Made by a program: the position numbers and the translations under genes
The notes under the pieces: model-generated
Database searches by the model: none
What the model was told of the DNA's origin: nothing
The model's input: only the letters and a program-made list of their open reading frames with translations
Shown: positions 1-47,999 of the stretch, piece after piece
How positions within the stretch are numbered: position 1 is the first letter of the stretch
How the letters are laid out: each line of letters starts with the position of its first letter
NCBI GenBank assembly: GCA_039589315.1
Contig: JBDHHQ010000028.1
Coordinates: 1 to 47,999, forward strand
Source: Gemmatimonadota bacterium
GTDB lineage: Bacteria; Gemmatimonadota; Gemmatimonadetes; Longimicrobiales; Gaopeijiaceae
Reading direction: 5' to 3'
Length of the DNA: 47,999 bases

Positions 1-1127
1 TCCCCGTCGCCGTCACACTGCTTGTAGGCCGCCGCACCCGCGGTGACGTGGAGGAGCGCGCCGCCGTCTTCGAGAAACGTTATCCGCATATAACCCGGCG
101 CCCGCCGGCCCCATGCCATTCCCGGCACGGGGCGCATGTCCGTGAGCTTGCTCCCGGCCCCGCTCAGGAGCTGCGTGTACGTCCGCCCGTCAGGCAGCGT
201 ACCCTCCAGAACCTGAAGGGAGTGGTCGTGACCCCCCGCCATTGCCAGGGGCGGGCCCACGCGGTCGAAGACGTCGTGGAAGGCCGCGATCAGCTCCTTG
301 TACGGCTTCGCCGTCACGTCCTGGATCAGCATGCCGCTCTTGTGAGCCAGGAAGCGCAGGCCAAAGGTCGGGAAGAACGGGATGGTACCCCCGTGAGGCC
401 CCCCCGTGAGCAGCGGAAGGTGCGATGCGATGACGACATGCCGGTCTCCGGCCCCGTCCATGGCATCGGCGATTCGGCTCATGACCGCCGCCCTCGCTTC
501 TGGCTCCTCACCCTGGAGCCACCAGTGACCGTCCAACGCGAGGATCCGCGCGTGCCTCCCCAGGTCCAGGTTGGCCGGCCCCGGGTCTCCCGCCTGGGGC
601 AGGAACGCCACAGCGGCCGTTCCGCTGGCCGCCCAGCCGGCGAGGTGCTCCGCCATGTTGCGGGCCCGCGCCAGTCCCGCCTCACCCCGCAGGTTCCCCC
701 AGTCGTGGTTCCCGGGGATGAACACACCACGCGCAGCCCGCTCCCTGGCCATGGGCCCAGCCACCGCGCGCACCTGGGTGTTCAGCCGGAGCGTGTCCTG
801 CGGGTAACCCGGGTCGTCGGGATTCCGGATCCCGACCTCGTAGACGTTGTCTCCCAGAAAGACCGCCATCACGGCAGAGTCGGGCAGGGCGCCGGCCCAC
901 GCCTCCACGTCCCGACCCAGCTGCCGGATGGTGGGACTGCGACCCTCCTCGGCCATTCCTGCGTCACCCACGAGGAACAGCACGGCGGCCACCTCGTCCG
1001 GGGAGGGCTCGGCCACGCCCACCGGCTCGGACCCGGCGCTGAAACGATCCACGCGACCGGTGCACCCCTGCTGGCTCGCCACAGCCACGAGCACGGCCGA
1101 GAGCACGATCCGTGTGCGCGTCACCAT
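1..1127 (-). CDS. Secreted calcineurin-like metallophosphoesterase (3' end runs off the window)
   Basis: Not in the ORF track. Manual translation from ATG 1127 (MVTRTRIVLSAVLVAVASQQGC...) shows the motifs LFLVGDAG, FLGDNVY, IPGNHDW and GGHDHSLQ. The frame is open to the window edge and the start overlaps the stop of the upstream gene. Confidence 0.88.
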   Translation of the reverse strand, partial: MVTRTRIVLSAVLVAVASQQGCTGRVDRFSAGSEPVGVAEPSPDEVAAVLFLVGDAGMAEEGRSPTIRQLGRDVEAWAGALPDSAVMAVFLGDNVYEVGIRNPDDPGYPQDTLRLNTQVRAVAGPMARERAARGVFIPGNHDWGNLRGEAGLARARNMAEHLAGWAASGTAAVAFLPQAGDPGPANLDLGRHARILALDGHWWLQGEEPEARAAVMSRIADAMDGAGDRHVVIASHLPLLTGGPHGGTIPFFPTFGLRFLAHKSGMLIQDVTAKPYKELIAAFHDVFDRVGPPLAMAGGHDHSLQVLEGTLPDGRTYTQLLSGAGSKLTDMRPVPGMAWGRRAPGYMRITFLEDGGALLHVTAGAAAYKQCDGDG

Positions 1128-1648
1128 CCGGCGCCCGGTAACCCTCGGGGCAGCGAGACCGACAGGGCCGTGGCCGTCTCTGCGCCCGAGGTACGAACGG
1201 CCCCCCGGACCAACGTATATGTGACGCTCCCCACCAACGCTCCCACGCCCCAGCCGATGACGAGCCCGGCCCAGCGCCCCTCGGGCGTGGGCGCGGTGAG
1301 CTGGGCGACGCCCCTGCCTACCAGCGCCCCGACTCCACCGCCCACCACCGCGCCCAAGGCCAGGTCCCCCACCCGGTGACGGTCGCTGGCACCCGTCCAG
1401 ATCCCCCCGCCGATGCTCACCGCGCCGGCCACCAGTCCGGCCGGGCGAAGAACCGCCTCGCGGGTGTTCCAGGCGTACGCGCCCTGCTGAGCCCGGGCCG
1501 TGGAGTACGCCAGGGTGACGGGCAGGCCGACCAACAGCCCTCCCACGGCAGCCCCGGCCACGACCTCGCCCGCGCTCTGGGCAGATGCGCCCCTGGGCGT
1601 CGCAATCAGGCCGACGGAGATGAGCAGGCAGGCGATGCGCGGTGACAA
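1121..1648 (-). CDS. Hypothetical Gly-rich membrane/secreted protein
   Basis: Part of ORF 1121..1786. Likely TTG start at 1648 gives a signal peptide (...GASAQ) and several GxxxG hydrophobic segments. Its stop overlaps the phosphoesterase start. Confidence 0.65.
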   Translation of the reverse strand: MSPRIACLLISVGLIATPRGASAQSAGEVVAGAAVGGLLVGLPVTLAYSTARAQQGAYAWNTREAVLRPAGLVAGAVSIGGGIWTGASDRHRVGDLALGAVVGGGVGALVGRGVAQLTAPTPEGRWAGLVIGWGVGALVGSVTYTLVRGAVRTSGAETATALSVSLPRGLPGAGW

Positions 1649-1884
1649 AACCGTCGTCCGGGGTTGGGGAGTTGTGGGCCGAAGTGCTTCGTGGTAGCGT
1701 TGGCTTACCCGGGCGAGGCGCCGTCGTTGCCGACGCTCGCTCACGTCCGGGGAGAGCAAGATGGCCGAGGACCGTCGGCCAGCCAACCCCTCTCAACGGC
1801 GTGTTTCTACCCCGATCCACTGAGAACGTGGCTGCGACGAAAGACCTACTCCACCGTCGAAGAGCGAGTCGACGAGGCCGAGGC

Positions 1885-2631
1885 GTGGACCGGCGACTAC
1901 GCTACCTGTTGCTACAGGTGCGGGAGCCGGACGACCCGATGAGCGACCACGAGATCGGTTGCTTCGCCCGGTCCTTTCGGTGTGACGGGAACTGCATCGA
2001 GGTCTTCGACCTCCTTTCCGGTGTCCCCACCGTGGAGAAGCTGGACGAGGTGGACGTGGTCTTGTTGGGCGGAAGCGGTGACCACTCCGTGGCGCGTGGG
2101 GGGGATTGGCTGCCAGACGCGCTGGAGGCCATGAAGGAGCTCTACGACCTGAAGAAGCCCACCTTCGCGTCGTGCTGGGGCTTTCAGGCCATGGCCCGGG
2201 CCCTCGGGGGCGAGGTCGTGACCGACCACGGCCGGGCCGAGGTGGGTACGGCCTGGCTGGAGCTCACACCGGAAGGCGAGCGGGATCCGGTCTTCGGCCC
2301 CTTGGGCAAGCGCTTCCAGGTCCAGATCGGCCACGAGGACATCGTCACGAAGCTTCCGGACGGGGCGATCCTGCTCGCGTCCAGCGCGAAGGTCGAGAAC
2401 GAGGCGTTCTGCTTCCCCGACCGGCCCATCTACTGCACCCAGTTCCACCCCGAGCTGGACGCGGCCGGGCTGGTGGCCAGGCTGGCCCAGTACCCCGAGT
2501 ACATGCCTCTGGCGGGCGTGTCCTCGGTCGAGGAGCTGGAGCGGGTGACGCCGGAGACGCCCGGGACCGAAGCGATTCTGCGCCGATTCCTGGACTTCGC
2601 CTTTCCGGAGGGGCCGCCCCTGCAATCCTGA
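1885..2631 (+). CDS. Stand-alone type 1 glutamine amidotransferase (GATase1-like)
   Basis: Nucleophile elbow FASCWGFQ, plus GGSG and TQFHPE (Cys-His-Glu triad). Start moved from 1642 to GTG 1885. Confidence 0.88.
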   Translation: MDRRLRYLLLQVREPDDPMSDHEIGCFARSFRCDGNCIEVFDLLSGVPTVEKLDEVDVVLLGGSGDHSVARGGDWLPDALEAMKELYDLKKPTFASCWGFQAMARALGGEVVTDHGRAEVGTAWLELTPEGERDPVFGPLGKRFQVQIGHEDIVTKLPDGAILLASSAKVENEAFCFPDRPIYCTQFHPELDAAGLVARLAQYPEYMPLAGVSSVEELERVTPETPGTEAILRRFLDFAFPEGPPLQS

Positions 2632-2881
2632 AGGCTTCTCCACCGTCTCGGAGGCGACGATAGCGACGGTGAGCACCTGACTGTCACGCGATCGGCCCGG
2701 ACCGCGTCATGGCCGACGGCGCGAGCACGGGCTCGGCTATTCCGCTTCTCCCCTCGACGAGTCATCTTTCGGGTCCGGCATTACACGCTGAACCGCTGAG
2801 CACATGGCGCGCCTGATCTCGAGTGTCAGCACTGGAGCTGGGCGGCGTGTCTAGACTGTTGGACCACGACACCGAGAAGCC

Positions 2882-5167
2882 ATGCGCAGTCATGTATCGG
2901 CGGCGAGCCTCGTCGCTTTCCTCATCCCGGCCCTGCTGACCGGCCAGGAGCCCCTGCAGAACGGCGAGGGCGACCGGGTCGCAAACGCAGCTCCCCGCAG
3001 CCGCGAAGCAGCCGCGTCTCCGGTCGATACGTCCCCCGTGATCGACGGCCGCATGGACGACGAGGCCTGGGCGCAGGCGCGGGTCCTGGGAGAGTTCATC
3101 CAGCGGGAGCCGGTGGAGGGGCGGGCCGTCTCGGAAACCACCGAGGTGCGCATCGTCTACGACGCCGAGGCCATCTACATCGGCGCTTGGCTATTCGACT
3201 CCGATACCTCCGGCATCGTGGTGGGAGAAACGCGGCGCGACGCCGCGCTGACCAACACCGACGCCTTCCAGATCATCCTCGATACGTACCTGGACCGGCA
3301 GAACGGATTCGTCTTCGCGACCACTCCGGCCGGGATCGAGTACGACGGGCAGGTCACCAAGGAGGGGCAAGGTAGCGCCTCACCCCGTAGAGGCCAGCGG
3401 CAACAGGCCGGCTCCGGCGGCGGGTTCAACCTGAACTGGGACGGGAGCTGGGAGGTGGCGACGTCCGTCGACGCCAACGGATGGTACGCCGAGTTCCGCA
3501 TCCCCTTCTCGACGCTGCGTTACCCCAGAGGCGGCAACCAGACCTGGGGCGTCAACTTCTCCCGCAACATCCGACGCCACAACGAAGAGGCTTTCTGGGC
3601 GCCCATCCCGCGGCAGTTCAACCTCTACCGTGTATCCATGGCGGGGACGTTGTCGCAGTTCGAGGCACCGAGCCAGAAGGTCTTCACGATCACTCCCTAC
3701 GTGCTGGGTGACGCGTACCGGGACTACACGCTGCAGAGCTCGGCGGACTTCAGCCCGGCCGTGGGCGGCGACGCCAAGATCGGCCTCACGCAAAGTCTCA
3801 CCCTCGATCTGACCGTGAACACCGACTTCGCCCAGGTCGAGGTGGACGACCAACAGGTCAACCTGACGCGCTTCCCGCTCTTCTTCCCCGAGAAGCGGCC
3901 GTTCTTCCTGGAAAACGCGGGCTCCTTTTCGGTTGGAACTCCCCAGGAGACCGAGCTCTTCTTCAGCCGCCGCATCGGCCTCTACGAGGGGAACGAGGTG
4001 CCGATCCAGGCGGGCGCCCGGCTGACGGGCAAAGTCGCCGGGATGCAGGTCGGATTCCTGAACATCCAGGCCAACCACCTCGATCTGCTCGATGAGGACG
4101 TGGGCCAGGAGGTGCGGGTCGAGTCCAAGAACAACTTCGGCGTCGTGCGCCTGTTCCAGGAGTTCGAGAACCGGACGCGGCTGGGCGGGATCTTCGTGCA
4201 CCGCTTGAACACCGACGACACGAACGACTACAACCTGACCTACGGCGCGGATGGCCGCCTGGGCGTCGGTCAGGCGCTGACGTTCGACGGGTATGTCTCG
4301 GGCACCACGACCCCGGACGTGAGCGGCGGCGAGTACGCCTACAACCTCGGCGGGACGTTCGAAACCCGGGACTGGAACGTGGCGGCCCAATACCGGGAGG
4401 TTGGGGCGGAGTTCAACCCCGAGGTGGGCTTCCTGAGCCGTCGGGAATACCGGTACATCAACGCGCGCATCTTGAGGAAACTCCGCTTCCCAGAGGTCTC
4501 CTGGTTCCGGGAGCTGCGACCGCACGTCTCGTGGCGGGAGTACTTCGACCTCACGGGCTTCAGCGAGACCCGGGTCGTTCACATCGACAGCCACTTCGAG
4601 TTCTCCAACGGCGCGTTCTTCCAGCTGCCCGCGGTCAACTTCACCGGAGAGGGACTGCAGGAGCCGTTCGAGATCCGGGACGGCATCATCATCCCGGCGG
4701 GGAGCTACAACAACTTCGACTGGGGCTTCGCGTTCAACACCGACCTGAGTGCGCCGTTCTCCGCCCAGGGACGGATCGACATCGGGGGCTTCTACTCCGG
4801 AACGCGGACGGGCAGCAACACCACCTTCAACTACCGCTTCCGCGACAGGTTCGTCGCGTCGTTCCGAGTGGCCTACTTCGACGTGAGGCTCCAGGAAGGC
4901 GACTTCATCTCGTCGCTGGTGGCCCTCAAGGGCTCCTATTCGTTCACGCCGCGGATATTCGTGCAGGCGTCCCTCCAGTACAGCAACGAGACGGAGAACT
5001 TCGGCAGCAACGTCCGCTTCGGCTGGCTGAACACGGCGGGCACGGGGCTCTACGTGGTCTACAACGACACCGAGCACCTGGGCTCCCTGGACCGGACGGG
5101 GATCGAGCGGGGGCCCCAGGAGCGCCAGTTGATCATCAAGTACACGAAGATGTTCAGCCTGAGGTAG
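2882..5167 (+). CDS. CBM9-like/DUF5916 outer-membrane protein
   Basis: Signal peptide; PVIDGRMDDEAW, GWYAEFRIPFSTLRY, NTDFAQVEVD and FFPEKRPFFLEN motifs; beta-strand-rich C-terminus. Confidence 0.85.
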   Translation: MRSHVSAASLVAFLIPALLTGQEPLQNGEGDRVANAAPRSREAAASPVDTSPVIDGRMDDEAWAQARVLGEFIQREPVEGRAVSETTEVRIVYDAEAIYIGAWLFDSDTSGIVVGETRRDAALTNTDAFQIILDTYLDRQNGFVFATTPAGIEYDGQVTKEGQGSASPRRGQRQQAGSGGGFNLNWDGSWEVATSVDANGWYAEFRIPFSTLRYPRGGNQTWGVNFSRNIRRHNEEAFWAPIPRQFNLYRVSMAGTLSQFEAPSQKVFTITPYVLGDAYRDYTLQSSADFSPAVGGDAKIGLTQSLTLDLTVNTDFAQVEVDDQQVNLTRFPLFFPEKRPFFLENAGSFSVGTPQETELFFSRRIGLYEGNEVPIQAGARLTGKVAGMQVGFLNIQANHLDLLDEDVGQEVRVESKNNFGVVRLFQEFENRTRLGGIFVHRLNTDDTNDYNLTYGADGRLGVGQALTFDGYVSGTTTPDVSGGEYAYNLGGTFETRDWNVAAQYREVGAEFNPEVGFLSRREYRYINARILRKLRFPEVSWFRELRPHVSWREYFDLTGFSETRVVHIDSHFEFSNGAFFQLPAVNFTGEGLQEPFEIRDGIIIPAGSYNNFDWGFAFNTDLSAPFSAQGRIDIGGFYSGTRTGSNTTFNYRFRDRFVASFRVAYFDVRLQEGDFISSLVALKGSYSFTPRIFVQASLQYSNETENFGSNVRFGWLNTAGTGLYVVYNDTEHLGSLDRTGIERGPQERQLIIKYTKMFSLR

Positions 5168-5209
5168 GATCGGGTCCCGTCGAGCTCGTTCCCTGGAGGG
5201 CGCGGGTCC

Positions 5210-6043
5210 TCACCCCTCCAGGGCCTCCCGCAGGAACGACACGGTGCGGGGCCAAGCAGCCCGGGTCGCCTCCATGTTGGCGCCGTCCCGCCCCGACTGC
5301 TGACGCAGGAAGCCGTGTCCGGCACCATCGTAGATGTTCACCTCGTACGGGTGGCCGAGCCGCTCCATCTCGGCCCGGGCATCGGGGATGGTGGCGTTGA
5401 CCCTCGCGTCGTCACCGCCGTAGTGGCCCAGGACCGGAGCGGTGATGCGCGCCAGCGCTTCGGCGGACGGCGAGCTGCCGTAGTACACGACCGCCGCGTC
5501 CAGCTCGTCCCACGCGGACGCGAACAGGAAGCTGCCGGAGCCGCCCCAGCAGAACCCCACCACGCCCACCCGGTCGGTGGCGGCCGGGAGGGAGGTGCCG
5601 TACGCGGCGGCCGCCTCCAACCTGCGGTTCACCTCGGCCCGCTCCAACTCCCGGATGGCGGTACGGGCGCCGTCCCCCTCGAAGCTCGCCGTCCCCCCGT
5701 CGTCTGGCCCCTTACCGCTCAGCAGGTCGGGCGCCACGGCGATGAACCCTTCGGCCGCGAGCTGGTCGGCAACGCCCCGAACCCAGTCGTTCATGCCCCG
5801 GTTCTCGTGAATGACCACGACCACCGGCGCCGCGTCGCTCCGCTCCGGATAGACCACCCACGCCTGCACCTCGTCGTCGCCGCCGGCGTCGTACGTGGCC
5901 CACTCTCCGTGGCGGGGTGACGTAGCCACGCGTTCCGTGGCGCTCTCCCCGTCGGCGGGAAGCTCCTGGCCCTGGGCGGGGCCTCCGACCCAGACGGCCA
6001 TAGCGAGGGCAGACAGTCCGAGACCACACAGCGCTCGCATCAT
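5210..6043 (-). CDS. Exported dienelactone hydrolase family protein
   Basis: C-terminal part of ORF 5210..7321, starting at MMRALCGLG. Motifs VVVIHENRG, GFCWGG and GAGHGF; signal peptide. Confidence 0.88.
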   Translation of the reverse strand: MMRALCGLGLSALAMAVWVGGPAQGQELPADGESATERVATSPRHGEWATYDAGGDDEVQAWVVYPERSDAAPVVVVIHENRGMNDWVRGVADQLAAEGFIAVAPDLLSGKGPDDGGTASFEGDGARTAIRELERAEVNRRLEAAAAYGTSLPAATDRVGVVGFCWGGSGSFLFASAWDELDAAVVYYGSSPSAEALARITAPVLGHYGGDDARVNATIPDARAEMERLGHPYEVNIYDGAGHGFLRQQSGRDGANMEATRAAWPRTVSFLREALEG

Positions 6044-7611
6044 TGGCTTCTCCTGCTCGGTGGGGTCGGGCGAGCCAACTCCTGGTCGAACGCCACGAGG
6101 TCCAGCTCGTCGAGGTAGTCCACTCGGCCGGGCGCGGCCACGTATCCGGCCAGCTCCCTGTCGAACTCGGCCAGCTGCCTGTCGCCCGCCTGGGCATCGT
6201 CGTCCGCGCTCGAATACACGATCTCTCCAACCGACCGGGTGCCCAGCGCCAGCTGCTTGCGCGCCTTGGCGGCGGCGAGGAAGGTGCCGCGGATCGCGGG
6301 GAAGCGAAAGCGCAGGCCACCGTCGGGTGCGGCCACGACGTCCGCGTCGAACTCGGCTGCCAGCGCATGCAGCTGCTCCTGCACCGCCTCGGCCCCGGGG
6401 TCGCTGCCCAATCCCTTGGCCACGCTCCGGTGCGCCTCCTCGGGCTCCACCGAGCGATCCAACAACGCGCCCTCGAAGACGCTCCCCTCCAGCAATCTCC
6501 GTATGTTGCGGCGCACTCGCCGCAGGTTCTCCCGCTTCAGGCCGAGGCGCCGCACCAACGGGATCCCGAAGAAGATGGCGCTGAAGACGAGGGGCACGGC
6601 CACCAGGCCGACCCACGCGGCGACGCCCCCGATCTGGAGCGCTGGGAAGATGAAGCCCGGCGCCACCGCCGCCATCAACAGGTTGAAGCCGTTGAGGCCG
6701 GCGATGATCGTGTCGTCCTTCTTCTCGTTCCCGGTGAGCTCCATCGGGCGCTCCAGCCTGCGCCACGCAGGGTCCGGCTCTCGGGCCCTGACCGGCCCGT
6801 GGGCGCTGACCATGAGATCGGGGAACGTGTACAGCACCTCCCCCTCCTCCGAGACACGGACGTCGCCGTCGTACGCTCCCATCAGGCGCCCCATCTCGTC
6901 CTCGGCCTCGGGGAGCGTCGCACCGGTGTGCTGCACCAGCTCGGTGGCCGTGAGCACACCACGGCGGGCACGTATGAGGCGGACCAGGCTCCGGTCCTTC
7001 TGGGGCTGCGTGAGCTCGGGGGTGTCGGGACCGAAGACGAATGCGAACACCTTCCTGTGGAACGGCACCTTCGCACCGGTCTTCTTTGCCCAGCGAGCGC
7101 CGTAGTAGTGGCGTCGCCGCCCCCATCCCGGACTCCAGAAGTACCACAACAGCGGAATATGGAAGTGCCCACGCCCATGCCCCCTGCCCCCGGGGAACCG
7201 GCGGTTGTCGCCCCCGCGGGACATGATCGCCACGAACGCGGCAATCAACAGCACGACGAACAGCACGAAGTAGACGACGAGCATGAGCATGATCCAGACC
7301 TTGAACGCCTGGGTCAGCCACGCCTTGGCCCGGTCTCGCACGCGAGCCCAGACCGACCGGTGGTCCCGACGGATCATGGACGCGTCGAACCGGTAGACCA
7401 GGTCGCCGTGCTCGCCCACCTCGAGGTGTCCCTGATAGCCGGCCAGGAGGTCCTTCAGGGTCGCCTCGACCTCGGCGCTGTGGAGCCCCGTCGCCTCCAC
7501 CACGTCTCCCAGCGTGGCCCTCCCGTCGAGTCCCCGCAGCGCGGTCCGTACTCTGCGATGGTCTTCGGACTCCGGTCGGGTCCGAACCTCGGTCAATGCG
7601 GCTTCGGTCAC
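6040..7611 (-). CDS. Conserved membrane protein, At5g03900/cyanobacterial-like, with three internal repeats
   Basis: RATLGDVVEATGL...LEVGEHGDLVYRF N-terminus, TM segments, and similar units repeated twice more. Confidence 0.75.
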   Translation of the reverse strand: MTEAALTEVRTRPESEDHRRVRTALRGLDGRATLGDVVEATGLHSAEVEATLKDLLAGYQGHLEVGEHGDLVYRFDASMIRRDHRSVWARVRDRAKAWLTQAFKVWIMLMLVVYFVLFVVLLIAAFVAIMSRGGDNRRFPGGRGHGRGHFHIPLLWYFWSPGWGRRRHYYGARWAKKTGAKVPFHRKVFAFVFGPDTPELTQPQKDRSLVRLIRARRGVLTATELVQHTGATLPEAEDEMGRLMGAYDGDVRVSEEGEVLYTFPDLMVSAHGPVRAREPDPAWRRLERPMELTGNEKKDDTIIAGLNGFNLLMAAVAPGFIFPALQIGGVAAWVGLVAVPLVFSAIFFGIPLVRRLGLKRENLRRVRRNIRRLLEGSVFEGALLDRSVEPEEAHRSVAKGLGSDPGAEAVQEQLHALAAEFDADVVAAPDGGLRFRFPAIRGTFLAAAKARKQLALGTRSVGEIVYSSADDDAQAGDRQLAEFDRELAGYVAAPGRVDYLDELDLVAFDQELARPTPPSRRSQ

Positions 7612-7935
7612 TGGGGATCCTGGCAGGAGTCAGAGCTGCGTAGGGGAGGCATCGGCGCCCCGCGTCCTACAATACGCGCTTCGGCACCTCGTTGTTCTCG
7701 GGCACCGTCGGTCCCCCTTGCCCAGCCGCCCCCGCTCGCCAGCGGCACGAGCATGTTCCGGATCCGGCTGAAATCCATCTCAACTCCATGGTGGGCGTGA
7801 GATCCGAGCTCCTCGGAGACCCTGCCGGGGCGGGGACCTCGGGGTCGCGGCCTGGGACAAGGAAGATAGATTCGTCACGGACTCTCGCCAAACACCGATC
7901 CGAGCGAGATTCAACCCCACGAGAGAGCCTCGATC

Positions 7936-9387
7936 ATGCGGTCAGTCCACCTGGGATCTCCGGCCTTGCTGAAGTCGACCGTTCGGCTGCTGCTGTCAGC
8001 CGGCCGGCCACTGGTTCCGCCGGCCGCCCGGCTGCTGGTGCCGGCGGCCCTGTTGATGCTCCCCCCCACGCTCCCCGCCCAGGAGTGGCCCCCGCCGGAG
8101 GAGGCCTACTTCGACTGGACCGATCTCCAGTTCACTCCGGAGGAGTACGCGGCGCGCCGCCACCAGCTCCTGGAGCGCATTCGTGCCCGGGGTGGTGGCG
8201 TCATGCTCGTGCCCTCGGGTAGCGGCGTCACGCATGGCGCCACCTTCCGCCAGGCCGACGGCTTCAACTACCTCACCGGTCTCGAGCTGCCGGGCTCGGT
8301 GTTGGTGCTGGACGCGGACGGGAATCGGGTCAGCCTGTTCCTTCCGGCCCGGGACCCGCGCTTCGAGAACCCGGATCGTCGCAACGACTTCCCGGGTCGG
8401 CCCCTGGGAGACGACCCCGTGATGCGGGAGCGGAGCGGGCTCGCCGACCTCCGCCCCGTGGGGGAGCTCGAGCCTCTATTGGACCGATGGTCCGGGGACG
8501 GCACCACCGTGTGGATCGACGCCGGCGGCCCCGGCGAGGTGGAGGCGCCGTCGCCCGGCCTGGCGGGGGAGTTGGGCGCCTCGGCTACCGCCCTGCTCGC
8601 GTTGTCAGGGCGGCAGCCGCCCCTCGTGCTGGCCAACGCCTTCGAGACCATGGCGCGGATCCGCATGGTGAAGAGTCCGGCCGAGATCGCGGCCCTGAGC
8701 CGGGCGGCGAACGCGACGGTCGGTGCGATCCGTCATGCGGCCTCCGCCGTTCGGCCCGGCGTGGACGAGCGCACGCTGGAGGGTGAGTTCGAGGCCGCGT
8801 GCAAGCGGACCGGCTCGCAACGCCCGGCCTTTTCCTCGATCGTGAAGTCCGGCCCCAACTCTCTCTGGCCCTGGCGGGTGCTCGCCGCCCAGTACGACCG
8901 GAGGAATCGATCGATGGATGCCGGTGACCTCGTGATCTTCGACGTAGGGTGCGAGGTGGACTACTACGTGAGCGACGTCGGCAGGACGTTCCCCGTGGGC
9001 GGCTCGTTCTCGCCCCGGCAGCGGGAGGTCCTGGAGATGATCACGGACGTCGCCGACTCCGTCATCGCGGGCGTCCGTCCCGGCGTGACGCTGGTCGAGC
9101 TGAAGCAGCTGGCGCTGCGCGTGATCCCGGAGGCTGAACGGCGGCACATGCAGACCGGATCCTTTTACGGACACCACCTGGGCTTGAGCGTCGGCGATCC
9201 GGCCCTGGTCGACGTGCCCCTGCAGGCTGGGATGGTGTTCACCGTAGAGCCGTGGTACTACAACCACGAGGAGGAGATCGCCGTCTTCGTGGAGGACATG
9301 GTCCTGGTGACGCGCGACGGTGCCCGGGTGTTGACCGAAGACCTGCCCAGGTCGCCCGAGGCGCTGGCGCGAATGGTGGGGTCGTGA
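7936..9387 (+). CDS. M24B Xaa-Pro aminopeptidase family protein (probably exported)
   Basis: AMP_N-like FRQADGFNYLTG; metal ligands in IFDVG, YVSDVGRT, GHHLG, TVEP and VEDMV. Start codon uncertain. Confidence 0.88.
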   Translation: MRSVHLGSPALLKSTVRLLLSAGRPLVPPAARLLVPAALLMLPPTLPAQEWPPPEEAYFDWTDLQFTPEEYAARRHQLLERIRARGGGVMLVPSGSGVTHGATFRQADGFNYLTGLELPGSVLVLDADGNRVSLFLPARDPRFENPDRRNDFPGRPLGDDPVMRERSGLADLRPVGELEPLLDRWSGDGTTVWIDAGGPGEVEAPSPGLAGELGASATALLALSGRQPPLVLANAFETMARIRMVKSPAEIAALSRAANATVGAIRHAASAVRPGVDERTLEGEFEAACKRTGSQRPAFSSIVKSGPNSLWPWRVLAAQYDRRNRSMDAGDLVIFDVGCEVDYYVSDVGRTFPVGGSFSPRQREVLEMITDVADSVIAGVRPGVTLVELKQLALRVIPEAERRHMQTGSFYGHHLGLSVGDPALVDVPLQAGMVFTVEPWYYNHEEEIAVFVEDMVLVTRDGARVLTEDLPRSPEALARMVGS

Positions 9388-9430
9388 GGGACTCCGGGTC
9401 CGCCCTTCCGACTCGGAAGACGATTCCCTG

Positions 9431-9449
9431 ATGACAGTGCGACTGTCAT
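9431..9449. promoter_or_regulatory. Putative MarR operator ATGACAGT-N3-ACTGTCAT
   Basis: Perfect 8-bp inverted repeat about 40 nt upstream of the MarR start, with an extra half-site TTGTCAT at 9463-9469. Confidence 0.65.
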
Positions 9450-9489
9450 ATTGGACTTCTACTTGTCATAGAAGCCCAGGAGGAATCGG

Positions 9490-9963
9490 ATGAAGCCCAG
9501 GAAGGTACGGGCGCTGGAGGCACTGCTCGACGAAGCCCGGTCTCTCTTCTACCAGTTGCGGGCGGCCGCCGAGGAGATTCAAGAAGACCTGGACATCTCC
9601 GTCGGTCAGCGGGCCATCCTCAGCTGGATCGGCGAGAATGGCCCGGCAACGGTGCCGGAGATCGCACGGGCCAGGAAGGTCTCGCGCCAGCACATTCAAT
9701 CCGTGGTGAACCGCTTCGCCGCCCGGGGCCTGGTCTCGTCGGAGGACAACCCTGCTCATCGCAGGTCGAGCATCGTCCAGCTCACGGGTCAGGGACGCGT
9801 GCTCGTCGAGGAGCTGGATCGCCGCGAGGTCCGGATCTGGCGGGCCCTGGACCTCGAGGTCAAACGGCGGGACATGGACGACGCCGCCGGGGTGCTTTCG
9901 CGTCTCCGGCGGCTTCTCGAGAGCGCCGAATGGCACCGCGCGGTGAAGGACAGCCGCAGCTGA
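9490..9963 (+). CDS. MarR family transcriptional regulator
   Basis: Winged HTH (TVPEIARARKVSRQHIQSVVNRF...NPAHRRSSIVQLTGQG); AGGAGG RBS. Confidence 0.92.
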   Translation: MKPRKVRALEALLDEARSLFYQLRAAAEEIQEDLDISVGQRAILSWIGENGPATVPEIARARKVSRQHIQSVVNRFAARGLVSSEDNPAHRRSSIVQLTGQGRVLVEELDRREVRIWRALDLEVKRRDMDDAAGVLSRLRRLLESAEWHRAVKDSRS

Positions 9964-10041
9964 CACTCGGTCGGAACTCCGTTGCTCCGGTCGCGGGTTC
10001 GGACGGTGGCGAACACCGTCCACGGAGTCACGGAGTGTACC

Positions 10042-11157
10042 ATGCGTCGCTCGAGCAGCCTCTCCCCTTTTCTCACGATCCTGGCCTGCACGTTGGCCTG
10101 TGGATCGCCTCCAGCCGTAGGCGGACAGGAGATCTGGCGCACCGACTTCGACAAGAAGACCGTCGACATGAGCGAGGTGGTCTCCGGCGGACCGCCGAAG
10201 GACGGCATCCCAGCCATCGACCTTCCCCGCTTCGTCTCGGTCGAGGATGCCGACGGGTGGATCGGCGACCGGGAGCCGGTAGCCGTCGTTCGCCTGGGTG
10301 ACGAGGTGAAGGCCTACCCGCTGCAGATCCTCATCTATCACGAGATCGTCAACGACGTGGTGGGAGGCGTGCCCGTCTCCGTCACCTACTGCCCGCTCTG
10401 CAATACGACGCTCGCATTCGACCGGCGCTTCGAGGACCGATTGCTGGACTTCGGCACCACGGGCCGGCTGCGCCACTCCGACCTGATCATGTACGACCGT
10501 CAGACCGAGACCTGGTGGCAACAGGCCACGGGGGAGGGGATCATCGGTGAGCACGCCGGGAAGGAGCTCACGTTCGTGCCGTCACCGCTCCTCAGCTGGC
10601 GAGACGTGAAGGCGCAGGCCCCCGGTGCGCGGGTCCTTTCGCGGGAGACGGGCTACGACCGGCCCTATGGCCGGAATCCGTACGCGGGCTACGACACCGG
10701 TGGACCCTTCCCTGCCTATTTCAAGGGCCGGGAAGACGGGAGGCTCCCCATGATGGAGCGGATCGTGGCCCTGCGGGAGGGCGATCGTGCGTGGGCCGTG
10801 CCGTTCTCCGAGTTGCAGGACCACCGAGTAGCCATGCTGGAGCTGGGCGGCCGTGACGTCGCCGTCTTCTGGGCGCCCGGCACCGCCAGCGCCGTGGACG
10901 ACGGACGGATCGAGGACGGGCGTGACGTGGGTTCGAGCGCCGTCTTCGACGCCCGGGTCGACGGGCGAGCGCTGACCTTCGAGCCAGCGGGGGACGGCCG
11001 ATTCCGCGACCGCCAGACCGGGAGCCTCTGGAACATGTCGGGCCAGGCCGTGGCCGGCGACCTCGAGGGCTCGAGCCTCAGCGAGATCGCCCACGGGAAC
11101 CACTTCTGGTTCGCCTGGGCCGCGTTCCTGCCCGACACCGAGGTGTGGACGGGATAG
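10042..11157 (+). CDS. DUF3179 domain-containing lipoprotein
   Basis: SGGPPKDGIPAID, HEIVND, VTYCPLC, MYDRQTETWWQQATG and HFWFAWAAF motifs; lipobox LAC. Confidence 0.88.
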   Translation: MRRSSSLSPFLTILACTLACGSPPAVGGQEIWRTDFDKKTVDMSEVVSGGPPKDGIPAIDLPRFVSVEDADGWIGDREPVAVVRLGDEVKAYPLQILIYHEIVNDVVGGVPVSVTYCPLCNTTLAFDRRFEDRLLDFGTTGRLRHSDLIMYDRQTETWWQQATGEGIIGEHAGKELTFVPSPLLSWRDVKAQAPGARVLSRETGYDRPYGRNPYAGYDTGGPFPAYFKGREDGRLPMMERIVALREGDRAWAVPFSELQDHRVAMLELGGRDVAVFWAPGTASAVDDGRIEDGRDVGSSAVFDARVDGRALTFEPAGDGRFRDRQTGSLWNMSGQAVAGDLEGSSLSEIAHGNHFWFAWAAFLPDTEVWTG

Positions 11158-11236
11158 GGCCCGGCGGGCGCCCGTGGCGGGTGACCCAGGCGTGAGCGGT
11201 CGCGCGCCGGGCCCTCAGGCCGCGCTGAACGCGGCT

Positions 11237-11593
11237 CTATCGCTCCGACCAGACGGCCAGCTCGTTCCCGGCGGGATCCGTGAAGTGGAACCGACGCCCC
11301 CCGGGAAACTCGAAGATGTCCACGGTGACGGTGCCTCCCGCGGCGGTGACATCGGCCTCAGCGCCCTCGAGATCGGTGGCGTAGATCACCACGAGCGGAC
11401 CGCTGCCGCCGGCCGTGTCCGCCTGACGGAACCCTCCGCCCAGGCGACCGTCCTCGAAGCTCATGTACGCGTCGCCCCACATGGTGAACGTCCACCCGAA
11501 CACCCGTTCGTAGAACGCTCTGGTCGCCGCCAGGTCCGATGCCACGAACTCCACGTAGTCGATGCGCCGGTCTTGCTGGGCCTGGTCGCTCAT
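11237..11593 (-). CDS. VOC/glyoxalase family protein
   Basis: IDYVEF, FYERVFGW and FPGGRRFHFTDPAGNELAVWS motifs. Confidence 0.92.
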   Translation of the reverse strand: MSDQAQQDRRIDYVEFVASDLAATRAFYERVFGWTFTMWGDAYMSFEDGRLGGGFRQADTAGGSGPLVVIYATDLEGAEADVTAAGGTVTVDIFEFPGGRRFHFTDPAGNELAVWSER

Positions 11594-11716
11594 GCGAGGG
11601 GTGCGCTCCTTCCCTGACGAGGTGCCGGTCGACGCCGCCGAGGCGGATCTCTATATTGCCCCGCCCTCGAAGCCGGGGCGAGTGTTTGGCCCCGGGACCA
11701 CATCTCCGGAGACCCC

Positions 11717-12667
11717 ATGCGGCGCATCCTCGTCACCGGAGCGGGAGGCCAGATCGGCTCTGAGCTCGTTCCCGCGCTCCGGCAGCGATACGGCACGTCG
11801 GCGGTGCTCGCCACGGATATCAGGGCTGTGACGGACGGGCCTGCGGCCGACGGCCCCTTCCAGGTGCTGGATGCGACCAAGCAGGACAGCCTGGCGGCGG
11901 CCGTGATGCGATTCCGGGCCGACACGATCTACCATCTCGCCGCGATCCTGTCTGCGGTGGGGGAGAAGGACCCCCTGCTGGCGTACCGGATCAACATGGG
12001 AGGGCTGGTAAGCGCGCTGGAGGTCGCACGCACCCACTCCTGCGCGGTATTCCATCCGTCGTCCATCGGCGCCTTCGGTCCGGGCACCCCTCCCGATCCG
12101 GCGCCGCAGGACACCATCCAGCGGCCCACCACGATGTACGGCGTGACCAAGGTGGCCGGCGAGCTCCTCTGCGACTACTACCACCTGCACTACGGTGTGG
12201 ACACCCGGGGCGTCCGCTATCCAGGCCTCATCTCGTACGCCGTCCAGCCGGGCGGTGGGACGACCGACTACGCCGTCGACATCTTCTACCACGCGGTGGA
12301 GGAGGGGCGCTACACCTGCTTCCTGGCTCCCGATACGCAGCTGGACATGATGTACATGCCCGACGCCATCCGGGCGGCGATCGAGGTGATGGAGGCCGAC
12401 CCGGAGCGCCTGAGACACCGCAATGCCTTCAACGTGACCGCCATGCAGTTCACGCCGGAGAGCCTGGCTGCGGAGATTCGCGAGCACATTCCGGACTTCC
12501 AGATCGACTACGACGTGGACCCGGTCCGGGAAGCCATCGCCCAGTCGTGGCCCCGGCGCGTCGACGACACGCCGGCCCGCGAGGAGTGGGACTGGCGACC
12601 CGAGTACGACCTGGCGGCCATGACCGCCGACATGATCGAGCACCTGACCGCTCGCCCGAAGGACTGA
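11717..12667 (+). CDS. L-threonine 3-dehydrogenase (extended SDR type)
   Basis: GAGGQIG Rossmann motif, HLAAILSAVGE, YGVTK and PGGGTTDYAV; adjacent to kbl. Confidence 0.9.
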   Translation: MRRILVTGAGGQIGSELVPALRQRYGTSAVLATDIRAVTDGPAADGPFQVLDATKQDSLAAAVMRFRADTIYHLAAILSAVGEKDPLLAYRINMGGLVSALEVARTHSCAVFHPSSIGAFGPGTPPDPAPQDTIQRPTTMYGVTKVAGELLCDYYHLHYGVDTRGVRYPGLISYAVQPGGGTTDYAVDIFYHAVEEGRYTCFLAPDTQLDMMYMPDAIRAAIEVMEADPERLRHRNAFNVTAMQFTPESLAAEIREHIPDFQIDYDVDPVREAIAQSWPRRVDDTPAREEWDWRPEYDLAAMTADMIEHLTARPKD

Positions 12668-12752
12668 CCAGCCGGTTCGACCTACCACGCTCTGAACGCC
12701 GACGAGACCGAGCGCCGCTCGGTCGCATGGCGAAGAACAAAGGAGAGCCCCG

Positions 12753-13979
12753 ATGCCCATGGATCGCCTGCAAGCAGCTCTCGACGCGCACGTCGCCGGT
12801 CTCGAGGAGGCCGGGACGGCCAAGGGCGCCGAAGCGGTGGTGACCGAGGTTCGTCGGGCATCGGGGGACCGGGGTCCGCGCTTCCTCCTGCAAGGGGAGA
12901 GTGATCGGGAGTTCATCCGCATGAACTCCAACTCCTACCTGGGCCTGGGTCTCCGGCCCGACGTCATCGCCGCCGAGGAGGAGGGGGCACTCGCCTTCGG
13001 CGCCGGCCCTGGCGCCGTCCGCTTCATCAGCGGCACCTACTCGGCCCACCTGGATCTGGAGGTCAAGCTCGCCGAGTTCCACAACCGCGAGGCGGCCATG
13101 GCGTTCTCCTCGGCGTATGCCACGGTGGTCAGCACCGTCGTGCCCCTGGTGACCGCCCAGACGATGCTCGTGAGCGACGAGCTGAACCACAACTGCATCA
13201 TCAACGCCATGCGGCTGGCCCGGCCTGCAGGCAAAGCAGTCTACCCGCACCTCGACATGGCGGCGCTGGACCGTCAGCTCGAGGACGCGAAAGGCCAGGC
13301 CCAACGGGTCCTTGTGGTCACGGACGGGATCTTCTCGATGCGCGGCGACCACGCGCCGCTGGACGAGATCATGGAGATCTGCGGCAAACACGACGGGGGC
13401 TTCGCCGAGAACGTCGTGCTGGTCGTGGACGATTCCCACGGCGTCGGTGCGTTCGGCGCGACGGGTCGCGGGGTGGAGGAGCACACGGACGCGCCTCCTG
13501 CCGACGTCCTGGTGGGTACCCTGGGCAAGGCGTTCGGCGTGAACGGAGGGTACGTCGCCTCGAGCGCCTCGGTGGTTCGGTTCCTGCGGGAGAGCTCGAT
13601 GATGTACATCTACTCGAACCCCATCACCCCGGGCGAGGCACGGGCGGCCCTACGTGCCGTGGAGGTCGTGGACAGCGCCGAGGGGCAGGCGCTGCTGGCG
13701 CGTCTCCGGGACCTCACCAAGCGCTTCGAGGACGGGCTGGGCCGGATCGGGATCGAGACCATCCCCGGCGAGCACCCGGTGGTCCCCCTGATGATCCGGG
13801 ACACGGCCCGCACCCGGGACCTGGTCCAGTACCTCTATGACAACGGGGTCCTGGTGACGGGGCTGGCCTATCCGGTGGTGCCTCGAGGCGACGAGGAGAT
13901 CCGGACCCAGATCAACGCCGACCACACCGAGGCCGACGTCGACGAGGTGCTGGCGCTCCTGGAAGCCTATCCGGGCTAG
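12753..13979 (+). CDS. kbl: 2-amino-3-ketobutyrate CoA ligase (glycine C-acetyltransferase), AOS family PLP enzyme
   Basis: SNSYLGL, VRFISGT, SDELNH, TDGIFSMRGD, DDSHG, GTLGKA (PLP Lys) and YPVVP..IRTQ; operon with threonine dehydrogenase. Confidence 0.85.
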   Translation: MPMDRLQAALDAHVAGLEEAGTAKGAEAVVTEVRRASGDRGPRFLLQGESDREFIRMNSNSYLGLGLRPDVIAAEEEGALAFGAGPGAVRFISGTYSAHLDLEVKLAEFHNREAAMAFSSAYATVVSTVVPLVTAQTMLVSDELNHNCIINAMRLARPAGKAVYPHLDMAALDRQLEDAKGQAQRVLVVTDGIFSMRGDHAPLDEIMEICGKHDGGFAENVVLVVDDSHGVGAFGATGRGVEEHTDAPPADVLVGTLGKAFGVNGGYVASSASVVRFLRESSMMYIYSNPITPGEARAALRAVEVVDSAEGQALLARLRDLTKRFEDGLGRIGIETIPGEHPVVPLMIRDTARTRDLVQYLYDNGVLVTGLAYPVVPRGDEEIRTQINADHTEADVDEVLALLEAYPG

Positions 13980-14171
13980 CGGGTCTCGCACCGGCGGCAG
14001 CGAGCGCCTGCGCGGGGTCACCGGCAGCGAGACTCGCCGGGGGTGAACACTTTTTTCCGGCGGAGCGCGCCCCTATCTGCCGCCCAATCCCACGTCTGCG
14101 TGTCGGCTGCAGCCCCGTAAACGTATCTCCGACATACAAATAAACGCTCTCGTACATTTGCGCCGAGTGCC

Positions 14172-14187
14172 GGGCACGGGCCTTGCC
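14172..14187 (+). promoter_or_regulatory. Candidate sigma54 (-24/-12) promoter GGCACGGGCCTTGC
   Basis: GG-N10-GC spacing with GGCACG and TTGC, matching the RpoN consensus except T->G just before GG. An AT-rich tract lies upstream. Confidence 0.5.
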
Positions 14188-14244
14188 GCCTGCGAGTCAA
14201 CCGTGTGGCGGTCCCCCCAAGGCTCAGACACAGGCAATGGACCC

Positions 14245-15120
14245 TTGAGTGCGTCGGAAACGCCCTACATCTTGAAACCGGACGTCCCGCCGGCTCTGCC
14301 GGCGGAACTCCAGGTGAAGCCCCTGCGGAACACCTCGCTTCCGAACGGCGCCCCGATCTTGAAGGCGCCGGACGCCGCGCTGGACAACCACGTCCGGCAC
14401 GCCCGCGAGCATCTGGATCGTCTTCAGCAGGGCCTGGCCACGGTCCAGGATTCGGGGCAGGTGTTCCTGGCCCGCGACGAGACGGACTTCTTTTGGGAGC
14501 TCATCGGCTTCCGCCTGACCGGTCACCCGGGCCTGATCTTCGGAGCCGTCCGCTTCAGGCGGCACGAGTTCCCCGGCATCGAGCTCGGCCGTGAGTCGCT
14601 GGCGGCCTACCTGTCCGCCCCGTCCGCCTCTGTGGGCCAGCCCGGGCTCGACTCGCCGCCCGGGATGATCCCGGTGTTGCTGCCCCGGGCTCACGAGACG
14701 ATCCCGACCTTCCTGAAGGGCGTCCAGGCCGGGCGCAAGGCGTGCCCCATATTCATGGACCCCAGCACCGTCCGCGTGGCCTTCGATCTGCGGATGTATA
14801 ACCCATCCGGGCTGGACAACTTCCGGCAGCGGGCGGGTCCTTTGCGGAAGCACCTGTTCCGCACGATGGACGGACATGTGTTGGGCGGGTTCTCCCACTC
14901 CACGGCGGACGGACCCAATCGCCGTCGGACGTTTGTTGCGGTGAAGGACGCCGAGCAACTCACGCCCCGAGGACGATTCCGGCTTCCCACGTTGGCCATT
15001 CACCGGTCCTTCCTCACCCTCACCGCCGAAGCCGGCAACAGTGAGGCGGGGCTGGCGGCCCCGCACTGGGTCCCCTTCGTCCCCGCCACCGCCCACACCG
15101 ACCACCTGCTTCTGGGATAG
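14245..15120 (+). CDS. Hypothetical protein
   Basis: ORF 14158..15120 has gene-like codon usage and fills the gap between kbl and PadR. TTG 14245 chosen because it lies downstream of the putative promoter. No family recognised. Confidence 0.6.
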   Translation: MSASETPYILKPDVPPALPAELQVKPLRNTSLPNGAPILKAPDAALDNHVRHAREHLDRLQQGLATVQDSGQVFLARDETDFFWELIGFRLTGHPGLIFGAVRFRRHEFPGIELGRESLAAYLSAPSASVGQPGLDSPPGMIPVLLPRAHETIPTFLKGVQAGRKACPIFMDPSTVRVAFDLRMYNPSGLDNFRQRAGPLRKHLFRTMDGHVLGGFSHSTADGPNRRRTFVAVKDAEQLTPRGRFRLPTLAIHRSFLTLTAEAGNSEAGLAAPHWVPFVPATAHTDHLLLG

Positions 15121-15246
15121 TCGGCTCGTCCCACCGGTCACGAGCCGGCGGGATTGGCGGCTGCGTCCGTCTACGGCGCCATCGCCTCGGGTTCACTCGC
15201 GCCGGTCCGTCCTGACCCGATCACCCTTCCTGGCTCCCCTGCCCAT

Positions 15247-15270
15247 TCGATATGAAACCATATCGATATG
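15247..15270. promoter_or_regulatory. Putative PadR operator (overlapping dyads TCGATATG-N4-CATATCGA and CATATCGATATG)
   Basis: Two perfect overlapping inverted repeats about 65 nt upstream of the PadR start. Confidence 0.6.
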
Positions 15271-15335
15271 GACCCGTAGTGAATTTCGCCCACGCCCGCA
15301 CCGCGGGCACACGTCGACGAACCGGAGACCTGGAG

Positions 15336-15695
15336 ATGGCGCAAGAGTCGAGCTCGCTGCGGGACGACCGGCTGCCCTTGAAGCCTCAGTGGTTCCACAT
15401 CCTCCTGGCCCTGGCGGACGGAGCCCAGCACGGGTACGGCATCCGCTCGAGCGTGGAGGCACGCACCCAAGGGACGGTGCGCCTCTGGCCCGCCACCCTG
15501 TACGGGACCATCCGGCGGCTCAGTGACGAGGGGTTCATCGAGGAGTTGGAAGAGGCCGAGGACCCTGACGACGACGCCAGACGACGGTACTACCGGCTGA
15601 CGCGGGCGGGCCGAGACGTCCTACGCGCCGAAGCCGAGCGGCTCCAGGCGCTCGTCGATGCGGCTCGGGCTACCCGGGCGCTGGAAAACGCGTGA
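15336..15695 (+). CDS. PadR family transcriptional regulator
   Basis: FHILLALADGAQHGYGI, LWPATLYGTIRRL and RRRYYRLT motifs; GGAG RBS before ATG 15336. Confidence 0.92.
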   Translation: MAQESSSLRDDRLPLKPQWFHILLALADGAQHGYGIRSSVEARTQGTVRLWPATLYGTIRRLSDEGFIEELEEAEDPDDDARRRYYRLTRAGRDVLRAEAERLQALVDAARATRALENA

Positions 15696-18433
15696 GCGGC
15701 CCGGAGCGTCCCGGTGCTGGCGAACCCTCGCCGATCCGGCTCTACGCGTGGACGGCGGGTCTACTTCCCCGCGACTACCGGGAGCGCTACCTGGACGAGG
15801 CCGTCGCGGACTTCAGCCGGATCTACGCCGAGGCAGTAACGAAGCGCGGGACGTGGGGGGCGATGTGGGTGGCCGTGCGGGGGCTCCTGGACCTGTGGGC
15901 CCGCATCCCTGCCGAGCACTGGAACCATTGGCGGAGCCGTCGCAGGCGACTCCGTCCCAACGAGCGTCCCCCCACCGGGGGCGGTGGAGGAGTGGAGATG
16001 ATGCGGACCTGGTGGAAGGAGCTGCAGTTGGCCACCCGGGCTCTGGGGCGCCGGCCGGGATTCACTAGCGTGGCCACGTTCACGCTGGCCCTGGGGATCG
16101 GCGCCACGGTGGCCATCTTCACGGTGGTGCACGCCGTGTTGATTCGGCCGCTGCCCTATCCGGACTCGAAAGCCCTGGTGAGCGTGAACCACCACGCGCC
16201 GGGGCTGGACCTGCCCGAGCTGACCAACTCGCCGGGGACCGTGGGGCTGTACCGGACCCAGAGCCGGAGCTTCTCGGGCTTCGCGGTCTACGGGACCGAG
16301 TCACGCAACCTGCTCGTGGGAGACCGGGCAGATCGGGTCCAGGTGACCGCCGCGTCGCCGGAGCTGCTGGATGTGCTGCGCGTCCGACCCGCTCTGGGGC
16401 GTCCGTTCAATCAGGAGGACGCGGCCGAGGGTGCCAACCCCGTGGCCATCCTCACGTGGCCCGCCTGGAGCAGCAGATTCGGCGCCGACCCCGGGATCCT
16501 GGGCCGCTCGATCGAGATGGACGGTGAGACCCTGGAGGTGGTCGGCGTGATGCCCCAAGGCTTCGCGTTTCCGACCCCGGAGCCGATCGCGCTGGTTCCG
16601 GCCTACGTCGACCCTGACGGCGAGTTCGGCCAGTTCGGCCTACGCTCCCTGGCCCGGCTGGCGCCCAGCGTCAGCGTGGACGCCGCCCGACAGGAGGTCA
16701 CCGAGCTGCAGGCGCGCATCCCCGAGCTCTTCCCCGACATCGACGCGGCGTTCCTCGAGCAGGCCGGCTGGAACGCGTCGGTGGAGCGGTACCAGGACCG
16801 GATCGTCGGGGACGTCCGGAGCGCCCTCTGGATCGTCCTGGGGACGGTCGGCTTCCTGCTTCTCATCGCGTGCGCCAACGTGGCCAATTTGTTCCTGGTT
16901 CGGGCGGAGGCCCGGCACAAGGAGCTGGCGGTACGGGCCGCATTGGGCGCGGGACGGGCTCGCCTGGCCGGGGGGTACCTCTCCGAGAGCGTGCTACTGG
17001 GACTGGCCGGGGGCGTCCTGGGCATGGGCCTCGCCGCGCTCGGGGTGAGCGCCCTCGTGGCCAACGGTCCGGCCGAGCTGCCCAGACTCCACGAGGTGCG
17101 GCTGGACGGAACGGTCATCGCTTTCGGCGCCACGATCTCTCTCCTGGCAGGTCTCACCTTCGGCGTACTGCCCATTCTCCGCTACCTGAGCGGCTCGTTC
17201 GCCCGCGTGCTCCGGGACGGGGGACGCGGGACCACAGCGGGACGCGAACGGCACCGGACCCGCAACGCGCTCGTGACCGTGCAGCTGGCGCTGGCCCTGG
17301 TGCTCCTCATGGGCTCGGGCCTCATGCTCCGCAGCTTCGCGGAGCTCAGGGCCGTCGATCCAGGCATCGATGCCGACGGGGTGCTCACCGTGGCCCTCAG
17401 CACCGGCGACGCCCAGGACGACGCCACTCGTGCAGCCTTCTACCAACAGGTCGTCGAAGGCGTGGCGGCGCTCCCCGGCGTGACAGGTGCGGGAGCGGCG
17501 ACGTCCGTCCCGGTGCTGCCCGAAAGCACCAACGGCAGCTCGTTCGACATCGAATCGCGGCCGCGGGAAGACAGCGAGCTGCCTCCCGTGGCCATGTACG
17601 ATGCGGTGGCGCCCGGATATTTCGAAACGATGGGGATTCCCATCAAGGCGGGTCGGTCGGTGGAGCGGGCCGACCACGAAGAGGGCCGCCCGGTCCTGTG
17701 GGTGAGCGAGAGCTTCGCGGCCACTTTCCTGGACGGATCGGCGTTGGGCGAACGGGTCCGCTTCTCGGACCATGAGCCGTGGCTGGAGATCGTCGGCGTG
17801 GTGGGGGACGTCCGGAACTTCGGCCTGAGAGAGGACATCCGCCCGGTGGCCTACTTCCCCATGCGCGTGGAGGGAATCAGCAGACAGGATCTGGCGCGGA
17901 TGATCGTCGTGGCCCGTACCGCCGGCGATCCGGCGGCCCTCGCCCCGAGCCTCCGGCGAGTCGTGACCGGCATCGACCCCCGGGTGCCGCTAACCGACAC
18001 GCGCACGATGAAGGAAGTGGTCTCGGCCTCCATGGCCGAGACGTCCTTCACGATGACGCTCCTGGGCATCGCGGCGGGAGTCGCGCTGCTGCTCGGGGCC
18101 GTAGGGATCTACGGCGTCATCGCCTACGTGGTGAGCCAACGCACCCGCGAGATCGGCGTGCGCATGGCGCTGGGCGCCCGGTCGGGAGACGTCCAGGGAA
18201 TGGTGGTGCGCCAGGGCCTGCGGGTGACGGTGCTGGGGGTGGCGCTCGGGATGATCGGGGCGTTCGCGCTGACGCGTGTGATGGCCACGCTGCTGTTCGG
18301 CGTCTCGGCCACCGATCCGGTCACCTTCGGACTCGTGCCGTTGGTGCTGGCGACCGTGGCCCTTCTGGCCAGCTACCTCCCCGCCCGCCGTGCGTCGCAC
18401 ATCGATCCCACCGAGGCGCTGCGAGCGGAGTGA
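15692..18433 (+). CDS. ADOP-type duplicated MacB/FtsX ABC permease
   Basis: TLALGIGATVAIFTVV, LLIACANVANL, ELAVRAALGA, QRTREIGVRMALGA and PARRASHIDPTEALRAE motifs; GTGA overlap with PadR. Confidence 0.93.
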   Translation: MSGPERPGAGEPSPIRLYAWTAGLLPRDYRERYLDEAVADFSRIYAEAVTKRGTWGAMWVAVRGLLDLWARIPAEHWNHWRSRRRRLRPNERPPTGGGGGVEMMRTWWKELQLATRALGRRPGFTSVATFTLALGIGATVAIFTVVHAVLIRPLPYPDSKALVSVNHHAPGLDLPELTNSPGTVGLYRTQSRSFSGFAVYGTESRNLLVGDRADRVQVTAASPELLDVLRVRPALGRPFNQEDAAEGANPVAILTWPAWSSRFGADPGILGRSIEMDGETLEVVGVMPQGFAFPTPEPIALVPAYVDPDGEFGQFGLRSLARLAPSVSVDAARQEVTELQARIPELFPDIDAAFLEQAGWNASVERYQDRIVGDVRSALWIVLGTVGFLLLIACANVANLFLVRAEARHKELAVRAALGAGRARLAGGYLSESVLLGLAGGVLGMGLAALGVSALVANGPAELPRLHEVRLDGTVIAFGATISLLAGLTFGVLPILRYLSGSFARVLRDGGRGTTAGRERHRTRNALVTVQLALALVLLMGSGLMLRSFAELRAVDPGIDADGVLTVALSTGDAQDDATRAAFYQQVVEGVAALPGVTGAGAATSVPVLPESTNGSSFDIESRPREDSELPPVAMYDAVAPGYFETMGIPIKAGRSVERADHEEGRPVLWVSESFAATFLDGSALGERVRFSDHEPWLEIVGVVGDVRNFGLREDIRPVAYFPMRVEGISRQDLARMIVVARTAGDPAALAPSLRRVVTGIDPRVPLTDTRTMKEVVSASMAETSFTMTLLGIAAGVALLLGAVGIYGVIAYVVSQRTREIGVRMALGARSGDVQGMVVRQGLRVTVLGVALGMIGAFALTRVMATLLFGVSATDPVTFGLVPLVLATVALLASYLPARRASHIDPTEALRAE

Positions 18434-18549
18434 GCGCGTGCGGCTCCCCGGTGGGTGGCGCGCGCCAGCACGGGCACGGCGCGGCAGCCGCGGCACCCTA
18501 CGCCGGCGGACGGAGGACGACGCGGCCGTCCTCCGTCCGCGGCAGCGGG

Positions 18550-18999
18550 CTACCTACGGAAACGGGCCAGCACCATATCCCAGCCGTCGTCGTAGCCGTC
18601 CCGGACGGATGCGCCCCGCTCCCCGAGCCGCTCCCACCCGCTGTGGACCAGCTCCAGCCGGGTCCCGCTTTCCTCAGCGGTGAAGGTCACCTCGACCAAT
18701 TGCCCGTCGTCGGCTTCCCGGCCCGGGTGCCACGTGAACGAGATGCGTCCCGGCGGCTCCCACACGGTCACCCGTCCCCAATCACTGGTGGAGCCGTCGG
18801 TGTGGGTCTCGTAGACCCTTCCTCCCACCTGTCCCTCAAGGACCACGCCCACCGCTTTCTCGAGACCGACGCTGTGGGTGGCCAGCGGCCACCACTCGCT
18901 CATGTCCTCCGTAAACCGCCGGAACGTGGCGTCGATGTCCCACCCTACCTGCACGGTCTTTCGCACCGGCGCCACCACACCCGCTTCCATCCCGCTCAT
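18550..18999 (-). CDS. SRPBCC/AHA1 (START-like) domain protein
   Basis: WWPLATHS, WGRVTVWEPPGRISFTWHP and TRLELVHSGWE motifs; ATGA overlap with ArsR. Confidence 0.88.
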   Translation of the reverse strand: MSGMEAGVVAPVRKTVQVGWDIDATFRRFTEDMSEWWPLATHSVGLEKAVGVVLEGQVGGRVYETHTDGSTSDWGRVTVWEPPGRISFTWHPGREADDGQLVEVTFTAEESGTRLELVHSGWERLGERGASVRDGYDDGWDMVLARFRR

Positions 19000-19295
19000 G
19001 CGCCTTCCTCCTGGGCTGCGAACGCCTGGAGCACGTCGGACCAGAACGAGTCGACGTAAGCCCGGAGCGATTCCAGGCCCGCTACGCTCATGGAGTAGAT
19101 CCGCCTTCGCCCCTCCCGCCGCGCCGCTACCAGCCGGGCCTCGCGCAGCACCTTCAGGTGCTGTGAGACGGCCGGTTGGCTGACGGTCATTCCGGCGGTG
19201 AGCTCGCTCACGGAATGGGGACCGGTCCGGAGCTTCTCGAAGATGGCACGGCGTGTGGGGTCCGAAAGCGCCTCCAGCGTTCGTGCATAAGTCAT
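18996..19295 (-). CDS. ArsR/SmtB family transcriptional regulator
   Basis: ALSDPTRRAI and SQPAVSQHLKVLREARLV motifs. Confidence 0.93.
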   Translation of the reverse strand: MTYARTLEALSDPTRRAIFEKLRTGPHSVSELTAGMTVSQPAVSQHLKVLREARLVAARREGRRRIYSMSVAGLESLRAYVDSFWSDVLQAFAAQEEGA

Positions 19296-19302
19296 GACTT
19301 AT
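19287..19302. promoter_or_regulatory. Putative ArsR autoregulatory operator ATAAGTCATGACTTAT
   Basis: Perfect 16-bp palindrome overlapping the ArsR start codon. Confidence 0.7.
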
Positions 19303-19496
19303 ATAAAGGGGGATGGGCCAGCTCGTCAAGCGATCGTCAGAAGGAACGACGGCGGTGCGTTGCACTCACGACGGCGGTGCGTGGCACTCGTGACCGCGCT
19401 CGGGCCGATCGTGGTGGAGGTGGCGAGCTTGCGCCACCCGAATGGCAAGGCGTTCGAACTGGAAGGTGCGAGATGACGAGGATGGGGGGCAGAGGG

Positions 19497-21854
19497 ATGC
19501 GGCGGAGATGGATGGGGATCGTCCTGTGCGCAGCGATGGGAGCCATCGGCGCGGAAGGGGTCACAGCACAGGACGGCGGCGCGGCCCAGAGCGGAGCCGC
19601 GATCCAGCTTCGAGGGGGGGTGGCTGACGGCGCGTCGGGTGCGCCGGTACCCAACGCGCAGGTTCGGGTTCTCGGGGTGCCAGGCGACGTGGCAACGCGG
19701 GCCGACGGCACCTTCGTCGTCCGGGACCTGCCGCCCGGTGAATACACGCTCCAGGTGAACGCCCTGGGCTATCGGGTCGTCGAGACCCCTTTCGTGGCCC
19801 TTCCCGACGCGACGCCTTTTCTCCGGGTGACCGTCGAGGCCACGCCGTTGGAGATCTCTGAGATCGTGGTCACGCCCGGGCGATTCGGCATCATGGGGAC
19901 GGCGGCTCCGGCCACGCGCCAGACGCTCACTCGCGAGGACCTGGAGACCCTCCCCCAGCTCGGCGAGGATGTCTTCCGCTCGCTACAGCGGGTGCCGGGC
20001 GTCGCGGCCGAAGACATCTCCACCAGGCTCAACGTCCGGGGCGGGAGCGATCAGGAGATACTGGTGACCGTCGACGGCGCCGAGCTCTACGAGCCGTACC
20101 ACCTCAAGGACTTCGACGGTGTGCTCGGCATCGTCGACGTCCAGTCGGTCGGCGGGATCGACATGATCACGGGTGGGTTCCCCGTGGAGTACGGTGACAA
20201 GACGGCGGGTGTGTTCAACATGCAGACTCTCGACCCGCCGGTGCAGCAGACGCGTACGGCCGTGGGGCTGAGCATCATGAACCTCAGCTTCATGAGCCGC
20301 GGGACGTTCGACAGCGGGGATGGCAGCTGGCTGGTCTCGGCCCGCCGCGGCTATCTGGACATCGCCTTGGCCCTGACCGACAGCGACGGCAACTTCTCGC
20401 CCACGTACTGGGACGCGCTGGCGAAGGCACGCTACCGGGTTCACCGAAGCCACACCGTATCCGCTCACTTTCTCTACGCGAGCGACGACCTGACCGTCGA
20501 CGAGGACGGCGACTTCGTCGAGTCGAAGTGGCGGAGCACGTATGGGTGGCTTGGCTGGCAGGCGGAGCTCACGCCCGTGCTCCGGGCCCACACGGTGGCG
20601 TCGTTCGGCAGGGTGACGCGGAACCGGGGCGGATTCGAGAACAACCCCGAATTCAGCCCTGGTCTCGAGGCCCATTTCGCCGATGATTCCCGCACGTTCG
20701 ACGTGTTCGGGCTCAAGCAGGACTGGAGCTACGAGCTCTCGGACAACGCGCTGCTCAAGGTGGGCTTCGACGGCAAGCTCGGAACGGCGGACTACGACTA
20801 CCTGAGCTGGAGTCGGGCGCGTCCGGCCTCGCCCGGCGGCGAACCGGGTCCCACGGACAGCACCGTGGTGGCGACCACCCCGGACGGCGACGAGCTGGGC
20901 CTCTACACGGCAGCGCGGTTTCGGACCTGGGGCCGGCTGACGACGGAGGTCGGTCTCCGGTACGACCGGCAGACGCACACGGGCGACGACGACCTGGCCC
21001 CCCGCATCCACGCGGCCCTGGACCTGGGCGACGACACTCAGCTCCGCGCCAGCATCGGACGCTACTACCAATCCCACGGGCTCCACGAGCTGTCGGTGGG
21101 GGACGGTGAGACCGACTTCACCCGCTCGGAGTGGGCCAACCAGGTCGCAGTGGGCATCGAGCGCTCCTTCGGACGTGGGACGAACCTGCGGGTCGAAGGC
21201 TACGTCCGGGCCATCGAGAACCCGCGGCGGCGCTACTTCAACTTGAGCAGGGAGATTCTCCCGTTCCCCGAGGCGGAGGAGGACCGCGTCCGCATCGAGT
21301 CGACCGAGGCCCGGGCCCGTGGTCTCGAGCTGATGGTGGCGCAGAATACGGGTCGTCTGTCCTGGTCGGCCAGCTATGCGCTGTCCGCCACCGAAGGGCT
21401 CGTGGACGGAGTCTGGACGCCGCGCTTCTTCGACCAGACCCACGCCTTCCAATCGATGGTGTCGTACGGCACCGCGTCGGGTTGGCGGTTCAGCGTGGGC
21501 TGGCAGTACCACACGGGCTGGCCCATCACGCCCCGGGAGTTCGCGGCGGACACGCTCGGCACCAACCCCGACACGGGGGAGCCCGTCATTCGGGCCCTGA
21601 GCTCCTGGGGCGCCCTCAACGGCGACCGACTCCCAGCGTACCACCGGCTGGACCTCAGAGTCAGCCGGAGCTTCGAGCTGGGCCGCGGCCTGCTGAGCGT
21701 GTTCCTGGACGTGTTCAACCTGTACGACCGGGCGAATCTCCGCTCGTACGGCTACGACGTGCGCCTCGTCGGCGACGAGCTGGTGACGCGTCAGGTTCCG
21801 GGCGAAGAGCTCCTTCCGGTCCTCCCGTCGTTGGGCATCCGGTGGGAGTTCTGA
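19497..21854 (+). CDS. TonB-dependent receptor with N-terminal carboxypeptidase-regulatory-like domain
   Basis: Signal peptide; EIVVT TonB box; plug motifs LQRVPGV, LNVRGG and GGFPVEYG; RLPAYHRLDL; C-terminal Phe. Start could be 19473. Confidence 0.92.
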   Translation: MRRRWMGIVLCAAMGAIGAEGVTAQDGGAAQSGAAIQLRGGVADGASGAPVPNAQVRVLGVPGDVATRADGTFVVRDLPPGEYTLQVNALGYRVVETPFVALPDATPFLRVTVEATPLEISEIVVTPGRFGIMGTAAPATRQTLTREDLETLPQLGEDVFRSLQRVPGVAAEDISTRLNVRGGSDQEILVTVDGAELYEPYHLKDFDGVLGIVDVQSVGGIDMITGGFPVEYGDKTAGVFNMQTLDPPVQQTRTAVGLSIMNLSFMSRGTFDSGDGSWLVSARRGYLDIALALTDSDGNFSPTYWDALAKARYRVHRSHTVSAHFLYASDDLTVDEDGDFVESKWRSTYGWLGWQAELTPVLRAHTVASFGRVTRNRGGFENNPEFSPGLEAHFADDSRTFDVFGLKQDWSYELSDNALLKVGFDGKLGTADYDYLSWSRARPASPGGEPGPTDSTVVATTPDGDELGLYTAARFRTWGRLTTEVGLRYDRQTHTGDDDLAPRIHAALDLGDDTQLRASIGRYYQSHGLHELSVGDGETDFTRSEWANQVAVGIERSFGRGTNLRVEGYVRAIENPRRRYFNLSREILPFPEAEEDRVRIESTEARARGLELMVAQNTGRLSWSASYALSATEGLVDGVWTPRFFDQTHAFQSMVSYGTASGWRFSVGWQYHTGWPITPREFAADTLGTNPDTGEPVIRALSSWGALNGDRLPAYHRLDLRVSRSFELGRGLLSVFLDVFNLYDRANLRSYGYDVRLVGDELVTRQVPGEELLPVLPSLGIRWEF

Positions 21855-22016
21855 CCTCGGGGGGTGGCATCCGTCAGCCGAGACACCCACTCTTGGGGGT
21901 CATTGCCGGCCGAGATCGTGCCCCCACGAGATCACGGACCGAACCGAGGGGCGCGCCCGCGGTGGTAGCGCCCCTCGTCGGCCGGCTGGCCAGTTCGCCT
22001 TTCCGCCGGAGGCACT

Positions 22017-22862
22017 GTGACAGTCGAACGCCTTACGTTGGCCGTCATCACCGAGGTCTTCCATGACGATCCCGGGGGCCGACGACTCACCGAGCGATTG
22101 AGACAGGCCCGAGACCTGGGCGCCACGCTCGCTGTCCTGCCCGAGCTCCCGCTGGATCGTTGGGTCCCGGCCACCAAGCAGGCCTCCGACGACGACGACG
22201 AGCCCCCGGACGGACGGCGGCAAGCGCTTCAGTCGGCGGCGGCGGCAGCGGCGGGGATCGCGCTCCTCGGCGGCGCCATCGTGCGGGATCCCCTCACCGG
22301 CACCCGCCACAACACGGCAGTGCTGTTCGGGCCGGCCGGTCGCGTGCTGACGCGCTATCGCAAGCTGCACCTTCCGGAAGAGGAAGGCTTCTGGGAGACC
22401 TACCACTACGACGCGGGGGATCAGCCGCCAGGGGTCGTTACGGACCTGGGCATGCCGATCGGCATCCAGCTCTGCTCCGACCTCAACCGGCCCGAGGGCT
22501 GTCACCAATTGGCGGCCCAAGGCGCCGAGCTGATCCTGGCGCCTCGCGCCACCCCCGGCGATACGTACGCCCGCTGGCAGCTCGTTCTCAGGGCCGATGC
22601 GGTCACGAGCTGCACCTACGTCGCGTCCGCCAACCGCCCCGGTGGATCCTCCGACTTTCCAACCGGCGGAGCCTCTCTGGTCGTCGGGCCCGACGGCACG
22701 GTCCTGCTGGAGACGACAGAGCCCCTGGCGTTGGTCGACCTGGACCGAAACGTGGTCCGCGCCACGAAGGCCGAGTACCCGGGGTATCTCCCGGTGCGCG
22801 CCGACGTCTACGCGCGGGGGTGGGCCACTCTCGCCAGGGCGAAGCCCGGTGCGGACGCTTGA
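22017..22862 (+). CDS. Carbon-nitrogen hydrolase (nitrilase superfamily, N-carbamoylputrescine amidase-like)
   Basis: Glu-Lys-Cys triad in LPEL, YRKLHLPEEEGFWE and QLCSD. Confidence 0.9.
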   Translation: MTVERLTLAVITEVFHDDPGGRRLTERLRQARDLGATLAVLPELPLDRWVPATKQASDDDDEPPDGRRQALQSAAAAAAGIALLGGAIVRDPLTGTRHNTAVLFGPAGRVLTRYRKLHLPEEEGFWETYHYDAGDQPPGVVTDLGMPIGIQLCSDLNRPEGCHQLAAQGAELILAPRATPGDTYARWQLVLRADAVTSCTYVASANRPGGSSDFPTGGASLVVGPDGTVLLETTEPLALVDLDRNVVRATKAEYPGYLPVRADVYARGWATLARAKPGADA

Positions 22863-22944
22863 GCCCCGGGGAACACCGCCCGCCTCCATCCCGTAGAGAG
22901 TGGGTAGCGTCGCAGCCGTGGGACATGCGGAGGGGAGGACGCGG

Positions 22945-23385
22945 ATGGGCACGGACGATGCGAACGGTGCGGTGGTGCGCATCGGCCAGGTGCGCAAGGC
23001 GTGGCTGGACGCCCTCACCCGGGGCGCCGTGGACGAGTTGATCGCCATGGTCACGGAGGACGTCGTCTTCCTGCCGGCCAATTCCCCACCCGTCGTGGGC
23101 CAGGAGCCGCTGCGGGATCTCTATGCGAGCCTCCTGAGCCGCTTCCGGATCCAGCAGGACGTCACGGTCTCCGAGACCCGCGTTGACGGCACCGTAGCGT
23201 ACGAGTGGGGGCACCAGACCTTCACCATGTACCCCCGCCGCGGGGGCCCGCCGGTGAGCGTCAACGGCTACGGCATGGCTATCTATCGGCAGGAGAGCGA
23301 CGGCCGGTGGCGCTTCGCCCGGGCGATCAGCAACCTGGCGCCCTCCGCCCCGGTCCCGGGACGTGTACGCTACCGGACTCGCTGA
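22945..23385 (+). CDS. NTF2-like (DUF4440/YybH/SgcJ) protein
   Basis: TEDVVFLPANSPPVVG, VAYEWG and DGRWRF motifs; GGAGG RBS. Confidence 0.85.
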   Translation: MGTDDANGAVVRIGQVRKAWLDALTRGAVDELIAMVTEDVVFLPANSPPVVGQEPLRDLYASLLSRFRIQQDVTVSETRVDGTVAYEWGHQTFTMYPRRGGPPVSVNGYGMAIYRQESDGRWRFARAISNLAPSAPVPGRVRYRTR

Positions 23386-23387
23386 AC

Positions 23388-25883
23388 CTATCCCAGCTTC
23401 TCCGACAGACGGCCCAGGGCCTCCATCAGGTCGGGCCGAACGTCGAGCACCGCCCGCATCGGGTCGTGACCCAGCTTCTTCATGCGCTTGGCCACGGTCT
23501 GGATCGTGTGCCGGCGCACCTTCAGCCCGCCGTTCACTTCGTCCCAGGTGAGCGGCGTCGATACGGCCGCCTCGGGCACTGGGCGAACGCTGAAGGGCGC
23601 GACGATGAGCTGGCCGTGACGGTTCTGCAGGAAGTCGATGTAGACCTTCCCGTCCCGCTGACTGATCGTCCGCGTGATGGTGGCGATCTCGGGCATCTCG
23701 GCTACGGCCACATGGGCCAACAGGTGTCCCAGCGTGCGTGACTGCTCGTAGGTGCACTGTCGTCCCAGGGGGATCAGGATGTGGAGGCCGGTGGAGCCCG
23801 TGGTCTTCACGTAGGTGGGCAACTCCAGCTCGTCACAGAGCCCCTTCAGGAACACGGCCACCTTCACCACGTCCGAGAAGGGGGCGTCCTTCGGATCCAG
23901 ATCGATCACGCACCAGTCGGGCTTGCCGAGCGTCCCCACGCGACTCGACCAGATGTGGAGGGGGATGGTCGCCAGATTCGCCAGATACAGCAGCGACTCC
24001 TGGTTCTCCACGACGAAGTACGACAGCTCGCGCTCCGACGACTCGCTCCACACCGTCACGGTCCGGAGCCACTCGGGAGCCCAGCCTGGCGCGTCCTTCT
24101 GGTAGAACGATTTGCCGTCAATGCCGTCGGGGTAACGGGTCAGTACCACGCATCGGTCCTCCAGGTACGGCTCCATCCACTCCCACGCCGTCCGGTAGTA
24201 CTCGATCAGATCACCCTTGGTGTAGCCCCCCTCAGGCCAGAAGACCTTGTCGAGGTTGGTGAAGGGGATCGCCCGCTCCTCTTCGCCCGACACGGCCTCG
24301 GGCTCGGCTAGCTCTCTCTTGGGGTCGTCCAGTCGGCAGTCGGCGGGAGGTTTGTCGTCTCGAATACGCTGGAACACGGGCTGGCGGAGCAGGCCGACGT
24401 CGGTGAACTCCTTGAAGCGCACCTCGGCGACGAGCTGGGGTCTCACCCAATGATGCCCGTCACCCGACGGCGCCGGTCCCTCGACGGGCGCGTCGTCCAC
24501 CTCGAGGGCCTCGAGCTCCTGCCGCAACTCGTCCAACTGGGCGCCGGTGAACCCGCTGCCGACCCGCCCCACGTAGAGCAGGTCGTCACCCGCGTACTGG
24601 CCCACATGCAGAGCCCCGAGCCCCTTCCGGGAGCCGGTCGGCTCGGTGAAGCCCACGATGACGAAATCGGAGCTGCGGTCCGCCCGGATCTTCAGCCACT
24701 CTCTTGACCGCACGCCTCGGTACGGCGCGTCCTCCTTCTTGGCTACGATGCCCTCGAGGCGCATCTGCTGGACCTGATCGAACATGGCCTCACCCTGCTC
24801 GGCGATGTGATCGGAGAAGCGCAGCGGACCCGTGGACGGCAGGAGCCTCCGGAGCAGTCGCTTTCGCTCCAGCAGAGGGAGGGGCCGGACGTCGAAGTCC
24901 TGGAAGCCCAGCAGATCGAAGAGGTAGAGGGTCGCGGGGAGCGTCACCGCGGCCCGGGCCACGTCACCCCGGCGAGTCAAGCGACCCCGTCGCTGCAGAC
25001 GGGAGAAGCTGGGCAAGCCATCCGCGTCGTGGACCACCACCTCGCCGTCCAGCACCAGGTGCGGGAAAGGCAGCAGGGATGTGGCCCGCGCCACCTCAGG
25101 AAACGTCTCGGTCAGGTCGTTTCCGGCCCGGGACCAGAGCCGCACCTCCTGGCCGTCCTTCGCGACGATCAGGCGATAGCCGTCGTACTTGATCTCGAAG
25201 ATCCAGCCCTCGCGGGTAAAGGCACCGTCCCGCGGCGTCGCGAGCATGGCCTTTGCCTCCTTCCCGTCCACCCACTCATGCGGCGCCTCCAGATCCTCCA
25301 GCTCCGCCTCGATCTCCCTCACGCGATCGACACCGCCCTTCATCTCCGCGACCGTCAGGCCCGAGTAGACGGAGTCCTGAGGGTAGTCCTCGGTGCTCTT
25401 GTCGCTGGCGAAGCCGTCGCGCTCCTTGATCAGGAGCCAATCCTCCTTGGTCTTCACGAGGGTCCAGACGCCGTGGAGCTTGTAGCCACGGAGCTCGAAC
25501 AGGAGCTTCCCCTTCTCCATTCCGGCGTCCGGGTCCTCCAGAGGGATCCAGATGCCCCGGTCCCAGACGATGACCGCCCCCGCTCCGTAGCTTCCCTCGG
25601 GGATGAACCCCTCGAAGTCGGCGTAGTCCAGCGGATGGTCTTCGGTGTGGACCGCGAGCCGCTTGTCTTGGGGATTGGGCGAAGGCCCCCGGGGCACCGC
25701 CCAGGACAGGAGGACGCCTTCCCACTCCAGACGAAAGTCGTAGTGAAGGCGCCGGGCCGCGTGCATCTGGACGACGAACTGCAGGCCCCCGCCGGAGGCG
25801 GGCGCCGAGTCTCGTGCCCCGAAGGGCTCTGGGGTCGCGGAAGCCGAGCGCTTGGCGCGGTAGGCTTCGAGGCGGTCAGCCAT
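23388..25883 (-). CDS. ligD: DNA ligase D (phosphoesterase-ligase-polymerase), NHEJ
   Basis: PE domain FVVQMHAARRLHYDFRLE; ligase EIKYDGYR and EGIVAK; primase-polymerase TNLDKVFWP, RYPDG, DLDP and KTTGSTGLH. Confidence 0.96.
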   Translation of the reverse strand: MADRLEAYRAKRSASATPEPFGARDSAPASGGGLQFVVQMHAARRLHYDFRLEWEGVLLSWAVPRGPSPNPQDKRLAVHTEDHPLDYADFEGFIPEGSYGAGAVIVWDRGIWIPLEDPDAGMEKGKLLFELRGYKLHGVWTLVKTKEDWLLIKERDGFASDKSTEDYPQDSVYSGLTVAEMKGGVDRVREIEAELEDLEAPHEWVDGKEAKAMLATPRDGAFTREGWIFEIKYDGYRLIVAKDGQEVRLWSRAGNDLTETFPEVARATSLLPFPHLVLDGEVVVHDADGLPSFSRLQRRGRLTRRGDVARAAVTLPATLYLFDLLGFQDFDVRPLPLLERKRLLRRLLPSTGPLRFSDHIAEQGEAMFDQVQQMRLEGIVAKKEDAPYRGVRSREWLKIRADRSSDFVIVGFTEPTGSRKGLGALHVGQYAGDDLLYVGRVGSGFTGAQLDELRQELEALEVDDAPVEGPAPSGDGHHWVRPQLVAEVRFKEFTDVGLLRQPVFQRIRDDKPPADCRLDDPKRELAEPEAVSGEEERAIPFTNLDKVFWPEGGYTKGDLIEYYRTAWEWMEPYLEDRCVVLTRYPDGIDGKSFYQKDAPGWAPEWLRTVTVWSESSERELSYFVVENQESLLYLANLATIPLHIWSSRVGTLGKPDWCVIDLDPKDAPFSDVVKVAVFLKGLCDELELPTYVKTTGSTGLHILIPLGRQCTYEQSRTLGHLLAHVAVAEMPEIATITRTISQRDGKVYIDFLQNRHGQLIVAPFSVRPVPEAAVSTPLTWDEVNGGLKVRRHTIQTVAKRMKKLGHDPMRAVLDVRPDLMEALGRLSEKLG

Positions 25884-25993
25884 GTCCGTAAGGGAAGCCC
25901 TGGGGGGCGAGTTGCCAAGGCGCGTCGGTCCGGTCGCCCCTCACGGCAGAGGTCGCTTGAGCGGTCCTCCCCGGGACCGGTACATTCCGCCCC

Positions 25994-26758
25994 ATGTCCG
26001 ATCCCGAGCGACCGAGGCGCCGATACGGCGAAAAGGAAGTCGGCCTGATCCTCAAGCGGGCCACGGAGCTGCAGCAGGAGGCGCCGGAGCTCACGGAGGG
26101 TGGTGGCCTGACGCTCGAGGAGTTGGAGGAGATCGCCGTGGAAGCCGGCATCGACCCCCGGTTCCTGCGGGATGCGGCGGCGGAGCTGGACACGCGGGGA
26201 CCAACGCCCGAAGGCAGGGAGCGCCTCCTAGGGGGCCCCCTAATGGTGGAGCTCGAACGGAGGGTGCAGGGGGAGGTACCCGAGGATCGCTGGGACGACG
26301 TCATCCACGAGATCTCCCGGGCTGCCGACGGGCAGGGACACCCCAGCGTGATCGGGCGCACGCTCTCCTGGGTGCTCTCGGACCCCAATCGCCAGCGCTT
26401 CCTCCAGGTGACGGTGGCGAACCGGGAGGGGGAGACGGTGATCCGCATCGAGGAGCGGATGCAGCAGCTCGCCGGTGCGATCTACGGAGGGATCATCGGC
26501 GGCGTAGGCGGGGGCCTGGGGCTCGGTGTCGGCCTCGGCGTGGGCCTCGGCGCCCTGGGCTCGGCCGTATTCGCCACCGTGTTTCCGGTCACGGTGTTGG
26601 CCGGGTCGTTCTGGGTGGCGCGGACGGCGTTCGGGAGCACCGCCACCAAGCGCCGGAGAGCGCTCATCACGCTGCTGGACCGGCTCACTGAGCTGGTGGA
26701 GCGGCCGCCTCGTCTGGAGGACGGGGAGCCGCCGGCCGGCGCCTTACCAGCATCTTGA
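25994..26758 (+). CDS. Hypothetical membrane protein
   Basis: N-terminal RRYGEKEVGLILKRATELQ...LEELEEIAVEAGID and a C-terminal Gly-rich TM hairpin. Confidence 0.75.
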   Translation: MSDPERPRRRYGEKEVGLILKRATELQQEAPELTEGGGLTLEELEEIAVEAGIDPRFLRDAAAELDTRGPTPEGRERLLGGPLMVELERRVQGEVPEDRWDDVIHEISRAADGQGHPSVIGRTLSWVLSDPNRQRFLQVTVANREGETVIRIEERMQQLAGAIYGGIIGGVGGGLGLGVGLGVGLGALGSAVFATVFPVTVLAGSFWVARTAFGSTATKRRRALITLLDRLTELVERPPRLEDGEPPAGALPAS

Positions 26759-27173
26759 ACGTACCCCGCTGAAGCTCGGCTCCCCCGGCGTCCACGAGTG
26801 ACGCCGCCAGTACCACGATTCCCCGGTCCGGCCGGGAGGTCCGGCGCGTGGAGTCCACTCGGATGCGTACGGTCACGGCGGTGCCCAGTCGGATGGGCGC
26901 CACGAAGTCCCAGGTCAGGCCCAGAAGTGCCACCAGCGTGCCCCGTGTGAGCCGGGACTGGTTGAGGAGCCCCGTGGCGACAGCCAGCCCCAGGACCCCG
27001 TGGGCCACCCTCTCTCCGAAGGCGCCGGCACGGGCGTATTCCGGGTCCAGATGCAGCGGGTTCCTGTCTCCCGAGACGTCCGCAAAGGCGAAGACCGCCT
27101 CTTCGTCGACGACCCTCGACGACGTCTCGAGCTCGGTGCCCACGCGAAAATCTTCGAAGTAAAGGGACTCCAC
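26685..27173 (-). CDS. MaoC/PaaZ-C-terminal-like hotdog-fold (R)-specific enoyl-CoA hydratase
   Basis: LYFEDF, FADVSGDRNPLHLD and RVAHG motifs; divergent from paaX. Confidence 0.9.
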   Translation of the reverse strand: MESLYFEDFRVGTELETSSRVVDEEAVFAFADVSGDRNPLHLDPEYARAGAFGERVAHGVLGLAVATGLLNQSRLTRGTLVALLGLTWDFVAPIRLGTAVTVRIRVDSTRRTSRPDRGIVVLAASLVDAGGAELQRGTFKMLVRRRPAAPRPPDEAAAPPAQ

Positions 27174-27206
27174 GGCTGGGCCTTCCTCCGGTCTTGCGCG
27201 TGCCTT

Positions 27207-27248
27207 TATATTACACTATTGATACGATCGTAGATAGAGTGACATATA
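27207..27248. promoter_or_regulatory. Putative PaaX operator and divergent promoter region
   Basis: AT-rich 42-bp dyad TATATTACACT-N20-AGTGACATATA (9/11 arm match), centred exactly on the perfect palindrome TACGATCGTA (27223-27232). Confidence 0.6.
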
Positions 27249-27299
27249 TTGGCTTCCATCACCGGGTGCGAGTGAACCCGAGCGAGTGTCGATTCTCGC

Positions 27300-28211
27300 A
27301 TGAACCGTCAGCGGCCCCAGGACCTGGTCTTCACCCTCTTCGGGGAGTACCTCCTTCCCCGAGCCGGGCCCGTTTGGGCGGGAACTCTCATCGACCTGCT
27401 GGAGCCTCTGGGCGCCTCCGAGGGAGCCGTCCGTACCACGCTCTCGCGCATGTCCCGGAAGGGCTGGTTCGACACGGTTCGCGCCGGGCGGCGTAGCTTC
27501 TACCAGCTCACACGCAGAGGTCGAGCGCTCCTCGAGGAAGGCCGGGAGCGCATCTACCATCCGTCCTGGGACGAGCCCTGGGACGGCCGCTGGCTGCTGC
27601 TGGCCTATTCGATTCCGGAAGACCGCCGTGAGCTGCGGGACCGATTGCGGGACCGGGTCGGCTGGCTCGGATTCGGCGCCCTCGGCAACGGTCTTTGGAT
27701 CTCTCCGCACGACGTGGAGGGCCAGGTACGAGACATCGCCTCGGACCTGGGCATCGAGGAGCATCTGGAGTGCTTCCATGCCGAGGGTGCAGGATTCACC
27801 GAGCCGGATCGCCTCGTGTCTCGCTGCTGGGACCTGGAGTCCCTGAACCGACGGTATGAGGGCTTCATCGCTCGCCACGTACCTTCGTTCCTGGAGCTGC
27901 GGCAGCCGACCGAGCCGGGCGTGGCGTCCCCCCGCGACTGCTACGTACGCCGCTTCCAGCTCTCCCACGAGTTCAGGGAGTTCCCCCTCATCGATCCCTA
28001 CCTGCCGCGGTCGCTCCTGCCACCCGACTGGGCCGGCGAATGCGCCGCGGCGCTGTTTCAGAGCTACCACGACCTGCTGACCGATCCCGCCGACCGGTAC
28101 GTGGAGTCGCTACTGGCCATGGGTGGCACGCCCGCCGGCAGGGTTGCCCCCACGTCGAAAGTTGCAACCGGCCGTGGATCCCGGGCCGCCCAACGTCGCC
28201 TCGCGAGGTAA
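27300..28211 (+). CDS. paaX: PaaX family transcriptional repressor
   Basis: LVFTLFGEY, AVRTTLSRMSRKGW, WDGRW, LGFG and FPLIDPYLPRSLLPPDWAG motifs. Confidence 0.92.
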   Translation: MNRQRPQDLVFTLFGEYLLPRAGPVWAGTLIDLLEPLGASEGAVRTTLSRMSRKGWFDTVRAGRRSFYQLTRRGRALLEEGRERIYHPSWDEPWDGRWLLLAYSIPEDRRELRDRLRDRVGWLGFGALGNGLWISPHDVEGQVRDIASDLGIEEHLECFHAEGAGFTEPDRLVSRCWDLESLNRRYEGFIARHVPSFLELRQPTEPGVASPRDCYVRRFQLSHEFREFPLIDPYLPRSLLPPDWAGECAAALFQSYHDLLTDPADRYVESLLAMGGTPAGRVAPTSKVATGRGSRAAQRRLAR

Positions 28212-28213
28212 TC

Positions 28214-29308
28214 ATGGAACCGTTCCCAATCAGGACCCCCGACTCGTTCGACTTCGGCGAGATCATCTACGAGAAGAAGGACTGGGTGGCCACGGTCACC
28301 ATCAATCGGCCCTTCAACTACAACGCCTACTCCACCTCTGCCCTGGAGGAGCTCGCGACGGCGTTTCGCGACGCCGCTTTCGACGACCAGATCGGCGTGG
28401 TCGTGTTCACGGGTGCCGGGCACCGCGCGTTCTGCACGGGCGGCGACGTCAAGGAGTACGAAGCGCTCTACACCACGAGGCCCCGGGACTACTGGAAGTA
28501 CATGGGCCTCTTCCGCGCCTACATCGAGAGCATCGTGAACACGGGGAAGCCCGTGATCGCGCGGCTCAACGGCATGGCAGTGGGCGGAGGCAACGAGTCG
28601 CAGATGGCCTGCGACCTGGCGGTCATGGCAGAGCACGCCTTCATCGGACAGGTCGGCACGCGAGTCGGCAGCGTCGCGGCGGGGGGCGCCACCCAGTGGC
28701 TGCCCATTCTGATCGGCGACCGGCGGGCCCGGGAGATGCTTCTCTTCAACGGACGCATCGGCGCTCACCAGGCGCTGGACTGGGGTCTCGTGAACCGGGT
28801 GGTGCCGTCGGTCACCCTGAATGGCGAGTTCGTCGAGGGCGCGTCGGAGGAACAGGTCCGCAAGGCGCAGGACGAGGAGGACGGATACGCCATCAGCCTC
28901 GCCCTGCTGGACCGGGCGGTAGCCGATCTGGTGGAGAAGCTCCTCAGCCAATTCCCCGAGTGCACCCGGTACACGAAGCAGCAGGTCAACTTCTGGAAGG
29001 ACCTCGCCTGGCACCAGACGATCGGCCACGCCCGAGACTGGCTGGCGGTCCACTACACCGCCCTCGAGCCGTGGGAGGGCATGCGTGCGTTCGTCCAGAA
29101 GCGTCGGCCTCGGTACATGGACGTCCGGTCCCGGGCGGCCGACGGCGGCTCCAGTGAGTTCGTCTGGGGTCCGCCCAGTCGGGATTGCCCGGCCTGTGGC
29201 GCCGAGGGGATCCCCGAGAGCTTCCGCTTCTGCGGCGCATGCGGTGGCGCCCTCGACGTCGGCCACGGCGCGACCGGTGACGCCGCGACGGCGGAGGCCC
29301 GGGGATGA
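28214..29308 (+). CDS. oah: 6-oxocyclohex-1-ene-1-carbonyl-CoA hydrolase (Oah/BamA-like) with C-terminal zinc ribbon
   Basis: Crotonase fold with Oah-typical YNAYST, AFCTGG..KEY, YMGLF, and the VVP...NGEFV...ISLALLD insertion; context with bcr genes. Confidence 0.8.
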   Translation: MEPFPIRTPDSFDFGEIIYEKKDWVATVTINRPFNYNAYSTSALEELATAFRDAAFDDQIGVVVFTGAGHRAFCTGGDVKEYEALYTTRPRDYWKYMGLFRAYIESIVNTGKPVIARLNGMAVGGGNESQMACDLAVMAEHAFIGQVGTRVGSVAAGGATQWLPILIGDRRAREMLLFNGRIGAHQALDWGLVNRVVPSVTLNGEFVEGASEEQVRKAQDEEDGYAISLALLDRAVADLVEKLLSQFPECTRYTKQQVNFWKDLAWHQTIGHARDWLAVHYTALEPWEGMRAFVQKRRPRYMDVRSRAADGGSSEFVWGPPSRDCPACGAEGIPESFRFCGACGGALDVGHGATGDAATAEARG

Positions 29309-30075
29309 GCACGCCCTCGTTCCTGCACGTCCGTAATGAAGGGGGCGTCGCGAGGCTCTCCCTGGCCCGGCCCCCGCTGAACGTGCTGGACCTGCCCATG
29401 CTGGAGGAGATGCGCCGGACTCTCTCCGCTCTCGGCAGTGATCCCGCCGTCCGCGTGCTCGTGCTGACCGGCGAGGGACGCGCCTTCTGCGCCGGCGTCG
29501 ACGTGGCCGACCACACGGCCGATCGGGTCGACGCCATGCTCGAGGCCCTTCACGAGGTGTTCCTCGAGCTCCTCCGCGTCCAAGCCCCGGTGCTGGCCGC
29601 CGTGAACGGAGCGGCCCTCGGGGGTGGTTGCGAGCTCCTTCTGGCCTGCGACGTCGTGCTGGCCCGCGCAGGAGCCAAGATTGGGCAGCCCGAGGTACGG
29701 CTCGGCGTCTTCCCGCCCGTGGCCGCCGCCTACCTCCCCCGGATCGTGGGTCCGCAGGCGGCCCTCGACCTGATCCTCTCGGGTCGGACCATCCTCGCGG
29801 AGGAGGCCAGGGAGCTCGGCCTCGTCACCCGGGTCCTGTCACCCGATGAATTCGACGCCGAGGTGGCACGGTACGCCGCCTCCCTCGCCGACCTCAGCGG
29901 ACCGGTCCTGCGCCTGGCCAAGCGGGCCGTGCGCGAAGGTCTGGAGAAGCCCGCCACTCGGGCGCTCAAGCGGGCCGAGTCGCTCTACCGGCACGACTTG
30001 ATGCGCCTCGACGACGCCCACGAAGGGCTGGCCGCGTTCCTGGAGAAGCGCGCGCCCGTCTGGAAAGGAGCCTGA
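29305..30075 (+). CDS. dch: Cyclohexa-1,5-diene-1-carbonyl-CoA hydratase (Dch-like)
   Basis: [36 protein letters not shown] and [16 protein letters not shown] motifs; operon context. Confidence 0.8.
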
Positions 30076-30079
30076 CGCC

Positions 30080-31279
30080 ATGGCCAGCTCGGATACGGCC
30101 CGATCCTCGAACCCCGAAACCCGCCTCCTCGACGTAGATCTCGACCAGGAGCTGCCCCGGGTTCTCGCGGACCTCAGGGACGCGGTGGAGGATCCGGATT
30201 TTCCGACGGTGCGGCGCTGGCGAGACGGGGGCGGCAAGGTACTCGGCCACTTCCAGGTCTACTTCCCCGAGGAGCTGGCCCACGCCGCCGGCATGCTGCC
30301 GGTCAAGCTGCGGGGTGCGCAGGTGGAGCGAAGGGAGGCTGACTCGCACTTCGGCTCCTACCTGTGCTCGATCCTGCGCAGCACCCTCGAGCTGGCGCTG
30401 AGCGACCGCCTGCAGGTCGACATGTTCGTGACGCACCCGATCTGCGACGCCGCGCGCAACCTGGCCGGGATCTGGGGGCGCAACCTGCCGCAGCCGGCGC
30501 AGATCCTCTACCTGCCCCAGAACCCCAACTCGGCCTTCTCCAGCACGTACCTGGAGGAGGAGTACGCCCGCGTCCTGCGCGACCTCGAGGGACTGGTCGG
30601 CAAGAGGGTGGCCCCGGCGGATCTGCGGCGCTCCATCGCCGTGTTCAACCAGAACCGTCGCCTCCTGCGCGAGCTGTACGACATCAAGCGGGACTCGCCC
30701 TGGCTGCTGCCCGTGGATGAAGCGTACGTGCTGGTGGCGTTGGCCGGCATCCTGCCCAGGGAGGAGCACAACGAGCTGCTCACAGCCCTGCTTCCCCGGA
30801 TCCGGTCCCGCGACGCCCGGGCCCAGGACCGCATGCGGGTGGTCTTCGAGGGTGGCTTCTGCGAGCAGCCGCCCCTCGATCTGCTCAGGTCCATCGCCCA
30901 GTTCTGCTACGTCGTCGACGACGATCTGCTGATCGGTCTGCGCTGGATCCTGGACGACGTCTCCCTCGAGGGGCGGCCCCTCATGAGCCTGGCCGACGCC
31001 TACCTGAACCACTCGTCGTACAGCCCCGTGCAGCACGATCTCCGGAAGCCCAAGGAGAAGATGTTGCTCGCGCGCATCCGCGACGCCCGGGCGGAGGCGG
31101 CCATCGTGGCCGCGGCCAAGATGTGCGAGCCCGGCCTCGACGAGCAGGTGGCCTACGGACAGGCCCTGGACGAAGCCGGCATCCCGTATTTCCTGACCGA
31201 GTTCGAAGAGAAGATGACGTCATACGACCACCTGCAGATCCAGCTGGAGACGTTCGTCGAGAACCTGCTGTTCGCCTGA
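30080..31279 (+). CDS. bcrC: Class I benzoyl-CoA reductase subunit C (HgdB/FldC family)
   Basis: [46 protein letters not shown] and [10 protein letters not shown]; resembles Thauera-type BcrC. Confidence 0.85.
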
Positions 31280-31363
31280 GGCCGGCCGGCGATCCCGTCC
31301 CGCCCCGTCCGAGGCGGACGGAGCGCCCGTCGGCCGGGCCTGGACACCGAAACGGAGTGGGAC

Positions 31364-32737
31364 ATGACACCTACGGTGACGGATCAGGAGCTCATGGGCC
31401 GCGGCACCCGCGACGGCGCGCGGTTGTTCCGGGAGTGGTTCGCGCGGCTCTCGACATCGGCGGAGCGCGGTGATCCCGCGGCCTACGTGTTCGTCATGGG
31501 AAGCCTGGCGGAGGTCCTGCGGAGCTTCGACCTGCGCATCGTCTTTCCCGAGATCAACTCCCTGCAGACGGCCGTGAGAAAGGTCTCGGACGAGTATCTG
31601 AGCCTGGCCGAGGATCACGGGTTCTCCCCGGACGTCTGCGGATACGTGAAGGCGGACTACGCCCTCCAGATTCGGCGGGGCCAGCACCCCATGGGCCGGA
31701 TCCCTCCTCCGTCGGTGGCGGTTCTTACCAACGCCTGCAACACCTACCTGAAGTGGGCCGAGATCTGGGAGCGGATGTACGACGTGCCCATCGTGACGGT
31801 GGACGTCCCCGGGACACGCGGCCCGGGTGCGGCCGGCGTCGCCTCGGCCCAGGACTTCGAGCGGGACCGCAAGTACGTGGAGCACCAGATCCGGGAGCTG
31901 ATCGCGGTGCTCGAGGATGTCACGGGCACGCCGTTCGACATCGATCGCTGCCGGGAGGTCCTTCGACACACGAACGAGATGGGGAGGAGCTGGCGTCGCG
32001 TCCTGGAGCTGAACCGCGGCACCCCCGCGGTCTTCGACTCCATGCTCGAAGGCACCATCTACCTCGGGGTCGCCAACGCGCTCCGTGGCACGCCCGAGGG
32101 AGCGAGGTACTTCGAGGACCTCGTCGAGGAGATGGAGGCGAAGCGGCTGGCGGGCGTGAGCCCCCTCATCGACCACAGCGAAGAGCATCGCTTGATCTTC
32201 GTGGGCGTTCCGTGCTACCCCATCTTCCGTCGCTTCTACCAGCTGTTCTCCGAATGGGGCGGGGTCTTCGTGGGCTCCACCTACCTGTGGTTCGCGTCTG
32301 GCGGCCTGAACATCGACTTCGAGTACGACCTCTCCCGCCCCATCGAGAGCCTCGCGGAGGGGGTGGTCCTGGGCGTCCGGAAGGCGGTGGACTCCATGCT
32401 CTTCCAGGATGACGCCATCATCGAGGCCATCGACAGCTTCGACGCCGACGGTGTGGTCTACCATCCGGTCAAGAGCTGTCGGACGGTGTCGACCGGCTTG
32501 GCCGACAGCCGTCGGGTCGTGCTGGAGAACCGTGACGTGCTGTGCCTCTACATCGAGTCGGACATGATGGACAAGCGGGTCGTCTCGGAGGCCCAGCTCA
32601 AGAACCGGATCGACGCGTTCTTCGAGGGCCTCCAGTCCAGGAAGCTCCGGCTCTCGGGCGCCAAGCCGGCCAAGGCCGCGACGAGCGGGGCAGCCTCGGG
32701 ACCGCCGTCGGGAGCGACCAAGCGAGGAGGAGGCTGA
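31364..32737 (+). CDS. bcrB: Class I benzoyl-CoA reductase subunit B (HgdA/FldB family)
   Basis: [30 protein letters not shown] and KNRIDAFFE motifs. Confidence 0.85.
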
Positions 32738-32738
32738 C

Positions 32739-33560
32739 ATGTCCTACGCAGCGGGTGTGGACGTAGGCTCCACCCAGACGAAGGCCATAATCGTGGACGA
32801 AGACGGCGCCATCGTTGGCCGGTCCCTACTTCCGACCGGAGCGAATGTGGTCGCTGCGGCAGAGCACGCCTTCGCCACTGCGCTCGCCGACCGAGGGCTC
32901 TCGGAAGACGAGGTGGGCTTCGTGATCGGGACGGGGTACGGCCGGTACCGGGTCGAGTTCGGCGACACGCAGATCACGGAGATCGTGTGCCACGCCCGGG
33001 GCGCGGCGGCCATGTTCCCCGACACGGAGACGGTGCTGGACATGGGCGGCCAGGACACCAAGGCGATCCGCATCAAGAAGGGCGGCGACGTCCTGGACTT
33101 CTGTATGAACGACAAGTGTGCCGCAGGCACCGGACGGTTCCTCCAATCCGCCGCCGCGGCGCTCGAGATGGAGCTCGCCGACCTCGGCCCCACCGCCCTG
33201 AAGGGCCAGCGTCCGGTCAAGATCAGCACCACCTGCACCGTCTTCGCCGAGTCCGAGGTGCTCTCGTGGCTGGCCCGGGGCAAGCGGATCGAGGACATCC
33301 TGCTGGGCGTCCACGAGTCCATCGCCTCGAGGTCCTTCGCGCTCCTGCGCCGGGTGGGGATCCAGGGCGAGATCACGTTCACGGGCGGCGTCACGCGGAA
33401 CGAAGCCATGGTCGCTGTCATGAACCAGATCCTCGAGGCGGAGATGAACGTGAGCGAAGAGTCGCACTACATGGGCGCCCTGGGTGCGGCCCTCTTCGCC
33501 CTGGAGCGCATCCACAAGGGCCGCGAGCCCCTGCGGCCTCGGGAGGAGGTGTCGGCATGA
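32739..33560 (+). CDS. bcrA: Benzoyl-CoA reductase ATPase/activase subunit A (ASKHA; BcrA/BzdQ-like, short form)
   Basis: [43 protein letters not shown] and [11 protein letters not shown] motifs. Confidence 0.8.
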
Positions 33561-34378
33561 TGGTGACGGCGGGCATCGACGTGGGGTCCACGTACACGAA
33601 GGCCGCCCTGATCGGCAGCAGCGGCCACCTCCTATCCACGGGGATCCGGCACACGGGCTTCAAGCTCGAGCAGGCCGCCGAGGGCGCACTGAGGCAGGCC
33701 CTCGAGGAGGCGGGAGCTGGCCGGGAGGACGTGACGTATCTGGCCACGACCGGCTACGGGCGGAACCAGGTCGGCTCCCGGGATGTGCAGGTCACCGACC
33801 TCACCGCCCAGGCCTGGGGCACCCGGTACTTCTTCCCCGGGACGCGGACCGTCCTGGACATCGGCGGGCAAACCATGAAGGCCATGCGCCTCGACGAGAC
33901 CGGCAAGGTCCAGTCCTTCCGCCTCAACGACAAGTGCGCCGCCGGAACGGGAGCCTTCCTGGAGAAGACCGCCCGCTACCTTGGCTATGGCATCCAGGAG
34001 ATCGGCCCGATGGTGGAATACGCCCGGGAGCCCGTGCCCATATCGGGGGTGTGCGCCGTGTTCGCCGAGTCCGAAGTGATCAACCACGTGAGCAACGGCG
34101 CCCAACCAGCCGACATCATGCACGGCGCCATGACCTCGTTGATCGAGCGGTCCGTGCGTCTCATGAAGCGGGTGCGCATGGAGCCCGAGTTCACCCTGGT
34201 GGGCGGCATCATGAGGTTCCCCACCATGGTGAGGGTCATGCGTGAGCAGCTCGGCCAGTCCGTGAACGTGCCACCCGAGCACCTGGTCCAGTTCACGGCG
34301 GCCATCGGCGCCGCCATCCTGGCCGGGCGTCGTCTCAAGAAGCTGGGGGAGCCCGCTCAGGCGGTGCTCTCCCCCTGA
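33557..34378 (+). CDS. bcrD: Benzoyl-CoA reductase ATPase/activase subunit D (BcrD/BzdP-like)
   Basis: C-terminal part of ORF 32987..34378 from ATG 33557 (GGAGG RBS). [23 protein letters not shown] and [11 protein letters not shown] motifs. Confidence 0.8.
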
Positions 34379-34381
34379 GCC

Positions 34382-34669
34382 ATGGCCATGACCGAGCACA
34401 TCGATCCTTCGGCCCCGGGCGACGTGGCGAGCGCCATCGCCACGGGGATCCGGCGGGCCCGCCGGGACGCCGAGCTCGCAGCTCAGGGCTGGACGCGTCG
34501 CTTCGTGGGCGCGCCTCCCCGGCTCAGCGAGATGGCGGACCTGTACGAGTCGCTGGGGAACGAGGTGCTGCTGGACGCGGTGACCGACGGCGAGCTGGCG
34601 GAGGCGTGCGCGGGATGCGCGCTGGCGCTCACCTTCTTCAAGGTCATCTACACGAGGAGCGGGACGTGA
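34382..34669 (+). CDS. Small hypothetical protein with CxxC motif
   Basis: GWTRRF...PRLSEMADLYESLG...ACAGC...VIYTR; 3 nt after bcrD and overlapping the had start. Confidence 0.75.
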   Translation: MAMTEHIDPSAPGDVASAIATGIRRARRDAELAAQGWTRRFVGAPPRLSEMADLYESLGNEVLLDAVTDGELAEACAGCALALTFFKVIYTRSGT

Positions 34670-35688
34670 AGGCAGCCGTCTTCCACGGGGCCGACCGGCC
34701 CCTCACGGTCCAGGAGGTCCCCACGCCCACGCCCGGACCCGAGGAGCTGCTCGTGCGGGTGGCCGGGTGCGGCGTCTGTCACACCGACCTGCACTACGTC
34801 GATCACGGGACCCCCACCTTCAAGCCGCCTCCGCTGGTTCTGGGCCACGAGGTCGCAGGCACGGTCGCCGAGGTGGGTGACGAGGTCGACGGGTTCCAGG
34901 CCGGTGACCGCGTGCTCCTGGCGGCCGTCCTGTCCTGCGGGCGCTGCGGGCTCTGCAGGATCGGCCGGGAGAACCTGTGCGAGAACGGTCGCATGCTGGG
35001 TAATCACACGGACGGAGGGTACGCAGAGTTCCTGACGGCGCCGGCCCGGGACGCCTTCCACCTCCCCGACGAGATCCCCGTGGTGGAAGGCTCCATCATC
35101 GCCGACGCCATCACGACGCCGTACCACGCCGTCGTGAACCGCGGCCGGGTCACGCCAGGCGATCACGTCGTCGTCGTGGGGTGCGGTGGGGTGGGGCTCA
35201 ACGTGGTGCAGGTGGCGGCCGCGCTGGGCGCACAGGTCGTGGCCGTGGACCTGTCCGAGCAGAAGCTCGAGTGGGCGGGCCGACTCGGAGCCGTGGCCAC
35301 GGTGAATGCTACCACCATGGAACGGGTGGACCGTGAGGTCCGGAGCCTCACCGGCGGTGGCGCACACATCGCCTTCGAGGTCGTGGGGCACCCCGATACC
35401 CAGTCCACGGCCCTGTCCTGCCTGCGAACGGGCGGCCGACTGGTGCTGGTGGGGTACAGTCCCGGGAAGATGGCCCTGAACTCCGGCCGCGTGATGTTCC
35501 GGGAGCTCGAGGTCGTGGGCTCGCTGGGATGTCGCCCCGTGGACTATCCGCGTGTCATCGAGCTCGTGCGCCGGGGCAGGATCAGCCTCTCGCCGCTCGT
35601 CACACATCGCTTTCCCCTCGACGAGATCGGAGACGCTTTCGACACGCTCCGTGCCGGCGAAGCGATCCGCGCGGTGGTGATGCCTTGA
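34666..35688 (+). CDS. had: Zn-dependent alcohol dehydrogenase, probable 6-hydroxycyclohex-1-ene-1-carbonyl-CoA dehydrogenase
   Basis: CGVCHTDLH, LGHE, structural Zn CxxCxxC...C, GCGGVG and GSLGC motifs; GTG start; operon context. Confidence 0.8.
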   Translation: MKAAVFHGADRPLTVQEVPTPTPGPEELLVRVAGCGVCHTDLHYVDHGTPTFKPPPLVLGHEVAGTVAEVGDEVDGFQAGDRVLLAAVLSCGRCGLCRIGRENLCENGRMLGNHTDGGYAEFLTAPARDAFHLPDEIPVVEGSIIADAITTPYHAVVNRGRVTPGDHVVVVGCGGVGLNVVQVAAALGAQVVAVDLSEQKLEWAGRLGAVATVNATTMERVDREVRSLTGGGAHIAFEVVGHPDTQSTALSCLRTGGRLVLVGYSPGKMALNSGRVMFRELEVVGSLGCRPVDYPRVIELVRRGRISLSPLVTHRFPLDEIGDAFDTLRAGEAIRAVVMP

Positions 35689-36641
35689 GCGGCTCGGCCG
35701 GGACGGCCTTCCCTCGGTGGTGGGCGGTGACGCAGGGACTCGCGCTGGTGGGGCTGGGGGGGCTGCTCGTGGCGCTGGCCGTGGTCCCCGAGGTCGCCCT
35801 GCGCACCTTCTGGTATGGGTTCATTCCAGTGGTGCCACTGGTGCTCATGGCGAGTCCCAACCTTTGGCGCAACGTCTGCCCGCTAGCGACGCTGAACCTG
35901 ACGACGGGTCGACGCTGGGGCCGACGGGCCCTGACGCCGGCCCTGGCCCGCCGGACCGGCGCAGCGGGAATCCTGTTGCTCGCGTTGCTCGTACCCTCCC
36001 GGCACCTGCTGTGGAACTCGAGCGGTCTCGCTCTCCTGGCCCTCGTAGCGGTGCTCGGCGTATCGGCGCTCGCCCTGGGCCTCGTCTTCGACGCCAAAGC
36101 GGGGTTCTGCAACTCCATCTGCCCGGTGCTTCCCGTAGAGCGCCTCTACGGACAACGGCCGTGGCTCGAGCCCGGGAACCCGCGGTGCCCGAGCTGCGAC
36201 GTCTGTACGCGGGGGGGATGCCTGGACCTGGGTCCGACGAAGTCCGTCGCACAGACGCTTGGCCCTGCGCGCAAATCGACGCGTTGGATCCTTACGCCTT
36301 TCGGGGCCTTTGCCCTGGCCTTCCCTGGATTGATCGTGGGGTACTTCACCTTCACCCTCGGGTCAGGGACAGCGCCGTTTCTCGTCTTCGTGCACGTCGG
36401 GGCCTGGATGGCCACGAGCTACGCGGTGGGGTCCGTGGCGGTCGGCGTCTCGAAGCTGCCCGCCGAGATCGCCGTCGCCCTGGCGGCAGCCGCCGCCTTC
36501 ATCCTCTACTACTGGCTCAGCGCGCCGACTGTGGTCGAGGAGCTGGGGCTGCCCCCGCTCACCACCGCGGTCATCCGGTCCGGCGCTCTCGTCGTCGCCG
36601 GCGTATGGCTCTGGAGAGCCATCCCAGGAAGGAAGACCTGA
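35685..36641 (+). CDS. Polytopic membrane Fe-S protein (NapH/CcoG/NosR-like Cys motifs)
   Basis: About 8 TM segments with WRNVCPL, FCNSICPV and CPSCDVCTRGGC; TTGA overlap with had. Confidence 0.75.
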   Translation: MSGSAGTAFPRWWAVTQGLALVGLGGLLVALAVVPEVALRTFWYGFIPVVPLVLMASPNLWRNVCPLATLNLTTGRRWGRRALTPALARRTGAAGILLLALLVPSRHLLWNSSGLALLALVAVLGVSALALGLVFDAKAGFCNSICPVLPVERLYGQRPWLEPGNPRCPSCDVCTRGGCLDLGPTKSVAQTLGPARKSTRWILTPFGAFALAFPGLIVGYFTFTLGSGTAPFLVFVHVGAWMATSYAVGSVAVGVSKLPAEIAVALAAAAAFILYYWLSAPTVVEELGLPPLTTAVIRSGALVVAGVWLWRAIPGRKT

Positions 36642-36642
36642 C

Positions 36643-38094
36643 ATGCGCGAGACGATCATCGAGCCGTTCAAGATCAAATCCGTCGAGCCGATCCGCTTCA
36701 CCTCTCGTGCAGAGCGCCTCGAGCTCCTGCGCTCGGCGGGATACAACGTCTTCCTCCTCCGAGCGGAGGACGTGCTCATCGATCTTCTGACCGACAGCGG
36801 CACGTCGGCCATGAGCGCCCGGCAGTGGAGCGCCATGATGCAGGGAGACGAGGCGTACGCGGGCAGCCCGTCCTACTACAGGTTCAAGGAGGCCGTGCAG
36901 AGCATCTTCGGCTTCGAGCAGGTGATCCCCACGCACCAGGGAAGGGCGGCCGAGCGCATCCTCTTCTCCACCGTTTGCCGTCCCGGCCACGTGGTGCCCA
37001 ACAACACCCACTTCGACACGACCCGCGCCAACATCGAGGCTGCCGGGGCGGAAGCCCTGGACCTACCGGTCCCCGAAGGTCTGATCCCGTCGGAGGCGCG
37101 GCCCTTCAAGGGCAACATGGACACGGGCCGGCTCGAGGCGCTCATCGAGGAGGTGGGTGCCGAGCGCATCCCCCTCTGCATGCTGACGGTGACCAACAAC
37201 ACCGGTGGCGGTCAGCCGGTCTCCATGGCCAACATCCGCGAGGTGTCCGGCATCTGCGGTCGGCACGGCATTCCCCTCTACCTGGACGCCTGCCGCTTCG
37301 CGGAGAACGCCTACCTGATCAAGCTGAGGGAAGAGGGCTACGGGGATCGGAGCGTACGAGAGATCGCCCGGGAGATGTTCTCGCTGGCCGACGGCTGCAC
37401 CATGTCAGCGAAGAAGGACGGACTCGCCAACATCGGCGGCTTCCTGGCCACCAACGACGCGACCCTGGCCCGGCGCGAGCGCGATCTGCTGATCTTGACG
37501 GAGGGGTTCCCCACCTACGGCGGCCTGGCCGGGCGGGACCTGGAAGCCGTGGCCGTGGGGCTCGAGGAGGTGCTGGACGAAAGTTACCTCCGGTACCGCC
37601 TCGCGACGGTGCGGTACCTCGGCGATCACATCGCCCGGCAAGGGGTGCCCATCGTTCAGCCACCCGGCGGTCATGCCGTGTACATCGACGCCGCGGCGTT
37701 CCTGCCTCACGTCCCCCCGACGGAGCTCCCCGGACAAGCCTTGGTGGCCGAGCTGTACCTGGAAGGGGGCGTCCGGGGCGTCGAGGTGGGGACGGTCATG
37801 TTCGGACACCAGGATCCCGAGACCGGCGACGAGATCCCCGCTTCGATGGAGTTGGTCCGGTTGGCGCTGCCGAGAAGGGTGTACACGCAGAGCCACGTCG
37901 ACTACCTGGTGGAGGTGATCGCCAGCGTCTGGCGGCGGCGCGAGGGCATCGGCGGCTTCCGCTTCGTGCGCCAGGCTCCCGCGCTGCGTCACTTCACGGC
38001 CCGCTTCGAGCCCCTCTACGGGCTCGCCTCCGATACCGCCTCCTCGGATCCGTCCACTTCGGACACACCCACGTCATCGGAGGTACCCGCGTGA
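36643..38094 (+). CDS. tnaA: Tryptophanase-type beta-eliminating lyase (PLP)
   Basis: EPFKIKSVE, DLLTDSGT, GDEAYAG, PTHQGR, MSAKKD and YGGLAGRD. FDTT, GVEVG and LRHFTARF match tryptophanase rather than tyrosine phenol-lyase (FTTT, MERG, LRFF). Confidence 0.8.
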   Translation: MRETIIEPFKIKSVEPIRFTSRAERLELLRSAGYNVFLLRAEDVLIDLLTDSGTSAMSARQWSAMMQGDEAYAGSPSYYRFKEAVQSIFGFEQVIPTHQGRAAERILFSTVCRPGHVVPNNTHFDTTRANIEAAGAEALDLPVPEGLIPSEARPFKGNMDTGRLEALIEEVGAERIPLCMLTVTNNTGGGQPVSMANIREVSGICGRHGIPLYLDACRFAENAYLIKLREEGYGDRSVREIAREMFSLADGCTMSAKKDGLANIGGFLATNDATLARRERDLLILTEGFPTYGGLAGRDLEAVAVGLEEVLDESYLRYRLATVRYLGDHIARQGVPIVQPPGGHAVYIDAAAFLPHVPPTELPGQALVAELYLEGGVRGVEVGTVMFGHQDPETGDEIPASMELVRLALPRRVYTQSHVDYLVEVIASVWRRREGIGGFRFVRQAPALRHFTARFEPLYGLASDTASSDPSTSDTPTSSEVPA

Positions 38095-38633
38095 GCACGG
38101 ACCAGGTCACCAAGGCCCTGCGCGACGAGCATCAGCTCATCCTGAGGGTCGTGGCGGCGCTGGAGGAGCTGCTGGAGTCCCCGACCCTCGACATGGAGGC
38201 CATCGAGAGCTGCGTTTCATTCTTCCGGCTCTTCGTGGACGCCTGCCATCACGGTCAGGAGGAAGGACTGCTCTTCCCCGAGCTCGAGGCGACCGGGATG
38301 CCCCGGGAGCAGGGTCCCATCGCGGTGATGCTGGAGGAGCACCGGATCGGCCGGGCGCTGGTCGGCAGGATGCGAAATGCGCTTCCGGGGGTCCGTGACG
38401 GCGACATCGATGCCGACGCCGCCTTCCGCGATGCCGCGCGCAACTACGTCTACCTGATCCGCGGTCACATCCGGAAGGAGGACGGCATCCTGTTCACCCA
38501 CGCGGACCACGTCCTGGGCGCCCCGGCCTGCGCCAGGCTCTGCGAGGGGTTCGAAGAGGTGTGCGCCAGGAAGTTCGAGGGCTGTACGAAGGCACAGTTG
38601 GAGGAATTGGCCGCGCGGGTCATGCACCGCTGA
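38091..38633 (+). CDS. Hemerythrin domain protein
   Basis: EHQLI, CHHGQEEGLLFP, GPIAVMLEEH and HIRKEDGILF motifs; GTGA overlap with tnaA. Confidence 0.9.
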   Translation: MSTDQVTKALRDEHQLILRVVAALEELLESPTLDMEAIESCVSFFRLFVDACHHGQEEGLLFPELEATGMPREQGPIAVMLEEHRIGRALVGRMRNALPGVRDGDIDADAAFRDAARNYVYLIRGHIRKEDGILFTHADHVLGAPACARLCEGFEEVCARKFEGCTKAQLEELAARVMHR

Positions 38634-39216
38634 TTCTGGGCGGTGCACAGAGAGTCTCGAGCCGCTCGAGCGCCGCGCTCTCGACCCCGGCCGCATCCAC
38701 CTCTGGGCCGCCGGCGTCCTCCGAAGGCATCCCCTCGGGCGAGCCGTCGCGCTCCCCGCCGGGAGAGCCCCCGTCGGGCAAGCCCACCCACACCCAAAGG
38801 ACCGTATCCGCCGGCTCGCTCCAGGTCACGTCCACCTGGACCTGCACGGTGGGTCCGGCGTCATAGCTGACCGGAACCTGCTGTCCCGCACGGGTCGTGA
38901 CGGCTACCACCGGGGTGCCCGCCCCGGCCAGGTCCACGACGCGGATATCCCACTCGCCCCGGTTCACATCGGCCACCTGGAACCACCCTTCGAAGCGAAA
39001 TCCCATCGTGGGCACCCGGGCGCCCGTGTAGCTTCCCTGCCCGTCCACGATGTCGAGAGCCAGCCACGTGCCCCCCTCCTGCATCACCTTGAAGAGCTGG
39101 TCCAGCGTCTGGGCCGAGGCGGACTGGGGCGGGACCGTCAGCGCGGCAGCGAGCGCCGAGAGGCACAGGATCGGGCCCAGGAGCGGCCGATCGGCCCGCC
39201 CGAGCGTCCTCCGCAT
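38620..39216 (-). CDS. Hypothetical exported protein
   Basis: From ATG 39216: signal peptide ending ASA-Q, a beta-rich domain and an acidic tail. Confidence 0.65.
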   Translation of the reverse strand: MRRTLGRADRPLLGPILCLSALAAALTVPPQSASAQTLDQLFKVMQEGGTWLALDIVDGQGSYTGARVPTMGFRFEGWFQVADVNRGEWDIRVVDLAGAGTPVVAVTTRAGQQVPVSYDAGPTVQVQVDVTWSEPADTVLWVWVGLPDGGSPGGERDGSPEGMPSEDAGGPEVDAAGVESAALERLETLCAPPRISGA

Positions 39217-39386
39217 GACCCGGATCGTCAACCACGCCGCCTGGATCGCCACCCGTGCTGGACGCGTAGTCCGGCTCACCGCCCGCCTGGAACCGAGGGG
39301 GACGGCAGTGCCAAACAACTTCCGACGAGGGCTCCGGCGGTGCATCTTTCTTGTAACGATGTCACACCTGAACATATGTTTGCGAC

Positions 39387-40250
39387 ATGGCTGCTCGACC
39401 CATCGCTGCATCGACGATCTCCTTCGGCCTGGTCTCGCTCCCGGTCAAGCTGTTCTCCGCGTCCGAGACCAAACGTAAGATCTCCTTCAACATGCTGAAT
39501 GAGAAGACGGGGAACCGTCTCAAGCAGCAGTACATCGACTCCGAGTCCGGGGACCTCGTCACGCGGGATGAGATGATCAAGGGCTACGAGTTCGCGAAGA
39601 ACCAGTACGTGACCTTTACACCGGACGAGCTCAAAGCGATCGAACAGGCGAAGACGGACGCCATCGAGATCGTCGAGTTCGTCCCCGCCGATCAGGTCGA
39701 CCGCATCTTCTTCGCCAAGGCCTACTACCTCGGTCCGGACAGAGGCGGTGCCCGGGCGTACCGGCTCTTGTCGGCCGCCCTGCGGGACACGGGTCGCGTG
39801 GCCGTCGCCAAGTACGCCACCCGGGGCAAGCAGTACCTGGTGATGATCCGTCCCCAGGAGGACGGGCTGCTCATGGAGCAGCTTCACTACGCGGACGAGG
39901 TGCGCGACTTCGCCGAGGTGGAGCTGGAGGACGGGGATGTGAGCGACGCGGAGCTGGAGTTGGCCCGCCAGCTCATCGCGCAGGCCTCCAGCGACGAGTT
40001 CCGCCCCGAAGCCTATACGGACGAGGTCAGGGAACGGATGCTGGAGCTGATCCAGTCGAAGGTCGACGGCGAAGAGATCACCGTCGTTGCCGAAGAGCCG
40101 CCCCAGACCCAGATCATCGATCTCATGGCCGCCCTCAAGGCCAGCCTGGAAGGCGGTGAGGCCGCCGAGGGCGAGAAGAAGCCGGCGAGCCGGGCCGAGA
40201 AGAAGCCCGCCGCCAAGAAATCCACCAAGAAGAAGGCCGCCTCAGGCTGA
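39387..40250 (+). CDS. ku: Ku protein (NHEJ DNA end-binding)
   Basis: ISFGLVSLPVKL, KGYE, YYLGP and IIDLMAALKASL motifs; Lys/Ala-rich C-terminal tail. Confidence 0.96.
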   Translation: MAARPIAASTISFGLVSLPVKLFSASETKRKISFNMLNEKTGNRLKQQYIDSESGDLVTRDEMIKGYEFAKNQYVTFTPDELKAIEQAKTDAIEIVEFVPADQVDRIFFAKAYYLGPDRGGARAYRLLSAALRDTGRVAVAKYATRGKQYLVMIRPQEDGLLMEQLHYADEVRDFAEVELEDGDVSDAELELARQLIAQASSDEFRPEAYTDEVRERMLELIQSKVDGEEITVVAEEPPQTQIIDLMAALKASLEGGEAAEGEKKPASRAEKKPAAKKSTKKKAASG

Positions 40251-40263
40251 GATTCGTCCCCCG

Positions 40264-41151
40264 TTGATCGCTACCCGAGAGGACAGAGGATACACGACCC
40301 GCCAGATCGCCGAGGTCGTGGGAATCCCCGGAGGGCAGGTCCGGTCCCTGGTTCGTGAGGGGCTACTCGACCCCGAGCGCGGCCCCGGCGGGGAGCTCCG
40401 CTTCACGTTCCGTGACCTCGTCCTTCTGCGGACCACGAAGGAGCTGCGGGCCGCGGGCGTCTCACCGCGGAGGGTCCGCCGGGCTCTGCGCAAGCTGCAA
40501 CATGACCTCGAGCATGGCGGCTCCCTGTCCCAGGTCCGCATCGAGGCCGCCGGCGACCGCGTAGTCGTCCGGGACGCCGCGGGCCTCTGGGAGCCGGAGT
40601 CGGGCCAGGTGGAGCTGGACTTTCCCGGGGAGTTCACGGGCAGAGAGCCGGCGTCCGAAGGCGGTGGCGTCGCGGCGATCGGAACGGCCTCGTCCGACCG
40701 GGCGCCAGAGGGGCCGTTAGAGAGTCCGGCGTCCGGCACGGCCGACGAGTGGTACAACCTGGGCATCGACCTCGAGGCCACGGCACCCGACGAGGCACTG
40801 AAGGCGTACGAGAGCGCTCTGGGGATCCGGCCCGATCACGCTGACGCCCGCACCAATCGGGGCAGGCTGCTCCACGAGAGGGGTGACGTCGAAGCGGCCG
40901 AGGCCTGCTACCGGGCCGCGCTGGACGCCGAACCGCACAACGCCCTGGCCGCCTTCAACCTCGGCGTGGCGTTGGAAGACCTGGGTCGCCCGGCAGCGGC
41001 CGCTCGGGCCTACGAGCGGGCGTTGCACGCCGACCCGGGCCTGGCATCGGCGCACTTCAACCTTGCGCGCCTGTGCGAGCGGGAGGGACGCGAGGACGCG
41101 GCCCTCGGGCATCTGTCCGACTACCGGCGCCTGACCCAGGGTCGGGCCTGA
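40264..41151 (+). CDS. MerR-like HTH plus tetratricopeptide repeat protein
   Basis: YTTRQIAEVVG...FTFRDLVLLRTTKEL (MerR-like) followed by about 3-4 TPRs (ADARTNRGRLLHERG, AAFNLGVALEDLG, AHFNLARL). Start probably TTG 40264. Confidence 0.85.
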   Translation: MIATREDRGYTTRQIAEVVGIPGGQVRSLVREGLLDPERGPGGELRFTFRDLVLLRTTKELRAAGVSPRRVRRALRKLQHDLEHGGSLSQVRIEAAGDRVVVRDAAGLWEPESGQVELDFPGEFTGREPASEGGGVAAIGTASSDRAPEGPLESPASGTADEWYNLGIDLEATAPDEALKAYESALGIRPDHADARTNRGRLLHERGDVEAAEACYRAALDAEPHNALAAFNLGVALEDLGRPAAAARAYERALHADPGLASAHFNLARLCEREGREDAALGHLSDYRRLTQGRA

Positions 41152-41210
41152 GCGCCCTTCGGGCGCAAGGTCCGGCAGCATCCCCGCCCTACCCGTCCAC
41201 CCCCGGGGCA

Positions 41211-42392
41211 CTACCCCCGCCAGTCACTGGCCAGCGACAACACCCGGCTCACGTCGCCGTCGTTGTTGTACATGTGGGTGGAGAAGCGCAGCACGCCCCG
41301 CCGGATGGACAGTCGGACACCGTGTCGGGTCAGATGCCCGTGCAGAGAGTTGAGCCGCGGGTCGTCCGTGCTGTCGTGCCGGCCACCCCGCTCGCCCACG
41401 GCCACGATGTGTCCCAGATCGGCCCCCTTGCCCCCGGCCAACGGTAGCCCCAGGTCCGCCATCCCCTCGGAGAGCGTGCGTGCCAGACGCCGCGCGTGGG
41501 CTTCGATGGCCACCGTCCCGACGTCGAGCAGGAGACCCAGAGCCGCGTCCGCCGCCACGGTCCCGAGGTAGTTGTAGTTGCCCAGGTCGAAGCGGCGAGC
41601 CCCGGGGCGGAGCACCACCTCCCCGGTGTCCAGCGCGGTCTCATGGGCGTCATCGCCCACGGCCACGCCGTACCGGGCCAGGTACGAGGGCCTGAGCCGA
41701 TCGGCCCACTCGCGGCGGCAGTAGAGAAACCCCGTGCCGTAGAACGAGCCGATGGCCTTCTGCGTCGCGGTAGCCAGTCCGTCCACACCCATGGCCTCCA
41801 CGTCCGTGTGGATCACCCCTACCGACTGTGCCGCGTCGACCAGGAAAAACGCGCCGACCCGGGTGCATGCGGCGGAGATGGGCGCCAGGTCGGTGATCAG
41901 ACCGGGCGAGAACGAGACGGTGGGCACGGTGACCAGACGAGTGCGGTCGTCCACGGCCTCGGCCATGGCCGCCGCGGGCACCGCGCCCCCGACCGACTCG
42001 ACCATCCGTACCGCGATGCCCAGACGGTCCCGCAGGTTGAGCCAGGGATACACGTTGTTGGGGTGCTCCAGCGCGGCGCAGATCACGACATTGTCGCCCG
42101 GGGCCCACGGCAACGCGTTGGCGACGGCGTTGAGACCTTCGGAGGTGTTCTTCATCAGCGCCACCTCGTCGGCGCTCGCGCCGATGAGCCGGGCAAGCCG
42201 CTCCCGCGCCCGCTCCACCGTCGCGAACATGGCCGCCTTGTCGCCTCCGTCCCGGACGCGTCCGTCGACGTGGTCCGCCACGGCGTCCCGCACTACCGTC
42301 GAGACCAGGCCCTTCACCGACGTGTCCAGGTAGGTGACGTTGGCGGCGCCCGGGAAGAGGGTCCGCACGGCATCCATCGTCATTGCGCTCAC
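41211..42392 (-). CDS. Aminotransferase class V-fold PLP enzyme
   Basis: TYLDT, NTSEGLN, EHPNN, VDAAQSVG, TQK (PLP Lys) and LRFSTHMYN motifs. Confidence 0.88.
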   Translation of the reverse strand: MSAMTMDAVRTLFPGAANVTYLDTSVKGLVSTVVRDAVADHVDGRVRDGGDKAAMFATVERARERLARLIGASADEVALMKNTSEGLNAVANALPWAPGDNVVICAALEHPNNVYPWLNLRDRLGIAVRMVESVGGAVPAAAMAEAVDDRTRLVTVPTVSFSPGLITDLAPISAACTRVGAFFLVDAAQSVGVIHTDVEAMGVDGLATATQKAIGSFYGTGFLYCRREWADRLRPSYLARYGVAVGDDAHETALDTGEVVLRPGARRFDLGNYNYLGTVAADAALGLLLDVGTVAIEAHARRLARTLSEGMADLGLPLAGGKGADLGHIVAVGERGGRHDSTDDPRLNSLHGHLTRHGVRLSIRRGVLRFSTHMYNNDGDVSRVLSLASDWRG

Positions 42393-42521
42393 CGGCGTGC
42401 TCCCGCCCTTCTGCTCACCTGAGAGCTCCAACCGAGCCGGGACCGAGCTCAGGCGACTGCGTTGTGGCCCGCTTCCCTCCGCTCTCACCGCACCGTCCCC
42501 GGACGCCCCCGGTGGTCGTCT

Positions 42522-43826
42522 TCACCAGGACTCCTCGAGGAGTCCTTCGCTCTTCGCGATCAGGGTCGTGCCGACCATGTCTCCCATGACGTTGGTGGTC
42601 GTGATCCCCATGTCCACGAGACGGTAGATCCCGCCTACCAGGGCGGCGATCTCCAGGGGCAAGCTGAACGCCTGCACGAAGATGAGCGCGATAACCAGAC
42701 CGCCCCCGGGAATACCTCCCGATCCCTCGGACAGCAACAGCCCGACCAGCACGATGGTCACCTGCTGTGCCAGCGAGAACTCGACCCCGGCGGCCTGCGC
42801 TGTGAACAGCAACACGCCCGCCAGCATGATGCTGGTCCCGTCCTTGTTGACCTGGGCTCCCAGCGGGAGCGTAAACGCATAGACGGGCCTTGGCAGATGG
42901 AGCTTCTCCTCGGCCACTTCGAGGGCCACGGACAAGCTGGCCAGCGAGCTGCACGTGGCGGCGGTCGTCGCCCAGAGGGTACCGGTTCGGCGCAGGAACC
43001 CCGCTGGAGAGCGTCGCGCGTAGGTGGCCAGGAGCGTCATGTACAGCGTCACCATCAGGGCCTGGGCACCCCAGACGCCCACGATGAACAGCGCCAGCGG
43101 TCCGAACACCTCGGAGCCGTACTGCCCTACGGTAGCGGCGGCCAGTGCACCGATCCCCAGGGGCCCCACTTTCATGATCAGGTCCACCAGCTTGCGCAGC
43201 AGCTCGGCCGCCAGGTCGAACCCTTTCTGCAGCGGCTGCCGGCGTGCCTCAGGCAGCAGGAGCGTGGCGACTCCCAGGAGGACGCTGAACACGACGATCT
43301 GCGCCACGCTCCCGTCCGCGAAGGCCCGGAAGACGTTCTCGGGGACGAGGTCCAGGATGATCTGCGTGACCCGCGGGACATCGCCGAACGACGCGTCCAC
43401 GGGCTGGCTGAGCTGCATGCCCCGACCCGGCTTCAGCAGGTGCATGACCGACAGGCCCAGGACGAGCGCCAGCGTGGTGGTGAACAGGTAGTAGGCCACC
43501 GTCTTGGTGGCCAACCGTCCCAGCGACGTGAGATCGGTGAGGGCCGTGAGCCCGGCCAACAGGTTGAAGAAGACGAGCGGAATGGCCGCCATGATCAGCA
43601 GCCGAATGAACAGGTCGCCCAGGGGTTGAACCACCGTGGCTCGCTCTCCGAAAACTAGGCCAGCCACGATTCCCACGACCATCCAGACCAGGATGCGCGT
43701 GCCCAACCCGAGCCGGCGGTAACGATCCAGCAGCCCGCCGTTCGGGACGTCCGCGGGGATGCTCCAGTCGGGATCGCTCCCGCCGCCCGGCGGCCCGCCA
43801 GAGCCGGGCGCTCCGGTGCCGCTCAC
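42522..43826 (-). CDS. Dicarboxylate/amino acid:cation symporter (DAACS/GltP family)
   Basis: GDLFIRLLIM, TCSSLASL, LPLGAQVNKDGT and DMGITTTNVMGD motifs; GTGA overlap with the methyltransferase. Confidence 0.92.
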   Translation of the reverse strand: MSGTGAPGSGGPPGGGSDPDWSIPADVPNGGLLDRYRRLGLGTRILVWMVVGIVAGLVFGERATVVQPLGDLFIRLLIMAAIPLVFFNLLAGLTALTDLTSLGRLATKTVAYYLFTTTLALVLGLSVMHLLKPGRGMQLSQPVDASFGDVPRVTQIILDLVPENVFRAFADGSVAQIVVFSVLLGVATLLLPEARRQPLQKGFDLAAELLRKLVDLIMKVGPLGIGALAAATVGQYGSEVFGPLALFIVGVWGAQALMVTLYMTLLATYARRSPAGFLRRTGTLWATTAATCSSLASLSVALEVAEEKLHLPRPVYAFTLPLGAQVNKDGTSIMLAGVLLFTAQAAGVEFSLAQQVTIVLVGLLLSEGSGGIPGGGLVIALIFVQAFSLPLEIAALVGGIYRLVDMGITTTNVMGDMVGTTLIAKSEGLLEESW

Positions 43827-44596
43827 AGGCGCCCCCAATAGGTGAGCGCGTCGTACTCGACACGCACCGTCCCACCGAGCTGATAGCGACGGAAGAGCTG
43901 GCGAGCGGCAGTCACCATCCCCCCCCGATCCGGGTGCTGACGCCCAGGCAAGTACGAGCTGGAGAAGAACCGGTCGAGGAGGCCTTGTTCGTCCAGCGTC
44001 TGCACGTTGGGGAACGCCCGCTCCCTGTACTCGCCATCCCGAAAGAACAGCCCGAGCCTGGCTGGGTCGGCGTGCCTTCCAGCCACGGTGTCGTAGTCGG
44101 TGCCCCACTCGACGAGAAAGGCCTCGTACGCCTGGAGGAACGGCGAGCCGGTGAGCCTGCGGTGGTTCCAGACCACGACCGTCCAGCCGCCTGGGGACAG
44201 GACTCGGCCGAGCTCCATGGAGGCTCGAGTGGGGTCGAACCAGTGGAACGCCTGTCCGGCCACCACGAAGTCGGCCACGCCGTCGGAAAGGCCCGTGTCT
44301 TCGGCGCTCCCGGCGACGCTCACGAACCGATCGTCGCCTCCGAGCGACGCCTCCGCTGCCTGGCGCATCGCTTCGTTGGGCTCCACGGCGATGACCCGGT
44401 TCCCCAGCGCCAGGAGCTGGCCGCTCAGTATGCCCGTGCCCGAGCCCACGTCGACGATCGTATGATGCGGCCGGAGCCCGAGATCCTCCCCCAGGAAACG
44501 GAGGAGGGCAGGTGGGTACGAGGGGCGCGAACGGACGTAGGACGCCACCCGGTCGGTGAAGCGGGTCGTGGGTCCGAGCGACTCCGGCCCGCTCAC
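43823..44596 (-). CDS. Class I SAM-dependent methyltransferase
   Basis: RFTDRVASYVRSRPSYP, VDVGSGTG and AGQAFHWFD motifs. Confidence 0.92.
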   Translation of the reverse strand: MSGPESLGPTTRFTDRVASYVRSRPSYPPALLRFLGEDLGLRPHHTIVDVGSGTGILSGQLLALGNRVIAVEPNEAMRQAAEASLGGDDRFVSVAGSAEDTGLSDGVADFVVAGQAFHWFDPTRASMELGRVLSPGGWTVVVWNHRRLTGSPFLQAYEAFLVEWGTDYDTVAGRHADPARLGLFFRDGEYRERAFPNVQTLDEQGLLDRFFSSSYLPGRQHPDRGGMVTAARQLFRRYQLGGTVRVEYDALTYWGRL

Positions 44597-44609
44597 CGGC
44601 GCCTCTGCG

Positions 44610-44924
44610 TCAGGACGCGGCCATGCGGTCCAGGAAGGCCTTCTCGCTCGGAGTCAGCTTTTCGGAGCCCAGGGCTCGCACCTTCTCCAGAAGCCGCTCC
44701 ACCTCGGAACGGTTGACCTCGTGGATGTTCCTCTGGAGAATGGATTCCCACCGCTCGTGTCGCTCGATTCTCCGTACGCCGGGGGCGGCGTAGTGGGAGT
44801 TGGGCTCCTCACGGACGCGGTAACGCCCCTTGCGGGCGTCGACGCGGCGTCGGAACCACAGACCCGTGCCGAACCCGGTCAGAAATACGAGCGTCAGGAC
44901 GATCAGCCAAGCAGTCACAGACAC
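44610..44924 (-). CDS. Small membrane protein with DUF6576-like C-terminal helical domain
   Basis: One N-terminal TM helix; C-terminus EVERLLEKVRALGSEKLTPSEKAFLDRM. Confidence 0.7.
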   Translation of the reverse strand: MSVTAWLIVLTLVFLTGFGTGLWFRRRVDARKGRYRVREEPNSHYAAPGVRRIERHERWESILQRNIHEVNRSEVERLLEKVRALGSEKLTPSEKAFLDRMAAS

Positions 44925-45021
44925 GGTCGACTCAATCCTACGAATCGTCGGGATTCCACGCTATGCTAATCAATATAGACGAGTCAAGGTGCCAAAAAGT
45001 TGCGGCAGGGAGGCAGCCCTC

Positions 45022-45714
45022 ATGACGACGGGCGCTAGATACAGCCGAGAGCTGCGGTTCGTGGCGACGGAATCGTCCGGTGAGGTAACGGCGCTCATCG
45101 ACGCTGCCCCCGATCCCTGGGCGATGTTGGTGCTGGCCCACGGCGCCGGCGCCGGCATGCGGCATCGGTTCATGGAAGCGTTGACGGATCGACTGGTCGG
45201 GCGGGGCCTCTCCGTGTTCCGGTACAATTTCCCCTATATGGAGCAGGGCCGGAAGCGGCCGGACCATGCTCCGAAGCTGCTGAAGACCGTCCGATCCGCG
45301 GTCTCCGCAGCCCGGGACGAGGCCCGTGGGCTTCCGCTCCTGGCCGGAGGCAAATCCATGGGCGGCAGGATGACCTCTCAGGTGGCGGCGGCCGGCGACA
45401 TCGGCGAAGTCCGGGGCCTGGTCTTCTTCGGCTTCCCCCTGCACGCCCCGGGGAAGCCTGGGACGGAACGTGCGGCACACCTGGCAGACGTCGGACAGGC
45501 GATGCTGTTGTTGCAGGGACCACGAGACAGCCTGGCCCGGCTGGAGCTCATCACCGAGGTGGTAGAGCCGTTGCGACCGCGGGCGACCCTGCACGTCGTG
45601 GAAGGTGCGGACCATGGGTTCCACGTCCTCAAGCGGTCGGGACGCACGGACGAGGAGGTGTTGGACGAGCTGGCGGAATCCACGGCGCGGTGGGCGCGGG
45701 TGCTCGTGACCTGA
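45022..45714 (+). CDS. Alpha/beta hydrolase (KANL3/Tex30-like)
   Basis: LAHGAGAGM, RYNFPY, GGKSMGGR, GFPLH and GADHGF motifs; GGAGG RBS. Confidence 0.9.
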   Translation: MTTGARYSRELRFVATESSGEVTALIDAAPDPWAMLVLAHGAGAGMRHRFMEALTDRLVGRGLSVFRYNFPYMEQGRKRPDHAPKLLKTVRSAVSAARDEARGLPLLAGGKSMGGRMTSQVAAAGDIGEVRGLVFFGFPLHAPGKPGTERAAHLADVGQAMLLLQGPRDSLARLELITEVVEPLRPRATLHVVEGADHGFHVLKRSGRTDEEVLDELAESTARWARVLVT

Positions 45715-45893
45715 CACGGTCGATCGACGCGTCCGCGGTCCGGCCGGATGAACTACCGGGACCGCGCCCTACTTTCCCATCGCTCCCGCTCCGTGGGCGG
45801 TCCCGGGTCCGACCATCCGACCCGACGGGCCGGCGCCCGGACCCGGCCGAGAAGCCGAGCCCGGGAGCCGAATACCCTACCTGATCCGTCCGC

Positions 45894-47770
45894 CTACGGG
45901 TTGATCGTCCCGAAGCGGGTCGCTCCGAGATTGGTCGCGCCCTCTACGATGGGCGACTCGCCGCCTCCACCGCCCTGGAAGCCCGAGCCCAGGACCGTCC
46001 AGAACGTCTCCGCGCTGCCCAGACCCCAGTCGTTCTGCCAACCTGCCGCCCCGGACAGGTCGGGTACGGCGATGTCCAACGTGGCGCCTACCCCGAAGCC
46101 CTCGAACACCAGGATGGAGACGAACCGTTCGTCCTGGCCGTACCCGATGGTCCAGAAGCGGTCGTACTCCGACTGCGTCGGCAGCTGCATCCGGGGTCGC
46201 ACCACGGGGCTCGTGGCCGCGATCGTCACGGTCGGGCTCGAGAGCTCCGGTCCCAGGGTGATGGTCTTGTCGACCGCGTCCTTGAACCATGTCGTGACGT
46301 TCCGCGAGGTCACGGGCTCGTCGTTCTGGAGCGCCGTGGCAGTGACGGTGAGGGAGTGGAGGTCACCATCGGCCTGCTCCCCGCTCGGGACGCCGAAGTA
46401 CGACGAGGCCGCCAACGACGGTGAGAAGAACGAACCGAAGCTGGCGCCGTTCTTGGTGGCATATCCGCCGAAGACGAAGAGGAACTGTCCCATGTCGTTG
46501 GTGACGGTGAGGTTCCGCTCCACCGGTGCGAACGCCTCCGAGGAATTGAAGTCGAGGACCGGCAGCACCGAGCCGTCTGCCGGGTCCAGATCCCGGCGGA
46601 TGATCAAGGCGTCCAAGACGTCGCTGAAGCCGCCCATGCCATCGGACTGGAACCCGCCGCGGCTGGCGATAAGGTCCACGGGACCCAGCGAGACCCCATC
46701 GAGGGAAAACGCCGACCCTCCGCCCTGGACGGCGGCGCTCGCCCCGCCCATGGTCACGAAGCCCCTCTGGGTGACACCGACACCGGCCATCGTGCCCGTC
46801 ACCATCTTCGTCGTCTCACGATCCTCGCAGACGCCCGCGCCGATGGCCTGTAGCTCGTCACGCGAGCCGTAGTACACGACCAGGATCGAGCCGCCGTCCG
46901 TGGTGACCCAAGCGACCCCTGCGGTGTTCGAGCTGATGTCGAACGAGTAGGTCGCGGGAGGCGTCGCCGTGGCCTGGGTCCAGGCGCCCGCTCCATCCTG
47001 GTATGCCACCCACACCGGAAGGCCGGTGTCCTCACAGAAGGTGAAGCTGACGTTGCCGGAGCCAGAGGACGCGGTCACGGTGACGGAGAGTGATGCCGAG
47101 TTGCTTTCGACACCTGCGCCGCTGCCGACCACGGTCACCGTGTAGCTGCCCGGCGCCTGTCCGGCCGGCACCGACACACTCAACGCTGAGCTGGTGCCCG
47201 AGACGGTGGCCGGATCGAAGGTGGCCTGGAGGCCGGCCGGGTCGCTGGTGGCCGTGAGGCTCACGTCTCCCGTGAAGTCCGTGCGCGTCACGGTCACCGT
47301 GGCGCTGCCGGTCGCCCCCTGAGCGATGGAAAGGGAGGACGGAGACAGGCTGAGGCTGATCTCTCCCGCCGGCGGGGCCGTGGCGGTGACCGTGAGGGCC
47401 ACGCTTGCGGTCTTCGCCGTGATCCCGCTGGCCGAGCCGCGCACCGTCAGCGTGCTCGCACCGGCGGCCGCCGACCCGGAAGCCGTCAGCGTCACCGTGC
47501 CGGACGACTGACCGGAGGCGACCGTGAGGGCGCTGGCGGTCACGCCGGTCGGAAGTCCCTCCACCGTGACCGTCACGGCCCCGCTGAAGCCACCGGAGCG
47601 GGAGATCGTCACGGTGACGTTCACGTCACCGCGAGCGGCAGCGGCCGGTGCGGCCGCGGGATCACCCGCCTGCACGGTGACGGAGGAGGGCGAGACCGCC
47701 ATGGTCAGCTCAGAAGCGGAGTCGCGGCCAAGCCGACCACCATAGCAACCAACCGACGTTTCACGAACAT
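45894..47770 (-). pseudogene. Surface (lipo)protein with tandem Ig-like repeats; signal peptide out of frame (possible pseudogene or assembly error)
   Basis: Body ORF 45894..47702 has two Ser/Thr/Val-rich repeats (SPSSVTVQAG, SPSSLSIAQG). A signal peptide with a GGAGGT RBS (ATG 47770, MFVKRRLVAMVVGLAATPLLS) stops at TGA 47705-47707 in another frame. Confidence 0.6.
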
Positions 47771-47999
47771 GAGAGGCACCTCCCCAGGGTTCATCGTAAC
47801 CGGAACCTTCGTGGCGGCGGGCGGGGCGCCGTCTTCACACATAAGAGAACGACGAGGAGAGCGCAAAGCCGCCAGCGGGGTCGCACACGGTGAGGTCGGA
47901 AGATCAGGAACCGTCGTTTGCCGGCCGGTAGCGGGACACTCCACCGCGCATGCCCGTGGATGTCCGGCCAGACATTCGCGACGGTCATGGTCGAACAGC

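Follow-up and report, generated by a model that had tools for sequence, protein, structure and literature searches.

What does a PaaX-family regulator control when it heads a set of genes resembling an anaerobic benzoyl-CoA reductase operon, and which aromatic compounds would that operon consume? The question is raised by a locus in the window analysed here, a 47,999-nucleotide stretch of a contig from a Gemmatimonadota bacterium of the order Longimicrobiales. Our main reading, to which we assign a probability of roughly two in three, is that an MBR-type operon would reduce and open benzoyl-CoA, possibly ring-substituted, without oxygen, and that its own PaaX protein would repress it at a 40-bp dyad. 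The new element is this dyad at positions 27208-27247, a predicted operator; the MBR-type core is already known.

Organization of the operon

Twelve ORFs (GC3 0.81-0.92) occupy positions 27300-38633 of the forward strand in the order paaX-oah-dch-N-O-Q-P-orf95-had-FeS-tna-hemerythrin, where N, O, Q and P are the genes that a preceding sequence-only reading had named bcrC, bcrB, bcrA and bcrD. That reading had described twelve genes on a single strand, separated by 4-nt overlaps or gaps of 1-4 nt with bcrC/bcrB as the only longer junction, and the ORF positions and recomputed junctions bear it out: in gene order the distances are +2, -4, +4, +84, +1, -4, +3, -4, -4, +1 and -4 nt, given start codons picked by ribosome-binding sites and overlaps, with the 84-nt gap between N and O as the sole long one. 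A scan for terminator-like sites found none at any junction, its two matches lying within genes and under the shuffle mean. Pfam and NCBIfam scans assigned the products to PaaX, Oah-, Dch- and Had-like enzymes, two HGD-D subunits, two BadF/BadG/BcrA/BcrD ATPases, a beta-eliminating lyase and hemerythrin, and matched no family to orf95 or the membrane protein. The same scans agree with the earlier remark that the operon has neither a CoA ligase nor a soluble ferredoxin. This need not puzzle, because both kinds of gene are encoded elsewhere in the genome, which has two benzoate-ligase-family genes, an HcrAB-like reductase, ferredoxin, Rnf, 2-oxoacid oxidoreductases, NarG and NosZ. A MaoC-like (hot-dog) dehydratase gene (26685-27173, reverse strand, PF01575) is divergent from paaX and shares its intergenic region, an arrangement shared by 4 of the first 80 loci listed and, within the order sample, by 11 of the 12 loci that are linked to the reductase and have upstream sequence.

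The reductase core and ring-pathway enzymes

The catalytic subunits N (399 aa, 30080-31279) and O (457 aa, 31364-32737) and the electron-activating ATPases Q (273 aa, 32739-33560) and P (273 aa, 33557-34378), all on the forward strand, have their best PDB matches in MbdN (9G87_B, 530 bits), MbdO (9G87_A, 483 bits), MbdQ (9GAI_D, 365 bits) and MbdP (9GAI_C, 288 bits), respectively. The lead over dehydratases and BZD-type proteins is 110-400 bits: N scores 131 with HadC and 106 with BzdN, O scores 119 with HadB and 74 with BzdO, and the dehydratase activator reaches 218 with Q and 175 with P. Residues C92, C125 and C372 of O and C96, C122 and C349 of N match cysteines of MbdO and MbdN, while C127 and C166 are invariant in the Q and P alignments; we take these aligned cysteines to be Fe-S ligands. 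In a quick tree that contained no MbdO row, subunit O belongs to a clade of 43 rows (SH-aLRT 100) that also includes two BcrB sequences scoring above the cut-off; it lies there in a subclade that differs from BcrB, and apart from HadB-type rows. The phylogeny proposed earlier as a check on the dehydratase alternative thus groups this subunit with aromatic reductases.

Judged by these comparisons, the four subunits are an MBR-type class I benzoyl-CoA reductase closest to MbdN/O/Q/P. They share with MbdONPQ (PDB 9G87, 9GAI, 9GAL, 9GBA), the best solved relative of all four, the combination of two short ATPases with two catalytic subunits and the aligned Cys motifs, and differ in the uncultured Gemmatimonadota host, the gene order N-O-Q-P and a conserved orf95 after P. 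The earlier naming as a class I reductase is thereby refined to the MBR type. Thauera-type BcrABCD was rejected since all subunits score below the curated cut-offs of TIGR02259-02263 (score/cut-off: B 196/487, C 267/421, A 211/578, D 139/313), as was BZD-type BzdNOPQ with TIGR03190-03192 (O 73/449, N 99/454, Q 177/380). Reaction class and accessory enzymes are common to all of these systems, whereas Q has 273 aa against the 432 positions of the BcrA model and O lies in another subclade than over-cut-off BcrB. That N, O, Q and P would instead serve the fermentation of amino acids, as a 2-hydroxyacyl-CoA dehydratase and its activators, is scarcely credible: the superfamily is shared, the scores are under every benzoyl-CoA reductase equivalog cut-off and an amino-acid lyase is co-encoded, but MbdO and MbdN far outscore HadB and HadC as given above, the HadB and HadC models score 139/750 and 152/700, two distinct ATPases match MbdQ and MbdP, Dch, Had and Oah are neighbours, and HadB-type rows lie apart from subunit O in the tree.

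The operon had also been put forward as the best candidate for an undescribed system, a view that gives way to the assignment of its core to the described MBR type and to the spread of this core, with at least 524 stretches in GTDB genomes and 29 of the 151 sampled genomes of the phylum. As in the mbd cluster of Azoarcus (Aromatoleum) sp. CIB, described in PMC4424350, the reductase shares an operon with a hydratase, a dehydrogenase and a hydrolase. There, the mbd cluster is repressed via the aryl-CoA-responsive TetR-family MbdR at an 18-bp ATAC-N10-GTAT operator, and a ligase, an ABC transporter and the lower pathway are clustered with the reductase. Membership in this type of cluster was rejected, as the operon has no MbdR, ligase or transporter; here a PaaX-family protein and a 40-bp dyad take the place of MbdR and its operator, and tryptophanase and hemerythrin are added.

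The ring-pathway enzymes, also encoded on the forward strand, are an Oah-like ring-opening hydrolase (364 aa, 28214-29308) with a C-terminal CxxC/CxxC ribbon, a Dch-like dienoyl-CoA hydratase (256 aa, 29305-30075) and a Had-like Zn-dependent dehydrogenase (340 aa, 34666-35688). For each of them its own model ranks first, yet all three fall below the curated cut-off (TIGR03200, 206.7 versus 464.45; TIGR03189, 187.5 versus 292.5; TIGR03201, 255.1 versus 338.65). At E<=1e-60, oah was not found in 8 of 30 genomes, and in 7 of these 8 the operon likewise has no oah. The downstream chemistry may differ for both of these reasons. The small CxxC protein orf95 (34382-34669, forward strand), of no known family, follows subunit P in 49 of the first 80 loci listed and has invariant G36, W37, R40, Y55, G59, V62, C76, C79 and Y90 among 35 sequences. 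Complex prediction gave weak support for its association with the ATPase pair (0.45; best control 0.00), and orf95 is possibly an accessory of Q/P.

The PaaX-family regulator and its predicted operator

The three-part dyad has the arms ATATTACA...TGACATAT and the centre TACGATCGTA, is self-complementary at 28 of 40 positions (shuffle mean 11.8), and is the top site genome-wide for a matrix built without it (59.0, next 17.3). All 20 training sites of the matrix were recovered in the leave-one-out analysis, with scores of 16.5-60.4. In a held-out test, the dyad was present ahead of 12 of 12 reductase-linked paaX genes versus none of 14 orphan copies. Where the operon is split, the dyad goes with both parts: in G156 and G173, one copy precedes dch-N-O-Q-P (37.9 and 33.8) and a second precedes paaX-tna-hemerythrin, which forms a unit of its own (25.6 and 14.3), and G224 has one copy ahead of paaX and another ahead of N-O-Q-P-orf95-tna-hemerythrin. 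The dyad is thus likely the binding site, predicted from such conservation, of the operon's own PaaX-type repressor.

The regulator itself (303 aa, 27300-28211, forward strand), the sole copy found in the genome, has all three family domains, namely the wHTH, central and C-terminal ones (PF07848, PF20803, PF08223), 33% identity to E. coli PaaX, and 235.6 bits with TIGR02277 (cut-off 264.55). According to PMC9493321, E. coli PaaX responds to phenylacetyl-CoA and binds a 39-bp site with half-sites TGATTC-N27-GAATCA. Relative to the E. coli/Pseudomonas regulon as outlined there, the three-domain architecture (PDB 8A39), the autoregulatory position and a dyad of about 40 bp that relatives carry ahead of a PaaA-like gene are retained; other half-sites, an extra central palindrome, an anaerobic reductase as target and no PaaK found are the differences. 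A phenylacetate-regulon PaaX proper was rejected on the TIGR02277 score, the half-sites and the search for PaaK in the host genome, which is 95% complete.

The PaaA-like epoxidase is encoded in 28 of the 30 genomes searched, and a dyad variant lies 31-34 bp upstream of its start in 12 of 14 genomes of the host's family (f1) and in none of 14 genomes of family f2. This contrast mostly tracks kinship, broken by just three genomes (G282, G207 and G348). We infer that the same regulator would control a predicted aerobic PaaA-like epoxidase in relatives that have no operon. A classical phenylacetyl-CoA-sensing role for the regulator, in which the operon would complete the degradation of phenylalanine and phenylacetate at its anaerobic end, is very unlikely. 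The E. coli effector (PMC9493321), the PaaA/C/D-, PaaZ- and PaaF/G/H/J-like genes of the genome, and the dyad variant ahead of the PaaA-like gene would fit such a sensor, but PaaK over cut-off occurs in 0 of 25 genomes, with none even at 1e-30 in 23, the PaaA-like protein has 27% identity to E. coli PaaA with a score of 129 against a cut-off of 280, and no POR comes near the phenylglyoxylate dehydrogenase cut-offs.

The dyad centre resembles a TetR-type PaaR site, the T. thermophilus consensus being CNAACGNNCGTTNG (PMC9493321). The site might thus be composite, with PaaX on the outer arms and a TetR/PaaR-like protein on the central ACGNNCGT palindrome, or be bound by a TetR protein alone. The bare AACGNNCGTT that 5 of 14 f2 genomes and the host genome carry ahead of the PaaA-like gene, and the different centre of the paaA-type variant, point the same way. 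We nevertheless consider this unlikely: the register between arms and centre is constant, and a genome search found the full dyad above 13 in just one remaining locus without this PaaX (L041, 23.5) and in no TetR-headed reductase locus.

The three 3' genes

Under the same predicted PaaX site stand three further forward-strand genes. The first (35685-36641) encodes an optional 318-aa membrane protein that carries CxxCxxC and a pair of CP motifs and is predicted to bind 4Fe-4S; its atlas matches are 0.94-0.96, with Fer4_5 on 11% of one cluster. It has 551 homologues, and 4 of the first 80 loci listed contain it. The second (36643-38094) encodes a tryptophanase-type PLP beta-lyase of 483 aa, the sole copy found in the genome, which passes NF009709 (685 bits, cut-off 285) and falls below the TnaA equivalog TIGR02617 (488.9, cut-off 825.8). 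The lyase has 43% identity to E. coli TnaA and is TnaA-type at five sites that separate TnaA from tyrosine phenol-lyase (TPL) references: D/F/V/V/H at TPL positions 124/288/379/381/448, compared with D/F/V/I/H in E. coli TnaA and T/M/M/R/F in TPL. Positions 124, 381 and 448 presumably govern specificity. Tyrosine phenol-lyase was rejected, T124, R381 and F448 being absent and the score below the TIGR02618 cut-off. A search at E<=1e-8 found no TnaB-like permease in the genome. The third gene (38091-38633) encodes an optional hemerythrin (HHE) domain protein (180 aa, PF01814), present in 11 of the first 80 loci listed and remaining beside paaX and tna where operons are split.

The sequence-only reading had treated these genes as an extension of the operon, an arrangement that proved not to be fixed: of 16 paaX-headed loci with downstream sequence, 10 contain tna, 7 hemerythrin and 3 the Fe-S protein, and a single one has all three. 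This count, and the rarity of the Fe-S protein among the loci listed, would suit passengers that one lineage gathered behind the operon and that play no part in ring reduction. So would the distribution of tna, which is common in the phylum (68 of 151 genomes) and is not linked to the reductase in 20 of the 23 phylum-sample genomes where the two co-occur; in family f2, 12 of 14 genomes have it, only one within 10 kb of the reductase, and no dyad was found near the unlinked copies. Such passengers are nonetheless improbable, as the linkage of tna to the reductase takes several orders (upstream of a TetR-headed operon or divergent from paaX, for example) and spans at least three clades, and as tna lies under the dyad in split operons and in family f1 occurs in 2 of 3 reductase-positive versus 0 of 13 reductase-negative genomes.

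We infer that the operon could serve anaerobic aromatic amino-acid catabolism. No route from indole to anthranilate or benzoyl-CoA was identified in the genome, and no clustered indole-oxidation genes were found, the six XDH-type Mo enzymes, three cyclases and five hydantoinase matches lying on different contigs. One XDH and a cyclase do occur together, beside nucleobase transporters. Alternatively, the lyase could supply power or cofactors, as tryptophanases have side activities on serine and cysteine: pyruvate from tryptophan, serine or cysteine would yield ATP and reduced ferredoxin, or sulfide would serve Fe-S clusters, with hemerythrin buffering oxygen or iron for an oxygen-sensitive reductase. 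Such a supply role is somewhat unlikely. It accords with the result for indole oxidation, with the pyruvate/2-oxoacid oxidoreductases and Rnf, and with the Rrf2, ScdA/RIC-type hemerythrin and FeoB genes that recur beside reductase loci; on the other side, the dyad kept by paaX-tna-hemerythrin after the split is in keeping with induction in response to an aromatic signal, the active site has tryptophanase residues, and a contig that encodes both a Trp dioxygenase and an AbmA-like enzyme suggests that the genome handles anthranilate aerobically.

Proposed mechanism and conclusions

By analogy with the characterised family, Q and P would use ATP hydrolysis to move electrons from reduced ferredoxin to N and O, whose cyclic dienoyl-CoA product Dch, Had and Oah would convert to a 3-hydroxypimeloyl-CoA-type product. 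Gene content suggests that aryl-CoAs, ferredoxin and respiration would be supplied in trans, and the comparison of regulators that PaaX would be released by a benzoyl-type CoA ester and not by phenylacetyl-CoA. The weakest step, in which the co-regulated tryptophanase would bring tryptophan in via indole and anthranilate, has a little less than an even chance. Doubtful when taken jointly is the broader proposal that, in the course of Longimicrobiales evolution, a PaaX repressor and its novel 40-bp operator moved between an oxygen-free reductase and an oxygen-dependent PaaA-like epoxidase that share a benzoyl-type CoA ester, that the operon with tryptophanase marks a long-sought anaerobic tryptophan/indole route via 2-aminobenzoyl-CoA in nitrate-/N2O-respiring Gemmatimonadota, and that orf95 is a hitherto overlooked fifth MBR component.

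Regulators described for anaerobic benzoyl-CoA pathways include BzdR/BoxR, BadM and the TetR-type MbdR, and a PaaX-family repressor with a defined, here predicted, operator would add another type. The shift of this operator between anaerobic and aerobic ring enzymes would give a handle on the substrate of the divergent PaaA-like epoxidase. Anaerobic indole degradation has been termed a black box (PMC6221969); the recurrent link of tna with the reductase marks genomes in which to seek it, although the link does not supply the missing enzymes. Finally, because about a fifth of the sampled genomes of the phylum have the reductase, here beside nitrate and N2O reductases, this abundant and mostly uncultured group may contribute to anoxic aromatic turnover.

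Operon organization and genomic context

The operon occupies positions 27300 to 38633 (+ strand) of the window, which is the entire contig C28 of a 6.67 Mb genome (95% complete). Its 12 ORFs run paaX, oah, dch, N, O, Q, P, orf95, had, membrane Fe-S protein gene, tryptophanase-type lyase gene tna and hemerythrin gene, with successive junctions of +2, -4, +4, +84, +1, -4, +3, -4, -4, +1 and -4 nt. Recomputed ORFs and spacing agree with the one-strand arrangement and junctions described in the sequence-only reading, and family scans back its gene names in outline. Among the matches listed, the nearest locus has an identical 15-gene order and a subunit O 92% identical to that of the window. No sigma-70 promoter was found by sequence scan. 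The sole long junction (31280-31363) holds a GC-rich hairpin of -43 kcal/mol over 84 nt, a value obtained without shuffle control, and has no U-tail. The bacterial end-joining genes for LigD (23388-25883, - strand) and Ku (39387-40250, + strand) lie on either side of the operon, which is placed as if between them.

Predicted PaaX operator

The three-part sequence of 40 bp at 27208-27247, with outer arms and a centre, is predicted to be the operator of PaaX, with a probability of roughly 0.8. This dyad emerged when the 170-nt stretches preceding paaX, from the window and from 19 loci, were compared. In the window, 28 of its 40 positions are self-complementary (shuffle mean 11.8), and the leave-one-out matrix scores range from 16.5 to 60.4 over 20/20 sites. 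With a matrix excluding the window and its nearest relative, the window dyad scores 59.0 and the second-best site of the genome 17.3; neither the full nor the arms-only matrix yields a further convincing dyad in this genome, and the matrix scan finds none ahead of its ligase, hcr-like or PaaA-like genes. The remaining loci scoring above 13 are L099, where paaX is present, L006, L035 and L041 (23.5). A pattern search allowing up to 2 mismatches matched 23 of 30 genomes, mostly at a single site immediately upstream of paaX, against 2 for the reversed control; with 3 mismatches it was no better than its own reversed control, and such matches are leads only.

PaaX matches occur in 33 of 251 order-level genomes. 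In a held-out test that omitted the present genome along with two duplicates, distant PaaX matches and two genes whose upstream region is cut off, the dyad (28.7-55.9) was present at 12/12 reductase-adjacent paaX genes and at 0/14 orphan ones. The orphan loci (L203-L206, L209, L214, L216, L220, L222, L224-L228) share with the reductase-bearing L003 and L159 a neighbourhood of hydrolase, HEAT-cyclophilin, dicarboxylate/amino-acid symporter and aminotransferase genes, which suggests that the operon was lost from that site. According to the available text of PMC9493321, PaaX of E. coli has a 39-bp site, whose half-sites differ from those of this dyad. The literature covered nowhere describes PaaX control of a reductase operon, this dyad or the tryptophanase link; subscription papers and supplements, which lie outside that scope, may describe the operon.

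Split and rearranged operons keep the dyad, so that the site goes with the reductase genes and tna, beyond the regulator gene alone. The genomes of L006 and L035 (G156 and G173) have it ahead of dch-N-O-Q-P and carry on a separate contig paaX-tna-hemerythrin with its own weaker dyad (25.6 and 14.3). G224 has one dyad before paaX and another before N-O-Q-P-orf95-tna-hemerythrin, and at L010, where paaX and tna are divergent, the dyad lies between them.

The dyad ahead of a predicted aerobic ring epoxidase gene

A divergent PaaA-like epoxidase gene is found in 28/30 PaaX-bearing genomes of the order. In the family of this genome, a dyad variant is centred 31-34 bp upstream of the PaaA-like start in 12/14 genomes (scores 15.6-38.5), and in the two lacking it (G282 and G207) the dyad precedes the reductase genes; G348 combines a reductase operon without dyad and a PaaA-like gene with one. 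In a second Longimicrobiales family, by contrast, the reductase is present in 14/14 genomes, the dyad precedes the PaaA-like gene in 0/14 and a bare AACGNNCGTT does so in 5/14, but the difference between the families largely tracks kinship, so its Fisher value overstates the contrast. The reductase-type and PaaA-type dyads have common outer arms and a variable centre. From these distributions, the regulator's site appears to have moved between anaerobic and aerobic ring enzymes. Because PaaK is above cut-off in 0/25 genomes and the PaaA-like protein is only 27% identical to E. coli PaaA, a benzoyl-type effector of PaaX, common to reductase and epoxidase, is reasonably likely.

Elsewhere in this genome, a divergent PaaA/D/C-like cluster (contig C15, 24046-26491; L091) has upstream a perfect 18-bp palindrome with AACGATCGTT, which resembles the TetR-family PaaR site.

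Type and distribution of the reductase

The available text of PMC11971306 names three types of class I benzoyl-CoA reductase in all (BCR, MBR and BZD), and the reductase is very probably of the 3-methylbenzoyl-CoA (MBR) type. The top solved relatives are MbdO for subunit O (483 bits, vs HadB 119 and BzdO 74), MbdN for N (530, vs HadC 131 and BzdN 106), MbdQ for Q (365, vs dehydratase activator 218) and MbdP for P (288, vs dehydratase activator 175), and all four subunits stay under the cut-offs of the curated Thauera-type and BZD-type models. A quick tree of subunit O had 66 rows, namely 27 locus rows (window included) and 39 of 150 representatives picked for near-full length; of 10 representatives looked up by cluster, 2 received a name and none was MbdO, and since no MbdO row was in the tree, MBR membership is based on the pairwise scores. 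Window O shares a clade of 43 rows (SH-aLRT 100) with two BcrB rows that pass their cut-off, and within it belongs to a 35-row subclade lacking BcrB. It is separate from HadB-type rows and thus does not cluster with 2-hydroxyacyl-CoA dehydratases, the placement named at the outset as one that would undo the reductase assignment.

The proposal that this is an undescribed system does not hold for the core, which is common: a GTDB scan with the reductase gave at least 524 stretches, and MBR-type O occurs in 29/151 genomes of the phylum, this genome counted. The best 80 of these at least 524 stretches represent Gemmatimonadota, Acidobacteriota, Chloroflexota, Planctomycetota and others; in these 80, some interrupted by contig ends, we counted O 80 times, Q 76, N 74, P 71, orf95 49, dch 48, had 45, oah 35, paaX 20, tna 14, hemerythrin 11 and the Fe-S protein 4 times. 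Searching plasmids turned up nothing close to the reductase, the best match being at 24%. In the available text of MAG papers (PMC11704145, PMC10936416, bioRxiv 2025.11.25.690425), benzoyl-CoA pathway genes are reported from various uncultured phyla, with Gemmatimonadota mentioned in passing.

Several loci depart from this layout. The reductase operons L003, L004, L005, L006, L016, L019 and L035 lack oah, with none in their genomes at E<=1e-60, and another enzyme may be involved in ring opening there. Acidobacterial N-O-Q-P loci (L024, L026, L029, L039, L047, L048 and others) have upstream an amidohydrolase and a short-chain dehydrogenase gene replacing oah, dch and had. A second, more distant cluster type with duplicated N/O/P/Q-like genes (O homologues at ~30-35% identity) is found in G016 (L102-L103) and five more phylum genomes. 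At L211 (G224:C28, 2831-10652, - strand), TetR, AFOR-family, HdrD-like, HdrA-like and MvhD-like genes lie between paaX-had-oah-dch and MBR-type N-O-Q-P; the set is like class II (Bam) modules, yet stands within a class I operon, and the second dyad copy, ahead of N, scores 48.

The tryptophanase-type lyase

At five sites separating two annotated tyrosine phenol-lyases (T/M/M/R/F) from E. coli TnaA (D/F/V/I/H), the window lyase reads D/F/V/V/H, and 35/35 aligned locus copies likewise carry D at 124, F at 288 and H at 448; by these residues the predicted enzyme is a tryptophanase. The gene was initially taken as part of the operon: its link to the reductase is real, recurring in 14 of the best 80 loci and in at least three clades, but optional. 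It occurs in 68/151 phylum genomes (23/28 other MBR-positive, 44/122 MBR-negative), within 10 kb of O in 3/23 MBR-positive ones, arranged tna-TetR-oah. In this genome's family it is present in 2/3 reductase-positive and 0/13 reductase-negative genomes, and in the second family in 12/14 genomes, linked to the reductase in one.

That tryptophan feeds into ring reduction is a tentative reading. The anaerobic indole route passes through oxindole, isatin and anthranilate, with enzymes not yet identified according to the available text of PMC6221969. No indole-degradation gene cluster was found in this genome, so supply of pyruvate or sulfide by the lyase stays a serious rival to tryptophan feeding. 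A tyrosine-to-phenol entry is rejected, given a lyase without the tyrosine phenol-lyase residues and no phenylphosphate-carboxylase-like gene found in the 95% complete genome. A molybdenum enzyme and cyclase on contig C87 were put aside as an indole pathway, being adjoined by nucleobase transporters. The sole kynureninase match in the genome is sub-cut-off (109/246).

Accessory proteins

The orf95 product has an invariant CxxC and a confident predicted structure (pLDDT 80); its fold has no Foldseek match at E<=0.001, the best Z is 4.2 and atlas hits stay <0.9. Complex prediction hints at association with the Q/P pair (score of 0.45 against 0.00 for the best of 3 controls, contact agreement between runs at least 44%, partner pLDDT at least 62), at a level where most such calls are wrong if the pairing was not already likely: the benchmark mark was reached by 116/157 solved complexes and 2/215 mismatches, and at <=0.60 by just 18/157 solved complexes and both mismatches. 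The membrane Fe-S protein, first seen as an operon extension, is a member of a broader family, with 551 homologues, and is rare at reductase loci. Rrf2 regulators, cytochrome b-Fe-S-MvhD membrane proteins and ScdA/RIC-type hemerythrins recurrently adjoin reductase operons (L009, L011, L017, L078, L079, L095, L096, L272); from its family and the recurring Rrf2/ScdA neighbours, the most likely role of the hemerythrin is in oxygen or iron handling.

Metabolic context

The sequence-only reading rightly noted that ligase and ferredoxin are absent from the operon; as a sign of a rewired system their absence fails, with two benzoate-CoA-ligase-family genes above cut-off and a 77-aa ferredoxin elsewhere in the genome. 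In Azoarcus CIB the ligase is likewise in a separate operon, in the available text of PMC4424350. The ferredoxin gene (C15, 107443-107676) lies ~9 kb from 4-hydroxybenzoyl-CoA-reductase-like (HcrAB-like) alpha and beta genes (C15, 94339-98760; 871/995 and 303/405 bits). A single contig, C50 (9583-17510 and 27972-34115; L089, L090), carries genes for Trp dioxygenase, an over-cut-off PRK08255 (AbmA-like) protein and a benzoate-ligase-family protein, likely an aerobic tryptophan/anthranilate route.

Besides this HcrAB-like pair, which is sub-cut-off, the genome encodes RnfB/C, two over-cut-off 2-oxoacid:acceptor oxidoreductases and a PFOR-like protein, as well as NarG and clade II-type NosZ above cut-off. 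This gene set would fit a facultative nitrate/N2O respirer whose benzoyl-CoA reductase is of class I. The enzyme core belongs to an already known class; what is new is the regulator, its predicted site and the apparent shift of that site between anaerobic and aerobic ring enzymes.
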